Below, piece after piece: positions 1 through 28,114 of a stretch of DNA of 28,114 bases. Source of the DNA: Bryobacteraceae bacterium. GTDB lineage: Bacteria > Acidobacteriota > Terriglobia > Bryobacterales > Bryobacteraceae. The translations under genes and the position numbers were made by a program. The stretch covers positions 1-28,114 of the forward strand of contig JBEKHQ010000001.1 in assembly GCA_050012195.1 (NCBI GenBank). The letters are read 5' to 3'. Below the pieces are notes generated by a model that was not told the origin of the DNA, did no database searches, and worked only from the letters and a program-made list of their open reading frames with translations. Within the stretch, counting starts at the first letter, position 1. The number at the start of each line of letters is the position of its first letter.

Positions 1-465
1 ATGATAGACCTCGTGCGCCATCACCTCCACGCGGTCGCGGTGGCGAGTTGCACGGGCCCACAGCCACCCGCAGAACGCCAGATTCATGGAACGATAACCG
101 TAGCCGTGCGGAACCCATTGCATCAGTATCCGGCGCGGAGCGGGATATTGATCCAATTGCCTGCCTGCCCGGCGCAAGTCGGAGGGACGGAACGCGCCGA
201 GTTCGCGGTGCACGATGACTCCCTCAGCCTGGGGCTGCGGTCCCGGGCAGTCGGGACACCAGACGTGGACTTCATCGCCCTTGGCGGCCAAGCCGGCGGC
301 CACCGCATAGGTGTAATCGCTCACGCCGCCGGTCTGGGGCGGATATTCGCAGGTGAGGATATGCCACGCCAAGGGTTGATCGTGTGTCCGGGGAGAAGAC
401 GATTTCACCGCGTCCGCTTGCGGAGGAGGTGACCGGTGAAGGCTGGCTGGTTGGTCGAGCGGCAT
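1..465 (-). CDS. Glycosyltransferase family 4 protein, N-terminal part (runs off window start)
   Basis: Not in the ORF track. Manual minus-strand translation from ATG at 465: MPLDQPASL...WHILTCEYPPQTGGVSDYTYAVAAGLAAKGDEVHVWCP...RILMQWVPHGYGYRSMNLAFCGWLW...VEVMAHEVYH. The 'ILTCEYPP..GGV.DY' start is typical of GT4 N-terminal domains. The ATG lies 4 nt after the stop of the upstream ORF. Confidence 0.85.
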   Translation of the reverse strand, partial: MPLDQPASLHRSPPPQADAVKSSSPRTHDQPLAWHILTCEYPPQTGGVSDYTYAVAAGLAAKGDEVHVWCPDCPGPQPQAEGVIVHRELGAFRPSDLRRAGRQLDQYPAPRRILMQWVPHGYGYRSMNLAFCGWLWARATRHRDRVEVMAHEVYH

Positions 466-469
466 GAGC

Positions 470-664
470 TTACTGTGCGGCGCGCTGGCCGGCGTAGGCC
501 AGGGTGTGGATGAAAATCCGGGGCGTCCAATGCCAGTGGCGCCAGTTGGCCAGCAGATACCGGAAAAAGAAATACATGCCGAAGCGTGGACCGTCGACTT
601 CGGAGTCTTGATCGGCCAGCAGGGCCGTTTTGGTCGCCTGGTTGGAAAGCGCGGGAATCATCAT
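470..664 (-). CDS. Small hypothetical protein (64 aa), possibly a gene remnant
   Basis: ATG overlaps the flippase stop (ATGA) and TAA ends 4 nt before the next ATG, so it fills the operon gap exactly. No recognisable domain. Confidence 0.4.
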   Translation of the reverse strand: MMIPALSNQATKTALLADQDSEVDGPRFGMYFFFRYLLANWRHWHWTPRIFIHTLAYAGQRAAQ

Positions 665-2196
665 GACAATCGCATTTGAAAGGCGGCGTACCGAAGACGA
701 AACGACGCCAGAATCGGCCGAATATAGCCACCTAAGGGCGACTTAAAGATATTCGGCAGCATGAGCAGGCCGTATGCCGCCGCCGTTGCGGCGGCCGTGG
801 CCGCGGCTTCCCCCAGATTGCGAGGCGACCATCGCATCGCAATCCAAACCAGCGCGGTCATAATGACTGCGAAGCGCCAGATCCAGCTTCCCAACATTGC
901 CAATATAAGCCGCCGCACCGTAACGCCGGTATCGCGCGCGATCACCCGCAAATTGAACGGAAGGCTGATCGCGGCCGCGCCCACCACCGAACCGAGCGCC
1001 GCGCCAGGCAACCCGAACAGCATGGTCAACACCAGGCAAGAGCCGGCGCTCACCAAACCGTCGAACAGGTTGGTGAGGGAGATACGGCGCTGATGTCCGA
1101 AACAAAATACCGTGAAGGCGGTAGTGGTGGTCCAATGCCGCACCGCTACGTTGGCTATAAATGCGAGCGTGAGGGCTAAGCCGCCATATTGGCGGGCGGT
1201 AACCCACCAGTCGACAAACCAGTGATTGATCGGCAGCACGACGCACACGATCAGGCCGCTCAAGAACAACATTCCGTGAGTGAGCGAGACTAAGACCTGA
1301 AACATCCTCTCCCGCGACTCGCCGCTCTTTACCTCGCACAAACCCGGCGTGGCGGTTTGCATCAGGATCTGCGCCTGATTGGCCAGCACGCTGATCAGCT
1401 TGCAGGTGCACGCGTAGGGAACCACCGCGGCCGGCCCGAGTAGGCGGCCGATGATCAGTAGATCAGTTTGAGCCATCAAGAGCGTGGCGACTTGCGAAAG
1501 ACAGATCCACATTCCTTTGCCCAACTGGATTTTCGTTTTGATCAGATCGAAGGGCGGCAAGCGGCGGGGCAGGACTTGCGGGAAGCGCGTCCAGATTCGG
1601 TAAAAAATCAGCGGAACGAGCAGGAGTTGGCTAATCAGCCAGCCGGCCGCCAGTGCGAAGAGACTCCATCCGGACCAGACCATCCAGACCGTGGCCGCCG
1701 TGCTGAGTACCCAATTCAAGATCTGGACGCCGCCGGCGAAGGTGAGGTCCTGAAGTCCCTGCAGCAGGGCCGGCAGCATGCGCAGCGGAAAAGCGGCGAC
1801 AAATCCTAACAGAATGAACGTCAAAGGGCCCCGCAGGGCTTGCCATTCGGCGGGAATGGCGAAGAACATCGCGATCGCGATCGCGATCACGACGGGAAGC
1901 TGATAGAGCACCAGGCGGACGGTTTGTCCAACCACCCGAGAGAGGTCCTGGGCTTTCTCGACGCCCCCGGCGCGGCCAGTCGAATAAGCAACTTCCTGGG
2001 GCAACAGCTCCACCACGCCGAAGTCGGTCAGCGAAAGGTATGTAAGCAGTTGCGTGCCCACCAGCCAGAGTCCGTAATCATGTTGGCCGATACGCCGGAG
2101 GTAGAAGGGCGTCAGCCACAGGCCGACGAAAAGGACCATGGCCTGATACCCATAGGTCATGGCCAATCCACCGAGAAAGCGACGTGATCTGCTCAT
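661..2196 (-). CDS. wzx: Wzx-type polysaccharide flippase (MOP superfamily)
   Basis: Many hydrophobic segments. N-terminal 'LTPFYLRRIGQHDYGLW' and mid-protein 'QTDLLIIGRLLGPAAVVPY' are flippase-like. Start moved from 2268 to ATG 2196 (MSRSRRF), which follows GGAAGG and avoids overlapping the upstream gene. Confidence 0.85.
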   Translation of the reverse strand: MSRSRRFLGGLAMTYGYQAMVLFVGLWLTPFYLRRIGQHDYGLWLVGTQLLTYLSLTDFGVVELLPQEVAYSTGRAGGVEKAQDLSRVVGQTVRLVLYQLPVVIAIAIAMFFAIPAEWQALRGPLTFILLGFVAAFPLRMLPALLQGLQDLTFAGGVQILNWVLSTAATVWMVWSGWSLFALAAGWLISQLLLVPLIFYRIWTRFPQVLPRRLPPFDLIKTKIQLGKGMWICLSQVATLLMAQTDLLIIGRLLGPAAVVPYACTCKLISVLANQAQILMQTATPGLCEVKSGESRERMFQVLVSLTHGMLFLSGLIVCVVLPINHWFVDWWVTARQYGGLALTLAFIANVAVRHWTTTTAFTVFCFGHQRRISLTNLFDGLVSAGSCLVLTMLFGLPGAALGSVVGAAAISLPFNLRVIARDTGVTVRRLILAMLGSWIWRFAVIMTALVWIAMRWSPRNLGEAAATAAATAAAYGLLMLPNIFKSPLGGYIRPILASFRLRYAAFQMRLS

Positions 2197-2230
2197 CGGA
2201 GGCCTTCCCGATCCGTTCGACGAATCTCGG

Positions 2231-3574
2231 TCACCATCCCTTGGCTCCCAGGGCGGAACTCGGGACATACCGGGTCGCCGCGGCCGCTCGGACCGGCGCC
2301 TCGGAGTTACGCCACGCGGAAGTCCAACCCATTCCGAGCAACTGAATAGCGGTTTGTGGAATTGAAGTTAGGAATCCGACTCCGATAAATGCCGTGGCCA
2401 GCGAAAAAGCGGCGAGCGACCAGGCCATTCTTCGAGTGGTGGCCCAAGGCCCGTCGGCCCATGCCTTGGGTGCGCGGCTCAGCACGTATCCCACAAAGCC
2501 GAGCCAGATCAGCAATCCGACGAAGCCCTGTTCGCTAAGAATCCGGGCGTACTCGTTTTCCATTCCGATCGGGTTCTTCACGGCTCCCTGCAAAAAGTAG
2601 GGCATGCTGGATCCTCCGCCGCCCAGACCGTTGCCCATCGGATATTCCTCCAGGATCTCGAAAAAGCTGCGATTTACGCTCCCTGCGATACGTTCCGTGA
2701 CCCCCCCGGTGTCCTGCAATGTTTTGAAGCGCTGAAATCGTTCATTAGTCGCGGCCACCCAGCCAATGATGCCGAACAGCAGCACCAGGACCACCATGTT
2801 CTTGAAGGATTTCCCCTTTCGCGTCCAGATCGCGACCAACACCATAACGGAACCCACGATGAAATTCTGTCGCGTAGCCGACATCAATATCCCCAGCAGA
2901 GCGGCCACGATGCCGCCCAAAGCCAAGAGCTTGAACCGCTTATCTACTACGCGATCCCAGCCGCCGATCAGGTAGGGCAAGGAAACGACCATGGCGCCCC
3001 CGAAGGCGTGAGCGCTGGTGAAGGTGCCTGGAATCCGATAATTTCCTCCCGCCACGTCGGCGCTGGAGTACATGATCTCGGTGACGGCGGAATACGGAAA
3101 AAAGCGCGGGAGACCCAGGAAGTACTCGCCCCATGCGAAGGCTAAGGCGATCAAATTCAGCGTCGCCAAACCACCTACCAGATATTTGAGATCCCGATCC
3201 GCGAGTCTGGCGCCAAGCAGCAGCATCGGAATGAAAAACACGTTTCCGCGCAAACCCACCAGGGAAACCAGGAAGGTTTGGAAGGGAAGAAGCATTAAAA
3301 CCAGGCACCAGCCGATCATGACCAGGACCCAAAATCGTATCGGCTCTTGACGTTTCAATTCGCTGGGAGTGCCGGAGAACCACTTTTGGGAAAGATACAG
3401 CCCTGCCAGGCTGGCGTCGAATATAAAGTGGGAGTAAGTGGTAATCAGGTTGGCTCGCAAGATTCCGTAGGAATAGCCGACAGCCAGGAGCAGCACCAGT
3501 CCGGCGCCGAGCGAACGGCGGCCGGCCCAGAAGGTAATCAGAAGAGCCGCGACACAAAGCGCGAGTGCGGTCAC
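2231..3574 (-). CDS. Wzy polymerase / O-antigen ligase-like integral membrane protein
   Basis: Multi-TM protein with loop 'RIPGTFTSAHAFG', 'SATRQ', and a late loop 'EYPMGNGLGG...ENEYARILSEQGFVGL'. The real start is probably GTG 3574, which overlaps the upstream TGA (GTGA). EPS operon context. Confidence 0.7.
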   Translation of the reverse strand: MTALALCVAALLITFWAGRRSLGAGLVLLLAVGYSYGILRANLITTYSHFIFDASLAGLYLSQKWFSGTPSELKRQEPIRFWVLVMIGWCLVLMLLPFQTFLVSLVGLRGNVFFIPMLLLGARLADRDLKYLVGGLATLNLIALAFAWGEYFLGLPRFFPYSAVTEIMYSSADVAGGNYRIPGTFTSAHAFGGAMVVSLPYLIGGWDRVVDKRFKLLALGGIVAALLGILMSATRQNFIVGSVMVLVAIWTRKGKSFKNMVVLVLLFGIIGWVAATNERFQRFKTLQDTGGVTERIAGSVNRSFFEILEEYPMGNGLGGGGSSMPYFLQGAVKNPIGMENEYARILSEQGFVGLLIWLGFVGYVLSRAPKAWADGPWATTRRMAWSLAAFSLATAFIGVGFLTSIPQTAIQLLGMGWTSAWRNSEAPVRAAAATRYVPSSALGAKGW

Positions 3575-4704
3575 GCGCGATCTCCCGGGGAGCGCGGGCG
3601 AGCCATCGCGTCTCGCAAAGCGTTCATCTGAGTGGCCGGATCGGAGAGCCGGACCGCGCGGGAGGGACCGCCGCGGCCGAGGGTAGCGCGCAGCTCGGGT
3701 TGTTCGATCAAGCTCTGCAACCCTGCGGCGAGACCCGCCACATCCCCGGGCGGGATCAACAATCCGCAGGAGTCGTCCACAATCTCGAGCGCCCCTCCCA
3801 GAGCGAAGCTGACCACCGGCAAAGCCGCCCAAAGCGCTTCGACGAAAACGATCCCGAATGGTTCGGGCGTTAGATTCGGCTGGCAGAAAATATCCGCCGC
3901 CCCCAGCAAATCGGGCACGTCACTGCGCTGGCCGAGGAACCGCACTCGCTCGGCGAGTCCCAATGTCTCGGCCAGCTCCTTCAGCTTCTGGAGATAGTCC
4001 TGCTCTTCGGGCCGCTGCGCTCCGCCCACCATCCAGCAGACCCATGGCGTCGGAAGATTCGTCAGCCGCGCCAGCGCTTCCAAGTGAGCCTGGTGTCCTT
4101 TCCAGGCTTCTATCCGGCTTACCTGCACGATCACCACCGTATGATGCCCGGCGCCGAATTGGCTGCGCACGCTGGATTGAGTCCGGCGGGATTCCGGTGG
4201 AGCGGTCAAGTCCACCGGGGGGTAGATCACTTCCCGGGGAGCTTGGGGAAACAGGTTTTCGATCCCGGCCTCGGTGAAGCGGCTAGTGGCGATCGCCAGG
4301 TCGGGCACCGCGCGCCGCGCCAATCGCTCCAACCATCCGCTTCCGCGGTGAAAGGCGTGCGCCCAAAAACCGAGTTTTTGGCCGCTTGACCGGACCGCCG
4401 GACCGAATATGGCCAGCGACCAAGGCATGTGGCAAATCACAAGATCGAAACGTTGTTGGTCCAGGATTTCCTTCAAACGGCGGCGCGCGCGCCATACCGT
4501 CCAGGGACGACTGATTCGAACGCCGCCCAACATATGCACCCGCGCCTGCGCCGTTCTCAACTCCTGACTAAGCCGGCCTTCGAAACAGAGCGCGAATTCG
4601 GACTCCATGGCTGGACAGAGATCTTTCAATCGCGCCAGAGTGGCTAGAATGGTCTCCACGCCGCCATATAGATTTCCGCCATTGACATGCAGCACGCGTA
4701 TCAT
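3571..4704 (-). CDS. Glycosyltransferase family 4 protein
   Basis: MIRVLHVNGGNLYGGVE start; 'SRIEAWKGH'; 'ADIFCQPNLTPEPFGIVFVEA' (GT4 E-x7-E motif). Start at ATG 4704; ATG 4809 is an alternative. Confidence 0.9.
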   Translation of the reverse strand: MIRVLHVNGGNLYGGVETILATLARLKDLCPAMESEFALCFEGRLSQELRTAQARVHMLGGVRISRPWTVWRARRRLKEILDQQRFDLVICHMPWSLAIFGPAVRSSGQKLGFWAHAFHRGSGWLERLARRAVPDLAIATSRFTEAGIENLFPQAPREVIYPPVDLTAPPESRRTQSSVRSQFGAGHHTVVIVQVSRIEAWKGHQAHLEALARLTNLPTPWVCWMVGGAQRPEEQDYLQKLKELAETLGLAERVRFLGQRSDVPDLLGAADIFCQPNLTPEPFGIVFVEALWAALPVVSFALGGALEIVDDSCGLLIPPGDVAGLAAGLQSLIEQPELRATLGRGGPSRAVRLSDPATQMNALRDAMARPRSPGDRA

Positions 4705-4816
4705 GCCGCCATCGGTGGCGGATCCACCTGTTGGCCTGAGTCCCGGCTTGATACCCGCGGGCGCCATTCGCTTCTCTCCGTCAAACTCCCCGGTTGTTGC
4801 GGAAACCATTCGCAGC

Positions 4817-6061
4817 TCAATCCCCGACAACGGCATTCGCACTCGCCGTTTCAGCCGGCGAGCGGAGTCCGCCGTCAAAAAACCTCGCGTACAGACCGAG
4901 CAACTCGCCCACCAGCCGCCTTCGGTGATAAACCCGTTGCGCGGTCCGCCGGCCTTCCCGACCGAGCCGGCGCCGCAACTCGTCATCCGACGCCAGCAGC
5001 GCAATGCGCTCGGACAGCATCGCGGCATCGCCGGGAACATGGCCGAGGGCATCCACTCCGTCCGTGAACAATTCCGATGCGCCGCCGGCGCTGGCGGCCA
5101 ACACCGCTTTCCCGGATGCCATGCCTTCGACGATCACCATTCCAAAAGGTTCGGGTTTGGTGCTGGCATGCACCACGATGTCCAAGGATCGCATCGCCGC
5201 CGCGGTATCGGCGACGAAACCTGTAAAGCCCACGTGGCCGGTTAACCCCAACCGAGCGGCTTCTTCCCGCAGTTCCGTCATGGACCACTGACTGCCCGCG
5301 GTTTGGTAGATCGGCCCGCCGATGATGTATCCGCGAACGGAATCGGGGCCGGATAGTCGAGCCAGCGCTTGGAGGAATACCTTATGGCCCTTCCAGCGGG
5401 CGAATGTTCCGACCAGGCCCACGCGGATGGCGCCCGCGGCGGCCGGTGGGAGTCCAGCTAACGCATCCAGGTCGAGCCGGGCGCCGTCGGGTGAGAACCG
5501 CTCGAAATCCACGGCGTTGTAGATAGGTACCACGTCGAGGCGGGGCATAAGTGATTTTAGGTCTGCCGCCACGCTATGGGAATTCGCAATTGCCGCTCGG
5601 CACTTCGAGCTCACCAACCGCAGCAAGCGGCTCACAACGCGCCGGGCGCTGACGTAATCGTGGATGTGCCAGACGAGCGCCGCCTCGCGCGGCGTCGACC
5701 AGGCGCCGAGCAAATGCATCTTGAAACCATTGGTGTGAACGACGTGCGGTTGGAGTTTTCCGAGCAGCCGCGCCAAGCCGCGCGCATATTTCGCCGTCCC
5801 CGGCGCGGCCCGCAGCAACGACCGCATTTGGGCGAACGCGCCGCCCCCGGCATCGCCCAGCCGCGAAAGTTGCCTCGGAAAGGGCGCCACGATGACTTCA
5901 ACTCCCAACTCGCGGGCGATACCGGCGAGAGGGCCGTCTTCACCGAGCACCAGGGAAAGCTCCCAGCTCGGTTCGGCGGACCGGACGCCGGCCAGCACTT
6001 CCCGGAGACTGGTTTCGGCGCCGCCCAGTTCGCCGCAGGGGTTTAAGTACACAATCCGCAC
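4817..6061 (-). CDS. Glycosyltransferase family 4 protein
   Basis: MRIVYLNPCGELGGAE start; 'GTFARWKGH'; 'HASTKPEPFGMVIVEGMASG' (E-x7-E motif). GTG start. Confidence 0.9.
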   Translation of the reverse strand: MRIVYLNPCGELGGAETSLREVLAGVRSAEPSWELSLVLGEDGPLAGIARELGVEVIVAPFPRQLSRLGDAGGGAFAQMRSLLRAAPGTAKYARGLARLLGKLQPHVVHTNGFKMHLLGAWSTPREAALVWHIHDYVSARRVVSRLLRLVSSKCRAAIANSHSVAADLKSLMPRLDVVPIYNAVDFERFSPDGARLDLDALAGLPPAAAGAIRVGLVGTFARWKGHKVFLQALARLSGPDSVRGYIIGGPIYQTAGSQWSMTELREEAARLGLTGHVGFTGFVADTAAAMRSLDIVVHASTKPEPFGMVIVEGMASGKAVLAASAGGASELFTDGVDALGHVPGDAAMLSERIALLASDDELRRRLGREGRRTAQRVYHRRRLVGELLGLYARFFDGGLRSPAETASANAVVGD

Positions 6062-6069
6062 GAACGAGC

Positions 6070-6750
6070 CTAGTCGACCGAACCCAGACGTTCCGCTATG
6101 AGGGGGAACGCCTGATTTGTGAAATTGAGGCAGCGCGCCAGATTCTGTTCCGGAGTGGCGTCGCCTAACGGGGTTACCAAGCGAACCAGACTAACATCGG
6201 ATCGCTTATAGCGTAATAGATCGGGCAGCAGCCGAAGTTTCGCCCAATACTCTTCCGCCCACGTATGGCGATTGTTTTGATACCAATACAGCACGAAGAT
6301 ACTGTCGCCGCCTTTTTCCATTACATATTCGTTGACGGGAATGCCTTCGGGCCTGTCGCGGAGCGGCAAGATTCCAATCTTCGAAGATTTCACCAGCCAT
6401 CCGGATCCAGGCAGACAGATGCGGGGCGAATGAGGACCGTAGGCGTTTTGCAAGGATTTGAAATACGCAACGAAGAGGTTGATGGAGCTCTTGCCGTTTT
6501 CATCGACATAATCGCGCAAGATATATTCGTCCGGCTTCAGCGTGGCCGCTTCGCTGGCCGAGAGCTCGCGCTCCTCGCCGGATTGCCAGTTTCCGATCCG
6601 GGGAGGCAGGGAGTGCAGTCCCGGCAGGGGCAAGTCGCGCTCTACCACGTCTAAGCGGCGGGAACCTGCGGCCTGAGCCGCCAAGATGACGCAGATTACA
6701 AGGAACCAACCGCCGGGGACGCGAAAAGATCGCTGGACTGGGTCAGCCAC
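6070..6750 (-). CDS. epsI: Exosortase-associated EpsI family protein
   Basis: 'LFVAYFKS...HSPRICLPGSGW' and 'VLYWYQ' motifs, an N-terminal hydrophobic anchor, and position directly after the exosortase gene. Confidence 0.85.
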   Translation of the reverse strand: MADPVQRSFRVPGGWFLVICVILAAQAAGSRRLDVVERDLPLPGLHSLPPRIGNWQSGEERELSASEAATLKPDEYILRDYVDENGKSSINLFVAYFKSLQNAYGPHSPRICLPGSGWLVKSSKIGILPLRDRPEGIPVNEYVMEKGGDSIFVLYWYQNNRHTWAEEYWAKLRLLPDLLRYKRSDVSLVRLVTPLGDATPEQNLARCLNFTNQAFPLIAERLGSVD

Positions 6751-7651
6751 GGTGCGCCCTCCAGGACTTCTGGATCGATATCAATAGAATATGCACCAAC
6801 AGGCATCCGGCGGCCGCGGCGGCGATGCTCACGTAGCCGAAAGCCTCATGAGCTACTCCGGTGACTAGGGCGGGATCGTACTGACTCGCGATGCCGGTTG
6901 CAAGAATCCGAAGCGCGTTGCCTAAAATCGCGATCGGAATCGCCATCACTAGAATCAGCCAACGCATGCTCCGCTGTTCGACGAAAAAATAATTGTAGAT
7001 GACGCACATGAAAAATATGGCGGTCAGCGAACGAATCCCGCTGCAAGCTTCCTCCACCGACAACTTCACTCCCGGCAGCTCCAGAATGTTGCCCTCCCGC
7101 AAAACCGAGTAGCCCAGAACCTCGAGGAAAACCTCGCCCAAGCGGCTGGCGATTAATTGCAAGGACAAGGTCATGCGCTCGTAAATGAACGTCGGGGGCG
7201 CGATCATTAGAATCAGCGTGCCCAGCGGATACGCCAGTTCTTTCACCATGCGCCAGCCGAAGACCGCGGCGATCGCTCCCACCAGGGAGACCAGGACCGA
7301 TGTACGGCTTACCCAGATCCAATGGGCCGCAATGCCTAACATGGCTTGGAGAGCGCCCCAAACGAGCACCACGACCCCCCGCTTGGACGGCTCGATGGGA
7401 AGCGTCGCCAGCTTGTCGCGCTTCGTCCAGGCCATGTAGGCGGCGGCGGGAATCACCAAAATGCCGTGCTCCATGTTGGCGTAATCGTCAAACCAGCTCC
7501 CGTACAAACCCAGGAGTATCGGCCAGAACGCGATCAACAGAAGAAGCCCGATCACCACCGCTTGGACGGATGCAGGAACTTCGCTCATCCGCTGCAAACC
7601 GCGGCGCGGCACGGATTGTTCCGAAATTTTAGGTTCGACTGGAGTCGCCAT
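6743..7651 (-). CDS. epsH: Exosortase (EpsH family transpeptidase)
   Basis: Multi-TM protein with 'HGILVIP', catalytic-type Cys in 'VEEACSGIRSL', Arg in 'GNALRI' and His in 'HEAFG'. Confidence 0.9.
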   Translation of the reverse strand: MATPVEPKISEQSVPRRGLQRMSEVPASVQAVVIGLLLLIAFWPILLGLYGSWFDDYANMEHGILVIPAAAYMAWTKRDKLATLPIEPSKRGVVVLVWGALQAMLGIAAHWIWVSRTSVLVSLVGAIAAVFGWRMVKELAYPLGTLILMIAPPTFIYERMTLSLQLIASRLGEVFLEVLGYSVLREGNILELPGVKLSVEEACSGIRSLTAIFFMCVIYNYFFVEQRSMRWLILVMAIPIAILGNALRILATGIASQYDPALVTGVAHEAFGYVSIAAAAAGCLLVHILLISIQKSWRAHRG

Positions 7652-9917
7652 AATCGTAATAATACTGACGCTTTCGGTCGCCGCGCAGGTCGTAGTCGGT
7701 TAGCACGGTGCCGAGCAATGCGAGACCATCCTCCTGGATGCGTTGGTACGCTTCCATGGCGTTGGCCCGGTTGGTGACGCCGCAACGGAGCACTAGAATC
7801 AGCGCGTCGGCGAGCGGAGCGATAATGCGGGTATCCGCGACGTGCAGAATCGGCGGCGTATCCACCAGAATCATGTCGTAGCGTTTCTTGAGGAACTCGA
7901 AGATCTCGCGCAGACGGGGCGAGTACAGGGCGCGGGCCACGTTGGACGTACCCGGTCCGGAGCCATTAGCCAGCAGCGATAACTCAGGAAAGCCGGTAGC
8001 CGCCGCAAGACGATCCATCGCATATTCGCTCAGGGGAGAGTCCTCCGACAGCATGTCGACCAAGCCCCAATCGTTCGGCAGGCCGAACTTGCGATGCAGG
8101 TGCGGCCGTCGAAAATCCGCGTCCACCACCAGCACTCGCCGGCCGGTTTCGGCGAGGGCGATGCCCAAATTTTGGATGACCGTCGTTTTCCCTTCCGCGG
8201 GCCCGGGACTGGTGACGAGAATGATCTTTTGGGCCTTCCCGCTGGCCTGATTACGTAAGATGGACGCCAGAGTGCCCCGAAACGATTCGGTGACGAAGGA
8301 AGGACCGCTCTGCCAGGTAACCATGGCCGACGCGGGATTCTCTCCGTCGCCGTTGAGCGCCATACCCTTGGAATGCAGGTACGAACGCCAGGTGGCGACT
8401 CCGTTGGCATCCGCTCCGAGATTCGGAATGACGCCGAGCTCGGGCGCATTAAACATCTGGCGCGACATACCCGGCGCCCGGATACTGGTATCCATCCGTT
8501 CGCGCAGAAATGCCAACCCGCCCGCGATCACGATCCCCAGCAACGACCCAAAGGAGATATTCAGAACCGGCCGCGGCTTAAACGGAAGTTCCGGAGGCGC
8601 GGCCGCTTCCACGATACGGATGGGACTGGCCGGCACCGAGCTGTTTAACCCCGCTTCGCTCTGTTGCATCAGAAGCGACTGATAAACCTGATGCAGCGTA
8701 TCTGCCTCGCGCCGCAGAGCGTTGTACTGCGCAGCCTTGGCTGCTTCCGATCCCACGCGCTGGGATTGGCTGCCGTAATTCTTCGACAGCAGCCTCTCCT
8801 GGCTCAGCGCGGCTTCGTAATCGTTCTTGATCCGGCTGACCACGCTGCGGATTTCGTTCTGGTAGTCTTTTCGTACCTCAGCCAACTGGGCGTCCAATTG
8901 GCGGACCTTCTCATGCTTGGGGGTGTACTTGACCTCGAGCGCGGCCTTTTCCTGCTCGAGCCCGTTGATCTTGGCCTGGTGGCCTCGCAACGCGGCGTCG
9001 TCCAGAACCTCGCCCAGCGTCTCGGGAGGATTCTTGAGCGTAAGTTCATAGCGCGTCTGTTTGGCGATGCGGTCGGATTGAATTTTCGCCAGCTCGCCTT
9101 TCAATTGCGTCAGCTTGGTGTCGTCGAGCGTGGTGTCCTGGCCCGCGAACACATTGCCGGAAGCCTGCACGAAATCCCGCTGATGCTCCTCGGCTTCCTG
9201 CATCTTCGATTTGGTTTCCTCGATGGACGCCGCCAGCCACTCGCTGGTCCTTTGCGAGGATTGCATGCGCGACCGGGAATTGTCCTCCTGAAACTCGGAA
9301 GCCATCGAATTCAGAAACTGCGCGGCCACGTCCGGGCTGCTCGACTCGCAGCTCAGCTCGATCAAGCGGGTATGAATCACCGGCCTCGCGTCAAACGTCC
9401 CCATGGCCAGGCCAATGCCTTGACGGGCATTCTCGAGCGGATCTTGCGTAGCGGGGTGAATGCGCTGCCTCAACCGCGAAAAGAGGTCGCGTCCGGTGGG
9501 GGCCAGCGGCACGCTGTCTTGCTGCAAACGTTCTGCGCCGCGCTTGAGGAACGTCCCGCTGCGCAGTATGCTGACTTGAGTCTGGATGTCCACCTCCGTA
9601 CCTTCGGCGCTCTCCAAGCCGTTCTTGGTGTACGTGCCGCCGCCGTTACCCACTTCGAGCAACAAGCGCGTTTTATAGCGCGGAGAACTCAACACCACCG
9701 ACGCGAAGCCTCCCGCGGCCCCAACCAGCAACAATACCAACAGCAAGAACCAATGCCGGCGGATAATGCCCTTGATATCCGCCGATGGGGCGGTCTCCTC
9801 GGCGCTTGCCGCGGGAGACTGATAATACTGCCGCCCGTTCTCCACAATGACCGGTTTTTCGCCGTAGGGGATGAGATGATTGCGATCGTCCCCGGAACCA
9901 TTTGGAAGCAGATCCAT
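7629..9917 (-). CDS. wzc: Polysaccharide co-polymerase / BY-kinase (Wzc-like tyrosine autokinase)
   Basis: Two TM segments flank a coiled-coil periplasmic domain. Walker A 'SPGPAEGKTT', A' 'VVDADFRRP', Walker B 'ILVDTPP', and C-terminal Tyr cluster 'QYYYDY'. Start ATG 9917 follows GGAGG. Confidence 0.92.
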   Translation of the reverse strand: MDLLPNGSGDDRNHLIPYGEKPVIVENGRQYYQSPAASAEETAPSADIKGIIRRHWFLLLVLLLVGAAGGFASVVLSSPRYKTRLLLEVGNGGGTYTKNGLESAEGTEVDIQTQVSILRSGTFLKRGAERLQQDSVPLAPTGRDLFSRLRQRIHPATQDPLENARQGIGLAMGTFDARPVIHTRLIELSCESSSPDVAAQFLNSMASEFQEDNSRSRMQSSQRTSEWLAASIEETKSKMQEAEEHQRDFVQASGNVFAGQDTTLDDTKLTQLKGELAKIQSDRIAKQTRYELTLKNPPETLGEVLDDAALRGHQAKINGLEQEKAALEVKYTPKHEKVRQLDAQLAEVRKDYQNEIRSVVSRIKNDYEAALSQERLLSKNYGSQSQRVGSEAAKAAQYNALRREADTLHQVYQSLLMQQSEAGLNSSVPASPIRIVEAAAPPELPFKPRPVLNISFGSLLGIVIAGGLAFLRERMDTSIRAPGMSRQMFNAPELGVIPNLGADANGVATWRSYLHSKGMALNGDGENPASAMVTWQSGPSFVTESFRGTLASILRNQASGKAQKIILVTSPGPAEGKTTVIQNLGIALAETGRRVLVVDADFRRPHLHRKFGLPNDWGLVDMLSEDSPLSEYAMDRLAAATGFPELSLLANGSGPGTSNVARALYSPRLREIFEFLKKRYDMILVDTPPILHVADTRIIAPLADALILVLRCGVTNRANAMEAYQRIQEDGLALLGTVLTDYDLRGDRKRQYYYDYGDSSRT

Positions 9918-9922
9918 GATGT

Positions 9923-10270
9923 TTACTCGCCTCCCCGACCATTGCTCTCGGCTGAATTGGCGCCCGACGAGCACTGGGCGGTGCTCTCGGCGAAATCATC
10001 CAGACCCGCGAACGGAACCTTGCTGGGGTTCAGAATCTGCAACTGCTCGGTCACTTCCGCGATCAGCCTTTCCAGCCGGTGCATCTTGTCCGCCAATTCC
10101 TCGTCCTCGCGTTGCCGGTTACCGTCGGCGATCAGCCGCTGTACCGCGCTCCGAGCCAGATCCGATACGCTGCGGGCCCCTGCCTGTTCGCAAACGCTCA
10201 CAAATTGGCGAAATTCGTCCTCCGATACTCGGAAGTACACTAACCGCTCTCTCGGCTTTAATACTGCCAC
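9923..10270 (-). CDS. Small ribbon-helix-helix (CopG/MobC-like) putative DNA-binding protein with coiled-coil tail
   Basis: 'RLVYFRVSEDEFRQFVSVCEQAGARSVSDLARSAV' fits the RHH strand-helix-helix pattern. GTG start with GGAGG upstream; stop 5 nt before wzc. Confidence 0.7.
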   Translation of the reverse strand: MAVLKPRERLVYFRVSEDEFRQFVSVCEQAGARSVSDLARSAVQRLIADGNRQREDEELADKMHRLERLIAEVTEQLQILNPSKVPFAGLDDFAESTAQCSSGANSAESNGRGGE

Positions 10271-10344
10271 AAACTTGCCCTCCGGTTTTTCAGCTGCATG
10301 GTCCCCTCAAAACCTAACCTCACCCCCATGACAGGGTCACTAGG

Positions 10345-10359
10345 GCAAGCTACCGCCCT
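10345..10359 (-). promoter_or_regulatory. Possible sigma54 (-24/-12) promoter for the EPS/exosortase operon
   Basis: Minus strand reads AGGGCGGTAGCTTGC: GG-N10-GC with TTGC at -12. The -24 element is an imperfect match to TGGCACG. Confidence 0.35.
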
Positions 10360-10418
10360 TTCTGTCCCAATCATGGTGCGACTAGACGCTCCCAAGCGCG
10401 TCCAAAATCCTCTCTCTA

Positions 10419-10472
10419 TGACAGTTGTCAGCGCTTACTCATGGAGTATGCAGGATCGTATGACAAGTGTCA
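10419..10472. promoter_or_regulatory. Two TGACA-N2-TGTCA palindromes, candidate transcription-factor sites
   Basis: tgacagttgtca at 10419-10430 and tgacaagtgtca at 10461-10472, both preceded by TA, 42 bp apart in a divergent intergenic region. Confidence 0.6.
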
Positions 10473-10549
10473 ATGAACTAACGGGCTAGGTTTCCTATTG
10501 AGGGTACTAGTATTAGCAATCTTGATGAAAAATAGGAGACACTAGGACC

Positions 10550-11458
10550 ATGCAGCCCTCGCCGTTTGCGGCTCTGGCGATCCTCGGTCTAGCTCCTTGG
10601 CTGGTACAGGCCCAGGCTAAAACTAAGACTGCCCCCCCGGACCGGACCAACTTTGTGAATTGTCTCCAGGGACTCTCGGGTTGCGATCTTTCGCTGCTCG
10701 CTTCCGACGAACTCGCGAAAGTGGGCGCCGAGTCCAAGAAGCGCAATCTGGATTACTGTTTGAACGGCTCCGCGCTCTGCGATCCGACGCGTCTCAGCGC
10801 GGCGGAGGCGAGTTCGGTTCAAGCCGCCCATTATCGGCGCAATTTAGAAAAGTGCATGAACGGAGAGAACGCCTGCGATGCGCTGTCACTCGCCGCCAAG
10901 GATATGGCTGCGGTGAATTCCGCCAAGGCCCAGCGAAATTTCGACAAATGCGTCAGCGGAGCTCCAACTTGCGACGCCACTGTTCTGACGAAAGAACAAG
11001 CCGCCTCTGTACAGGCCGCCTCTCAGCGCCGTAATTTCGACCGCTGCCTGAACGGATCTTCCCTGTGCGATCCCTTGCGGCTTGCGCCCAATGAAGCCGC
11101 GGCGGTACGGGCGGCCGCTCTCCGGCGGAATCGGGACCGTTGCATGGAAGGTTCGTCCACTTGCAATCCCCTCGCTTTAACGGAATCAGAGGCCAAAGAC
11201 GTTCGCGCCGAGGTGCACCGCCGCAATCTCGCGAACTGTCTGAACGGATTGGCGAACTGCGATCCGGTGTCGCTTCAGAATTCGGACCTGGAAAACGCGC
11301 GGGCGGCGTTTCGCCAGCGCAACGTGGAAGCCTGCAAGCGGGGGCTTCCCGCCTGTGATCCGTCGGTTCTCACGGGCCCCGAGATGGCCAGCGTCATGGC
11401 GGCGTTCCAAGCGCGCCGCAGCCGGATGGAACGATTAAAGCCGCCCGCCAAACCCTGA
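10550..11458 (+). CDS. Secreted cysteine-repeat protein of unknown function (8 x 32-aa repeats)
   Basis: Signal-peptide-like N-terminus ending ...VQAQA, GGAG ribosome site upstream, and regular repeats. Confidence 0.85.
   Translation: MQPSPFAALAILGLAPWLVQAQAKTKTAPPDRTNFVNCLQGLSGCDLSLLASDELAKVGAESKKRNLDYCLNGSALCDPTRLSAAEASSVQAAHYRRNLEKCMNGENACDALSLAAKDMAAVNSAKAQRNFDKCVSGAPTCDATVLTKEQAASVQAASQRRNFDRCLNGSSLCDPLRLAPNEAAAVRAAALRRNRDRCMEGSSTCNPLALTESEAKDVRAEVHRRNLANCLNGLANCDPVSLQNSDLENARAAFRQRNVEACKRGLPACDPSVLTGPEMASVMAAFQARRSRMERLKPPAKP
10649..11416 (+). repeat. Eight tandem 32-aa (96-nt) coding repeats, consensus N-xxx-C-L-x-G-xxx-C-D-P-xx-L-xxx-E-xxx-V-xx-A-xx-R-R
   Basis: Read directly from the translation; every unit carries CX6C at the same offset. 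Confidence 0.9.
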
Positions 11459-11502
11459 TCGACTTCGCCCTGGCCCGAGCCGCGGCGTGTTAGGCTGGCA
11501 CG

Positions 11503-12447
11503 ATGACACGAGCTTCCGTCGCCCCCGTCATTCTCCTTGGGCTTTTCATCCCACTTGCGCGCGGCGCGAACGCCGACTTCAATTTGCAAAAGATCGGCCC
11601 CGGCGTTTGGGCCGCGATCGTGAACGATGCTGGAAAAGCCGGGGGCAACGCCGGATTCGTGGTCGGCGACGATGGAGTTGCGGTGATCGACACCTTTCAA
11701 GACCCGGAGCCTGCCCAGGCGCTCGCGGCCGAGATTCGAAAAATCACCAAGCTGCCGATTCGGTTTGTCGTCAACACGCACTATCACCTGGATCATGTCA
11801 ACGGCAACGATGTATTCGCCGCCGCGGGAGCCGTCATTGTTGCGCACCGGAACGTGCGCGCTTGGATGCGGACGGAAAACATCAAAATGCTCGATCCACC
11901 CGTGACGAAGGAGAAAACGGCCCGGGTGGCATCGCTGACGCTGCCGAACGTGGTCTACGACGATCGCATCGATCTCTATCTCGGATCGCGCCGAGTCGGG
12001 GTTCGATACTATCCCGGCCACACCGGCGGCGATTCGGTGGTCTGGGTACCGGACGCGCGCGTGGTGTTCTGCGGCGACATGCTGTGGAAGGATCATATTC
12101 CGAACCTGATTGACGCTTCGACCGCGGCCTGGGTGGCGACGCTCGACGCATTGCCGAAAGACTACGGCGTGTCCACCTGGGTTCCGGGCCATGGGGGCGT
12201 GGCCGACGCCCGCGATGTTCGGGCCTTCCGTGGTTATCTCGCGGATCTCCGCGACTCGGTTCGCGCGGAACAAGTCCGCGGGAAGTCCGGCGACGCGCTG
12301 GTGAACGCGATCCTGCCCGGCCTCCAGGCGAAGTACGGGAAATGGGGCTTCTTCAACGACTACGCGCGCGCCGGCATCGAACAAATCGCGGACGAGCTTT
12401 CGGGAAAAAAGAAAGTGCCGCGGCCAGTCGCCGTCGGCGCCCGGTGA
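11503..12447 (+). CDS. Metallo-beta-lactamase fold hydrolase, probably secreted
   Basis: 'NTHYHLDHVNGN' (HxHxDH), 'GHTGGD', 'GDML' and 'PGHG' motifs, plus an N-terminal signal peptide. Substrate unknown. Confidence 0.88.
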   Translation: MTRASVAPVILLGLFIPLARGANADFNLQKIGPGVWAAIVNDAGKAGGNAGFVVGDDGVAVIDTFQDPEPAQALAAEIRKITKLPIRFVVNTHYHLDHVNGNDVFAAAGAVIVAHRNVRAWMRTENIKMLDPPVTKEKTARVASLTLPNVVYDDRIDLYLGSRRVGVRYYPGHTGGDSVVWVPDARVVFCGDMLWKDHIPNLIDASTAAWVATLDALPKDYGVSTWVPGHGGVADARDVRAFRGYLADLRDSVRAEQVRGKSGDALVNAILPGLQAKYGKWGFFNDYARAGIEQIADELSGKKKVPRPVAVGAR

Positions 12448-12456
12448 CGAGCGGGC

Positions 12457-14145
12457 CTATCGCGCCGCGGCGTCAATCCGGCTGCGATCGGCGGCGGCTT
12501 CGAGCAGGATGGTTTGATGCGCGATGCGGGCGAGCGAAGCGCGGTGCGTGATCAGAATCGCGGTCCGACCCTCGGAGACTCGCACCAGCGTGTCGGCGAT
12601 GGCGCGCTCGTTGGCTTCATCGAGCGCCGAAGTAGGTTCGTCGAGAACCAGAACTTTCGGATCGGCCAGCAGCGCGCGCGCCAGAGCGATCCGCTGGCGT
12701 TCCCCCGCCGAGAGCGTTTGCCCGCGTTCGGCGAGGATCGTGTCGTAGCCTTCGGGAAGCGACAGAATGCGCTCGTGAATCGACGCGGCTCCGGCGGCCC
12801 TCCGAATCTCGTCGTCCGTCGCGCCGGGCCGGGCGTAGGCTATGTTCTCGCGCACGCTGGCGCGGAAGAGATAGGGAACTTGATCGACCAGCATCACCGC
12901 GCGGCGCAGGTCCGTCAAAGTGACATTGCGCAAATCGCGTCCGTCGATACGAATGGCGCCCTGTTCCGGGTCATAGAAGCGAACCATGAGATCGGCCAAC
13001 GTCGATTTGCCGACGCCGCTCGGCCCCAGGATGGCGCAGATCGTTCCGGGCGCCACTCGAAAGGACAGATCGTCCAGAACCGCTCCGCCGCCATAACCGA
13101 ACGAAACGCGGTCGAATTCGATTTCACCGCGAACTTCGGCCAACGGCGCGGCGTCAATCCGGTCGGTGATCTCGGCCTGGGTGTCGAACAGTTCCCAGAC
13201 GCGCGCGAGCGAGACTCCGCCGGTCACCAGGTTGCTGTACAGACTCATCATGTTCTGCACCGGCGAGAGCAGGCGCGTATGGTACGCCATGATGGCTACC
13301 AGCGATCCGACGGTGAGCGCGCGGTCGATCACCAGCTTTCCGCCGTATAGAAAAAGCGCCGCGGTGGAGAGCGTCAGGATCGTGCCGGGAACGGCGCCCG
13401 CCAGAAACGCGGTGAGCTGCATGCGCATGAGCGCGTCCAGGAAGTTTTGGTTGTGGCCGCGGAAGCGTTCCACCTCGCGCGTTTCGGCCTGCGCCGCCGT
13501 CACCAGTCGGATCCCCAGCAGCGTCTCGAGCAGGAAACTTCCGATGTCCGAACTGCGTTCCCGAACCGTCCGCACGCGCGCGGCCAGCCGATGCTGGTAG
13601 TGCTGCAACGCCCACACGCTGGCCGGAATCGCCGCCACGCTCACCAGGAAGAGACGCGGGCTGAGGGAAAGCATGATGGCCGCGCTCCCGATCAGAAACA
13701 CGACGTTCGAAAGAATGCTCAACAAGCTATCGGAGGTCACTCGTTGCACCTCGGCGATGTCGTTGTTGATGCGCGAAACCACGTCGCCGAGCTTGCGCTG
13801 CGCCCAGAATCGCGGCGACAGAGTTTGCAAGTGCCGATACAGGGCGAGGCGCATGTCGAAAAGCACTAAGGCCGATACCCGCACGTATTGATAGCTGGAC
13901 AATATGTTGAGCACAAATCCCACCACCGTGACGCCGAGCATCAATCCGCTCACGAGCAACAGCATGCGAAAGTTGTGCTTCAACAGCGCGTCGTCGATCA
14001 GCAACTTCGAGACATACGGTTGCAGCAAGCTGAATCCGGTGGCGGCGATTCCCGCCAGCAACACTAAGACCAGGCGGCGCCAGTACGGGACGACGAATCT
14101 AACCGCGCGGCGGTAGCCGCTCAGAGGAATGCCTCGATCCGGCAT
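12457..14145 (-). CDS. ABC exporter, fused TMD-NBD half transporter (MsbA/ABCB-like)
   Basis: N-terminal TMD; Walker A GPSGVGKST; signature LSAGERQR; Walker B VLVLDEPTSALD; H-switch LITHR. Start ATG 14145 follows AGAGGA. Confidence 0.92.
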   Translation of the reverse strand: MPDRGIPLSGYRRAVRFVVPYWRRLVLVLLAGIAATGFSLLQPYVSKLLIDDALLKHNFRMLLLVSGLMLGVTVVGFVLNILSSYQYVRVSALVLFDMRLALYRHLQTLSPRFWAQRKLGDVVSRINNDIAEVQRVTSDSLLSILSNVVFLIGSAAIMLSLSPRLFLVSVAAIPASVWALQHYQHRLAARVRTVRERSSDIGSFLLETLLGIRLVTAAQAETREVERFRGHNQNFLDALMRMQLTAFLAGAVPGTILTLSTAALFLYGGKLVIDRALTVGSLVAIMAYHTRLLSPVQNMMSLYSNLVTGGVSLARVWELFDTQAEITDRIDAAPLAEVRGEIEFDRVSFGYGGGAVLDDLSFRVAPGTICAILGPSGVGKSTLADLMVRFYDPEQGAIRIDGRDLRNVTLTDLRRAVMLVDQVPYLFRASVRENIAYARPGATDDEIRRAAGAASIHERILSLPEGYDTILAERGQTLSAGERQRIALARALLADPKVLVLDEPTSALDEANERAIADTLVRVSEGRTAILITHRASLARIAHQTILLEAAADRSRIDAAAR

Positions 14146-14198
14146 GGTCCTCTTTTTCATACCACATGTGGCCATTCGCGTCGCTTGCAACTCGACTT

Positions 14199-14226
14199 TT
14201 GTAGGGCTCCCGAATTCGCCTATAAT
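14199..14226 (+). promoter_or_regulatory. Putative sigma70 promoter of the redox/NOS gene cluster
   Basis: TTGTAG (14199-14204), 16-nt spacer, perfect TATAAT (14221-14226); AAGAGG precedes the TTG start at 14256. Confidence 0.5.
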
Positions 14227-14255
14227 GAAACCTCGTATTCAGTAAAGAGGCGGCC

Positions 14256-15929
14256 TTGATTTTCGACGATCTGCGAGCGATTCAAAAGCAATACGGGTAT
14301 CTGCCGGGCGAGCAACTGGAGGCGCTCAGTAAGCGCACCCAACTGCCGCTGTACCGGATTCACGGAGTGGCCGACTTCTTTCCGCATTTCCATTTGACGC
14401 CGCCGCCCAAGGTCAGCTTCAAGGTCTGCACCGACATGTCCTGCCATCTGTGCGGGGCCGACGATCTGCGCACCGGCCTGGAACAGCGCTTCCAGGGCAT
14501 GAACCCGACCGACCTGAAAATCGGCGAGGTGTCGTGCTTGGGCCAGTGCGACGGAGCGCCCGCGGTTTCGATCAACGATCATATCTATCGCGGCGTCACG
14601 GCCGCGCAGGCCGAAGCGCTGGCGCTCACCGCGCTGGGCGGCAGCGAGTTGCCGCACATGCCCGGCGACGCGCGCGTCACCGGCCTGGCTTCCGATCCCT
14701 ATCGCGACTCCGAGCCCTACGGCGCGCTCCGAACCGCGGTCGCGACGCGCGACTGGACCGGGGTGATCGCGCAACTGAAAGCCGCCGGCCTGAGCGGCAT
14801 GGGCGGTGCCGGATTTCCGACCGGCTTCAAGTGGGAAGCGGTGCGCAACGCGCCGGGTCCGGAGAAGTACGTGGTCTGCAACGCCGACGAGAGCGAGCCG
14901 GGCACCATCAAGGACCGCTTCATTCTGCAGAACCTGCCGCACTTGGTGATCGAGGGCATGATTCTGGCCGGCCTGGTGACGGGCGCGCACCAGGGCATTC
15001 TGTATTTGCGGCACGAGTACGAAGGCGCCGAGCACGTTCTGGCTCACGAGATCGAGCGCTGCTACCGGGCGGGCTTGCTGGGAGCGGGCGTGCTGGGCAG
15101 CGATCTGGCCTTCGATCTGGAGTTGTTCATCAGTCCGGGCGGCTATATCTGCGGCGAGGAGAGCGCCTTGATCGAAGCCATCGAGGGGCACCGGGCGGAG
15201 CCGCGCAACAAGCCGCCCTTTCCGGTGACGCACGGCGTGTTCCACAAGCCCACCGCGCTGAACAACGTGGAGACCTTCGCCAACGTTCCGCAGATCCTGA
15301 TCAACGGCGTGGATTGGTACAAGGGGCAAGGGCTGGGCGGGGCGTCAGGATTGAAGTTCGTGGGCATCAGCGGCGACGTGCGCAATCCGGGGATCTTCGA
15401 GATTCCGATGGGCCTGCCGATGTCGGAAGTGATCTTCAACCTGGCGGGCGGCATCGTGGGCGGAAAAAAGCTGAAAGCCTTCGCGCCGTCGGGACCTTCG
15501 TCGGGTTATCTGCCGGCCGCGGCGGCCGACGTGCGTCTGGACTTCAAGTCGCTGGCCGCCATCGGATCGATGCTCGGCTCGGGCGCCATCGTGATCTGCG
15601 CCGAGGGCCGCTGCATGCTGGACATGGCGCTGAACGCGGTGAAATTCTTCCGCAACGAAAGCTGCGGAAAATGCGTGCCCTGCCGCATGGGGACGCAAAA
15701 GCTGACCGACATTATGACCGGCTGGACGCGCGGCCAGGGCAACCGCTCGGACATGGGCATGGTGGAGGATCTGACCGAGACCTTGAAGCTGGCCTCCATC
15801 TGCGGCCTGGGTCAGTTCGCCCACGTGCCGCTGACTTCGGTGCTGGAGCACTTCCGGCCGGAGATCGACGCGCATGTGTACGACCGGCGCTGCCCGGAGG
15901 GCGTGTGCCCGATGCGCGAGCCATTTTGA
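14256..15929 (+). CDS. NuoE-NuoF fusion (diaphorase module: thioredoxin-like [2Fe-2S] + FMN/NADH-binding + [4Fe-4S])
   Basis: NuoE Cys set 'CTDMSC...SCLGQC'. NuoF motifs 'GMGGAGFPTGFKW', 'NADESEPGTIKDR', 'YICGEESAL', 'NNVETFAN', 'ESCGKCVPCRMG' and 'SICGLG'. Not in a complex I operon. Confidence 0.92.
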   Translation: MIFDDLRAIQKQYGYLPGEQLEALSKRTQLPLYRIHGVADFFPHFHLTPPPKVSFKVCTDMSCHLCGADDLRTGLEQRFQGMNPTDLKIGEVSCLGQCDGAPAVSINDHIYRGVTAAQAEALALTALGGSELPHMPGDARVTGLASDPYRDSEPYGALRTAVATRDWTGVIAQLKAAGLSGMGGAGFPTGFKWEAVRNAPGPEKYVVCNADESEPGTIKDRFILQNLPHLVIEGMILAGLVTGAHQGILYLRHEYEGAEHVLAHEIERCYRAGLLGAGVLGSDLAFDLELFISPGGYICGEESALIEAIEGHRAEPRNKPPFPVTHGVFHKPTALNNVETFANVPQILINGVDWYKGQGLGGASGLKFVGISGDVRNPGIFEIPMGLPMSEVIFNLAGGIVGGKKLKAFAPSGPSSGYLPAAAADVRLDFKSLAAIGSMLGSGAIVICAEGRCMLDMALNAVKFFRNESCGKCVPCRMGTQKLTDIMTGWTRGQGNRSDMGMVEDLTETLKLASICGLGQFAHVPLTSVLEHFRPEIDAHVYDRRCPEGVCPMREPF

Positions 15930-15954
15930 AAAACGAAAGCAACTACAGCAATAG

Positions 15955-18114
15955 ATGAGCGACCAAATCCAACTCACCATCGACGGCATGCCGGTATCGG
16001 TTCCGGCCGGGACCACGGTATTCGACGCCGCGCGCATGCACGGCATCGCGATCCCCACGCTGTGCCATCAACAGAACGAGACGCCGGTGGGAGTGTGCCG
16101 GGTGTGCGTGGTGGACGTGGAGAAGGCGCGCGTGCTGCAGGCCTCCTGCGTGCGTCCGGCGGAAAACAACATGGTGGTGTCCACCAACTCGGACCGGGTG
16201 CGGAGGGCGCGGCACACCTTGGTGGAGCTGCTGATGGCGGATCATCCCAGCCCATGCGCGCGGCAGCGGCAATCCAACGATTGCGAGCTGGAAACCATGG
16301 CGCGGCTGGAAGGCATCACCCAGCCTCGCTTCGCGCGCCGACTGTCGCCGCGCGGCCAGGACAACTCGTCGCTGGTGATCGCGGTGGATCACGAGGCCTG
16401 CATACTGTGCGACCGCTGCATCCGGGGCTGCGACGAGATTCGCCAGAACAACGTGCTGGGGCGGCGCGGCAAGGGCTTCGGAGCGGGCGTGGCGTTCGAC
16501 TACAACCTGCCCATGGGAAATTCCTCGTGCGTGTCGTGCGGGGAATGCATGGTGTCCTGCCCCACCGGCGCGCTCACCAACAAGAGCGTGATCAAGACCG
16601 TGCTGCCGGGCGACCCGGTGAAGGTCGAAGAGCTGCAGCAGCTGGCCTATTTCCAAAAAGTCTCGGGCACGTTTCTGGAGCTGAACAAGAACGCGGTGGT
16701 GCGGCGCCGCTTCCGCAAGGGCGAGATCGTGTGCCGGGAGGGCGAATACGGCTCCACCGCGTTCTACATTTTGGAAGGCCAGGCGCACGTGTATCTGGAC
16801 ACGCCGCTGGCGCACGTCAAGACCGGGGGCGGATCCACCGGGTTTTTCAGCAAGCTCACCAGCCGCCTGGTGGGACGCCAGCAGGAACGGCGCCCGGAGG
16901 AAGGCGCGCGCTTCAGCATTCCCATCGACGCCTCGGTCGACCTGCCCTACGACAATCCGGTGGCCACGCTGGGACCGGGCGACCTGTTCGGCGAAATGAC
17001 CTGCATGAGCCTGTATCCGCGCTCGGCCACGGTGCGCGCGGCCACCGATTGCGTGATGTTCGAGATGCTGCGCAACGTGCTGGACATCATCCAGCGCAAC
17101 AAGACGCTCAAGGCGCAGCTGGACGCCAACTATCGCAAGCGGGCGCTGGACGACCATCTGCGCAGCGTTCCGATGTTCGCCACCATGACGCAGGAGTTCA
17201 TCGACCTGCTGCGCGACAAGGTGGAGCTGGTGCGCTACACCAAGGGCGACATCGTCTGCCGGCAGGGCGACATCGCCGACAGCTTCTACCTGGTCCGGCT
17301 GGGCTTCGTGAAGGTATCGGAACCGCATCCGGGGGGCGAGCTGGTGCTGGCCTATCTGGGACGGGGCGGCTACTTCGGCGAAATCGGATTGCTGGGCGAG
17401 GGGCGCCGCACGGCCACCTGCACCGCGCTCGATCACGTGGAGCTGGTGCGCATCCACGCCGACGAGTTCCACCAGATGGTGGACCGGTTCCCGGAGATCC
17501 GGCACAGCCTGGAGCAGCTGGCCTACGAGCGGCAGCAGCAGAACCGGCAGCGGCTGGAAACCGCCACCAGCATGCCCTTGGACGCGTTCCTGACGCAGGG
17601 CCTGATGGAAGCGCAGAGCCTGTTGGTGCTGGATCTGGAGCGCTGCACGCGCTGCGACGCCTGCGTGCGGGCCTGCGCCGACGCGCACGACGGCGTGACG
17701 CGGCTGATCCGCGAGGGCCAGCGCTTCGATCATTATCTGGTGGCCACCTCCTGCCGGCATTGCCGCGATCCGTTGTGCATGGTGGGGTGTCCGGTGGGCT
17801 CCATCCGGCGCCGCAACTCGCTGGAAGTGATTATCGAGAACTGGTGCATCGGCTGCGGCATGTGCGCCAAGAACTGCCCCTACGGCAACATCACCCTGCA
17901 TCCGTTCAACGTCATGGAGGACGATCCGATGAATCCCGGGCACCGCAAGGCGGTGGTGAAGCAGAAGGCGGCTTCCTGCGATTTGTGCACCGAGCACGCC
18001 GAACCGACCTGCGTGTACGCCTGCCCGCACGACGCGGCGCATCGGGTGGAACCCAACGAATTTTTCCGCTGGCTGGGCACCCCTCTGGCCGCCACCGAGG
18101 CCCAGAAACACTAA
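15955..18114 (+). CDS. Multi-Fe-S protein: NuoG/FdhA-like N-terminal [2Fe-2S] + 2x[4Fe-4S], two cNMP-binding domains, C-terminal DmsB-like 4x[4Fe-4S]
   Basis: 'PTLCH...GVCRVC...ASC'; 'CILCDRCIRGC'; 'CVSCGECMVSCP'; cNMP cassettes 'FGEMTC..PRSATV' and 'FGEIGLL..RRTATC'; then 'CTRCDACVRAC', 'CRHCRDPLCMVGCP', 'CIGCGMCAKNCP' and 'CDLC...CVYACP'. Confidence 0.9.
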   Translation: MSDQIQLTIDGMPVSVPAGTTVFDAARMHGIAIPTLCHQQNETPVGVCRVCVVDVEKARVLQASCVRPAENNMVVSTNSDRVRRARHTLVELLMADHPSPCARQRQSNDCELETMARLEGITQPRFARRLSPRGQDNSSLVIAVDHEACILCDRCIRGCDEIRQNNVLGRRGKGFGAGVAFDYNLPMGNSSCVSCGECMVSCPTGALTNKSVIKTVLPGDPVKVEELQQLAYFQKVSGTFLELNKNAVVRRRFRKGEIVCREGEYGSTAFYILEGQAHVYLDTPLAHVKTGGGSTGFFSKLTSRLVGRQQERRPEEGARFSIPIDASVDLPYDNPVATLGPGDLFGEMTCMSLYPRSATVRAATDCVMFEMLRNVLDIIQRNKTLKAQLDANYRKRALDDHLRSVPMFATMTQEFIDLLRDKVELVRYTKGDIVCRQGDIADSFYLVRLGFVKVSEPHPGGELVLAYLGRGGYFGEIGLLGEGRRTATCTALDHVELVRIHADEFHQMVDRFPEIRHSLEQLAYERQQQNRQRLETATSMPLDAFLTQGLMEAQSLLVLDLERCTRCDACVRACADAHDGVTRLIREGQRFDHYLVATSCRHCRDPLCMVGCPVGSIRRRNSLEVIIENWCIGCGMCAKNCPYGNITLHPFNVMEDDPMNPGHRKAVVKQKAASCDLCTEHAEPTCVYACPHDAAHRVEPNEFFRWLGTPLAATEAQKH

Positions 18115-18119
18115 CGCCC

Positions 18120-18998
18120 ATGCGGATCGATCACACCCACCGTCCCTGGTTCGTCGTCACGCTGATCGCGGCCGCGGTTGCGACGGTCGTGTACATCTTA
18201 TATGCGGTCAACACGCCCACCGGCCCGCGCGGCGGCAGCGCGCTGGGTCTCACGTTCGGCATCCTGGGCTACGGCCTGATGCTGTACGCCGGATTGATCG
18301 GCGCGCGCAAGAAAGTGCCCACCTGGCGCATCGGACGCGGGCAAACCTGGATGCGCGGGCACATCTGGCTGGGCACGCTGAGCCTGCTGATCATTCTGTT
18401 TCACGCCGGCTTCGCGTTTCGAGGGCCGTTGACGACGGCTCTGATGATTCTGTTTTTCCTGGTGATCGCCAGCGGCATCGCGGGCGCGGCCCTGCAACAC
18501 TTCGTGCCCGGCGTCATGACCCAGCGCGTGCCCATGGAGACCATCTACGAGGAGATCCCGCACGTGCGCGTGCAACTGTGCGAGGAGGCCGACAAGCTGG
18601 TGGCCTCCATCTGCGGCCCCATGGACGCCGACGACACCGAGGAGCCCGCCGCGGCCGTCACCACGCTGGTGGAAATCGAACAAGGCGACAAAGCGCGCTT
18701 CCGCGAGATCTATCTGCAGCAGGTCCGCCCCTATCTGGCCGATCCGGAAGCGAGGCAAGCCGACCTGGCCGATCCGCTGCGCTCCACGCAGATTTTCGAA
18801 TCCATGCGCCGGCTGCTGGGCGGGCAGTTGCACGGCGTGCTGGACGATCTGGAAAACATCTGCGAGGAGGAACATCAGTTGAGCCGGCAGATTCGCATCT
18901 ATCGCTGGCTGCACGGCTGGCTGCTGATCCACGTTCCGTTGTCCATCGTATTGCTGGTGCTGGGAGGGGTGCACGCCGTCATGGCGCTGCGCTATTAA
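18120..18998 (+). CDS. Ferric-reductase-like transmembrane protein (putative diheme cytochrome b), 292 aa
   Basis: C-terminal part of the spurious 16062-18998 ORF; the real start is ATG 18120, 5 nt after the upstream stop. About 5 TM helices with two His pairs 14 residues apart: HIWLGTLSLLIILFH and HVPLSIVLLVLGGVH. Confidence 0.8.
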   Translation: MRIDHTHRPWFVVTLIAAAVATVVYILYAVNTPTGPRGGSALGLTFGILGYGLMLYAGLIGARKKVPTWRIGRGQTWMRGHIWLGTLSLLIILFHAGFAFRGPLTTALMILFFLVIASGIAGAALQHFVPGVMTQRVPMETIYEEIPHVRVQLCEEADKLVASICGPMDADDTEEPAAAVTTLVEIEQGDKARFREIYLQQVRPYLADPEARQADLADPLRSTQIFESMRRLLGGQLHGVLDDLENICEEEHQLSRQIRIYRWLHGWLLIHVPLSIVLLVLGGVHAVMALRY

Positions 18999-19002
18999 TC
19001 CC

Positions 19003-20316
19003 ATGGCCGGACGAACCCGCACCACCAAGAAACTGGCGCAGCGCATCAATCTGAATTACTTCAAGACCCTGCGCGGCATCCCGCGCTGGCGGCGCATCCT
19101 GTCCGGCGTTTTGGTCGCGCTCGGCGTCGCGTGGCTGGGCTGGTACGCGCTGGCGGGCACTCCCAAGCCCTATAACGCCGGACCGGTTTCGCACACCCAC
19201 ACCCTGATCGGAGGCAAGTGCGAAACCTGTCACGCGACCCAGGCCGGCTTCGAGCACAGCGCCACCGATAAAGCCTGCCTGACTTGTCACGACGGTCCCA
19301 TTCATCACGCCGAACAGACTTTCTCGCCGGCCTGCGCCAGCTGCCACGTCGAGCATAAGGGCGCGTTTCGGCTGGCCGCCACCACGGACGAAGCCTGCAC
19401 GCAATGCCACGCCGATCTGGCGGCCAAGGATAAGAACGCGCCGCCGCGTTTTGTTTCAAACATCCGCGGCTTCGACGGCACGCATCCCCAGTTCGCGGTG
19501 CTGCGCTCGGGCCGCATCGATCCGGGCACCATCAAGTTCGGCCACCAGGTGCATTTGAAGAAGGATTTACGAGGGCCGCACGGGCCGGTGCAACTGCAAT
19601 GCGCCGATTGTCATCGCCCGCAAGGCTTGAACCAACCCTGGCCGTTCAGTATCGCGCAGATCGCTCCGGTATCGTTGTCGGCCGCCCTGCCCGACCGATC
19701 CTACATGGAGCCGATCAACTACGAAAAGCATTGCGCCACCTGTCACACATTGCAGTTCGACCGGCGCTTCTCCGAAAGCGTGCCGCATAAGGAGCCCAAG
19801 GTGGTGTACGATTTCGTGGTCGAGAAACTGACCGGCTACATCGCGGAGCATCCCACCCAGATTCCGCTGGTGGACGAGCCGGACAAGCGGCTGCCCAGCC
19901 GTCCGCCGCAGCCGCCGGCGCGCAACGCTCGCGAATGGGTGGCCGAGCGGCTGACCGATTCCGAGTTCCTGTTGTGGCGCAAGGCCTGCAAGGAATGCCA
20001 TCTGGAAACCTTTCCGAACGGCAACGACGCGCTGCCGGTGGTAGCCAAGGCGGCCATCACGGCGCGCTGGCTGCCGCATTCCAACTTCGATCACGAAGCG
20101 CACCAGATGGTGGCCTGCGCTGCTTGTCACGCCAAGGCGCCCACCAGCAAGGAGACCTCCGACGTCCTGATCCCCGGCGTCCAGGTCTGCCGCGACTGCC
20201 ATCATGCCGGTAAGGAAGCCGCCGAAGCCCGCTGCTTCGAGTGTCACAACTATCACGACTGGACCAAGGAAAAACCCCCCGTCGGCAAGTTCGCCGTTTC
20301 CCAGCTCGGCCAATAA
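19003..20316 (+). CDS. Membrane-anchored decaheme cytochrome c
   Basis: Ten CXXCH motifs counted (CETCH, CLTCH, CASCH, CTQCH, CADCH, CATCH, CKECH, CAACH, CRDCH, CFECH). Basic N-terminus followed by one hydrophobic helix. Confidence 0.92.
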   Translation: MAGRTRTTKKLAQRINLNYFKTLRGIPRWRRILSGVLVALGVAWLGWYALAGTPKPYNAGPVSHTHTLIGGKCETCHATQAGFEHSATDKACLTCHDGPIHHAEQTFSPACASCHVEHKGAFRLAATTDEACTQCHADLAAKDKNAPPRFVSNIRGFDGTHPQFAVLRSGRIDPGTIKFGHQVHLKKDLRGPHGPVQLQCADCHRPQGLNQPWPFSIAQIAPVSLSAALPDRSYMEPINYEKHCATCHTLQFDRRFSESVPHKEPKVVYDFVVEKLTGYIAEHPTQIPLVDEPDKRLPSRPPQPPARNAREWVAERLTDSEFLLWRKACKECHLETFPNGNDALPVVAKAAITARWLPHSNFDHEAHQMVACAACHAKAPTSKETSDVLIPGVQVCRDCHHAGKEAAEARCFECHNYHDWTKEKPPVGKFAVSQLGQ

Positions 20317-20349
20317 GCGGCTCGTGGTGGAGTAAACTGCAAGGTACGC

Positions 20350-23300
20350 TTGCCCCCAGAAACATCCGTTCCGCAAACGATGAATGAGTTATTGGCGCTG
20401 CTCCGTTCGGTCCCTTTCCTGGCTCCATTGACGGATTCCGAACTCGAGCATATCGCTCAACAATCCAGCAGGGAGACCGCGGCGCCCGGCCGCGTAATTG
20501 TGCGCGAGGGCGAAATCGGCGAATGCATGTACGTGATCGTGCGCGGCGCGGTACAGATCCTCACAACTTCTTTCGACGGATCGGACGTCGTGCTGGCGCG
20601 CCTGGAAGCCGGTCAATGGTTCGGCGAACAAGCGCTTCAGCCGGGCGGAACGGGCCGGCGCAACGCCAGCGTCCGGGCGATCGAGGAGTGCAGCCTGGTG
20701 GTGCTGTCGCGCGACCTTCTGCGGGATGTGCTCGCGCAGGACTCCCAGTTGCTGGTCGAGTTGCGCAAGAGAGGAGCAGAGCAGCGAGCGCTGCGCAACA
20801 ACCGCCTTCGGGAGGGAGTGTTTGCGACCCTGGGCTTGGAGTCAGGCTCCCTCGAATATCGCGTAGAGAAATATCCCGCGGGCGAGGCGGTCTTTCATCA
20901 GGGAGACCGCGGAGACCGGCTGTATCTGATCCTGAGCGGGCGCGCGCATGTGGAGCGAACCGAGGGCGGCGAGCGCAGGATTTTGGCCGAGCTGCTGCCC
21001 GGGCAATTTTTCGGCGAGCTCGCAATATTGCGCGACACGCCGCGCAACGCGACCGTGGCGGCAGCCGACGAGCTCGAAGTGGTGAGCCTGGACGGGGAAT
21101 GGTTCCGGCGCGCGCACGATCAAAATCCGGCGCTGCGGTCGTTGATGGAGTCGCTCGAGAGCATGTACCTGCTCCCGCATCGCGGCCTGCTCACGCTGCA
21201 GACGGGACAGTTGGACGGCAAGCCGGCGCTGACGGCGGTGCACAATCTTCCGGACGGCAGGCGCGTCATGAGCACGCGGCTTACCGGCGCGCCCGCGTTC
21301 ACCGCGCAAGTGCTGGACGCGGAGAAATCCGGCGCCGCGTCCGTGATCTACGAGAAGCCGGAGCACGGAATCTACCGCGAGCTGCAGGTCGGCGGCGGCA
21401 AACTGACGGGCCTGGAATCGCAGGGCGAGTGGACCGGCTTGGGCGACATGTTCGGCCGGTTGCTCGACGGCGCGCCGGTGGAGGAATGGCAACTCGCGCT
21501 GTTCCGCGAGCGCGGCGATTTCCGGGTACAGGAAGTTCAGCCGCTCTATGAAGAGAAAGAGATCATCTGCACCTGCACTCACACCAGTTGCGGCAAGATC
21601 ATGCAGGCCATTCGCGACAACTGCACCACCGTGGAACAGGTGGCCAAGCGCACCAACGCGACGCGGGTCTGCGGCGGCTGCATGCCCTTGGTGCGCGAAC
21701 TGCTGGGACAGTCGGATTGGACGGCGGCGCACGTGATCGAGCGCGTCCCGCTGGCGGAGGACGTGCGATCTTTTCGCATCCGCCCGATCGCGGGCGAGTG
21801 CCGGGATTGGCTGCCGGGACAGCACCTGGTGCTCCAGGCGCGCATCGATAATCGTTGGGTGCAGCGCGCCTACACTCTCTCGTGCGCTCCCGGCGGGAGC
21901 TGGTACGAGATCACCGTGAAACGCGAGCCGCAAGGCGTGTTCTCGCGCTGGTTGTTCGATCGCATGCCGCAAGATGCAATGCTGCGCGTGTCGGAACCGG
22001 GTGGCGAGTACCATCTGCCCGCCGATCAGACCGCGGACGTCGTGTGCCTGGTGGGCGGTATCGGCGTAACTCCGGCGCTCGCGATGGCGCGGACTTTGAG
22101 CGCGCGGCCCAGGCCCTTCCGGCTGCATGTGCATTATTGCGCCTCCCAGCCGGACGACCTGGTGGGCCGCGACGAACTGGCGGCGCTGTCACAAAAGAGC
22201 GAACGCATTTCGGTCGAATTCCGCGCCACGCGACTGGAAGGCCGCTTCGGGCTGGAGCAGGTTCGCGAAGTCGCTAATCGTTTTCCGGGCGCGCTCTATT
22301 TCCTGTGCGGAAGCCCGCCCTATATGGATGCCGTGGGCGGGTATCTGCGGGAATGCGGAGTGCCGGAGGAGCGCATTCGCGTCGAGGTTTTTATCGCCGC
22401 GGGCGCCAAGGTGGCTGAGCAGGCGGCCCCCAAACATTGCCCGGTGGATCACGCGGCGCGCGCTTTGGAAACTCCTGCCGCGCCGCTCGAACAGGCGCGC
22501 GCGATGCTGGGCGATTGTTATCGCGAGGCCAACGCTCCGCCGTCGGTTTTCGAGGCGCGCTGGCGCAAGGTAGAGGACGAATTTCAGCTCGACCAGACCT
22601 ATAGCCAGACCTTCGAAGAGCTGGTGTACGCGTCGCGCGTCGCCTGGAGGAACAGCGTCAAATGCATCGGCCGATTGTTCTGGCAAGGGTTGGCGGTCCG
22701 CGATTTCCGCCATGTTCAAACCGAGGACGAGATGTTCGAGGCGATTTTCTCGCACATCGAAACGGCCATGAACGGCGGGAATCTGCGGCCGCTGATCACG
22801 GTCTTCCCGCCCGCGGACAAGGACGGCCACAAGCCGCGCATCTGGAATCCGCAGATTTTTCGCTACGCGGGCTACCGGATGCCGGAGGGCCCTGTACTGG
22901 GCGATCCCGCGAATGTCGAGCTCACCGAAGCCGCGATCCGTTTGGGCTGGACGCCTCCCGCCGCGCGCGGCCGTTTCGACCTGCTGCCGGTGATCCTGGA
23001 AGCGGGAGGCCGTAAGCCGCAGTGGCGCGAGATTCCCAAGCACTTGGTGGTCGAAGTGCCGATTCTGCATCCGCGCTTCGAAGGCTTCCAAAATCTGGGA
23101 TTGAAGTGGTACGCGCTGCGGCTGGTGGCGGGCATGCTGCTCGACGCCGGCGGAGTGCAATACTCGGCCGCGCCCTTTAACGGCTGGAGCATGGGCACGG
23201 AAATCGGCGCCCGGATCTTCAGCGACGTCAATCGCTACAACCAGTTGCCCGAGGTCGCAAAAATCCTGGGACTTGATACCGAAAGCGATCGAACCTTGTG

Positions 23301-23568
23301 GCGCGACCGGGCGCTGGTGGAGCTCAACGTCGCTGTTCTGCACTCCTTCGACAAAGCAGGGATCAAGATCATGGATCACCACGCGGCGAGCGAAGCCTTC
23401 ATGAAGTTCGACGATCAGGAGAGCCGCGCCGGCCGACCCGTACACGCGCGCTGGAGCTGGATCGTGCCGCCGATTTCAGGCTCCGCGACACCCGTATTTC
23501 ATCAGGAATGGACGGATGTCGAGATCAAACCGAACTATGTTGCCCTGCCCGAGCCGTGGAAGGCTTGA
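20350..23568 (+). CDS. nos: Nitric oxide synthase fusion: 2x cNMP-binding, BFD-like [2Fe-2S], FAD/NAD(P)H reductase (FNR-like), NOS oxygenase
   Basis: cNMP cassettes 'FGEQAL..RRNASV' and 'FGELAIL..PRNATV'. BFD 'ICTC...VCGGC'. Reductase 'RAYTLS', 'GVFSRWL', 'GGIGVTP' and 'LCGSPPYM'. NOSoxy 'AWRNSVKCIGR' (heme Cys), 'RIWNPQIFRYAGY', 'PFNGWSMGTEIG', 'IMDHH' and 'WSWIVPPISGSATPVFHQ'. Start is TTG 20350 or ATG 20380. Confidence 0.92.
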   Translation: MPPETSVPQTMNELLALLRSVPFLAPLTDSELEHIAQQSSRETAAPGRVIVREGEIGECMYVIVRGAVQILTTSFDGSDVVLARLEAGQWFGEQALQPGGTGRRNASVRAIEECSLVVLSRDLLRDVLAQDSQLLVELRKRGAEQRALRNNRLREGVFATLGLESGSLEYRVEKYPAGEAVFHQGDRGDRLYLILSGRAHVERTEGGERRILAELLPGQFFGELAILRDTPRNATVAAADELEVVSLDGEWFRRAHDQNPALRSLMESLESMYLLPHRGLLTLQTGQLDGKPALTAVHNLPDGRRVMSTRLTGAPAFTAQVLDAEKSGAASVIYEKPEHGIYRELQVGGGKLTGLESQGEWTGLGDMFGRLLDGAPVEEWQLALFRERGDFRVQEVQPLYEEKEIICTCTHTSCGKIMQAIRDNCTTVEQVAKRTNATRVCGGCMPLVRELLGQSDWTAAHVIERVPLAEDVRSFRIRPIAGECRDWLPGQHLVLQARIDNRWVQRAYTLSCAPGGSWYEITVKREPQGVFSRWLFDRMPQDAMLRVSEPGGEYHLPADQTADVVCLVGGIGVTPALAMARTLSARPRPFRLHVHYCASQPDDLVGRDELAALSQKSERISVEFRATRLEGRFGLEQVREVANRFPGALYFLCGSPPYMDAVGGYLRECGVPEERIRVEVFIAAGAKVAEQAAPKHCPVDHAARALETPAAPLEQARAMLGDCYREANAPPSVFEARWRKVEDEFQLDQTYSQTFEELVYASRVAWRNSVKCIGRLFWQGLAVRDFRHVQTEDEMFEAIFSHIETAMNGGNLRPLITVFPPADKDGHKPRIWNPQIFRYAGYRMPEGPVLGDPANVELTEAAIRLGWTPPAARGRFDLLPVILEAGGRKPQWREIPKHLVVEVPILHPRFEGFQNLGLKWYALRLVAGMLLDAGGVQYSAAPFNGWSMGTEIGARIFSDVNRYNQLPEVAKILGLDTESDRTLWRDRALVELNVAVLHSFDKAGIKIMDHHAASEAFMKFDDQESRAGRPVHARWSWIVPPISGSATPVFHQEWTDVEIKPNYVALPEPWKA

Positions 23569-23647
23569 ATGACACTCTTCCTGTAACGTTCACATTGCAT
23601 GCACTTTGTCAACTGTTAGCCCATTACTTACTGTACCTAAAGACACC

Positions 23648-23675
23648 TTGAATCTCGTCCAAAGTGACCTATAAT
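23648..23675 (+). promoter_or_regulatory. Putative sigma70 promoter upstream of the large surface-protein gene
   Basis: TTGAAT (23648-23653), 16-nt spacer, TATAAT (23670-23675) in an AT-rich intergenic region. Confidence 0.55.
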
Positions 23676-23930
23676 GAAATACCCTGCTGAAGAACTTGCA
23701 GAACCTTGGTACCATCGGGAGGTTACCTGCGCACCCACAAGTGGACGCGGGAGGAAGTCGTAAATCATTGAATTTGCTTTGGCTGAACCCATCCACACGC
23801 TGCGGCGTTTCGAAGTTTCCGCGCCCAATCAATAGGCCCTTGGCGGCAGTACGCCTACATTTAATTTGGGTAGGTGCTCCAGTGACGCCCCTAACCCAAT
23901 GGTTTAACTTTGGGGAAGGGAAATTTAGAG

Positions 23931-26900
23931 ATGCTTAAGCCTTTACATGGCTTATTGTTAGCGGGTTTGCTGGCTGCGCCGGTGCTGTTTGGCCAGGATC
24001 CTCTATGCACCGGCAGCCAAAGCTCGAGTGGCGAAACTTTCGAAAGCAACGGGGGCGCCGGTACGTTTTCCGGAACCGTTACCACTTACTGCGGCCCCCT
24101 GACGTCGGCCACACCCAGCGCGCCCTGGATCAGCATCACCTCGGCGACCGGGACCTTCTCCATCCAGTTCTCGGTTTCTCCGAATACAACGGGATCGAGC
24201 CGTTCGGGCAGTATTACGGCGAAGTTCACAAACCCCGGGATCGAATCTTTCACCTTCTCGGTGACGCAGTATGCAAAGCTGACCTTTACTAGTTCTTCAC
24301 TACCCGTCGGCGCCGTCGGATATCCTTATTCCGCTCAGTTGCAGGTCTCGGGAGGAAGCGATGACTCGCGAAGCTTCTCCATCATTTCAGGCTCGCTTCC
24401 GCCCGGTTTATCCTTATCGGGTTCAACGATCGGCGGAACGCCGACCGGATCGGGAACGACGGCTTCTTTTACCGCGCAAGTCACCGATATCGACCCCAGC
24501 TCCGGCAATCCGTTTTCCGCAACTCAGGGCTTCGAAATAACGATCAATCCCCGATTTACAGCCTCCACAACGTCGCTGCCAGGCGCAACCGTTGGAGTAA
24601 GTTACTCGGCGTCAGTCTCGGCCAGCGGAGGATTTGCGCCGTATGGCTGGTCCCTGATTTCAGGAGCATTGCCCTCGGGATTATCGCTGAATTCCGGTAC
24701 CGGAGCGATCAGTGGAATTCCCGGCGCCAACTCTCAAGGGTCGTATCCGATCACAATCCAGGTGTCCGATCTGCGCGGCGAGACTTTGAACGTACCGCTC
24801 ACGCTGAATGTCGCTGGAACTCCGATTCCCTTAACGATTACGACCTCTACCTTGCCGTCGGCGACTGCGGGAGTGCCTTATAGCGCGTCGCTCACGGCCA
24901 ACGGCGGGACGACGCCCTATGCCTGGTCGGCAGCGGGTCTTCCATCCTGGTTGAGCGTTTCGCCTGCCGGCCAGGTCTCCGGCACACCGCCGGCGGGATC
25001 GGCGGGAAGCTTTCCCTTCACCGCAAAAGTGCTGGACGCCATCGGCCATTCCGCCTCCGCCCCCCTGTCGTTGCAGGTGAACCTTCCTCCCCCTGGTCCT
25101 TTGAGCATTGTCACTACTTCGCCGCTCCCTGATGGAAGAGAAGGCAGCGTCTACAATTTCGGCTTCGTTGCAACCGGCGGAAAAGCCCCATACGAGTGGT
25201 CGGCCACCGGCCTTCCGGCATTCTTGAACCTGGCGCCGAGCGGCAGTCTCACCGGGATACCGTCGGTGGGTTCCGCGGGTCCCTACAGCTTTACTGCGAC
25301 GGTTAGCGACGCCTTGGGAAACAAAGTCAGCGGAACATTCGGCCTGAAAGTGGACTCTTTGACGTCGCTAGGGATCACGACATCCTTGTTGCCGCCCGCC
25401 ACGGTAGGTGTGCCCTATAGCGTTGCGTTCGCGGCCACCGGCGGGACCTTGCCCTATGCGTGGTCGGCTTCCGGCTTACCGTCATGGTTGAGCCTTTCCC
25501 AAGCCGGCCAGCTCTCCGGCACGCCCCCGGCGGGAGCCCCGGTCTCGCTTAGCTTCACGGTGAGCGTCGGCGACTCTGCGGGAAATAAGGCGAGCGGGAT
25601 GTTCAGCCTGACGGTGAACCCGCTGAAATCCACCGTGCTGGTGACCATCATCGTTGCGTCGCCCCTGCCGCAAGCCACCGAAAATCAGCCTTACACAGTT
25701 ACATTCAGCGCCAGCGGCGGCACCGCTCCGTACACTTGGACGGGAGTGGGAGTGCCCTATTGGGCGAATCTCTCGCCGGCGGGCGTGCTCAGTGGAACTC
25801 CGCCGTTCGGCTCCGCGGGCGCCACGCTACTCACGGTCACCGCCACCGATTCGGCGAACAACAGCCAAAGCACGCAAGTCACGCTGGTGGTATTGTCGGC
25901 GAACGGCCCCACCATTACGACGACGTCTCCTCTGCCGAACGCGGCCGCCGGCGCCAATTATCAAATTACGTTGAGCGCCACGGGAGGAACACCGCCCTAC
26001 CAATGGTCGGGTTCGGGCATTCCAGCCGGACTCACGTTGACATCGAATGGACAACTGAGCGGCACTCCCACTACTCAGGGCGTCAATACCGTGACCGCGC
26101 AAGCCACCGACGCGGACCATAACGTGGCGTTCGCGGCGCTGAACTTACAGGTTGCGCCTTCCGCGATCACGATCATCACGCCTACCCCGCTGCCCGCCGG
26201 CGAGGTGAGTGTTTCATATTCGACCGTGTTTCAATCCAGCGGCGGAACTCGGCCACAGTCGTGGAGCCTTGTTTCCGGAACAATACCGCCCGGCACGACT
26301 CTCGATTCGAGCGGAGTTCTGAGCGGCACTCCAACACAGACCGGAGTCTTCGACTTCACCGTAAACGTCTCCGACGAGGGCGTGGCCGACGTCGAGAAGA
26401 CCAAGGCCGTAAAGGCGAACGTCGCCGGTGTTGCCGGCGCCAGCGCCCCGTTCGAAATCACGGTAACGCCTTACGTAACGCCGGATCTAATTCTTTCTTG
26501 CGGCAGCCTGTCGTTCGCGGCGCCCAGCCAAGGGACTGCGTCCCTGCAAACGTGTTCCGTCATCTCGACCGTTTACAACTCGATCCCATTCTCGGTGAGC
26601 GCGAATGTGCCATGGCTGTCGGTGTCGACCGGCGGAATCACGCCGGGCAATCTCGAAATAGGCGCGAATCCCGCCGGTCTCTCGGACGGGGCTCACGCCG
26701 GCACGATCACCGTGTCGTCCCCGGGCGTGACCTCCAAGACTATCCAAGTATCGTTCACCACCAACGCCGAGCTCGAGGCTTCCGGAATCCTGCAAGTTTC
26801 GCCCTCCACTCTGACGCTCTCCAGCCCTGGGTCTCCGGCACTCAACCAGACTCTCTTCCTTCAGAATCTAGGGCAAGGCAATCTGCCTTTCACGGTTTCG

Positions 26901-28114
26901 ACCGACGTTCCCTGGCTGGTAGTAAGCCCACAGTCTGGAACGCTCAGCGGGGAGGGGGCCCTCACGCTACAGGCTACGATTTTGACGCCGAGCCTCGCGC
27001 CGGGCGCATACCTGGGACACATCGAGATCGATTCGCCCTACGGCAGCTTCCAGATCCCGGCCAGCCTGCTGATTTCAGGACAAACGTCAAATTTGGGATC
27101 GCGGCCGAGAATGATACTGAGCCGGGACGGCATCCTGCTGCGTGCACGGCAGGGGAATGGGGTGTCCGGACCGGTCCCGACAACCTTCGAGATTACAGGC
27201 TCCACTAGCACCACGATCAACTATACGGTCAGCCAGGTAGGCGGAGAAGGCTGGCTGACGCTGGTAAGCGACCCGCAAGGCACCGCCTCGAGCACGGTTA
27301 CGGGAACGGTGGCTTTCAAGGCTACGAGCGCTCAATTGCCGAAGGGCGCGTATTATGCGATCTTGCGCGTCACTGCGGCCGAGCCCTTCGACTCGCCTTT
27401 GGATTTCCTGGTGGTCCTGGATGTAGAAGACGCCTCCACGCCGGCCACGCCGGATTCCTACCCCAGCGGCTTGCTATTTGCGGCTGCGGCCGGAACCAAT
27501 CCGCCCACTCAGATGGTGGCCGTCTACACCAGCAACGACAAGCCCATATCGTACCAAGTGGCGATCGAGACGGAGAGCGGCGGAAATTGGCTTTCGGCCA
27601 CGCCGCTGGCCGGCTTCCTCGCTACCCTAACGCCGGCGCAGCTTACCGTGTCGGTGAATACTTCCAATTTGACGCCCGGAATCTACCGGGGCGGGGTCAA
27701 TGTCTCGATCAGCAACCTGGAAGTGCGCACGGTGAACGTCACCCTGATCGTTCCGGACTTGGGTTCTTCCTCGAGCTCGTCGTCGCATGCGGTCTCGAAC
27801 CCGGCTTCGAGCGCCTCCGCCACTCCGGCGGCTGCGTCAACCTGTACGCCCGCCAATCTGGTGTTAACGGAAACAGGTTTGCCCGGCAGTTTCTCGACTC
27901 CCGCCGCGTGGCCCAGTTACATCGCCGTCCAGCTTGCAGACGATTGCGGCAATCCGGTCTTCGGCGGCTACGTGGTAGCCAATTTCTCGAACGGCGATCC
28001 ATCGCTCTCGCTGGCTGCGAACACTGCGACCACGGCGCTGTATTCCGCCACCTGGACACCAGTAAACCCCGTGGCGCAACTCACGATCACGATGCAAGCC
28101 AGCGCTTCGGGACT
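23931..28114 (+). CDS. Large secreted surface protein with BACON-like and eight putative-Ig (He_PIG-like) domains; truncated by window end (>1390 aa)
   Basis: Not in the ORF track because there is no stop codon in the window. Manual translation: signal peptide MLKPLHGLLLAGLLAAPVLFGQ; one BACON-like unit (PWISIT...SRSGSIT); eight 'T.LP.A..G.PYS....A.GG..PY.WS...LP..L.L...G.LSGTP' repeats; four 'WL.VS'-type BACON-like units; then 'CTPANLV...PAAWPSYIAVQLADDCGNPV...ANFSNGDP'. Confidence 0.9.
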   Translation, partial: MLKPLHGLLLAGLLAAPVLFGQDPLCTGSQSSSGETFESNGGAGTFSGTVTTYCGPLTSATPSAPWISITSATGTFSIQFSVSPNTTGSSRSGSITAKFTNPGIESFTFSVTQYAKLTFTSSSLPVGAVGYPYSAQLQVSGGSDDSRSFSIISGSLPPGLSLSGSTIGGTPTGSGTTASFTAQVTDIDPSSGNPFSATQGFEITINPRFTASTTSLPGATVGVSYSASVSASGGFAPYGWSLISGALPSGLSLNSGTGAISGIPGANSQGSYPITIQVSDLRGETLNVPLTLNVAGTPIPLTITTSTLPSATAGVPYSASLTANGGTTPYAWSAAGLPSWLSVSPAGQVSGTPPAGSAGSFPFTAKVLDAIGHSASAPLSLQVNLPPPGPLSIVTTSPLPDGREGSVYNFGFVATGGKAPYEWSATGLPAFLNLAPSGSLTGIPSVGSAGPYSFTATVSDALGNKVSGTFGLKVDSLTSLGITTSLLPPATVGVPYSVAFAATGGTLPYAWSASGLPSWLSLSQAGQLSGTPPAGAPVSLSFTVSVGDSAGNKASGMFSLTVNPLKSTVLVTIIVASPLPQATENQPYTVTFSASGGTAPYTWTGVGVPYWANLSPAGVLSGTPPFGSAGATLLTVTATDSANNSQSTQVTLVVLSANGPTITTTSPLPNAAAGANYQITLSATGGTPPYQWSGSGIPAGLTLTSNGQLSGTPTTQGVNTVTAQATDADHNVAFAALNLQVAPSAITIITPTPLPAGEVSVSYSTVFQSSGGTRPQSWSLVSGTIPPGTTLDSSGVLSGTPTQTGVFDFTVNVSDEGVADVEKTKAVKANVAGVAGASAPFEITVTPYVTPDLILSCGSLSFAAPSQGTASLQTCSVISTVYNSIPFSVSANVPWLSVSTGGITPGNLEIGANPAGLSDGAHAGTITVSSPGVTSKTIQVSFTTNAELEASGILQVSPSTLTLSSPGSPALNQTLFLQNLGQGNLPFTVSTDVPWLVVSPQSGTLSGEGALTLQATILTPSLAPGAYLGHIEIDSPYGSFQIPASLLISGQTSNLGSRPRMILSRDGILLRARQGNGVSGPVPTTFEITGSTSTTINYTVSQVGGEGWLTLVSDPQGTASSTVTGTVAFKATSAQLPKGAYYAILRVTAAEPFDSPLDFLVVLDVEDASTPATPDSYPSGLLFAAAAGTNPPTQMVAVYTSNDKPISYQVAIETESGGNWLSATPLAGFLATLTPAQLTVSVNTSNLTPGIYRGGVNVSISNLEVRTVNVTLIVPDLGSSSSSSSHAVSNPASSASATPAAASTCTPANLVLTETGLPGSFSTPAAWPSYIAVQLADDCGNPVFGGYVVANFSNGDPSLSLAANTATTALYSATWTPVNPVAQLTITMQASASG

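Follow-up and report, generated by a model that had tools for sequence, protein, structure and literature searches.

A predicted extracytoplasmic family of 32-residue CX6C repeats and its eight-unit member beside an exosortase-type EPS operon in Bryobacteraceae

We found that a protein encoded in a Bryobacteraceae genome consists almost entirely of eight strictly phased 32-residue units, each with one closely spaced pair of cysteines, and that by its sequence and its models it belongs to a previously unnamed and uncurated family of helical repeats. The family is predicted to be extracytoplasmic and is without a solved relative. In most Bryobacteraceae loci the gene, here labelled REP for repeat protein, is transcribed divergently from an operon for a Wzc-like protein, an exosortase and EpsI. 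We tentatively propose, with somewhat less than even confidence, that REP is an exported, disulfide-stapled helical scaffold and an accessory of this Wzc/exosortase EPS system.

The repeat protein and its family

The window (the whole stretch of 28,114 nucleotides that was analysed) is part of a 4.1-Mb, 75%-complete MAG. The REP gene shows the following features:

10534..10538, plus strand: AGGAG, Shine-Dalgarno-like, 11 nt ahead of the REP ATG (read from the sequence)
10550..11458, plus strand: REP, 302 amino acids plus stop (open reading frame and translation)
10550..10618, plus strand: signal-peptide-like N-terminus of REP, residues 1–23 (read from the sequence; orthologues alike)
10649..11416, plus strand: eight tandem units of 96 nt (32 amino acids), beginning at residue 34
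10649, 10745, 10841, 10937, 11033, 11129, 11225 and 11321, plus strand: starts of the units, at 96-nt spacing

From residue 34 the units follow each other with zero indels, every one of them exactly 32 residues long, and all 16 cysteines of the protein occur in pairs spaced C-x6-C. The unit consensus reads N-x3-C-x2-G-x3-C-D-P-x2-L-[TS]-x2-E-x3-V-x2-A-x3-R. N1, C5, G8, C12, L17 and R32 are invariant across the eight units, and D13, P14, E21, V25, A27/28 and R31 are found in the majority. Mean identity among the units amounts to 41% for protein and 50% for DNA, and Tandem Repeats Finder reported no tandem repeat at the DNA level in REP. This indicates an old repeat selected at the level of the protein and not a recent duplication of DNA. 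Each unit scores 56–64 bits (E 1e-14 to 1e-17) against a profile built from all eight, and with this profile no further match was found in the rest of the MAG.

The N-terminus of REP, with a hydrophobic core and A-Q-A before K24, looks like a type I signal peptide rather than that of a lipoprotein, and a hydrophobic N-terminus of this kind is found in every REP orthologue. There is no lipobox: residues 1–37 contain no Cys, and the first one, C38, already lies within unit 1. A PEP-CTERM sorting signal is absent as well, the C-terminus (...QARRSRMERLKPPAKP) having neither a PEP motif nor a hydrophobic span, and the same applies to the orthologues.

When REP was compared with known families, the Pfam scan returned nothing above threshold, its top row being DUF7739, and the NCBIfam scan, which includes TIGR02917 and the exosortase-accessory models PrsT and EpsI, gave a single chance match of 10.5 bits. 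PDB sequences yielded nothing at E ≤ 10, and neither did the TPR, Sel1, ankyrin and pentapeptide models. The original prediction had described an exported protein with eight perfectly phased CX6C units of 32 residues and 16 Cys, lacking an enzymatic domain and any TPR, Sel1, ankyrin or pentapeptide pattern. The translation confirms the repeat count and phasing, the family searches bear out the missing patterns, and the signal-peptide-like N-terminus together with the lack of a family match above threshold supports the remainder.

DUF7739 (PF24881) was considered and rejected, with 23.3 bits for REP against a gathering cut-off of 27 bits. In 9 of 26 orthologues the model matched below threshold at E ≤ 0.01 (best E 6.8e-6), in none above the cut-off. 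Each match spans a unit boundary and comprises about 50 residues; a search at the genome level reached only 16.3 bits. Most likely they are caused by a shared composition of Ala-rich helices.

We used hmmsearch with the unit profile on 1.84 billion representative proteins and obtained 375 clusters at E ≤ 1e-3, 124 of which reached E ≤ 1e-10; no existing Pfam or NCBIfam family covers the repeat. The exhaustive profile search was needed to find the family, as a word-indexed homologue search gave two fragments only. Among the best 150 of the 375 clusters nearly all keep CX6C and the 32-residue period, and a few members combine CX7C with a period of 33 or CX8C with a period of 34. Beside eight, unit counts of seven and nine occur. 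In 179 distinct ungapped units the conserved positions are the same as in REP, the invariant ones being partly favoured by the search profile itself. The family pattern at period 32, N-x3-C-x2-G-x3-C-[DN]-x3-L-[TS]-x2-[EQ]-x3-V-x2-A-x3-R, is also found in REP. At the source, members of the clusters are annotated as "hypothetical protein" only. The ESM Atlas returned solely unnamed Acidobacteriota clusters (0.82–0.84, below trust level), and a search of the literature on CX6C periplasmic repeats and on exosortase in Acidobacteria found nothing relevant.

The repeats occur in the following architectures:

signal peptide and repeats only
transmembrane segment, then Pro-rich linker, then repeats
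repeats and TonB_C
transmembrane segment, PG_binding_1, repeats at the C-terminus
FGE-sulfatase, coiled coil, then repeats
signal peptide, repeats, transmembrane segment, prokaryotic RING finger (P0010, P0053, P0118)

All stand-alone members carry a signal peptide, and in every architecture examined the repeats are located on the predicted extracytoplasmic side. The fusions to TonB_C, PG_binding_1, FGE-sulfatase and transmembrane segment plus RING thus suggest an extracytoplasmic module.

Predicted structure and comparison with known repeat proteins

AlphaFold2 models of REP were calculated from the single sequence (mean pLDDT 84.5) and with an alignment of 26 orthologues (89.2). With the alignment pLDDT rises to 95–97 throughout the repeats, and the five models score 87–89 with identical secondary structure; pTM lies between 0.55 and 0.63, the latter with the alignment. 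Residues 1–27 remain below a pLDDT of 50. In both models each unit contributes one helix, 20–21 residues long, and a CX6C loop. The modelled helix begins near position 19 and reaches position 7 of the following unit. After it come seven residues outside any helix (G8 to about P14), then a turn of three residues and a further two. When model and consensus are compared, the helix starts at the conserved capping box [TS]18-x-x-[EQ]21 and ends at the invariant G8, which puts C5 into its final turn and C12 into the loop. With Ala and Val at positions 22, 25 and 28, small residues line up as a stripe along the unit helix.

Neither model found a neighbour in the PDB with Foldseek at E ≤ 0.001 (best E 0.064), the rows having TM-scores of about 0.1 and an rmsd of about 25 Å. 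Exhaustive alignment of both models with VIA-align against 48,161 chains gave best Z values of 4.8 and 4.5, below those usual for helical proteins, and here two-helix pieces alone were aligned, for example with HAMP or bHLH over about 55 residues. REP had been predicted to form a disulfide-stapled helical solenoid. The models agree with an all-helical protein with one CX6C loop per unit; the solenoid itself did not find support, as no known solenoid was matched. From the models we read REP as an elongated array, whose overall shape would be unlike any solved repeat protein, although null fold searches do not by themselves prove a new fold.

Among the known proteins closest in general design are the Sel1-like repeat (SLR) proteins, above all HcpB and HcpC of Helicobacter. 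These are exported proteins of short helical repeats, and the Cys pair in each repeat is thought to staple the repeat. Like REP they are nearly all tandem helical repeat with one close Cys pair per repeat, have no enzymatic domain and are presumed to act in binding or as scaffolds. Their units are longer, however, 36–44 residues forming an antiparallel A/B helix pair in comparison to 32 residues with one long helix and a loop in REP, and the consensus sequences are unrelated. The Sel1 model (PF08238) gave no match in REP at E ≤ 10, nor in 26 orthologues at E ≤ 0.01. An SLR protein, 6onw_B, was the best Foldseek row of the first model (E 0.064, TM 0.14, non-significant) and was absent from the top rows of the better model.

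REP also resembles the TPR scaffolds of polysaccharide secretion, namely AlgK, PelB, BcsC, PgaA and the TPR lipoprotein PrsT of the PEP-CTERM system, which are periplasmic all-helical repeat proteins encoded together with EPS export genes. In contrast to these, REP has no TPR signature or lipobox, differs in unit length and in the number of helices, carries Cys pairs and is far smaller. The TPR unit has 34 residues, the REP unit 32, and no TPR family (PF00515 and relatives) matched at E ≤ 10. AlgK is among the non-significant rows of the fold search, and in one related genome (G070) a TPR protein of 777 residues is encoded two genes away from REP. A further resemblance is to poly-HAMP or helix-connector-helix arrays: the two-helix units of HAMP (4cq4, 4gn0, 3lnr) gave the only alignments of low rmsd, 2.6–3.0 Å over 54–56 residues at Z 4.1–4.2. 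These Z values are far below significance for helical proteins, and HAMP is cytoplasmic, dimeric and without Cys and has no sequence similarity to REP.

Given the strict 32-residue phasing, the confident model, the lack of a Pfam model and the several hundred clusters, the repeat is a candidate for a curated repeat family. It is also a reasonable target for structure determination, and short cysteine-stapled helical repeats are attractive as scaffolds for protein engineering.

The EPS/exosortase locus and its control region

Upstream of REP on the opposite strand lies an operon for EPS synthesis. Features of the operon and of the shared intergenic region are:

6070..6750, minus strand: EpsI (DUF3485), exosortase partner (family match)
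6743..7651, minus strand: exosortase of the EpsH family (PF09721, 189 bits; TIGR02602, 163 bits, above cut-off; XrtA below cut-off)
7629..9974, minus strand: Wzc-like chain-length determinant / tyrosine autokinase (Pfam Wzz, GNVR and AAA_31; TIGR01007, 122 bits, above cut-off)
9923..10270, minus strand: small first gene of the EPS operon, 115 amino acids (conserved in the loci; no family match)
10271..10549, no strand: shared control region of REP and the EPS operon (intergenic alignment; blocks conserved in 17 loci)
10346..10357, minus strand: GGCGGTAGCTTG in the predicted operon leader, about 80 nt downstream of the promoter (ops/JUMPStart-like or sigma54 -24/-12-like)
10419..10430, no strand: palindrome TGACAGTTGTCA, operator-like (sequence and alignment)
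10445..10473, minus strand: Sigma70-like promoter of the EPS operon (TTGACA 10473–10468, 17 nt, CATACT 10450–10445)
10461..10472, no strand: palindrome TGACAAGTGTCA, overlapping the -35 of the operon promoter
10504..10513, no strand: GTACYAGTAY, a conserved element some 40 nt ahead of the ATG of REP

On the minus strand the genes are arranged in the order small gene, Wzc-like, exosortase, EpsI, two GT4 glycosyltransferases, a Wzy_C-like protein and a flippase-like protein. The product of the small first gene looks ribbon-helix-helix-like. A profile of this protein had no significant match among PDB sequences, so that this reading stays one of sequence pattern.

A search for related loci led exclusively to MAGs of Bryobacteraceae and Bryobacterales (Acidobacteriota), with REP orthologues at 28 loci in Bryobacteraceae; three more loci with an orthologue belong to other classes of Acidobacteriota. 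About 25 of the Bryobacteraceae loci had enough flanking sequence to be scored, and in 22 of them REP is divergent from the small gene/Wzc/EpsH/EpsI/GT4/GT4 operon. This synteny persists down to 40–55% protein identity. Two loci show an altered arrangement with REP still within 3–6 kb of Poly_export/Wzc. In G070 REP is separated from the operon by a GT4 gene and a Poly_export gene. In G049, a closed 8.8-Mb genome that may come from an isolate, REP shares its strand with a NusG paralogue, the small gene, Poly_export and Wzc and lies 5 kb upstream of them. At two further Bryobacteraceae loci (L051, L053) there are no EPS genes within 10 kb of REP. The three carriers outside the family encode REP-like proteins of 8–9 units in unrelated contexts, next to Crp plus radical SAM, HipA plus integrase, and GroEL. 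Divergent transcription of REP from an EPS/exosortase operon, as originally predicted, is thus correct for the window, and the proposed linkage to EPS loci holds within Bryobacteraceae; it does not extend to the homologues of other classes.

Within the family REP was present in only 4 of the 100 genera sampled, and within the phylum in 4 of the 400 genomes sampled. Furthermore the genome G061 (99% complete) has the EPS operon at 52–72% identity and lacks REP. Together with the small number of genera this indicates that REP is dispensable and that the linkage may in part be synteny inherited among relatives. REP is thus a lineage-specific accessory at most.

Within the 280-bp spacer the Sigma70-like promoter of the operon coincides with the two most conserved blocks. 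The element in the predicted leader, GGCGGTAGCTTG, equals the ops/JUMPStart consensus of RfaH, GGCGGTAGnnTG. Alternatively, these bases may be read as a sigma54 GG-N10-GC site, and the two readings are mutually exclusive. GGCGGTAGnnTG is not enriched genome-wide, with 10 matches in comparison to 31 for the control, and the two other identical copies in the genome are both located within ORFs.

A NusG paralogue is encoded beside a GT2 gene in the genome of the window. In G049 another NusG paralogue lies directly upstream of the EPS operon.

Possible roles and occurrence in peat

Exactly eight units of 32 residues with zero indels are present in 22 of 27 REP orthologues at 40–73% identity; L058, which seems to be a divergent and very basic orthologue, results from reading in a shifted frame and is not counted here. 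In the 22 eight-unit orthologues per-position entropy is lower between orthologues than between the units of one protein. Unit 8 (NVEACKRGLPACDPSLLTGPEMASV.AAFQ.R) has a mean entropy of 0.78 bits and unit 2 of 1.07 bits, and units 1 and 3–7 are far less conserved (1.4–1.7 bits). Unit for unit, the register of REP aligns even with proteins from other classes. Such individuality of the units is unexpected of a featureless spacer. It points to specific contact surfaces and therefore favours a binding scaffold.

We consider the following mechanism the best explanation, on the tentative footing given at the outset. REP would be exported via Sec as a protein of about 280 mature residues, made up of the eight 32-residue units and without an enzymatic domain. 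In each unit an Ala-rich helix of about 21 residues would begin with an S/T-x-x-E capping box and end at the invariant Gly, and from there a Cys-x6-Cys ring of eight residues, followed by a turn at D-P, would lead into the next helix. A disulfide within the unit would pin the loop onto the helix end and thereby produce a stiff elongated array. The stand-alone form with eight units is fixed, in a sub-clade of Bryobacteraceae, beside the divergent Wzc/exosortase/EpsI operon, with the conserved control region in between. There REP could serve as a periplasmic binding scaffold or adaptor, accessory to EPS export, which docks via its individually conserved units, foremost 2 and 8.

REP could instead be a generic structural or spacer rod of the cell envelope that is functionally unrelated to EPS and owes its place next to the operon to inherited synteny. 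This would agree with the occurrence of the repeat module with partners as unrelated as TonB_C, PG_binding_1, FGE-sulfatase and transmembrane segment plus RING, with the missing EPS linkage in other classes, with the REP-less operon of G061 and with the fact that the linked loci all belong to one family and are hence not independent. We nevertheless regard it as rather unlikely: the synteny is kept at low protein identity, the shared control region with its back-to-back promoter and operator elements is strongly conserved, REP stays near the EPS locus in the rearranged G070 and G049, and neither unit-specific sequences nor a fixed count of eight are expected of a plain spacer. The basic R-R/Q-R helix ends might also, in line with the original prediction, form a positive ridge binding anionic EPS, and both the linkage to the EPS locus and the mature net charge of +4 to +11 (pI 8.2–9.1) in most Bryobacteraceae orthologues fit such a polysaccharide binder. 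Three intact orthologues have a net charge of -3 to 0, however, so purely electrostatic binding of a polyanion is not a conserved property. R32 is invariant family-wide in every architecture, including members whose surroundings showed no EPS genes. This invariance suggests that R32 has a role in the structure, for instance by pairing with D13. Moreover there are no aromatic platforms at conserved positions, EPS linkage fails outside Bryobacteraceae, and the operon of G061 occurs without REP. We find polysaccharide binding of this kind improbable. The same low probability applies to a periplasmic regulatory partner that modulates the Wzc autokinase or a sensor kinase controlling the operon. 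Here the repeats forming the extracytoplasmic part of the signal-peptide/repeats/transmembrane/RING proteins and the operator-like palindromes common to REP and operon speak in favour, but the former is an argument from architecture alone and no sensor kinase is conserved next to REP.

The 16 regularly spaced Cys with an adjacent invariant Asp/Asn invite a further reading, likewise raised in the original prediction for metal, in which the CX6C pairs are reduced and REP binds metal (Zn, Cu, Fe, Hg) through its thiols or acts as a periplasmic redox buffer or sensor. Most likely the pair forms an intra-unit disulfide, C5–C12, as we infer from export and from the variable CX6–8C spacing. In units that are otherwise kept, variation between CX6C, CX7C and CX8C does not look like the precise geometry of a chelate. 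Proteins with 7, 8 or 9 units exist, so that Cys4 sites built by pairs of adjacent units are not obligatory, and the odd counts speak against metal sites of this kind. With neither His nor Met at conserved positions, a stapling disulfide fits better than metal, and no metal-resistance or transport genes are conserved beside REP. The Dsb inventory of four carrier genomes is equivocal as support for the disulfide: DsbA-like thioredoxins are present in all four, which speaks against reduced thiols, but DsbB was found in none of them, and VKOR was found in one and not in two that are 99% complete. Altogether we consider a metal or redox function distinctly unlikely, and prefer the stapled scaffold.

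A more far-reaching version of the scaffold would make the CX6C unit a new one-helix-per-repeat rod with a stapled loop, and the eight-unit REP a strut or ruler spanning the periplasm from Wzc/exosortase/EpsI to the outer-membrane pore. This is speculative and in our view unlikely. If true, REP would be a component of exosortase-type EPS systems that is new and specific to the Bryobacteraceae lineage.

Polysaccharide systems of the exosortase/PEP-CTERM type are widespread among bacteria of soil and sediment, and their mechanism is poorly understood. A conserved, exported and non-enzymatic partner of an EPS locus would offer a handle on assembly or regulation of the system.

Peat Acidobacteriota are abundant and difficult to bring into culture, and they matter for carbon turnover and the aggregation of soil. 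Near-identical DNA was found in peat and bog metagenomes of at least 14 studies. Contigs of peat metatranscriptomes from three runs cover the REP pieces 10688–10838, 11005–11163 and 11081–11233, the stretches without contig cover carrying no meaning. These contigs come without strand, ends or level and may include DNA carry-over, and they weakly suggest that REP is transcribed in peat. Metatranscriptome contigs from peat also cover the intergenic region and the small upstream gene.

Control region and predicted leader of the EPS operon

The EPS operon is read on the minus strand, divergently from the gene for the eight-repeat exported protein (repeat gene, window:10550-11458), and the following elements were located at its 5' end:

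window:10461-10472 and 10419-10430: two TGACA-N2-TGTCA palindromes
window:10445-10473, minus strand: sigma70-like promoter (TTGACA, 17 nt, CATACT)
window:10346-10357, minus strand: GGCGGTAGCTTG, inside the conserved block 10345-10370 in the predicted operon leader
window:9923-10270, minus strand: 115-aa first gene of the operon

The promoter falls on the most conserved intergenic blocks. One palindrome covers its -35 element and the other lies just 3' of the predicted start, a layout that, judged from sequence, is operator-like. The 115-aa protein carries a ribbon-helix-helix-like pattern (RLVYFRVSEDEF...RSVSDLAR), and the palindromes may be its binding sites. It had no match among Pfam, NCBIfam or PDB sequences; relatives were found in 73 of the 101 sampled Bryobacteraceae genomes, frequently in multiple copies.

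The leader motif GGCGGTAGCTTG is kept across 17 Bryobacteraceae loci. It matches the ops/JUMPStart consensus of E. coli RfaH, GGCGGTAGnnTG, and by this consensus match can be called ops/JUMPStart-like; a sigma54 -24/-12 site is an alternative reading of the same bases. No genome-wide enrichment of the motif was detected, the two other identical copies in the genome both lying within ORFs. Two NusG paralogues are candidates for operon-specific antiterminators:

G000:C132:2884-3159 (L060:1276-1842), minus strand: NusG paralogue in the genome of the window
L021:14308-14913: NusG paralogue in G049, another genome carrying the repeat gene

Neighbours of the former are not secE/rplK but a GT2 glycosyltransferase and a large protein with Ig-like repeats; the latter is located directly 5' of the small gene, Poly_export and Wzc.

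Repeat gene and its surroundings in relatives

An operon with the order small gene, Wzc, EpsH, EpsI, GT4, GT4 and Wzy, 52–72% identical to that of the window, occurs without any repeat gene in a relative (L064, G061:C94:307300-327200), where a 494-aa same-strand gene lies upstream in its place. In another MAG, at L058:10001-10891, reading of the repeat-gene orthologue continues in alternating frames with several frameshifts, which makes it either a pseudogene or the product of long-read indel errors.

The gene after the repeat gene starts 45 nt past it and is kept beside it in the closest relative (L038) only:

window:11503-12447, plus strand: secreted metallo-beta-lactamase-fold hydrolase, SoxH-related (TIGR04559, 149 bits, below cut-off)

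In the whole genomes of four carriers of the repeat gene (G000, G060, G049, G070) DsbB was not found. VKOR was detected only in G060, and DsbA-like Thioredoxin_4 proteins in all four (3–7 per genome).

Other genes of the window

Several long ORFs (369, 237, 722 and 978 aa) occupy window:14220-18998, some being overlapping opposite-strand alternatives; none matched Pfam or NCBIfam. A multihaem cytochrome c gene (19003-20316) precedes a plus-strand gene (20350-23568) for a 1072-aa fusion protein, in which a pair of cyclic-nucleotide-binding domains is joined to a BFD-like 2Fe-2S domain, an FAD/NAD reductase and the oxygenase domain of nitric-oxide synthase (496 bits). This protein is a self-sufficient bacterial NOS, which may be gated by cyclic nucleotide. 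The product of the last gene (23910-28112, plus strand, 3' end open) exceeds 1400 aa and combines seven Ig-like He_PIG domains with BACON domains; it is a large adhesin-like or surface protein.

Follow-up and report, generated by a model that had tools for sequence, protein, structure and literature searches.

A probable PtdEFG-type membrane complex with a NuoEF/HoxU-type NADH input and cyclic nucleotide-binding domains in a Bryobacteraceae bacterium, next to a separate NO synthase gene

Introduction

In a 28,114-nucleotide stretch of DNA from a Bryobacteraceae bacterium (contig JBEKHQ010000001.1 of assembly GCA_050012195.1; hereafter the window), five consecutive genes encode redox proteins, two of which contain cyclic nucleotide-binding (cNMP) domains and one of which is a NO synthase (NOS). 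This raises the question of whether all five belong to a single system. An earlier note, made from the sequence alone, proposed a new cNMP-gated conduit that carries electrons from NADH to the periplasm and is co-regulated with NO production by one second messenger. Here, we conclude that the products of the first four genes likely form a single membrane complex of the Ptd(EFG) type, equipped with a NuoEF/HoxU-type input and leading from NADH to a decahaem cytochrome, with NOS being a separate and rare accessory gene.

Gene Organisation of the Locus

The five open reading frames (Table 1) share one strand and are separated by 25, 5, 4 and 33 bp, as the note had described. The last gap becomes 63 bp if NOS starts at ATG 20380, which is the more likely start since its closest homologues are 1062–1065 aa long. 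A scan revealed no terminator-like site on the forward strand within the five-gene cluster, in line with the claim that no obvious terminator separates the genes. Domains were assigned with Pfam and NCBIfam profiles. The content described for the five genes holds, including the four cNMP domains distributed over g2 and NOS. The flanks in the window encode an ABC transporter, an MBL-fold protein and a He_PIG protein. Neither a hydrogenase, formate dehydrogenase, quinone or other catalytic partner module nor an ion-pumping or quinone-coupled subunit was found in the window, and canonical NuoG-like genes are located elsewhere in the same genome.

Table 1. Positions of the genes and upstream elements in the window.
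Feature	Positions	Strand	Length	Assignment	Remark
-10-like element CTATAATGAAACCTCG	14220–14235	+		Conserved element, putative promoter	~30 nt before the g1 start
g1	14256–15929	+	557 aa	NuoE-NuoF fusion with 2Fe-2S and 4Fe-4S sites, module for NADH/FMN input	
g2	15955–18114	+	719 aa	Fe-S connector with two cNMP-binding domains	
g3	18120–18998	+	292 aa	Five-helix membrane protein, likely dihaem-b transmembrane step	Putative haem binding
g4	19003–20316	+	437 aa	Membrane-anchored periplasmic decahaem cytochrome c	
Element GTAAACTGCA	20332–20341	+		Conserved element, possible -10 of an own NOS promoter	Putative function
g5	20350–23568	+		Self-sufficient NOS with two N-terminal cNMP domains	Likely start ATG 20380

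The cluster had also been placed behind a TATAAT promoter. The hexamer is indeed present at 14221–14226, and CTATAATGAAACCTC is kept at an equal distance before the TTG start of g1 in most orthologous loci of the genus. The CTATAATGAAACCTCG motif likewise recurs at an equal distance in eight loci (L045, L048, L052, L054, L056, L059, L062 and L094), and homology with the nearest relative begins at 14210, just upstream of this element. However, a generic sigma-70 scan made no call on the hexamer because a good -35 is lacking. Thus, the hexamer and its conservation in the genus are confirmed, while CTATAATGAAACCTCG is a putative promoter of g1.

The NADH Input and the Fe-S Connector

The g1 protein begins with a NuoE-like part, followed by the NuoF FMN, SLBB and 4Fe-4S domains (Pfam 2Fe-2S_thioredx, Complex1_51K, SLBB and NADH_4Fe-4S). 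It scores 439 bits against the NuoF model TIGR01959, which is below the model cut-off of 558.65, and it is therefore not a complex I orthologue. Residues 1–215 of g2 represent a HoxU/NuoG-type N-terminus with 2Fe-2S and 4Fe-4S sites, which aligns with HoxU, NuoG and the N-termini of bifurcating HydA and FdsA and scores 172 against the HoxU model (cut-off 333). As these scores fall below the equivalog cut-offs and no catalytic module is linked, the assignment of g1 and g2 as complex I NuoE/NuoF or as HoxE/F/U proper was rejected. The His-ligated cluster site in the N-terminus of g2 consists of H97, C101, Q104 and C110. One ligand is thus a Gln in place of Cys, which may set this wire apart from the HoxU model.

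The middle part of g2 (residues ~225–540) contains two cNMP_binding domains (131 bits), the first of which carries a ~60-aa insert, and residues 546–719 form a C-terminal four-cluster ferredoxin with 16 Cys in four cluster motifs. The phosphate-binding cassettes of the two cNMP domains, FGEM...RSAT and FGE...RRTAT, are invariant or nearly so in 50 homologues, with F345-G-E-M, R356-S-A-T, F474-G-E and all 16 C-terminal Cys being invariant. Even in distant PtdE-type homologues, the cassettes and the cluster Cys are unchanged. Both domains carry the Gly-Glu and Arg-(Ser/Thr)-Ala residues of a functional cassette, by which they are predicted to bind cyclic nucleotides. Proteins with 80–91% identity to g2 are found in more than 120 clusters, and such identity spans a genus.

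The Membrane Protein and the Decahaem Cytochrome

The membrane protein g3 has five hydrophobic helices and a cytoplasmic helical domain (~residues 137–262), and the corresponding insert reaches up to ~600 aa in relatives; the membrane-subunit family comprises 2327 protein clusters. Three of its His (H81, H95 and H271) do not vary among 53 relatives, and a fourth, H285, is kept in at least 90% of them. These His residues lie on two helices with a 14-residue spacing, which suggests that g3 is likely the dihaem-b step, with the pair H81/H271 on the inner side and the pair H95/H285 on the outer side of the membrane. No Pfam match was obtained for g3, and the matches of its 53 relatives to DUF4405 (16), Ferric_reduct (14) and Ni_hydr_CYTB (4) were all sub-threshold. 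The AF2 model of g3 has a pLDDT of 92. Searching it against the PDB with Foldseek yielded nothing at E ≤ 0.001, and a profile of g3 run against PDB sequences found nothing. A wide VIA-align search placed helical sensor domains on top and returned STEAP1 (Z 7.3) and cytochrome b561 (Z 7.2), all within the noise for helical bundles.

The cytochrome g4 possesses one N-terminal anchor helix after a basic tail, ten CXXCH motifs and the Pfam domains Cytochrome_C7 and Paired_CXXCH_1. In 32 orthologues, none of the ten CXXCH motifs varies, and neither do ten additional His. For g4, AF2 modelling reached a pLDDT of only 52, and for that reason no fold search was made on this protein.

Conservation, Transcription and Predicted Docking of the Core

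The gene-neighbourhood search suggested in the earlier note was carried out on 80 species-representative loci, retrieved by homology to g3 and almost all from Terriglobia. The order g1–g4 is kept in all of them where the contig allows, and the set is complete in 69 of the 80; the same order is also kept in ~20 genomes of the genus. The homology block shared with the nearest relative extends from exactly 46 nt before g1 through the g4 stop. Searches matched the operon in 582 genome stretches, and it is abundant in peat and soil Terriglobia. A search through a MAG labelled Dongiaceae, taken as a route to Alphaproteobacteria, sampled Terriglobia again. In it, 50 of 251 genomes gave a match, ~19 of them a strong one, which is a figure for prevalence and no test of homology to ptd.

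Contigs from four peat metatranscriptome runs cover g1–g4 and span the g1/g2, g2/g3 and g3/g4 junctions, although contigs cannot prove a single transcript. The complex prediction, another of the suggested checks, was run for g3 with residues 546–719 of g2 and gave an ipSAE of 0.65, compared with 0.13 for the best control. Of solved complexes, 58 of 80 attained this value, as did 2 of 110 mismatched pairs; these counts hold only roughly here because the alignments for the g2-g3 prediction were custom. The predicted contacts join the cytoplasmic loops of g3 to the first and last cluster motifs of g2. Hence, the ferredoxin end of g2 is predicted to dock on the cytoplasmic face of g3.

A c554-like cytochrome with four CXXCH and one longer motif is encoded divergently from the operon in 61 of the 80 loci, in Terriglobia, and the usual flanking partners in relatives are this cytochrome and a 9–10-haem LVIVD cytochrome. 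In the genome of the window, both lie on other contigs. The earlier point on the terminal partner must consequently be qualified: the window holds no catalytic subunit, but the usual partner cytochromes are present elsewhere in the genome. At other loci, the trio of cNMP-FeS protein, membrane protein and decahaem cytochrome is combined with different inputs of the NAD(P)H type, and also with a cyclase. In L032, it is accompanied by an NDH-2 carrying a cNMP domain, an FHA-cyclase, a kinase and a phosphatase, and in L135 by a c554-like cytochrome.

Combined, the synteny, the invariant cassettes and Cys, the predicted g2-g3 docking and the RNA contigs make the originally proposed chain from NADH and FMN over Fe-S clusters, cNMP domains and haem b to the decahaem cytochrome the best reading of g1–g4.

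The NOS Gene and Its Relation to the Core

From the N- to the C-terminus, g5 comprises two cNMP domains, a BFD-type 2Fe-2S domain, FNR-like FAD and NAD domains and a NOS oxygenase domain (PF02898, 496 bits). It aligns with iNOS at an E of 2e-115 and keeps the haem-thiolate Cys of WRN..CIGR, while several pocket positions differ in this alignment. With both the oxygenase domain and the haem-thiolate Cys, g5 is predicted to be a NOS. Its cNMP cassettes read FGE...RRNAS and FGE...RNAT. More than 60 protein clusters, spread over several phyla, have exactly this two-cNMP architecture, and a literature search found no description of it. The conserved element GTAAACTGCA is situated at an equal distance before NOS in L043, L044, L040 and L041 though the upstream genes differ, and with one or two changes before NOS in L042 and L033. 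The NOS leader of L044 is homologous to the window from 20327 onwards. The GC content is even over the cluster, and an insertion of NOS as foreign DNA thus finds no compositional support.

The best surviving alternative is that NOS and the conduit are functionally coupled, with the module handling NO or NO-derived species, or feeding or draining NOS, and one messenger switching both. The two are adjacent on the same strand in the window's species, 33–63 bp apart, and a second, independently assembled sample (L043, 97.5% identical from window position 20184 to the window end) has the g4-NOS junction as well, which rules out misassembly as its cause. Furthermore, g2 and NOS both carry intact-looking cNMP cassettes, the usual partner of the core is a c554-family cytochrome, and the ptd authors raise a nitrogen-oxide role for ptd (bioRxiv 10.1101/2023.11.21.568154). 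The earlier note left it to be decided whether nos co-occurs with the core elsewhere, and the two measures differ. NOS lies beside the core in none of the 80 loci, but within 10 kb of a PtdEFG-type module in 4 of the 12 NOS lineages examined, which is more than chance placement would give. Besides the window's species, the module lies within this distance in L044, L042 and the distant L138; one of the four lineages, a distant one, has a PtdE-type connector.

Against coupling, direct adjacency was seen only in the window's species, and most core-bearing genomes are without NOS, which is present in 2 of 41 relatives and 1 of 400 other Acidobacteriota. Conversely, G481 has NOS without the g3 family, and no module lies within 10 kb of NOS at seven loci. 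In L044, the one other relative in which NOS comes after the core, the core is followed by an opposite-strand GDE gene and then NOS; the window shows the same layout minus GDE, and the adjacency is thus explained by the loss of this intervening gene. Among the RNA contigs, the core is well covered and NOS sparsely, and none of the contigs listed bridges the g4-NOS junction. We therefore regard functional coupling as unlikely. NOS cannot be retained as a member of the system in view of the 80 core loci, the many core genomes without it and its own conserved upstream element. The idea of co-regulation by one second messenger fares no better: common cNMP domains are weak evidence, because the window's genome, 75% complete, holds ~8 cNMP-domain proteins and five cyclases. 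NOS is accordingly a neighbour and no conserved operon member, although the term "mere neighbour" may understate the link, since the proximity in 4 of 12 lineages exceeds chance. A more specific form of coupling, in which the recurrent loose linkage in this genus and in one distant lineage with another connector subtype would mark a true functional pairing, appears doubtful to us. It would make the conduit and its c554-family partners a cNMP-switched periplasmic consumer or transformer of NO or its products, paired in some lineages with a cNMP-switched NOS and forming one transcription unit with it in the window's species.

Proposed Function of the Core

Judged from their domain content and conserved residues, g1–g4 probably export electrons from NADH across the membrane to the ten-haem cytochrome under cyclic-nucleotide control. 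In this mechanism, NADH would be oxidised at the FMN of g1, and the electrons would pass via the Fe-S clusters of g1 and then those of the g2 N-terminus. They would next be transferred to the four-cluster ferredoxin end of g2, seated on the cytoplasmic face of g3, whose two bis-His haems would carry them over the membrane. The anchored decahaem g4 could then hand the electrons to further periplasmic multihaem cytochromes, for which the c554-like and LVIVD cytochromes that flank the operon in relatives and are encoded elsewhere in the window's genome are candidates. Since the cNMP domains are located between the two Fe-S halves of g2, the hand-over between these halves is most likely cAMP- or cGMP-dependent. 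With such gating, the conduit, which would consume NADH and membrane potential, would stay closed until a signal opens it. In this mechanism, the bound cofactors, the outward direction, the cNMP gate and the acceptor are all putative.

Two other readings of the core were considered. Electrons might run inward, with periplasmic donors such as Fe(II), reduced humics or H2-derived carriers reducing NAD+ at g1 via g4 and g3. The N-terminus of g2 matches reversible-diaphorase families, and in NAD-linked hydrogenases and formate dehydrogenases the NuoEF/HoxEFU modules can work in both directions. However, on bioenergetic grounds, inward flow would be uphill twice over, since the electrons would have to move from the positive to the negative membrane side and also be lifted to the NAD+/NADH potential. 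No subunit of an ion-pumping or quinone-coupled kind was found that could supply the energy, which makes this direction very unlikely. Still less probable is that the complex mainly serves as a sensor of redox state, either that of the periplasm or that of NADH, with signalling centred on its Fe-S and cNMP domains: cluster variants do sit among FHA domains, a Ser/Thr kinase, a PP2C phosphatase and a cyclase, but no DNA-binding, kinase or cyclase output domain was found among the Pfam/NCBIfam domains of g2, and g1–g4, with a full NADH dehydrogenase input, at least 8 Fe-S sites, twelve haem sites and 80–91% identity over the genus, therefore resemble a metabolic enzyme.

If the outward, gated mechanism is true, a respiratory electron wire would be switched by a second messenger at the protein itself and not through transcription, a mode of control that has, to our knowledge, not been established for a bacterial electron-transport complex. 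Extracellular electron transfer has been proposed for peat Acidobacteriota (bioRxiv 10.64898/2026.05.27.727921), and the operon could be its missing inner-membrane entry point, in which case it would matter for how carbon is turned over and methane suppressed in bogs. NOS is less important here than the earlier note assumed, and the natural juxtaposition of core and NOS in the window's species offers a convenient test of their interaction.

Comparison with Known Systems

With the diaphorases HoxEFU, NuoEFG, FdsGBA and HydABC, g1 shares the NuoE 2Fe-2S, NuoF FMN and N3 cluster sites, and residues 1–215 of g2 align with them. In contrast to HoxEFU-type diaphorases, the core has no hydrogenase, formate dehydrogenase or quinone module following the input; instead, two cNMP domains link the g2 module to a four-cluster ferredoxin that resembles DmsB/HydN.

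The combination of a cytoplasmic reductase, two stacked bis-His haems and a periplasmic acceptor is known from MsrQ/YedZ with Fre, STEAP, NOX and the Tmc/Hmc complexes of sulfate reducers. The proposed layout of g3 is like that of such ferric-reductase-domain dihaem proteins, and its weak matches point to Ferric_reduct, DUF4405 and STEAP1, none being significant in sequence or fold. The five helices and the large cytoplasmic helical insert set g3 apart from this group.

As for g5, the NOS of Sorangium cellulosum is reported by Agapie et al. (2009, PNAS) to be self-sufficient, with the reductase N-terminal to the oxygenase in one polypeptide. The same reductase-before-oxygenase order is found in g5, which adds two N-terminal cNMP domains.

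The closest counterpart of the core is the ptdABCDEFG cluster, which has been named with its function stated as completely unknown (bioRxiv 10.1101/2023.11.21.568154); beyond this preprint, the literature search found nothing specific on the NuoEF-cNMP-cytochrome combination or on LVIVD multihaem proteins. Since the core trio fits the published description of PtdE/F/G (bioRxiv 10.1101/2023.11.21.568154), the locus is not of a new kind, in contrast to its earlier designation as a candidate new system. Matched by description, g2-g3-g4 and PtdE-PtdF-PtdG share the same order of a cNMP/4Fe-4S protein, a membrane protein and a periplasmic decahaem cytochrome. More specifically, g2 shows the cNMP domains and 4Fe-4S clusters of PtdE, and g4 the decahaem character of PtdG. 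For PtdF, described as a ferric-reductase-like transmembrane protein, g3 has the right position and four conserved His, but it has no Pfam match, and the Ferric_reduct matches of its relatives (14 of 53) are sub-threshold. The inputs differ: the core uses a NuoE-NuoF fusion and a HoxU-like N-terminus that forms part of the PtdE-like protein, whereas ptd has the FAD/NAD(P) oxidoreductase PtdC. PtdC, the PtdA pentahaem, the PtdB porin and the PtdD tetrahaem are all absent from the window. The core belongs to peat and soil Acidobacteriota and ptd to marine bacteria, and penta- or tetrahaem cytochrome partners recur with both.

Gene content and domain organization

Five plus-strand reading frames, g1 to g5, lie in the window with intergenic gaps of 25, 5, 4 and 33 bp, and the domains that an earlier note had assigned to them from the sequence were borne out by Pfam and NCBIfam. 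The g1 protein carries the full set of cluster cysteines and scores below the complex I equivalog cut-off of NCBIfam, and the C-terminal ferredoxin of g2 contains four complete cluster motifs. g3, which has no match in Pfam, comprises five hydrophobic helices with histidines at positions 81, 95, 271 and 285, while g4 shows a basic tail followed by one anchor helix, together with ten CXXCH motifs. In g5, two cNMP domains precede a BFD-type 2Fe-2S domain, an FNR-like module and a full NOS oxygenase domain.

The H-x3-C-x2-C-x5-C site of g2, which in HoxU, NuoG and HydA types is that of a His-ligated 4Fe-4S cluster, consists of H97, C101, Q104 and C110. Gln thus replaces one Cys ligand, a pattern kept in the family consensus, and this cluster may be missing or unusually ligated.

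The DNA comes from a peat bacterium belonging to the Bryobacteraceae, in the class Terriglobia. The flanking genes are unrelated. On the upstream side are an ABC transporter, an MBL-fold protein and an exosortase/EPS locus, and downstream of g5 is a gene for a giant He_PIG/BACON protein. A full match to a sigma-70-like promoter (TTGAAT, 16 nt, TATAAT) occurs once in the region, between NOS and this giant gene. In the homologous locus L043 the giant gene precedes one for a PEP-CTERM protein, in keeping with the exosortase locus found upstream in the window.

Features of the window and related cytochrome genes elsewhere in the same genome
Feature	Coordinates	Strand	Description
g1	14256-15929	+	NuoE-NuoF fusion
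g2	15955-18114	+	HoxU/NuoG-type N-terminus, two cNMP-binding domains, C-terminal ferredoxin
Fe-S site in g2	16243-16284		residues 97-110
g3	18120-18998	+	five-helix membrane protein
g4	19003-20316	+	anchored decahaem cytochrome c
g5 (NOS)	20350-23568	+	cNMP-cNMP-BFD-FNR-NOS architecture
Differences from iNOS	23100-23220		within g5
Promoter match	23648-23675		sigma-70-like
c554-like cytochrome	G000:C89:4184-5467		off the window's contig (L136/L137, with the next row)
LVIVD-repeat multihaem cytochrome	G000:C121:330-3677		about 1250 aa, off the window's contig

Conservation and transcription of the core

Comparison of sequences identifies genes 1–4 as a conserved operon. Relatives of g2 form more than 120 protein clusters at 80–91% identity, and about 20 genomes of the genus share the order g1-g2-g3-g4. 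A g3 profile scan with one genome per species matched 582 stretches, and the best 80 loci, nearly all from Terriglobia (Bryobacterales, Terriglobales, Acidoferrales), were examined; the four-gene order is kept in 80 of 80 as far as the contig reaches and is complete in 69. In an even sample of the class Terriglobia, 50 of 251 genomes gave matches, which were strong in about 19. With the nearest relative, DNA homology spans positions 14210-20315, from 46 nt ahead of the g1 start exactly to the g4 stop.

In the g1 leader, CTATAATGAAACCTC is conserved across the genus, and its spacing to the likewise conserved TTG start is constant. This lends comparative support to the TATAAT promoter suggested earlier, although a generic promoter scan makes no call there. 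Contigs from four peat metatranscriptomes, which cannot prove a single transcript, lie on g1–g4 and cross the g1/g2, g2/g3 and g3/g4 junctions.

In genome G015 the core operon is found three to four times (contigs C1, C8, C15 and C20), with several copies at contig ends and an in-frame TGA in one g2. Duplication, a mixture of strains or faulty assembly could account for this. The coding sequence of g2 is spread over three frames in G008 and G024, perhaps through indel errors in long reads.

Conserved residues and the predicted g2–g3 interface

The residues conserved in g2, g3 and g4 fit an electron wire. Across 50 g2 homologues, including two distant ones of the type of PtdE (the cNMP-FeS protein of the ptd cluster), there is little or no variation in the two phosphate-binding cassettes and in the 16 C-terminal cysteines. 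Among 53 g3 relatives, H81, H95 and H271 never vary, and conservation of H285 is at least 90%. The confident AF2 model of g3 (pLDDT 92), combined with the positive-inside rule, places H81/H271 near the cytoplasmic side, H95/H285 near the periplasmic side and the helical insert 137–262 in the cytoplasm. Weak but repeated matches to DUF4405, Ferric_reduct and Ni_hydr_CYTB and a weak alignment with STEAP1 agree with g3 being a dihaem-b protein, though they are not proof. For g4, comparison of 32 orthologues shows all ten CXXCH motifs and ten further histidines to be invariant, which fits ten bis-His haems.

There is no solved structure for g3 or for the whole of g2. Complex prediction for g3 with g2 residues 546–719 gave an ipSAE of 0.65, compared with 0.13 for the best of three controls, which supports, though it does not prove, binding of the g2 C-terminus to g3. 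Of 80 solved complexes, 58 attained this score, as did 2 of 110 mismatched pairs; because our own alignments were used, these figures are only approximate. The predicted contacts involve the cytoplasmic loops of g3 (residues 1–6, 60–78, 126–143 and 261–265) and the first and last cluster motifs of this part of g2.

Many g3 relatives (450–880 aa), including that of L135 (10001-12652), carry an insert of 200–600 aa between helices 4 and 5; it falls in the predicted cytoplasmic domain and has no Pfam match.

Proposed electron path and gate

Synteny, conserved residues and the predicted g2–g3 interface make the NADH-to-periplasm conduit proposed earlier for genes 1–4 a well-supported hypothesis. 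Electrons would pass from NADH through FMN to the Fe-S clusters of g1 and the g2 N-terminus, then to those of the g2 C-terminus, and onward via two haems b in g3 to ten haems c in g4. Outward flow is favoured on bioenergetic grounds, because the membrane potential helps electron export, while import to NAD+ would have to run uphill on two counts, with no pump to drive it. A gate would make sense for a conduit that drains both NADH and the membrane potential, and the cNMP domains of g2, located exactly between its two Fe-S halves, would be the putative gate.

Variant loci and usual neighbours

Other Bryobacterales families possess a connector (the g2-type cNMP/Fe-S protein) without the HoxU-like N-terminus, and without an adjoining NuoEF. 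In L032 (G026:C15, 3986-14239), the series opens with a connector that combines cNMP domains, four Fe-S cluster motifs and a C-terminal FHA domain. Next come a g3-like protein and a decahaem cytochrome, then a PP2C phosphatase and a Ser/Thr kinase, and last an NDH-2 fused to a cNMP domain and an FHA-adenylate/guanylate cyclase. L135 encodes a connector and the g3 relative with the large insert, along with two cytochromes, one multihaem and one c554-like. These two variants indicate that the trio of connector, membrane protein and multihaem cytochrome is constant and the NAD(P)H input variable. In L032 the shared electron wire seems to be surrounded by a complete cNMP and phospho-signalling set of its own.

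Three usual neighbours of the operon in Terriglobia are candidate acceptors. In the best 80 loci a c554-like cytochrome is divergently upstream in 61, an HbpS-like protein comes after the operon in 27, and a convergent downstream LVIVD-repeat protein of about 1240 aa with 9–10 CXXCH motifs is present in 33. The window's genome encodes both of these cytochromes on contigs other than that of the core. Our literature search returned no account of an LVIVD propeller joined to a multihaem cytochrome, and one preprint mentioning LVIVD proteins.

The NOS gene and its proposed link to the core

The architecture of g5 is not unique, as it occurs in more than 60 protein clusters from several phyla. A widespread related family of about 686 aa (P0354-P0394), with about 50% identity to the N-terminal two thirds of NOS, has the cNMP-cNMP-BFD-FNR arrangement without the NOS domain, so the cNMP-controlled reductase exists as a free-standing module. 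In the alignment with iNOS, the window's protein reads WYALRLVAGM for WYALPAVANM, GWSMGTEIG for GWYMGTEIG and ARIFSD for VRDFCD, retaining the haem Cys and the GTEIG Glu. These changes are consistent with an altered substrate pocket.

The earlier note had counted NOS as a member of the system. NOS is rare: of 41 relatives 2 carry it, and of 400 other Acidobacteriota a single genome, which has no g3-family gene whatever. Among the NOS loci examined, up to 10 kb on each side, the core directly followed by NOS recurs in one case only, an assembly of the same species with 98% identity. In L044, g3 and g4 are followed by an opposite-strand glycogen-debranching-like (GDE) gene and then NOS, and blastn shows the window to be this layout minus the 2.1-kb GDE gene: the window up to 20314 corresponds to L044 up to 2383, and from 20327 onward to L044 from 4523. 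On this alignment, the g4–NOS adjacency is a species-level consequence of a deletion. NOS membership of the system is not supported. GTAAACTGCA in the retained NOS leader also precedes NOS in L040, L041, L043 and L044 and, with one or two changes, in L042 and L033, although the genes upstream differ; it is probably part of NOS's own promoter. RNA contigs from the peat metatranscriptomes cover NOS in just three short stretches, and none of those listed bridges the g4–NOS junction.

The GDE_N/GDE_C gene, usually divergent, is the most regular neighbour of cNMP-NOS in the genus: it directly adjoins NOS in L040, L041 and L044, and the distance is about 5 kb in L042 and about 1 kb, on the upstream side, in G015 (L033).

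A functional tie between NOS and the conduit is kept alive by loose proximity in 4 of 12 lineages, yet we consider it unlikely. In L042 a g4-like gene lies 9 kb from NOS on the other strand, and in L138, from a distant lineage (NOS identity 59%), a PtdE-type connector and a c554-like cytochrome lie 7.4 kb away, also on the other strand. No module gene was found within up to 10 kb of NOS in L040, L041, G015, L139, L140, L141 and L142. Shared cNMP domains say little about the proposed co-regulation, since cNMP-domain proteins number about eight in the window's genome (75% complete) and class III cyclases five.

Comparison with known systems

Porin-cytochrome clusters of the outer membrane were described for peat Acidobacteriota in a 2026 preprint (bioRxiv 10.64898/2026.05.27.727921), which does not describe an inner-membrane module of the g1–g4 type. 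The closer likeness is to the ptdABCDEFG cluster, named in a preprint on marine oxygen-deficient zones (bioRxiv 10.1101/2023.11.21.568154), whose authors call its function completely unknown. There, PtdE is a cNMP-domain protein with 4Fe-4S clusters, PtdF a ferric-reductase-like transmembrane protein and PtdG a periplasmic decahaem cytochrome, and g2, g3 and g4 occupy the corresponding places in the window. Drawn from this published description rather than from Ptd sequences, the comparison identifies the core as a NuoEF/HoxU-fed variant of an already named, uncharacterised kind.

Follow-up and report, generated by a model that had tools for sequence, protein, structure and literature searches.

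The window analysed here, a stretch of 28,114 nucleotides of contig JBEKHQ010000001.1 from a Bryobacteraceae bacterium, carries a cassette of four genes on its + strand. These encode, in order, a NuoE-NuoF fusion (14256..15929, 557 aa), an Fe-S protein with two cNMP domains and a polyferredoxin (P0001, 15955..18114, 719 aa, stop-free translation), a membrane protein with five transmembrane segments (5-TM protein, 18120..18998, 292 aa) and an anchored decahaem cytochrome c (19003..20316, 437 aa). The intergenic gaps are 25, 5 and 4 nt, and the four-gene order is conserved in all 80 of the Acidobacteriota species loci examined. Contigs of three peat RNA libraries span 14280-20167 and cross every gene junction of the cassette, with the qualification that such libraries may contain DNA and that the contigs show neither strand nor level. 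No promoter- or terminator-like site was found on the + strand inside 14256-23568, a result that carries no weight, site counts being equal to or below those of shuffled controls.

The first gene product has the features of a flavoprotein for NADH input, with FMN and with sites for [2Fe-2S] and [4Fe-4S] clusters. It matches the Pfam families 2Fe-2S_thioredx, Complex1_51K, SLBB and NADH_4Fe-4S and the NCBIfam model nuoF_fam (439 bits), and contains the motifs GGAGFPTG and NADESEPGT and the cysteines C470/473/476/516. The gene is found in 80 of 81 related loci. The 5-TM protein has two W-x3-H-x13-H motifs, an SGxxG motif and a soluble insert of about 130 residues. Its histidine pairs (H81/H95 and H271/H285), located on the predicted TM3 and TM5, are invariant in 74 orthologues, and its motifs are also invariant in more distant relatives; it is a presumed di-haem b electron gate of the PtdF/PCC4 inner-membrane-protein type. 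The protein matches no Pfam family, including Ferric_reduct (PF01794), to which a relative gives only a faint match, and a fold search with its model recovered generic helical bundles only (best Z 11; cytochrome b561, at Z 8.1, lies within noise). The cytochrome has ten CXXCH motifs and one N-terminal TM helix and is PtdG-like; 76 of the 81 loci have its gene, and contig ends truncate several of the rest.

P0001 consists of an N-terminal Fe-S block of the HoxU/NuoG-N/HydA-N type (N-block, aa 1-217, 15955..16605), two consecutive cNMP domains and a HycB/HydN/NrfC-type block with four [4Fe-4S] motifs (C-block, aa 550-712, 17602..18090). In the N-block one [2Fe-2S] cluster (C37, C48, C51, C65) and two [4Fe-4S] clusters (C149/152/155/159 and C192/195/198/202) are predicted. 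Pfam places Fer2_4 at residues 3-79 (67 bits), together with matches to 4Fe-4S motif families and C-terminal 4Fe-4S dicluster families. In NCBIfam, residues 5-217 align with the N-terminal parts of HoxU (172 bits), NuoG and the group A6 [FeFe] hydrogenase, and residues 557-702 with HydN, AegA and DmsB. The matches to catalytic-subunit families end at about residue 217, and neither database detected a molybdopterin, Mo/W-bisPGD or hydrogenase/H-cluster catalytic domain in the protein. Ligand conservation was counted on an alignment of 55 sequences: the [2Fe-2S] cysteine quartet is retained in 54-55 of them, the eight cysteines of both N-block [4Fe-4S] motifs are invariant (55/55) and the sixteen of the C-block are retained in 49-55. 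The closest solved relatives of the C-block are the hydrogen-dependent CO2 reductase subunits HycB4 (E 3e-16) and HycB3 (E 3.4e-16; both 7qv7), followed by HycB of formate hydrogenlyase (7z0s, E 2.5e-13) and NrfC (E 1.8e-8).

One site of the N-block departs from this pattern. The NuoG His-cluster region (residues 86-125) gives an NADH-G_4Fe-4S_3 score of 21.3 bits, under the 27-bit cut-off. At 16243..16284 on the + strand H97, C101 and C110 can be assigned and the fourth ligand is absent. As the CxxC partner of this His(Cys)3 (N5/FS4C-type) site is missing and C101 and C110 are retained in just 24-25 of the 55 relatives, the cluster was probably lost, and the predicted content of P0001 is thus one [2Fe-2S] and six [4Fe-4S] clusters.

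In the AlphaFold2 model of P0001 (mean pLDDT 82.6, pTM 0.71), residues 4-247 can be overlaid on the N-terminal part of a formate dehydrogenase alpha subunit (7xqw_A; Z 27.4, rmsd 1.5 A over 206 residues), and the N-block fold matches the N-termini of FdhA, HydA, NuoG and HoxU with Z scores of 23-27 (HoxU 5xf9_F, Z 23.6). The first-pass annotation of this DNA had described an N-terminal NuoG/FdhA/HydA-type module, two cNMP domains and a four-cluster ferredoxin, lacking any Mo/W-bisPGD or H-cluster domain and served by a NuoEF partner. Domain searches, fold match and cysteine conservation bear out this architecture, the family searches confirm the missing catalytic domain and the partner, a NuoE-NuoF fusion, lies directly upstream, 25 nt away; of the N-terminal module, the fold, the [2Fe-2S] and the two [4Fe-4S] sites hold and the His(Cys)3 site does not.

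The relative placement of the blocks is less uniform. The predicted model of a full-length relative agrees poorly with that of P0001 over residues 3-719 (TM 0.41, rmsd 16 A), and the models of two relatives composed of cNMP domains and ferredoxin only give TM 0.57-0.61 and rmsd 5-6 A. These comparisons, in which both sides are predictions, suggest that the N-block is loosely placed relative to the rest of the protein. Since the predicted models of full-length relatives share no single arrangement, continuity of the wire from N-block to C-block is only putative; when the N-block (aa 1-226) and the C-block (aa 546-712) were docked computationally, the score was 0.01, a value that counts neither way on contact.

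Both cNMP domains keep an intact phosphate-binding cassette. In domain 1 (aa 228-395, 16636..17139) this comprises G346-E347 and R356-S357-A358, the arginine being found in 49 of 55 relatives, and in domain 2 (aa 396-545, 17140..17589) G475-E476 and R485-T486-A487, with the arginine in 44 of 55. The cNMP_binding family (PF00027) matches P0001 over several stretches with 131.3 bits, against a cut-off of 27.5. The pair aligns as a single unit with the tandem CNB-A/B domains of PKG and PKA regulatory subunits (E 1e-24 to 2e-25). In PKA and PKG tandems, nucleotide binding reorients the two CNB domains. As in those proteins, two consecutive cNMP domains occur with both cassettes kept; unlike in them, the output is a polyferredoxin and not a kinase, the cassettes contain cysteine and domain 1 carries an insert of about 50 residues. 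This insert (aa ~285-335) is modelled at low confidence and varies between 21 and 123 residues among relatives. Domain 2 ends in a long C-helix (aa 513-537) that leads into the ferredoxin block. The cassette cysteines, Cys350 and Cys489, are conserved in 51 and 43 of 55 relatives, respectively. Cysteine inside a cNMP phosphate-binding cassette is unusual.

Occurrence of the P0001 domains in related proteins indicates which parts belong together. Across phyla, the invariant unit is cNMP-cNMP-ferredoxin accompanied by the membrane protein and the multihaem cytochrome. The N-block, in contrast to the cNMP-cNMP-ferredoxin unit that is kept throughout, is encoded by its own gene in one locus (L098), swapped for an FNR-like reductase and a small ferredoxin in another (L100) or for FHA domains (P0148/L102), and missing in a fourth (L101). 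At the other extreme, a protein of 1483 aa (P0188) holds NuoE, NuoF, HoxU, both cNMP domains and the ferredoxin as one chain, which ties the NADH module to proteins of the P0001 type. By these domain arrangements, the N-terminal Fe-S block is one among several interchangeable input modules, and P0001 results from the fusion of two units that are separate elsewhere, a HoxU-like input adaptor and a PtdE-like cNMP-cNMP-ferredoxin. Spacing follows the same division: between the second cNMP domain and the C-block it is fixed (71-75 residues in most relatives, sd 4.9), whereas between the N-block and the first cNMP domain it ranges from 59 to 118 residues (sd 13.2). Judged from the constant association with the ferredoxin, the dispensable N-block and these spacings, the cNMP pair belongs with the C-terminal ferredoxin and not in a vacated catalytic slot.

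These observations bear on the idea, put forward in the first-pass annotation, that the cNMP pair occupies the place of a lost catalytic domain and that its ligand sets the distance between two covalently linked Fe-S blocks. The pair does begin where the catalytic domains of FdhA and HydA start, about 10 residues past the last N-block cluster motif; its motifs are intact, it forms a PKA/PKG-like tandem, and the irreproducible inter-domain arrangement of the predicted models is compatible with mobility. However, relatives with the N-block separate, replaced or missing retain the cNMP pair with its ferredoxin, and the length of the linker between N-block and first cNMP domain is not conserved. 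As read from the relatives, what is conserved is not a hinge that links two Fe-S blocks of one chain, and as an account of P0001 such a hinge appears improbable. Of the earlier proposal, the obligate covalent pairing of the Fe-S blocks and the catalytic-slot position of the cNMP domains find no support; a ligand-dependent role of the pair itself finds support in the intact cassettes, the resemblance to PKA and PKG tandems and the cyclases of the genome, though not in the form of an obligate hinge between two blocks.

A literature search combining NuoF/NuoG, cNMP and Acidobacteria returned no paper on the architecture of P0001, and only a preprint on the ptdABCDEFG cluster, which includes PtdE-PtdF-PtdG (bioRxiv 10.1101/2023.11.21.568154), and a paper on PCC4, in which a subgroup II Fe-S gene accompanies an inner-membrane protein and a decahaem cytochrome (He et al. 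2017, PMC5566968), touch its core. The core of the cassette (cNMP-cNMP-ferredoxin, 5-TM protein and multihaem cytochrome) matches PtdE-F-G of the ptd cluster, alias PCC4, on the grounds of architecture, motifs and the intermediate relatives L100 and L101, which lack the N-block and have FNR-like or cytochrome neighbours, and not of the Ptd sequences. In both, a cNMP 4Fe-4S protein lies directly upstream of a 5-TM protein of about 300 aa with two W-x3-H-x13-H motifs and SGxxG, followed by a decahaem cytochrome, and the histidine pairs on TM3 and TM5 fit the description of the PCC3/PCC4 inner-membrane proteins (PMC5566968). The two systems differ in that the 28-kb window contains no porin, pentahaem, tetrahaem or FAD/NAD(P) oxidoreductase genes (the PtdA-D set) and in that its input is NuoE-NuoF plus the fused HoxU-like block, as opposed to the FAD/NAD(P)-binding PtdC. 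Also, Ptd/PCC4 hosts are a marine proteobacterium, Nitrospirales and a planctomycete, whereas the host here is a peat acidobacterium.

Single parts of the cassette resemble other redox systems. A NuoE/NuoF-type flavoprotein followed by a block with one [2Fe-2S] and two [4Fe-4S] clusters recalls the HoxEFU diaphorase of NAD-reducing [NiFe] hydrogenases, FdsGBA, HydABC and Nqo1-2-3; in contrast to all of these, the cassette has no hydrogenase, Mo/W or quinone module, its His(Cys)3 site is degenerate and the block runs on into cNMP domains and a polyferredoxin. The C-block shares its four cysteine motifs with HycB, HydN, NrfC and DmsB, the hydrogen-dependent CO2 reductase and formate hydrogenlyase subunits being the closest solved ones, but it lacks a Tat signal, follows two cNMP domains in the same chain and has as its partner a 5-TM bis-His protein instead of an NrfD/DmsC-type or catalytic subunit. 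The overall route predicted for the cassette, from a cytoplasmic nicotinamide nucleotide through flavin and two b haems (HX13H, TM3/TM5) to an acceptor on the outside, is that of NADPH oxidases and ferric reductases (NOX/FRE). It departs from them in having a NuoF-type (FMN) flavin module, a chain of seven Fe-S clusters in between and a decahaem acceptor, and in a 5-TM protein that gives neither a Ferric_reduct match nor a specific structural match.

Taken as a whole, and with moderate confidence, the cassette may be described as an electron conduit of four subunits that works without quinone, in which P0001 is the Fe-S connector on the cytoplasmic side and probably also the regulatory subunit. 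NADH would give up its electrons to the FMN in the NuoE-NuoF fusion, and these would enter P0001 through its HoxU-like block, with one [2Fe-2S] and two [4Fe-4S] clusters. The four [4Fe-4S] clusters of the HycB-like block would take them up next and hand them to two b haems in the 5-TM protein, from which they would reach the periplasmic decahaem cytochrome. The cNMP tandem, coupled to the ferredoxin by a helix and linker of fixed length, would most likely make electron hand-over cAMP/cGMP-dependent, and could do so by controlling the meeting of the ferredoxin block with the donor module or the membrane acceptor. In this scheme we infer the direction of electron flow, the binding of haem b, the identity of the ligand and any gating.

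Because binding motifs are conserved in both cNMP domains and the spacing between the second domain and the ferredoxin is fixed, control of electron flow by a cyclic nucleotide is plausible. The host genome encodes at least four class III cyclases; in 15 of 80 loci a cyclase lies beside the cassette, and none was found within the 28-kb window. The specific proposition that cAMP or cGMP, on binding to the PKA-like tandem, switches hand-over between the Fe-S chains or from the ferredoxin to the membrane haems, and thereby toggles an NADH-to-periplasm outlet post-translationally, is put forward only tentatively. To our knowledge, bioenergetics offers no precedent for a second messenger that directly gates a respiratory-type electron wire.

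A different reading takes the cNMP-like domains as scaffold or dimerisation modules, or as sensors of another kind, for example of redox state through the cassette cysteines. Other domains of the CRP/FNR type bind haem, Fe-S clusters or 2-oxoglutarate, and the conservation of Cys350 and Cys489, the variable insert of domain 1 and the window's lack of an adjacent cyclase would all suit such a role. Against it, both domains clearly conserve Gly-Glu and Arg-Ser/Thr-Ala, the signature through which the cyclic phosphate is contacted, the Pfam score exceeds its cut-off several-fold, and some loci do have an adjoining cyclase, which makes this reading unlikely. The conduit could also run in reverse, with Fe(II) or another donor in the periplasm or outside the cell delivering electrons through the decahaem cytochrome, P0001 and NuoEF to NAD+. 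NuoEF-type modules are reversible in hydrogenases and formate dehydrogenases. PCC4 was found in Fe(II) oxidisers and modelled there as an inward route (PMC5566968). Reversal is nevertheless very unlikely here, given that NAD+ reduction by high-potential donors is strongly uphill and the cassette has no ion-pumping or bifurcating module, that electrons would presumably have to move against the membrane potential, and that the host belongs by annotation names to a peat heterotroph lineage.

If the outward, nucleotide-responsive conduit proposed above is correct, soil and peat Acidobacteria and many planctomycetes, Verrucomicrobia and proteobacteria would be able to pass electrons from NADH to multihaem cytochromes of the periplasm without a quinone, by a route whose central subunit reads a cyclic nucleotide. 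Second-messenger signalling would in that case be linked directly to electron flow and not to transcription, in a compact, genetically encoded and ligand-switchable electron conduit. The family is large, a search having returned 1585 cluster representatives at E <= 1e-30, some of which share part of the architecture only, and the biochemistry of a single member would provide an annotation for thousands of genes.

Two further observations concern the variants and the surroundings of the cassette. The FHA-headed relatives have no obvious electron donor, a composition equally compatible with signalling and with electron wiring. Downstream of the cytochrome gene, the + strand encodes a protein of 1072 aa (20350..23568) in which Pfam recognises a fusion of two cNMP domains, a BFD[2Fe-2S] domain, an FNR domain and a NOS oxygenase. 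Its membership in the system was considered and rejected, given that only two of the 81 loci (the window and L014) have it beside the cassette and that RNA-library contigs cover it scantily. The cNMP-NOS fusion lies outside the conserved system and is a lineage-specific neighbour.

The open reading frame at 15955-18114 on the forward strand runs for 719 codons without a stop and encodes a protein (P0001) that Pfam and NCBIfam split into four parts. Residues 1-217 (N-block) match the N-terminal Fe-S module common to HoxU, NuoG, NAD-dependent formate dehydrogenases and group A [FeFe] hydrogenases, two cNMP domains follow (residues ~228-395 and ~396-545, 131 bits for both combined), and residues ~550-712 (C-block) form a HydN/HycB/DmsB-type polyferredoxin. 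Neither Pfam nor NCBIfam detected a molybdopterin or H-cluster domain, PDB matches to enzymes of those kinds end around residue 220-230, and the full architecture was not found in any solved structure in the PDB comparison. With 55 relatives as input, AlphaFold2 gave a confident model (mean pLDDT 82.6, pTM 0.71), in which only the C-terminal tail, the linker at 540-555 and the insert of the first cNMP domain (290-315) have low confidence. Together, these results confirm the first-pass annotation of an Fe-S module joined to two cNMP domains and a four-cluster ferredoxin, with no Mo/W or H-cluster domain.

In structural comparison the modeled N-block matches subunits of formate dehydrogenase, hydrogenase and complex I as well as HoxU, with Z scores of 23-27. 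In the 55-sequence alignment the four cysteines of its [2Fe-2S] site, the eight of its two [4Fe-4S] motifs and the sixteen of the four C-block motifs are invariant or nearly so. In contrast to the typical His(Cys)3 sites of NuoG (N5) and HydA (FS4C), that of P0001 is degenerate: H97, C101 and C110 are present but the second cysteine is missing, and C101 and C110 are retained in less than half of the aligned relatives. The NuoG/FdhA/HydA-type assignment thus holds for the fold, the [2Fe-2S] site and both [4Fe-4S] sites but not for the His(Cys)3 site, which leaves the main observation standing. Because this site is degenerate and the other cysteines are conserved, one [2Fe-2S] and six [4Fe-4S] clusters are expected from the sequence.

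The gene is the second in a tight forward-strand series, preceded by a NuoE-NuoF fusion (14256-15929) that retains its FMN and NADH motifs and its cluster cysteines, and followed by genes for a 292-aa membrane protein (18120-18998) and a decahaem cytochrome c of 437 aa (19003-20316; ten CXXCH motifs) that is anchored by a single N-terminal helix. Fifth comes a 1072-aa nitric oxide synthase (NOS) fusion, also on the forward strand (20350-23568), with the order cNMP-cNMP-BFD [2Fe-2S]-FAD/NAD reductase-NOS oxygenase; successive gaps measure 25, 5, 4 and 33 nt. The cNMP pair of the NOS fusion is ~30% identical to that of P0001. The membrane protein matched no Pfam family, and carries the W-x3-H-x13-H-type signature given for PCC3/PCC4 inner-membrane proteins and likened to the di-haem domains of ferric reductases and NOX (He et al. 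2017, PMC5566968). Since its predicted structure gave generic helical matches only, it is these motifs that point to haem binding. Further downstream, an ORF with an open end (23910-28112) codes for over 1400 aa; its product looks secreted and bears BACON-type domains and eight He_PIG Ig-like repeats, and a link to the redox cassette is not evident.

Conservation was assessed in 80 species-level Acidobacteriota loci whose Fe-S protein is 67-91% identical (81 with locus L001). All 80 keep NuoEF, the Fe-S/cNMP protein and the membrane protein side by side in this order, and the decahaem gene comes next in 76 of the 81, several of the remaining loci ending at contig edges. The NOS gene was considered as part of the system and set aside as a lineage-specific neighbor, as it adjoins the cassette in only two of the 81 loci (the window and one other). 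A divergent cytochrome c554-like multihaem gene lies upstream of NuoEF in 65 of the 80 (e.g. L010:4899-6179, reverse strand); in the window this place is taken by an ABC transporter, and the orthologue (86% identical) lies on another contig of the genome (C89:4184-5467). An HbpS-like gene follows the c554-like gene in 20 loci. LVIVD-repeat cytochromes occur near the cassette in 21 of the 80 loci. Such proteins beside the cassette, also seen in distant relatives, are very large and carry cytochrome c motifs (L015:15338-17986, L090:9239-14086, L099:1578-5294, L101:3241-6819), and they may represent the periplasmic end of the chain. Within the phylum the distribution is patchy, the full-length fused form occurring in four of 301 genomes searched (this one included) and the cNMP-ferredoxin part alone in about 13 further ones.

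An exhaustive profile-free search recovered 1585 cluster representatives at E <= 1e-30. When the four parts of P0001 were mapped onto the best 150 of these, the cNMP-cNMP-ferredoxin unit proved constant and the N-terminus variable, being a HoxU-like block, two FHA domains (P0148), an extension of another kind or no extension at all. One relative (P0188) carries NuoE-NuoF-HoxU-cNMP2-ferredoxin as one 1483-aa chain, and another (P0200) a C-terminal NUDIX domain. The P0188 gene adjoins planctomycete PSCyt2/PSD1/DUF1501 genes. Gene neighborhoods agree with this mapping: the HoxU-like block is a gene of its own between the NuoEF and cNMP-ferredoxin genes (L098), NuoEF and HoxU are replaced by an FNR-like reductase and a small ferredoxin (L100), the input gene is absent from adjoining positions (L101), or an FHA-headed form precedes a similar ~294-aa protein (L102). 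In most of these loci genes for a ~300-aa membrane protein and a multihaem cytochrome accompany the cNMP-ferredoxin gene; in L090 a single 1615-aa LVIVD protein takes their place. Additional Pseudomonadota clusters in the ESM Atlas bear FAD/Pyr_redox_2 heads, and Planctomycetota and Verrucomicrobiota contribute large clusters there.

P0001 is probably the cytoplasmic connector of an NADH-fed conduit. Such a conduit would operate without quinone, electrons passing from the NuoF FMN to the clusters of the N-block, then to the four of the C-block, on to two b haems and finally to ten c haems. A rival reading is an inward, Fe(II)-type route, as He et al. (2017, PMC5566968) proposed, with quinone as the destination, for the same cluster type (PCC4), in which an Fe-S gene lies upstream of the 5-TM protein; another would assign P0001 purely to signaling. 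Full-text search yielded one preprint naming the core (PtdE-PtdF-PtdG, bioRxiv 10.1101/2023.11.21.568154), and both it and PMC5566968 leave the cNMP domains and the NuoEF/HoxU-fused form unexamined. The architecture is real, widespread and uncharacterized, its core already named but not studied, and the window holds the acidobacterial NuoEF/HoxU-fused variant, here beside a cNMP-NOS.

Outward flow through the NADH-fed conduit would be electrogenic and dissipative, NOX-like, and tight post-translational control would therefore be sensible. The natural candidate for it is the cNMP tandem, presumably acting where the ferredoxin block meets its donor or membrane acceptor; nucleotide control of electron transfer is given close to an even chance. 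Both phosphate-binding cassettes retain Gly-Glu and Arg-Ser/Thr-Ala family-wide, and the pair, as a whole, aligns with the tandem cNMP domains found in PKG and in the regulatory subunits of PKA, domains that reorient on nucleotide binding. Class III cyclases number at least four in the genome, with none in the window, and in 15 of the 80 loci an adenylate/guanylate cyclase of this class is found no more than 8 kb from the cassette, mostly convergent and directly after the decahaem gene (e.g. L018:4248-5819, CHASE2-cyclase; L021:12723-13256). The rival of a non-nucleotide or structural role draws on Cys350 (17002-17004, 51 of 55 relatives) and Cys489 (17419-17421, 43 of 55), which are conserved inside cassettes 1 and 2, respectively; they are unusual among cNMP domains and may make the sensor redox-sensitive. 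The beta-roll of the first domain also contains a low-confidence insert of ~50 aa (residues ~285-335, window ~16807-16959) whose short helix has many basic residues; across relatives the segment ranges from 21 to 123 residues.

The first-pass proposal that the cNMP pair is a ligand-driven hinge between both Fe-S blocks is plausible as regards ligand sensing, but its covalent form is improbable, since many relatives encode the N-block as a gene of its own, have another module in its place or lack it, and its spacing is variable. Between the last N-block cysteine and the core of the first cNMP domain lie 59 to 118 residues, a variable linker that resembles a tether holding an exchangeable donor. 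The second cassette and the first C-block cysteine are 71-75 residues apart in most sequences, as would be expected, by analogy with other cNMP-regulated proteins, if the C-helix of domain 2 signals to the ferredoxin block. Compared over its whole length with an independently predicted full-length relative, the P0001 model gave a TM score of 0.41 and an rmsd of 16 A, a weak proxy that sets prediction against prediction, and two cNMP-ferredoxin relatives aligned at 5-6 A (predictions on both sides); the models are compatible with a mobile N-block. The interest of the architecture lies in that direct gating of an electron wire by a second messenger would, to our knowledge, be without precedent.

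The stretch is near-identical in many peat and bog metagenomes, and parts are present in peat RNA libraries. Contigs from three such libraries, mapped on 14000-23900, cover NuoEF to the decahaem gene, and the three junctions are each spanned by a single contig (15523-16115, 17793-18657 and 18969-19351); the NOS region is nearly without contigs. These are assembled contigs, some with a few differences, from libraries that may contain some DNA, and they indicate presence and continuity across junctions rather than level or strand. One contig from run X18 joins 21163, in the N-terminal region of NOS immediately beyond the second cNMP domain, to 15200 (in NuoEF) with 10 unmatched letters between, and is most likely an assembly chimera.

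Follow-up and report, generated by a model that had tools for sequence, protein, structure and literature searches.

The window analysed here, a 28,114-nucleotide stretch of DNA from a Bryobacteraceae bacterium, carries a long open frame in which two cyclic nucleotide-binding (CNB) domains stand ahead of a reductase and a NO synthase (NOS) oxygenase domain. It raises the question of whether a cyclic nucleotide (cNMP) commands the supply of electrons to this enzyme, and hence NO synthesis.

Gene structure and assembly integrity

The gene was delimited as follows:

20350-23568, + strand: uninterrupted open frame of 1072 codons, counted from TTG at 20350
20380-23568, + strand: whole gene from the ATG start, 1062 codons plus stop

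The 1072-amino acid ORF of the original prediction holds as an open frame. The ATG at 20380 is, however, most likely the start in preference to TTG 20350, since P0002, a homologue at 98% identity, counts 1062 amino acids and the ESM Atlas entry begins at residue 11; the product would therefore be 1062 amino acids long. Homologues range from 1054 to 1070 amino acids. All residue numbers below refer to the 1072-residue frame counted from TTG 20350. The domains run, from the N- to the C-terminus, CNB-A, CNB-B, link, BFD [2Fe-2S], FNR-like FAD/NAD(P)H reductase, tether and NOS oxygenase (NOSoxy). Pfam matches were obtained for every domain named in the original prediction, in the order given there and within a few codons of its coordinates. 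The full-length AF2 model has a pLDDT of 85.8 and a pTM of 0.62, the latter giving only moderate confidence in the inter-domain arrangement.

The gene comes from a MAG that is 75% complete and broken into 803 contigs, and in run X1 one contig diverges from the window sequence at 20324, just past the upstream gene; both points could be read as signs of an assembly artefact or of a pseudogene in decay. Against this, the frame is open over all 1072 codons, and contigs from three independent peat metagenome runs tile the gene at 99% identity or more, crossing every domain boundary with no joints or indels. An independent assembly (L024), distinguished by SNPs, carries the same gene with both flanks, bridging the upstream junction and including the same downstream gene. 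The architecture also recurs in about 100 clusters, some on large contigs (about 2 Mb or more for G035:C3) and one on a 12.3-Mb contig of Polyangium aurulentum. Together these observations rule out, for practical purposes, both an artefact and a pseudogene; the chimeric assembly that the original prediction had warned of gives way to an intact gene supported by the three peat runs and L024. The gene was present in none of the RNA runs searched, and a search for a conserved operon partner found none.

The cyclic nucleotide-binding pair

20425-20781, + strand: CNB-A, residues ~26-144 (Pfam PF00027; CRP match 26-144)
20620-20679, + strand: CNB-A phosphate-binding cassette (PBC), FGEQALQPGGTGRRNASVRA, keeping G92, E93, R104 and S107
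20827-21159, + strand: CNB-B, residues ~160-270 (PF00027, best stretch 173-258)
21010-21063, + strand: CNB-B PBC, FGELAILRDTPRNATVAA, of canonical length, keeping G222, E223, R232 and T235

Pfam recognises cNMP_binding (PF00027) twice, with 153.6 bits in total against a cut-off of 27.5 (total 1.4e-45), and the AF2 pLDDT of CNB-A lies mostly between 84 and 95. In the PDB, residues 13-275 are matched best by the tandem CNB domains from PKG and PKA-R, while CNB-B matches the CNB domains of PKA RI-alpha, PKG and MloK1. As in PKA-R and PKG, CNB-A and CNB-B stand in tandem with a connecting helix; here, however, the fusion partner of the pair is a redox enzyme in place of a kinase or kinase-inhibitor segment, and the PBC of CNB-A is two residues longer than in those modules.

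The phosphate-binding Glu and Arg that the original prediction had placed in both domains are E93/R104 and E223/R232, and each PBC carries an Arg-x-Ala-[Ser/Thr] motif (R104/A106/S107 and R232/A234/T235). Among 99 full-architecture homologues, the PBC of CNB-A retains Gly in 99, Glu in 97, Arg in 93 and Ser/Thr in 83; for CNB-B the figures are Gly 99/99, Glu 93, Arg 86 (with His in another 11) and Thr 94 (with Ser in five). The Glu-to-Arg distance in CNB-A is 11 as against the canonical 9, a longer loop that most homologues keep, and that of CNB-B (FGELAIL...PRNATV) is canonical. These residues are thus retained in both domains across NOS fusions that share 30-98% identity, and likewise in free-standing and C-terminally extended forms (described below), making 218 cassettes overall. 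Mean identity is 44-47% for the CNB domains against 50% for the reductase, so that conservation is much the same in both. The non-canonical PBC of CNB-A and the replacement of the CNB-B Arg by His in about 11% of homologues were weighed against cNMP gating.

Because the residue after the PBC Arg, Asn in this protein, varies among Ala, Thr, Ser and Asn across the family, cAMP and cGMP cannot be told apart from the sequence. CRP/FNR-type folds can bind ligands other than cNMP, and this diversity, together with the variable residue and the extended PBC of CNB-A, would fit an enzyme gated by something other than cAMP or cGMP, such as another cyclic (di)nucleotide, a metabolite or haem. We regard such a ligand as decidedly improbable: the PBC of CNB-B is a textbook one, the best solved matches (PKG, PKA-R and MloK1) are true cAMP/cGMP binders, and the 75%-complete genome encodes at least four class III nucleotidyl cyclases, so that a source of the cNMP signal exists.

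Link domain, electron-transfer domains and tether

21160-21549, + strand: folded link domain, residues 271-400, eight strands and two helices
21562-21708, + strand: BFD-like [2Fe-2S] domain, residues 405-453 (Fer2_BFD, PF04324, 5.6e-11)
21730-22395, + strand: FNR-like FAD/NAD(P)H reductase, residues 461-682 (PF00970 and PF00175)
22396-22461, + strand: flexible tether between reductase and oxygenase, residues 683-704 (22 residues)

The segment behind CNB-B had been described as a linker; it is instead a confidently folded domain (AF2 with 140 sequences: pLDDT 92.5, pTM 0.84), which is common to the EF-hand-type NOS discussed below. Over its last ~90 residues it is similar to the interface domain found in GR-family ferredoxin reductases and in NirB: VIA-align comparison with the C-terminal domains of BphA4, TodA, PuR and PdR gave Z values of 5-7.7 and an rmsd of ~2.8 A over ~82 residues, and an NCBIfam NirB match aligns residues 327-454 with NirB 336-467 (E 5e-14). 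Foldseek matches to the link domain are weak (E 0.02 or worse).

The BFD domain has kept all four Cys ligands (C407, C409, C441 and C444) in every NOS fusion (99/99) and every cassette (218/218). This small domain adjoins a disordered stretch and has a pLDDT of 63-78, below that of its neighbours. The reductase contains FAD_binding_6 (461-554, 2.1e-07) and NAD_binding_1 (568-662, 8.1e-05) domains, with a flavin motif at R506-x-Y508-T509, followed by G570-x-G572-x-x-P575 and C653-G654; among solved structures it comes closest to the reductase domain of flavohaemoglobin (1gvh, E 3.6e-18). The tether is the sole long segment with a pLDDT below 50 (model residues 673-694), and the least conserved part of the protein (31% mean identity).

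The oxygenase domain and its altered pocket

22486-23562, + strand: NOS oxygenase domain, residues 713-1071 (NO_synthase, PF02898)
23119-23217, + strand: clade-specific pocket changes R924, L925, S947 and I956

The NO_synthase match is practically complete (496 bits against a cut-off of 22.7, 6.1e-149, profile positions 6-362 of 362). The domain is of bacterial length, without the Zn/N-terminal hook; the match ends at residue 1071 of 1072, leaving no place for the C-terminal flavodoxin and FAD_binding_1 reductase of mammalian NOS and syNOS, and PF00258 and PF00667 give no matches in the protein. In the PDB it matches murine iNOS oxygenase (2.3e-115) and Bacillus subtilis NOS (~1e-112), and the AF2 model superimposes on the latter with a TM of 0.95 and an rmsd of 1.4 A over 359 residues. 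The haem Cys, originally placed at 22663, is C772 (22663-22665) within AWRNSVKCIGR, and is conserved in 98/99 homologues; the stacking Trp, W766, is present in all 99, and the guanidinium Glu E951 with W946, the pterin residue R955, and W1035/W1037 are each conserved in at least 97/99. Q837 and R962, which align with iNOS Gln257 and Arg382, are also kept. Alignment shows NOSoxy to carry all the residues predicted to bind haem, pterin and guanidinium.

The residues R924, L925, S947 and I956 stand in for the Pro, Ala, Tyr and Asn/Asp of other NOS, the aligned murine iNOS reading P-A-Y-D at what we take to be P344, A345, Y367 and D376. In the solved iNOS and nNOS structures Tyr367 and Asp376/Asn (iNOS numbering) hold the amino-acid end of L-Arg; both are absent here, replaced by S947 and I956. 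R-[LVI]-S-I is found in all 15 clusters that are at least 63% identical to the window protein and in 0/84 of the remaining full-architecture homologues, 80 of which read P-A-Y-N; overall, 83/99 homologues have Tyr at the position of S947 and 81/99 have Asn at that of I956. Since the changes persist down to 63% identity, they are selected and not errors. Judged from the aligned residues, this Bryobacteraceae-like clade has a remodelled pocket where the amino-acid end of the substrate lies, while the guanidino chemistry is probably kept. NO formation from L-Arg is consequently less certain for this gene, and L-Arg may not be the substrate in the clade.

In its strong form this would mean that the oxygenase of the clade no longer uses free L-arginine, its pocket fitting another guanidino substrate or its product balance being different, so that "NO synthase" would be no more than an approximate name for the window's gene. 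The co-occurrence of four replacements (Pro to Arg, Ala to Leu/Val/Ile, Tyr to Ser and Asn to Ile) in all 15 clade clusters and nowhere else among the 99 homologues, two of them at the positions that hold the amino-acid end of L-Arg in solved NOS, speaks for it. Retention of the haem, stacking, guanidinium and pterin residues, and of Q837 and R962, speaks against it, and the new Arg924 could substitute for the lost Tyr as carboxylate partner. On balance we think both the altered substrate and the approximate name unlikely, though worth serious consideration. The loss of the Tyr and Asn/Asp that hold L-Arg by its carboxylate/amine end was also weighed against the explanation that we prefer below.

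A portable cassette and its EF-hand counterpart

The CNB-reductase part of the protein also occurs free-standing, in conserved gene order upstream of a P450 gene, and fused to P450s, a fatty-acid desaturase or a ~170-amino acid tail. These proteins are ~50% identical to window residues 12-690 and share the PBC residues and Cys ligands, but lack the NOS domain; IMG names them "ferredoxin-NADP reductase/CRP-like cAMP-binding protein". On the cassette tree NOS-fused, free-standing and otherwise fused forms are interleaved, and the NOS group of the window has as its sister the closest of the free-standing clades. By these sequence relationships the CNB pair is not NOS-specific; it is part of a portable reductase cassette that would also serve P450s and a desaturase.

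The original prediction had likened the protein to scNOS of Sorangium cellulosum. The core and its reductase-first order (link, BFD [2Fe-2S], FNR-like FAD/NAD(P)H, NOSoxy) are indeed the same, but scNOS is not sensor-less: EF-hands lie at the same N-terminal place, within the first ~330 residues (PMC7400543 Fig. 2; PMC7016017), where the window protein has the CNB pair instead. Pfam lists EF-hands ahead of this core in Sorangium and cyanobacterial NOS and finds none in the window protein. Sorangium P0155 shares 45% identity with window residues 270-1072, the alignment starting at about 270, as it does with the cyanobacterial proteins, and the two N-termini are unrelated (hhalign probability 0.2%). 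On the NOSoxy tree that the original prediction had called for, the EF-hand type forms one clade (24 rows) nested among cNMP-type lineages, and the window protein lies outside it. For scNOS (Agapie et al. 2009, PNAS, as cited in PMC4436077 and PMC3701330), the 2Fe-2S/FAD reductase is reported to be the electron donor, with NO formation in the presence of H4B or H4F. SiliNOS of Silicibacter sp. TrichCH4B is described as having the scNOS architecture; its oxygenase domain, the part studied, makes NO from N-hydroxyarginine (PMC4436077).

That scNOS-class enzymes function as fused reductase-oxygenases (PMC4436077), that some NOS of the same clades, such as the Planctomycetota forms P0046, P0158 and P0173, come without an N-terminal sensor, and that the PBC of CNB-A is atypical could all be accommodated if the CNB-like domains were structural only, a dimerisation or docking scaffold without ligand switching, in an enzyme that makes NO constitutively when expressed. 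We consider this quite unlikely, since residues relevant solely to ribose-phosphate binding are kept in both domains throughout the 218 cassettes and another second-messenger module, the EF-hand, sits at the same place; moreover, several "sensor-less" entries are contig-end fragments, P0156 and the cNMP-type P0166, for instance, sharing an identical NOS part.

Distribution

The complete architecture is present in ~100 sequence clusters (30-98% identity), including the cultured Polyangium spumosum, P. fumosum and P. aurulentum, and UniRef names one Polyangium protein as a cyclic nucleotide-binding domain protein. It is therefore widespread in uncultured bacteria and cultured Polyangium, database-listed and not rare. 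The original prediction knew of no characterised NOS with a cNMP sensor, and our literature search found no paper on one; the architecture is thus undescribed in the papers searched. The host is a peat-bog Acidobacteriota with a Bryobacteraceae-like genome. Within its genus the gene is patchy (2/36 other species) and it occurs in 0/24 genomes from the other families of the order, in keeping with the earlier view that NOS is atypical for Acidobacteriota.

Proposed mechanism

Domain matches and model together show a single chain predicted to comprise a CNB pair, an interface-like domain, a four-Cys BFD domain, an FNR-like reductase, a disordered tether and NOSoxy. Electrons would pass from NAD(P)H through FAD and [2Fe-2S] to haem, with the small BFD domain probably acting as a mobile shuttle; the disordered 22-residue tether and the lower confidence of the BFD domain in the AF2 model are the evidence for mobile parts. 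The CNB pair would bind cAMP or cGMP, and binding, relayed through the interface-like domain, would release or reposition the shuttle, so that the nucleotide level would govern how fast electrons are delivered and, through this, how fast NO is made. The CNB-reductase unit would be a portable, sensor-equipped electron-donor cassette that evolution joined to NOS, P450s and a desaturase, the unrelated EF-hand module occupying the place of the CNB pair in the scNOS lineage.

By analogy, the best mechanistic precedent for such gating would be syNOS of Synechococcus PCC 7335 (PMC6104048, PMC12922734), a multidomain bacterial NOS in which an N-terminal sensor gates inter-domain electron transfer: its Ca-sensing C2 domain blocks the contact between reductase and oxygenase and shifts away on Ca binding (PMC12922734). 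It differs in that a diflavin reductase of mammalian type follows the oxygenase and that globin modules and a C2 sensor are present, and it lacks the Fe-S cluster and CNB domain that the window protein has. Mammalian NOS, with a homologous oxygenase domain, likewise places reductase-to-haem electron flow under a second messenger (Ca2+/calmodulin), but uses a separate calmodulin, a C-terminal diflavin reductase and the Zn/N-terminal hook.

Taken as a whole, a cNMP-gated, reductase-fused NOS with a portable sensor cassette is the best explanation, and one that we hold to be reasonably probable. Gating of the electron supply by cNMP is a well-supported inference, and the design of the protein suggests that bacterial NO production may be switched by cAMP or cGMP. 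A bolder combination, in which the CNB-reductase unit is a general valve on the electron supply of oxygenases, cNMP releasing the mobile [2Fe-2S] shuttle, and the oxygenase of the clade takes a guanidino substrate other than free L-arginine, seems to us a long shot. Were it true, the protein would be a cNMP-triggered generator of NO (or a related N-oxide), with cNMP upstream of NO and the animal order reversed.

Significance

The inputs that stimulate scNOS-class bacterial NOS are unknown according to the authors of PMC4436077. If the CNB domains are inert, the finding is one further member of a database-listed family. The cNMP-sensor NOS family nevertheless offers a direct, testable handle: a classical second-messenger sensor fused to the electron supply of the enzyme itself, with Polyangium orthologues in culture and a sister lineage that bears a calcium sensor at the corresponding position. 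The pocket changes peculiar to the clade raise a second question, that of the substrate. If gating is true, this would be the first case of a bacterial pathway with NO synthesis under the command of a cyclic nucleotide; the portable, ligand-switchable reductase, extending to P450s and desaturases, would be of interest for biocatalysis, and the swapping of sensors on a constant redox core would be the way in which these enzymes were rewired.

Gene integrity and domain organization

The NOS gene is a single open frame on the plus strand (20350–23568), 1072 codons counted from TTG. Translation more probably begins at ATG 20380 than at TTG 20350, since P0002, a homolog with 98% identity, has 1062 residues, the other homologs have 1054–1070, and the ESM Atlas record begins at residue 11. 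Residue numbers here follow the 1072-residue frame. The domain coordinates of the original prediction were borne out by Pfam, and the haem Cys lies at 22663, where it had been placed.

Domains of the NOS protein
Residues ~26–144 and 173–258: cNMP_binding, two copies (Pfam, total E 1.4e-45; the extent ~26–144 of the first copy is from a separate CRP match, not Pfam)
Residues 405–453: Fer2_BFD (Pfam, E 5.6e-11)
Residues 461–554: FAD_binding_6 (Pfam, E 2.1e-07)
Residues 568–662: NAD_binding_1 (Pfam, E 8.1e-05)
Residues 713–1071: NO_synthase (Pfam, E 6.1e-149)

Metagenome runs, tiling contigs and an independent assembly (L024) show that the gene is not a chimera. Across 19 studies, 20 metagenome runs from peat or bog contain a near-identical gene; in three of them contigs tile 18900–24300 at 99% identity or more, free of joints and indels, and every domain boundary is crossed by individual contigs. 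L024, which differs by SNPs, runs from the end of the upstream gene across the 63-bp spacer into the start of NOS, and carries the same downstream gene as the window. Read depth over the gene is apparently below that of its flanks, to which no meaning is given because the figures are per contig. The gene was absent from the RNA runs searched.

Residues 271–400, originally described as a linker, are a folded domain: folded alone with 140 homologs they give eight strands and two helices (pLDDT 92.5). Foldseek found no match for this link domain in the PDB at E ≤0.001. Over its last ~90 residues it can be superposed on the interface domain that ends ferredoxin reductases of the GR family, among them BphA4, TodA and putidaredoxin reductase; the VIA-align Z values of 5–7.7 are middling and are counted only because they agree with the NCBIfam match of residues 327–454 to NirB 336–467. 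We tentatively regard link and BFD domains as a NirB-type unit. The BFD domain holds its four cysteines (C407, C409, C441 and C444), and the FNR-like part, nearest to the flavohaemoglobin reductase domain 1gvh (E 3.6e-18), retains its flavin and dinucleotide motifs. The oxygenase superposes, as a model, on B. subtilis NOS (TM 0.95, rmsd 1.4 Å) and retains the thiolate Cys, stacking Trp, guanidinium Glu, pterin Arg and Trp pair.

The full-length AlphaFold model (pLDDT 85.8, pTM 0.62) has one long disordered stretch, the 22-residue tether from reductase to oxygenase, and among the folded parts its confidence is lowest in the BFD domain. Both features fit a small Fe-S domain and an oxygenase that may move relative to the flavin domain.

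The sensor pair

The best solved matches of residues 13–275 are the tandem CNB modules of PKG and of PKA regulatory subunits. The phosphate-binding cassette (PBC) of CNB-B, FGELAILRDTPRNATV, has the textbook form, while CNB-A keeps Gly-Glu and Arg-x-Ala-Ser in a loop two residues longer than the canonical one. The Glu and Arg that the original prediction had found intact in both domains are also conserved across homologs. The cyclic-phosphate contacts of CNB-A are G92 (99 of 99), E93 (97 of 99) and R104 (93 of 99), and those of CNB-B are G222 (99 of 99), E223 (93 of 99), R232 (86 of 99, with His in 11) and T235 (94 of 99). They are likewise kept in free-standing and C-terminally extended CNB-CNB-link-BFD-FNR cassettes, 218 cassettes in all, and the CNB domains come close to the reductase in degree of conservation.

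Comparison with scNOS

The characterized scNOS type, found in Sorangium and several cyanobacteria, was compared by means of later papers and the Sorangium sequences. The order of the core, previously likened to that of scNOS, is indeed the same from the link domain on (45% identity over residues 270–1072 of the window protein); the likeness does not extend to the N-terminus, where the scNOS type carries EF-hands (PMC7400543 Fig. 2, PMC7016017) in contrast to the CNB pair of the window protein. That the EF-hand N-termini are decayed CNB domains was ruled out by hhalign, which gave a profile-profile probability of 0.2%. The core being the same and the N-termini unrelated, two unrelated second-messenger modules therefore occupy one position of one redox core. 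A NOSoxy tree with 122 rows places the EF-hand type, together with its truncated or unassigned relatives, in a single starred clade (24 rows) among several cNMP-type lineages. The tree was built by a quick method and is unrooted, so that the direction of the sensor change is unproven.

Substrate pocket

In the clade of the window protein (identity ≥63%) all 15 clusters have Arg924, Leu/Val/Ile925, Ser947 and Ile956. Pro-Ala-Tyr-Asn stands at these positions in 80 of the 84 other homologs, none of which has the clade pattern, and aligned murine iNOS has Pro-Ala-Tyr-Asp. In NOS enzymes of solved structure the Tyr and Asn/Asp bind L-Arg at its carboxylate/amine end. Being co-inherited and old, the changes are selected. 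Judged from these alignments, either the new Arg would take over carboxylate binding or the substrate of this clade would differ; a different substrate seems rather unlikely.

Gene neighbourhood

Neighbouring genes in the window
1–10000, minus strand: exopolysaccharide/exosortase cluster
15955–18114, plus strand: Fe-S protein with its own CNB domains, 719 aa (first of the trio directly upstream of NOS)
18120–18998, plus strand: membrane protein, 292 aa (second of the trio)
19003–20316, plus strand: multihaem cytochrome c, 437 aa (third of the trio)
23910–28112, running off the end, plus strand: surface protein, >1400 aa, with He_PIG Ig-like repeats and BACON domains

The trio is tightly packed, the membrane protein and cytochrome genes following the Fe-S/cNMP gene at intervals of 5–6 bp. 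A promoter and terminator scan gave nothing usable near the NOS gene. Because the spacer is 63 bp and holds no terminator-like site, this arrangement would allow co-transcription of trio and NOS. No conserved operon partner was found, as the neighbours differ among eight homolog loci (L006–L012 and L024), the 98%-identical strain excepted; nor is the trio counted as part of a NOS unit, its adjacency not being conserved across these loci. In the genome of one relative (G035) it lies 2.2 kb from NOS with another gene between, and in a second (G015) it occurs three times, always on contigs other than that of NOS. Homologs of 85–87% identity adjoin a glycosidase gene and have no trio there, and at five more distant loci the neighbours are all mutually different. 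The NOS gene is a self-contained, mobile unit.

The 719-aa protein, encoded two genes before NOS, is a second redox protein with cNMP sensors. It begins with a 2Fe-2S (Fer2_4) and NuoG-type 4Fe-4S module, carries two to three central cNMP-binding domains and ends in 4Fe-4S dicluster domains. Copies with 82–84% identity occur in both relatives: G035 has an intact one and another interrupted by TGA stops, and G015 has three as well as a partial one. At the locus of another homolog (P0027) a similar cNMP/Fer4 protein and a cytochrome lie 7 kb from NOS.

A 2371-base contig from a peat metagenome run (X1) matches 18900–20324 and then continues for about 350 bases that occur nowhere in the window; the divergence point, 20324, is 8 bp past the cytochrome stop codon. 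This suggests a strain or relative with something other than NOS after the cytochrome gene.

In the 98%-identical strain, too, NOS is followed by the surface-protein gene, which there encodes 1641 aa and precedes a PEP-CTERM protein. The exopolysaccharide/exosortase cluster, with a Wzz-type tyrosine kinase, exosortase EpsH, DUF3485 (EpsI-like), two GT4 glycosyltransferases, an O-antigen ligase-like protein and a flippase-like protein, has no apparent tie to the NOS gene.

Distribution and the portable cassette

Word-indexed and exhaustive representative searches yielded 330 relatives, 101 of which have the full CNB-CNB-link-BFD-FNR-NOS order by our own domain mapping. The cultured holders are all myxobacteria (Polyangium spumosum, P. 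fumosum and P. aurulentum); MAG holders belong to Methylomirabilota, Bradymonadia, Planctomycetia and Sericytochromatia. The architecture is widespread and already listed in public databases, since UniRef titles the P. spumosum protein a cyclic nucleotide-binding domain protein; a description was not found, the searchable literature covered giving nothing relevant on a NOS or a P450 reductase with a cNMP sensor. The host genome is Bryobacteraceae-like, of the phylum Acidobacteriota; an ABC transporter neighbouring NOS has homologs of 83–84% identity that bear this name. The view that NOS is not a typical Acidobacteriota gene agrees with its patchy occurrence: of 36 further species in the genus two have it, and it is missing from all 24 genomes that represent the order's other families.

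The cassette is not specific to NOS. Free-standing forms of ~680 aa account for 118 of the relatives and are about 50% identical to the first 690 residues of the window protein, and further cassettes are fused to P450s or a fatty-acid desaturase. In the cassette tree NOS-fused, free and otherwise-fused forms interleave, starred branches forcing at least eight changes. Two unrelated metagenome contigs (L022, 3791–9836; L023, 3734–9673) share the order GST, DUF924, free-standing cassette, P450 and FAD_binding_4 oxidase, which makes them a candidate for a P450 pathway under sensor control.

A large group of cassettes, comprising P0218 and about 25 further representatives, has a C-terminal extension of ~170 residues without a Pfam match; most of them fall in two starred clades of the cassette tree, with 8 and 13 rows.

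Proposed mechanism

The protein combines, on a single chain, a domain for NAD(P)H and FAD, a [2Fe-2S] domain, a haem-thiolate NOS domain and a flexible tether. Electrons would pass from NAD(P)H through FAD and [2Fe-2S] to the haem; of the enzyme's identity and this path we are highly confident. The CNB pair would bind a cyclic nucleotide (cAMP or cGMP), and the change on binding would reach the BFD shuttle, or the sites at which it docks, by way of the helix that follows CNB-B and the interface-like domain. Electron supply would thus be set by the level of the nucleotide, as activation or inhibition. Gating by a classical cyclic nucleotide is narrowly favoured, and the mechanism as a whole is reasonably probable. 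As to the source of the signal, the 75%-complete genome encodes at least four class III nucleotidyl cyclases; no H-NOX, an NO sensor, was found in it.

Equivalent switching is achieved in mammalian NOS via calmodulin. The closest precedent for CNB gating is Synechococcus PCC 7335 syNOS, in which an N-terminal Ca-binding C2 domain covers the reductase-oxygenase docking site and is moved 85 Å off by Ca binding (PMC12922734).

The observation behind the original prediction is confirmed and its interpretation partly supported, cNMP gating being a well-motivated proposal from the sequence. The family is real, widespread and listed in databases, though as far as we found not described in the literature searched, and the window protein belongs to the scNOS class but carries another sensor, one that is unstudied.

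Follow-up and report, generated by a model that had tools for sequence, protein, structure and literature searches.

A Clade of Acidobacterial Nitric Oxide Synthase Homologues with a Conserved Arg/Ser/Ile Substitution in the Substrate Pocket

Introduction

To our knowledge, all nitric oxide synthases (NOS) studied, from mammals, Bacillus, Deinococcus, Streptomyces, Sorangium, and cyanobacteria, have the same pocket and the same substrate. The closest described systems in architecture are scNOS of Sorangium cellulosum and SiliNOS of Silicibacter sp. TrichCH4B. In scNOS, a reductase with [2Fe-2S], FAD, and NAD(P)H modules precedes the oxygenase (Agapie et al. 2009, as cited in PMC3701330 and PMC4436077). 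SiliNOS is the same reductase-oxygenase fusion (PMC4436077). According to these sources, both enzymes generate NO from L-Arg or NHA (PMC3701330, PMC4436077).

Substrate recognition has been studied in nNOS. Tyr588 (Tyr367 in murine iNOS) forms a hydrogen bond with the α-carboxylate, and the Phe/Pro/Val residues form a distal hydrophobic pocket close to the haem (PMC6120233). Substrate binding and oxidation were strongly altered in Tyr588 mutants (PMC6120233, its references 33 and 34). The rat nNOS V567R mutant lost L-Arg binding (Ks > 1 mM) and bound neutral nitro-Arg at 1.9 μM; the protein was low-spin and otherwise unremarkable (PMC6120233). Non-amino-acid guanidines can be oxidised by NOS (PMC6120233), and the guanidinium of the substrate tunes O2 activation via the distal hydrogen-bond network (PMC4856417). 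A literature search for NOS in Acidobacteria, cNMP-fused NOS, and natural variants at positions 344, 367, and 376 found nothing relevant.

Results

In this study, a NOS gene was analysed in a 28,114-nucleotide stretch of Bryobacteraceae DNA (the window). The features are listed in Table 1. Codons were counted from TTG at 20350; a start at ATG 20380 is likelier and results in 1062 aa, the length of the 98%-identical homologue P0002. The domain order from N- to C-terminus in Pfam was cNMP-cNMP-BFD[2Fe-2S]-FAD-NAD-NOS oxygenase. PF00027 matched two stretches (E 1.4e-45), and the two cNMP domains ahead of the reductase are a probable on/off gate. The FAD/NAD module resembled the reductase part of flavohaemoprotein. 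PF02898 scored 496 bits (cut-off 22.7) and covered profile positions 6–362 of 362. The order of PF04324, PF00970, and PF00175 followed by a C-terminal PF02898 was that of scNOS-type proteins. No NOS model was matched in an NCBIfam search of the protein.

Table 1. Features of the NOS gene and its substrate pocket (positions in the window).
Feature	Position	Strand	Basis or remark
Whole gene, NOS	20350–23568	+	1072 codons counted from TTG 20350
First cNMP-binding domain	~20407–20740	+	~residues 20–130; Pfam PF00027
Second cNMP-binding domain	20866–21123	+	Residues 173–258; Pfam PF00027
BFD-like [2Fe-2S] domain	21562–21708	+	Residues 405–453; Pfam PF04324, E 5.6e-11
FNR-like reductase module	21730–22335	+	FAD-binding 461–554 (PF00970) and NAD-binding 568–662 (PF00175)
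NOS oxygenase domain	22486–23562	+	Residues 713–1071; Pfam PF02898, E 6e-149
Lys771-Cys772	22660–22665	+	Cys kept; iNOS Arg193 is Lys in 15/15 clade members, Arg in 105/106 others
Arg924 (iNOS Pro344) and Leu925 (iNOS Ala345)	23119–23124	+	Alignment to iNOS and homologues
Gly928 (iNOS Asn348)	23131–23133	+	Gly or Leu in clade; most others polar (E/N/D/S)
Ser947 (iNOS Tyr367, α-carboxylate anchor)	23188–23190	+	Ser in 15/15 clade members, Tyr in 106/106 others
Glu951 (iNOS Glu371, guanidinium clamp)	23200–23202	+	Kept
Ile956 (iNOS Asp376; Asn in bacterial NOS)	23215–23217	+	Ile in 15/15 clade members
Val1064-Ala1065 (iNOS Tyr484-Tyr485)	23539–23544	+	Numbering counted along iNOS alignment

Pocket residues were numbered after murine iNOS (1noc) in a HMMER alignment, which was gap-free across the pocket. 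In the frame from 20350, codon 924 (23119–23121) was CGG for Arg, codon 947 AGC for Ser, and codon 956 ATC for Ile. The segment WYALRLVAGM aligned with WYALPAVANM, and GWSMGTEIGARIF with GWYMGTEIGVRDF. The changes relative to murine iNOS were P344R, A345L, N348G, Y367S, and D376I. The substitutions at 23119, 23188, and 23215 and the change of Asn348 to Gly, all reported in the initial annotation, were thereby confirmed to the base. The residues that it had listed as retained were also found in place: the haem Cys (KCIGR), Gln257 (WNPQIF), Tyr341, Trp366, Glu371, Arg375, and WxW (RWSWIVPP), with Val at position 346. Arg382 and Asp379, also around the amino-acid end, were kept. The haem-thiolate motif WRNxx[RK]CIGR was present as WRNSVKCIGR, and its Cys aligned with iNOS Cys194. 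The guanidinium clamp (Glu371 and the Trp366 backbone; GWSMGTEIG vs. GWYMGTEIG) was present and invariant within the clade described below. The pterin-site residues Arg375, Trp455, Trp457, and Phe470 matched the iNOS motifs (GARI, RWSWIVPP, and PVFHQEW).

Other residues expected in an L-Arg NOS were replaced. Tyr367, the hydroxyl of which contacts the α-carboxylate of L-Arg and NOHA, was Ser, and Asp/Asn376 at the amino-acid end of the substrate was Ile. In the distal Phe/Pro/Val pocket, Phe363 and Val346 were present and Pro344 was Arg.

The structure of the oxygenase domain was predicted by AF2. A fold from the 15 clade sequences alone was discarded (pLDDT 43.9); the model from a 121-sequence alignment had a pLDDT of 94.4. 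Foldseek aligned this model with B. subtilis NOS 1m7v (TM 0.93/0.96, rmsd 1.2 Å). Since the predicted backbone superposes on a solved NOS at 1.2 Å, the changed positions should still line the pocket.

The initial annotation had allowed that the close homologues might all have P/Y/N. Instead, R/S/I was conserved in all 15 of the closest homologue clusters (P0001–P0015, 67–98% identity, same five-domain architecture), while P/Y/N(D) was found in 106/106 remaining homologues and 43 other genome loci. All 15 clade members had Arg at position 344, where the 106 others all had Pro; position 345 held L/I/V within the clade and Ala in at least 95% of the sequences outside it; position 376 outside the clade was Asn in 105 and Asp in 1. 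Position 1065 was Ala in 14/15 clade members vs. Tyr in 71/105 others; it would be a further aromatic-hydroxyl loss near the pocket entrance, not fully diagnostic of the clade. Four acidobacterial genome records also had R/S/I; these were MAGs, two from Bryobacterales and one each from Terriglobia and Acidobacteriaceae. The other 42 loci in the genome scan were canonical, and so was the single other acidobacterial NOS (L053). A metagenome scan with the Ser/Ile motif gave seven NOS genes, all full-length and all with Arg344; a partial triad was found in none of the seven. P, Y, and N/D were invariant in animals, Bacillus, Deinococcus, actinomycetes, planctomycetes, cyanobacteria, and myxobacteria. 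The five carrier genomes yielded no further NOS gene, canonical or otherwise.

In a tree built without the triad columns, the clade was monophyletic (SH-aLRT 99) and nested among canonical cNMP-cNMP-BFD-FNR-NOS proteins. dN/dS was 0.06–0.19 for the oxygenase domain (dS at least 0.56) and 0.06–0.26 over all three gene parts. The Ser codon AGC and the Ile codon ATC were the only ones used in 6/6 DNA copies; the Arg and Lys codons varied synonymously. Five of the 95 near-invariant family columns were changed in the clade, three of them in the lining of the substrate pocket and one next to Pro344; the five included 3/9 conserved pocket columns (Fisher p = 0.005, post hoc). Three peat metagenome runs, one of which may be the window's own source sample, gave Logan contigs that covered 23096–23247 with zero differing bases. 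The three substitutions are genuine, inherited together, diagnostic of the clade, and maintained by purifying selection.

The source genome was a fragmented MAG (803 contigs, 74.6% completeness). The NuoEF / Fe-S-cNMP / multihaem cluster beside the gene was common to L002 only and lay 8 kb off in L005; P0005 and P0014 had different neighbour genes. A divergent GDE-like glycoside hydrolase and a convergent VOC-MIP-SDR-GH63 block were the recurrent neighbours; they resemble synteny by descent and point to no pathway for guanidines or nitrogen oxides. In the loci compared, no guanidino-acid or arginine catabolism genes recurred beside the gene, and no nitrite or nitrate genes were linked to it. 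Since no catabolic neighbour recurred, the context gave no independent pointer to the substrate. The habitat of the carriers was peat and bog. In RNA run X16, one 134-base contig matched 23395–23528 with two differences; the triad lay outside this contig, which is at most a hint of transcription for the gene or a near relative.

Discussion

The reading that best fits these results, with a probability of roughly 0.45, is an scNOS-type, cNMP-gated haem-thiolate oxygenase with selected retooling of substrate recognition, in which free L-arginine would not be bound in the canonical pose. The enzyme probably no longer handles L-arginine like every studied NOS. The N-terminal [2Fe-2S]/FAD/NAD(P)H reductase would feed the C-terminal haem-thiolate oxygenase. 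The ancestor of one acidobacterial clade would have rebuilt the pocket as a unit: the Tyr bonding the α-carboxylate would have become Ser, the Asn/Asp at the amino-acid end Ile, and the Pro of the Phe/Pro/Val wall beside the guanidinium a cationic Arg, with the catalytic and cofactor residues all unchanged. Glu371 and Trp366 would still hold an N-H donor above the haem, and electrons would still come from the enzyme's own reductase.

Because the pocket would have gained one positive charge and lost the polar anchors of the zwitterionic head, the likeliest substrate would carry one positive charge fewer than L-Arg; this charge balance is argued from textbook knowledge of how NOS is built. An N-donor without an α-ammonium is therefore favoured as putative substrate. 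Candidates would be 4-guanidinobutyrate, 5-guanidinovalerate, 2-oxo-arginine, and N-acyl-arginine, with a neutral N-oxygenated guanidine as an alternative. The expected product would be NO or a related N-oxide, released on cAMP/cGMP. N348G/L, Y485A, Y484V, and A345L would make the cavity more apolar, which would suit a carboxylate tail less than an apolar one. Gln257, Tyr341, Arg382, and Asp379 were kept, which counts against this reading; L-Arg may bind in a shifted pose.

The initial annotation had suggested a different guanidino substrate, such as one lacking a free carboxylate (agmatine or peptide Arg). Altered substrate recognition was supported by clade fixation and selection. The carboxylate-free substrate is not favoured, because Arg344 adds a cation to the pocket and should repel doubly cationic agmatine, because the carboxylate-contacting Gln257 and Tyr341 were kept, and because nNOS V567R loses L-Arg and keeps neutral nitro-Arg (PMC6120233).

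It is possible, though rather unlikely, that the enzyme is still an L-arginine NOS with re-wired anchors, in which Arg344 lies along the substrate chain and forms a salt bridge with the α-carboxylate in place of Tyr367. Ser367 and Gly/Leu348 would give Arg344 room, and with the α-amine already held by Glu371 and a haem propionate, Ile376 would do no harm. Since none of the five carrier genomes has another NOS, the gene may have kept its ancestral function; however, the invariance of P, Y, and N/D across lineages argues that L-Arg turnover does not easily tolerate other residues there. The Glu371/Trp366 clamp, Gln257, Tyr341, the pterin residues, and Val346 were all kept, but an engineered Arg on the same nNOS wall abolishes L-Arg binding (PMC6120233). 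L-Arg or NHA is the source of NO in scNOS and SiliNOS, the characterised relatives with the same architecture. Against this reading, the nNOS Tyr588 mutants are strongly altered in binding and oxidation (PMC6120233). The three changes arose together, as compensatory changes would, but a neutral compensatory swap leaves the freeze of single Ser and Ile codons in 6/6 DNA copies unexplained.

Less likely still, the enzyme may have left guanidine chemistry, with Arg344 as a built-in guanidinium that is folded onto Glu371 and tunes the distal hydrogen-bond network. The apolar, enlarged amino-acid sub-pocket would then take a different substrate. The enzyme could then reduce nitrite to NO with NAD(P)H in peat that is poor in oxygen, consume NO or O2, or act as a monooxygenase resembling P450. 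Unspecific peroxygenases have a Glu/Arg pair above a haem-thiolate. It is doubtful that the clade is the first natural NOS-fold enzyme outside arginine chemistry, cAMP/cGMP-gated and NAD(P)H-driven, e.g., for nitrite conversion to NO or P450/peroxygenase-like oxygenation. Pro344 belongs to the distal Phe/Pro/Val pocket near the haem (PMC6120233), and Arg would span, by a rough estimate, about the width of a guanidinium toward Glu371; however, V567R nNOS is low-spin, so a pocket Arg alone does not mimic bound substrate (PMC6120233). The other pocket changes of the clade (Y367S, N376I, N348G/L, Y485A, and Y484V) all cut polarity or bulk, and the substrate guanidinium tunes O2 activation (PMC4856417), but the pterin-site residues were conserved, as ordinary NOS chemistry predicts. 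The peat and bog habitat would fit such a function, but nitrite and nitrate genes were not linked to the gene.

Sequencing or assembly errors, or early decay of a dying gene, which the initial annotation had considered and which the fragmented source MAG could suggest, are excluded for practical purposes, because R/S/I is clade-fixed down to 67% identity (15 protein clusters, four other genomes, and seven metagenome contigs), under purifying selection in all three gene parts, and identical in independent assemblies, with a 1072-codon frame that is open and a Tyr to Ser change (TAC to AGC) that takes two base changes.

A lineage with all three residues swapped and kept under selection is a natural experiment on NOS substrate specificity. 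Should the enzyme act on something other than L-arginine, it would be the first case of a different substrate or reaction for the NOS fold, and a "nitric oxide synthase" annotation in a soil or peat metagenome could not be taken to mean arginine-derived NO. The fused cNMP domains offer a testable tie between second-messenger signalling and the enzyme product.

The inverted self-sufficient architecture, with an N-terminal reductase and a C-terminal oxygenase, is the same as in scNOS and SiliNOS. The oxygenase domain was 52–55% identical to the Sorangium homologues, with Val346 in both. The Sorangium-type proteins have N-terminal EF-hand domains, whereas the window protein has two cNMP-binding domains instead. 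They also have the canonical Pro344/Tyr367/Asn376, unlike the window protein. The nearest relatives were the canonical cNMP-cNMP-BFD-FNR-NOS proteins of uncultured bacteria (P0016–P0046, 57–65% identity), with the same architecture and length; named examples came from Methylomirabilota, Planctomycetota, and Bradymonadia MAGs. All of these have P/Y/N and an Arg preceding the haem Cys, unlike the clade, and apparently none has been characterised.

B. subtilis NOS (1m7v) and murine iNOS (1noc, 1nod) have the same fold (TM 0.93–0.96, rmsd 1.2–1.4 Å, 46–50% identity) and share the haem Cys, Glu/Trp clamp, Gln257, Tyr341, and pterin-site Arg and Trp. They differ in having Pro, Tyr, and Asn/Asp at 344/367/376, where the window protein has Arg, Ser, and Ile, and in lacking the fused 2Fe-2S/FNR reductase and the cNMP domains. 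Two of the three natural changes have engineered counterparts in the rat nNOS V567R and Tyr588 mutants, which put a cationic Arg on the distal hydrophobic wall and remove the Tyr hydroxyl that contacts the α-carboxylate, respectively. However, the nNOS mutants are single, artificial, and mammalian, and V567R is at a neighbouring position (567, not 565), whereas the clade combines three to five selected changes.

Gene product and substrate pocket

The altered NOS pocket lies in a gene product with two cyclic-nucleotide-binding (cNMP) domains, a BFD-like [2Fe-2S] domain, an FNR-like FAD/NAD module and an NOS oxygenase domain, in that order (Pfam). The oxygenase domain was full (residues 713–1071, E = 6e-149). 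The start found by the ORF finder was TTG 20350; homologue P0002, at 98% identity, has 1062 aa, 10 residues fewer, and translation therefore probably begins at ATG 20380 (MNELL...). The FNR module was closest in likeness to the reductase part of flavohaemoprotein (Hmp). Residues 327–454 of homologue cluster P0001 (window ~21328–21711), covering the "linker" and BFD domain, matched the corresponding segment of NirB, the nitrite reductase large subunit (TIGR02374 positions 336–467, E = 5e-14, far under the model cut-off). A contig from a peat metatranscriptome (run X16) mapped to the 3' end of the gene (23395–23528) with two differences, which weakly suggests in situ transcription of this gene or a close relative.

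Features of the window around the NOS gene (codons counted from TTG 20350; residue numbers in brackets are those of murine iNOS)
Feature	Position	Strand	Remarks
NuoE/NuoF-like fusion	14256–15926	+	In the set directly upstream of NOS (14256–20316)
Fe-S protein	15955–18111	+	NuoG-type clusters, cNMP-binding domains (three stretches, Pfam), 4Fe-4S ferredoxin motifs
Multihaem cytochrome c	19003–20313	+	Upstream of NOS
Open frame, 1072 codons	20350–23568	+	Carries the altered NOS pocket
Codon 924	23119–23121	+	CGG, Arg (P344R)
Codon 947	23188–23190	+	AGC, Ser (Y367S)
Codon 956	23215–23217	+	ATC, Ile (D376I)
Secreted protein, >1400 aa	23910–28112	+	Immediately 3' of NOS, runs off the end; He_PIG Ig-like repeats (seven stretches), BACON domains

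The HMMER alignment to murine iNOS was gap-free over the pocket stretch and showed P344R, A345L, N348G, Y367S and D376I, with no change at the haem Cys, Gln257, Tyr341, Val346, Trp366, Glu371, Arg375 or the Trp-x-Trp motif. Codon counting from 20350 and this alignment bore out all that the initial annotation had stated on substitutions, positions and retained residues.

Conservation of the variant pocket

The oxygenase domain was searched against 5.8 billion proteins, and the best 120 clusters were taken. The closest 15 (P0001–P0015; 67–98% identity, 1054–1072 aa) had the domain set of the window protein, and all read W-Y-A-[LM]-R-[LIV]-V ... G-W-S-[MV]-x-T-E-I-G-A-R-I. Arg, Ser and Ile at 344, 367 and 376 were thus kept in 15/15, so these residues are not private mutations. 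From P0016 (64–65% identity) onward, every sequence among the 120 clusters had Pro, Tyr and Asn or Asp. In a maximum-likelihood tree with the triad columns left out, the 15 sequences formed a single clade (stem 0.17 changes per site; SH-aLRT 99) that fell within canonical cNMP-NOS proteins.

Among species-representative genomes, four MAGs carried the triad, two of Bryobacterales and one each of Terriglobia and Acidobacteriaceae; the remaining 42 NOS loci, in actinomycetes, planctomycetes, Deinococcus and other hosts, were canonical. A DNA-pattern scan of JGI metagenomes with W-[S/T/C]-M-x-T-E-I-G-A-R-I gave seven NOS genes, each with a long NOS-length open frame or running off the contig end. 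Arg344 was present in six of them, every one whose contig extends to position 344, and no partial-triad intermediate was seen among the seven.

Of 95 alignment columns at least 95% conserved among 106 non-clade homologues, five were replaced in the clade: R193K, P344R, A345(L/I/V), Y367S and N376I. Three were among nine conserved columns that we took, from established NOS structures, to be substrate-pocket positions, and two were among the other 86, one of which (345) adjoins 344. The enrichment (one-sided Fisher p = 0.005) is post hoc. Softer clade-biased changes at the pocket and its entrance were N348 to Gly or Leu (23131–23133) and Val-Ala at the equivalents of iNOS Tyr484-Tyr485 (23539–23544, by HMMER alignment to iNOS); all take away polar groups or bulk. 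The predicted backbone (pLDDT 94.4) superposed at 1.2 Å on Arg-bound B. subtilis NOS, by which the altered positions should still line the pocket.

Across six DNA copies (the window and loci L002–L005 and L048), dN/dS was 0.06–0.19 in the oxygenase domain, with dS from 0.56 to saturation, and 0.08–0.26 in the reductase and cNMP parts, which were constrained too. The codons of Arg344 (CGG/CGC) and of the Lys preceding the haem Cys (AAA/AAG) varied; Ser367 was AGC and Ile376 was ATC in 6/6. At least 14 metagenome runs from peat or bog contained the pocket stretch. Logan contigs from three of these covered 23096–23247 with zero base differences, although one run may be the window's own source, making them at most partly independent. 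The triad in all 15 closest clusters, the low, purifying dN/dS and the identical bases in the Logan contigs exclude sequencing error or gene decay, the alternative raised in the initial annotation. That the pocket change is conserved and selected is strongly supported; its functional effect we infer.

Genomic setting

Each of five carrier genomes had one NOS match, always the variant, and no canonical paralogue was found in any of the five. NOS was rare in Acidobacteriota (2/401 sampled genomes): one of the two was the window's genome, and the other copy, L053 in genome G192, was canonical (P/Y/N), with motifs like those of planctomycete NOS (WRNAERCVGR, GWYLxTEIAARN). NOS is therefore scattered across this phylum and has more than one origin in it.

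Among the clade loci compared, no neighbour conservation naming a pathway was found. The upstream NuoEF-like, Fe-S-cNMP and multihaem-cytochrome set was syntenic in Bryobacterales MAG locus L002 and not conserved in the remaining clade members; L005 has nuoEF and the beginning of the Fe-S gene 8 kb downstream of NOS. A convergent block (two-domain VOC/glyoxalase, MIP channel, SDR and GH63-like hydrolase) lay downstream of NOS in L003, L004, L005, L057, L058, L059 and L061, and a divergent GDE-like glycoside hydrolase gene (~670–700 aa) lay upstream in L002, L003, L048, L056, L057, L059, L061 and L062. Both were absent from the window. Clade member P0014, at 69% identity, had a GAF-GAF-nucleotidyl-cyclase gene that ended 55 bp upstream of NOS on the same strand, with cytochrome bd oxidase subunits I and II just beyond. 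This cyclase could plausibly supply the cyclic nucleotide that the N-terminus of NOS senses.

Substrate recognition

At position 376, iNOS and nNOS have Asp, whereas eNOS and the bacterial enzymes have Asn; this residue lies where the amino-acid end of the substrate binds and stabilises its alpha-amino group. Glu592 of nNOS (iNOS Glu371) secures the guanidinium, Tyr588 (iNOS Tyr367) forms a hydrogen bond to the alpha-carboxylate of L-Arg, and a distal hydrophobic pocket of conserved Phe, Pro and Val takes the alkyl chain when a non-amino-acid guanidine is bound; NOS can oxidise such guanidines to NO (PMC6120233). With Arg on this distal wall, nNOS V567R lost L-Arg binding (Ks > 1 mM) but still had 1.9 µM for neutral nitro-Arg; the authors attributed this to two guanidinium groups repelling (PMC6120233). 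Given the roles of Tyr367, residue 376 and the distal wall, the clade substitutions remove both of the side chains that anchor the zwitterionic head, and would place a cation on the wall next to the guanidinium. All of the catalytic core, pterin site and electron-supply module were retained.

The best reading, with a tentative probability of about 0.45, is that selection has switched which substrate the enzyme recognises. Glu371 would still clamp an N-donor, which the enzyme would oxidise; the substrate would carry one positive charge fewer than L-Arg, either lacking the alpha-ammonium or being neutral at the reactive end. Agmatine, suggested in the initial annotation, is disfavoured because it is doubly cationic. 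It is rather unlikely that L-Arg is still the substrate, with Arg344 replacing Tyr367 as carboxylate anchor, although the retained Gln257 and Tyr341 and the variant being the only NOS of its carrier genomes agree with this. It is improbable that the Arg344 side chain packs against Glu371, serving as an internal guanidinium and leaving an apolar pocket for new chemistry; the polar groups lost throughout and the known tuning of O2 activation by the substrate guanidinium (PMC4856417) speak for it.

Comparison with known NOS systems

Homology and fold place the protein in the NOS oxygenase family and among the scNOS-type fused enzymes. Because it lacks three of the substrate-pocket features tested, the label of L-arginine NO synthase should not be transferred to it. 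A literature search of incomplete coverage found no earlier account of Acidobacteria NOS, cNMP-fused NOS or natural variation at 344/367/376. The inverted self-sufficient layout is the same as in Sorangium cellulosum scNOS (PMC3701330) and Silicibacter SiliNOS (PMC4436077), whereas the Sorangium homologues have EF-hands where the window protein has cNMP domains.
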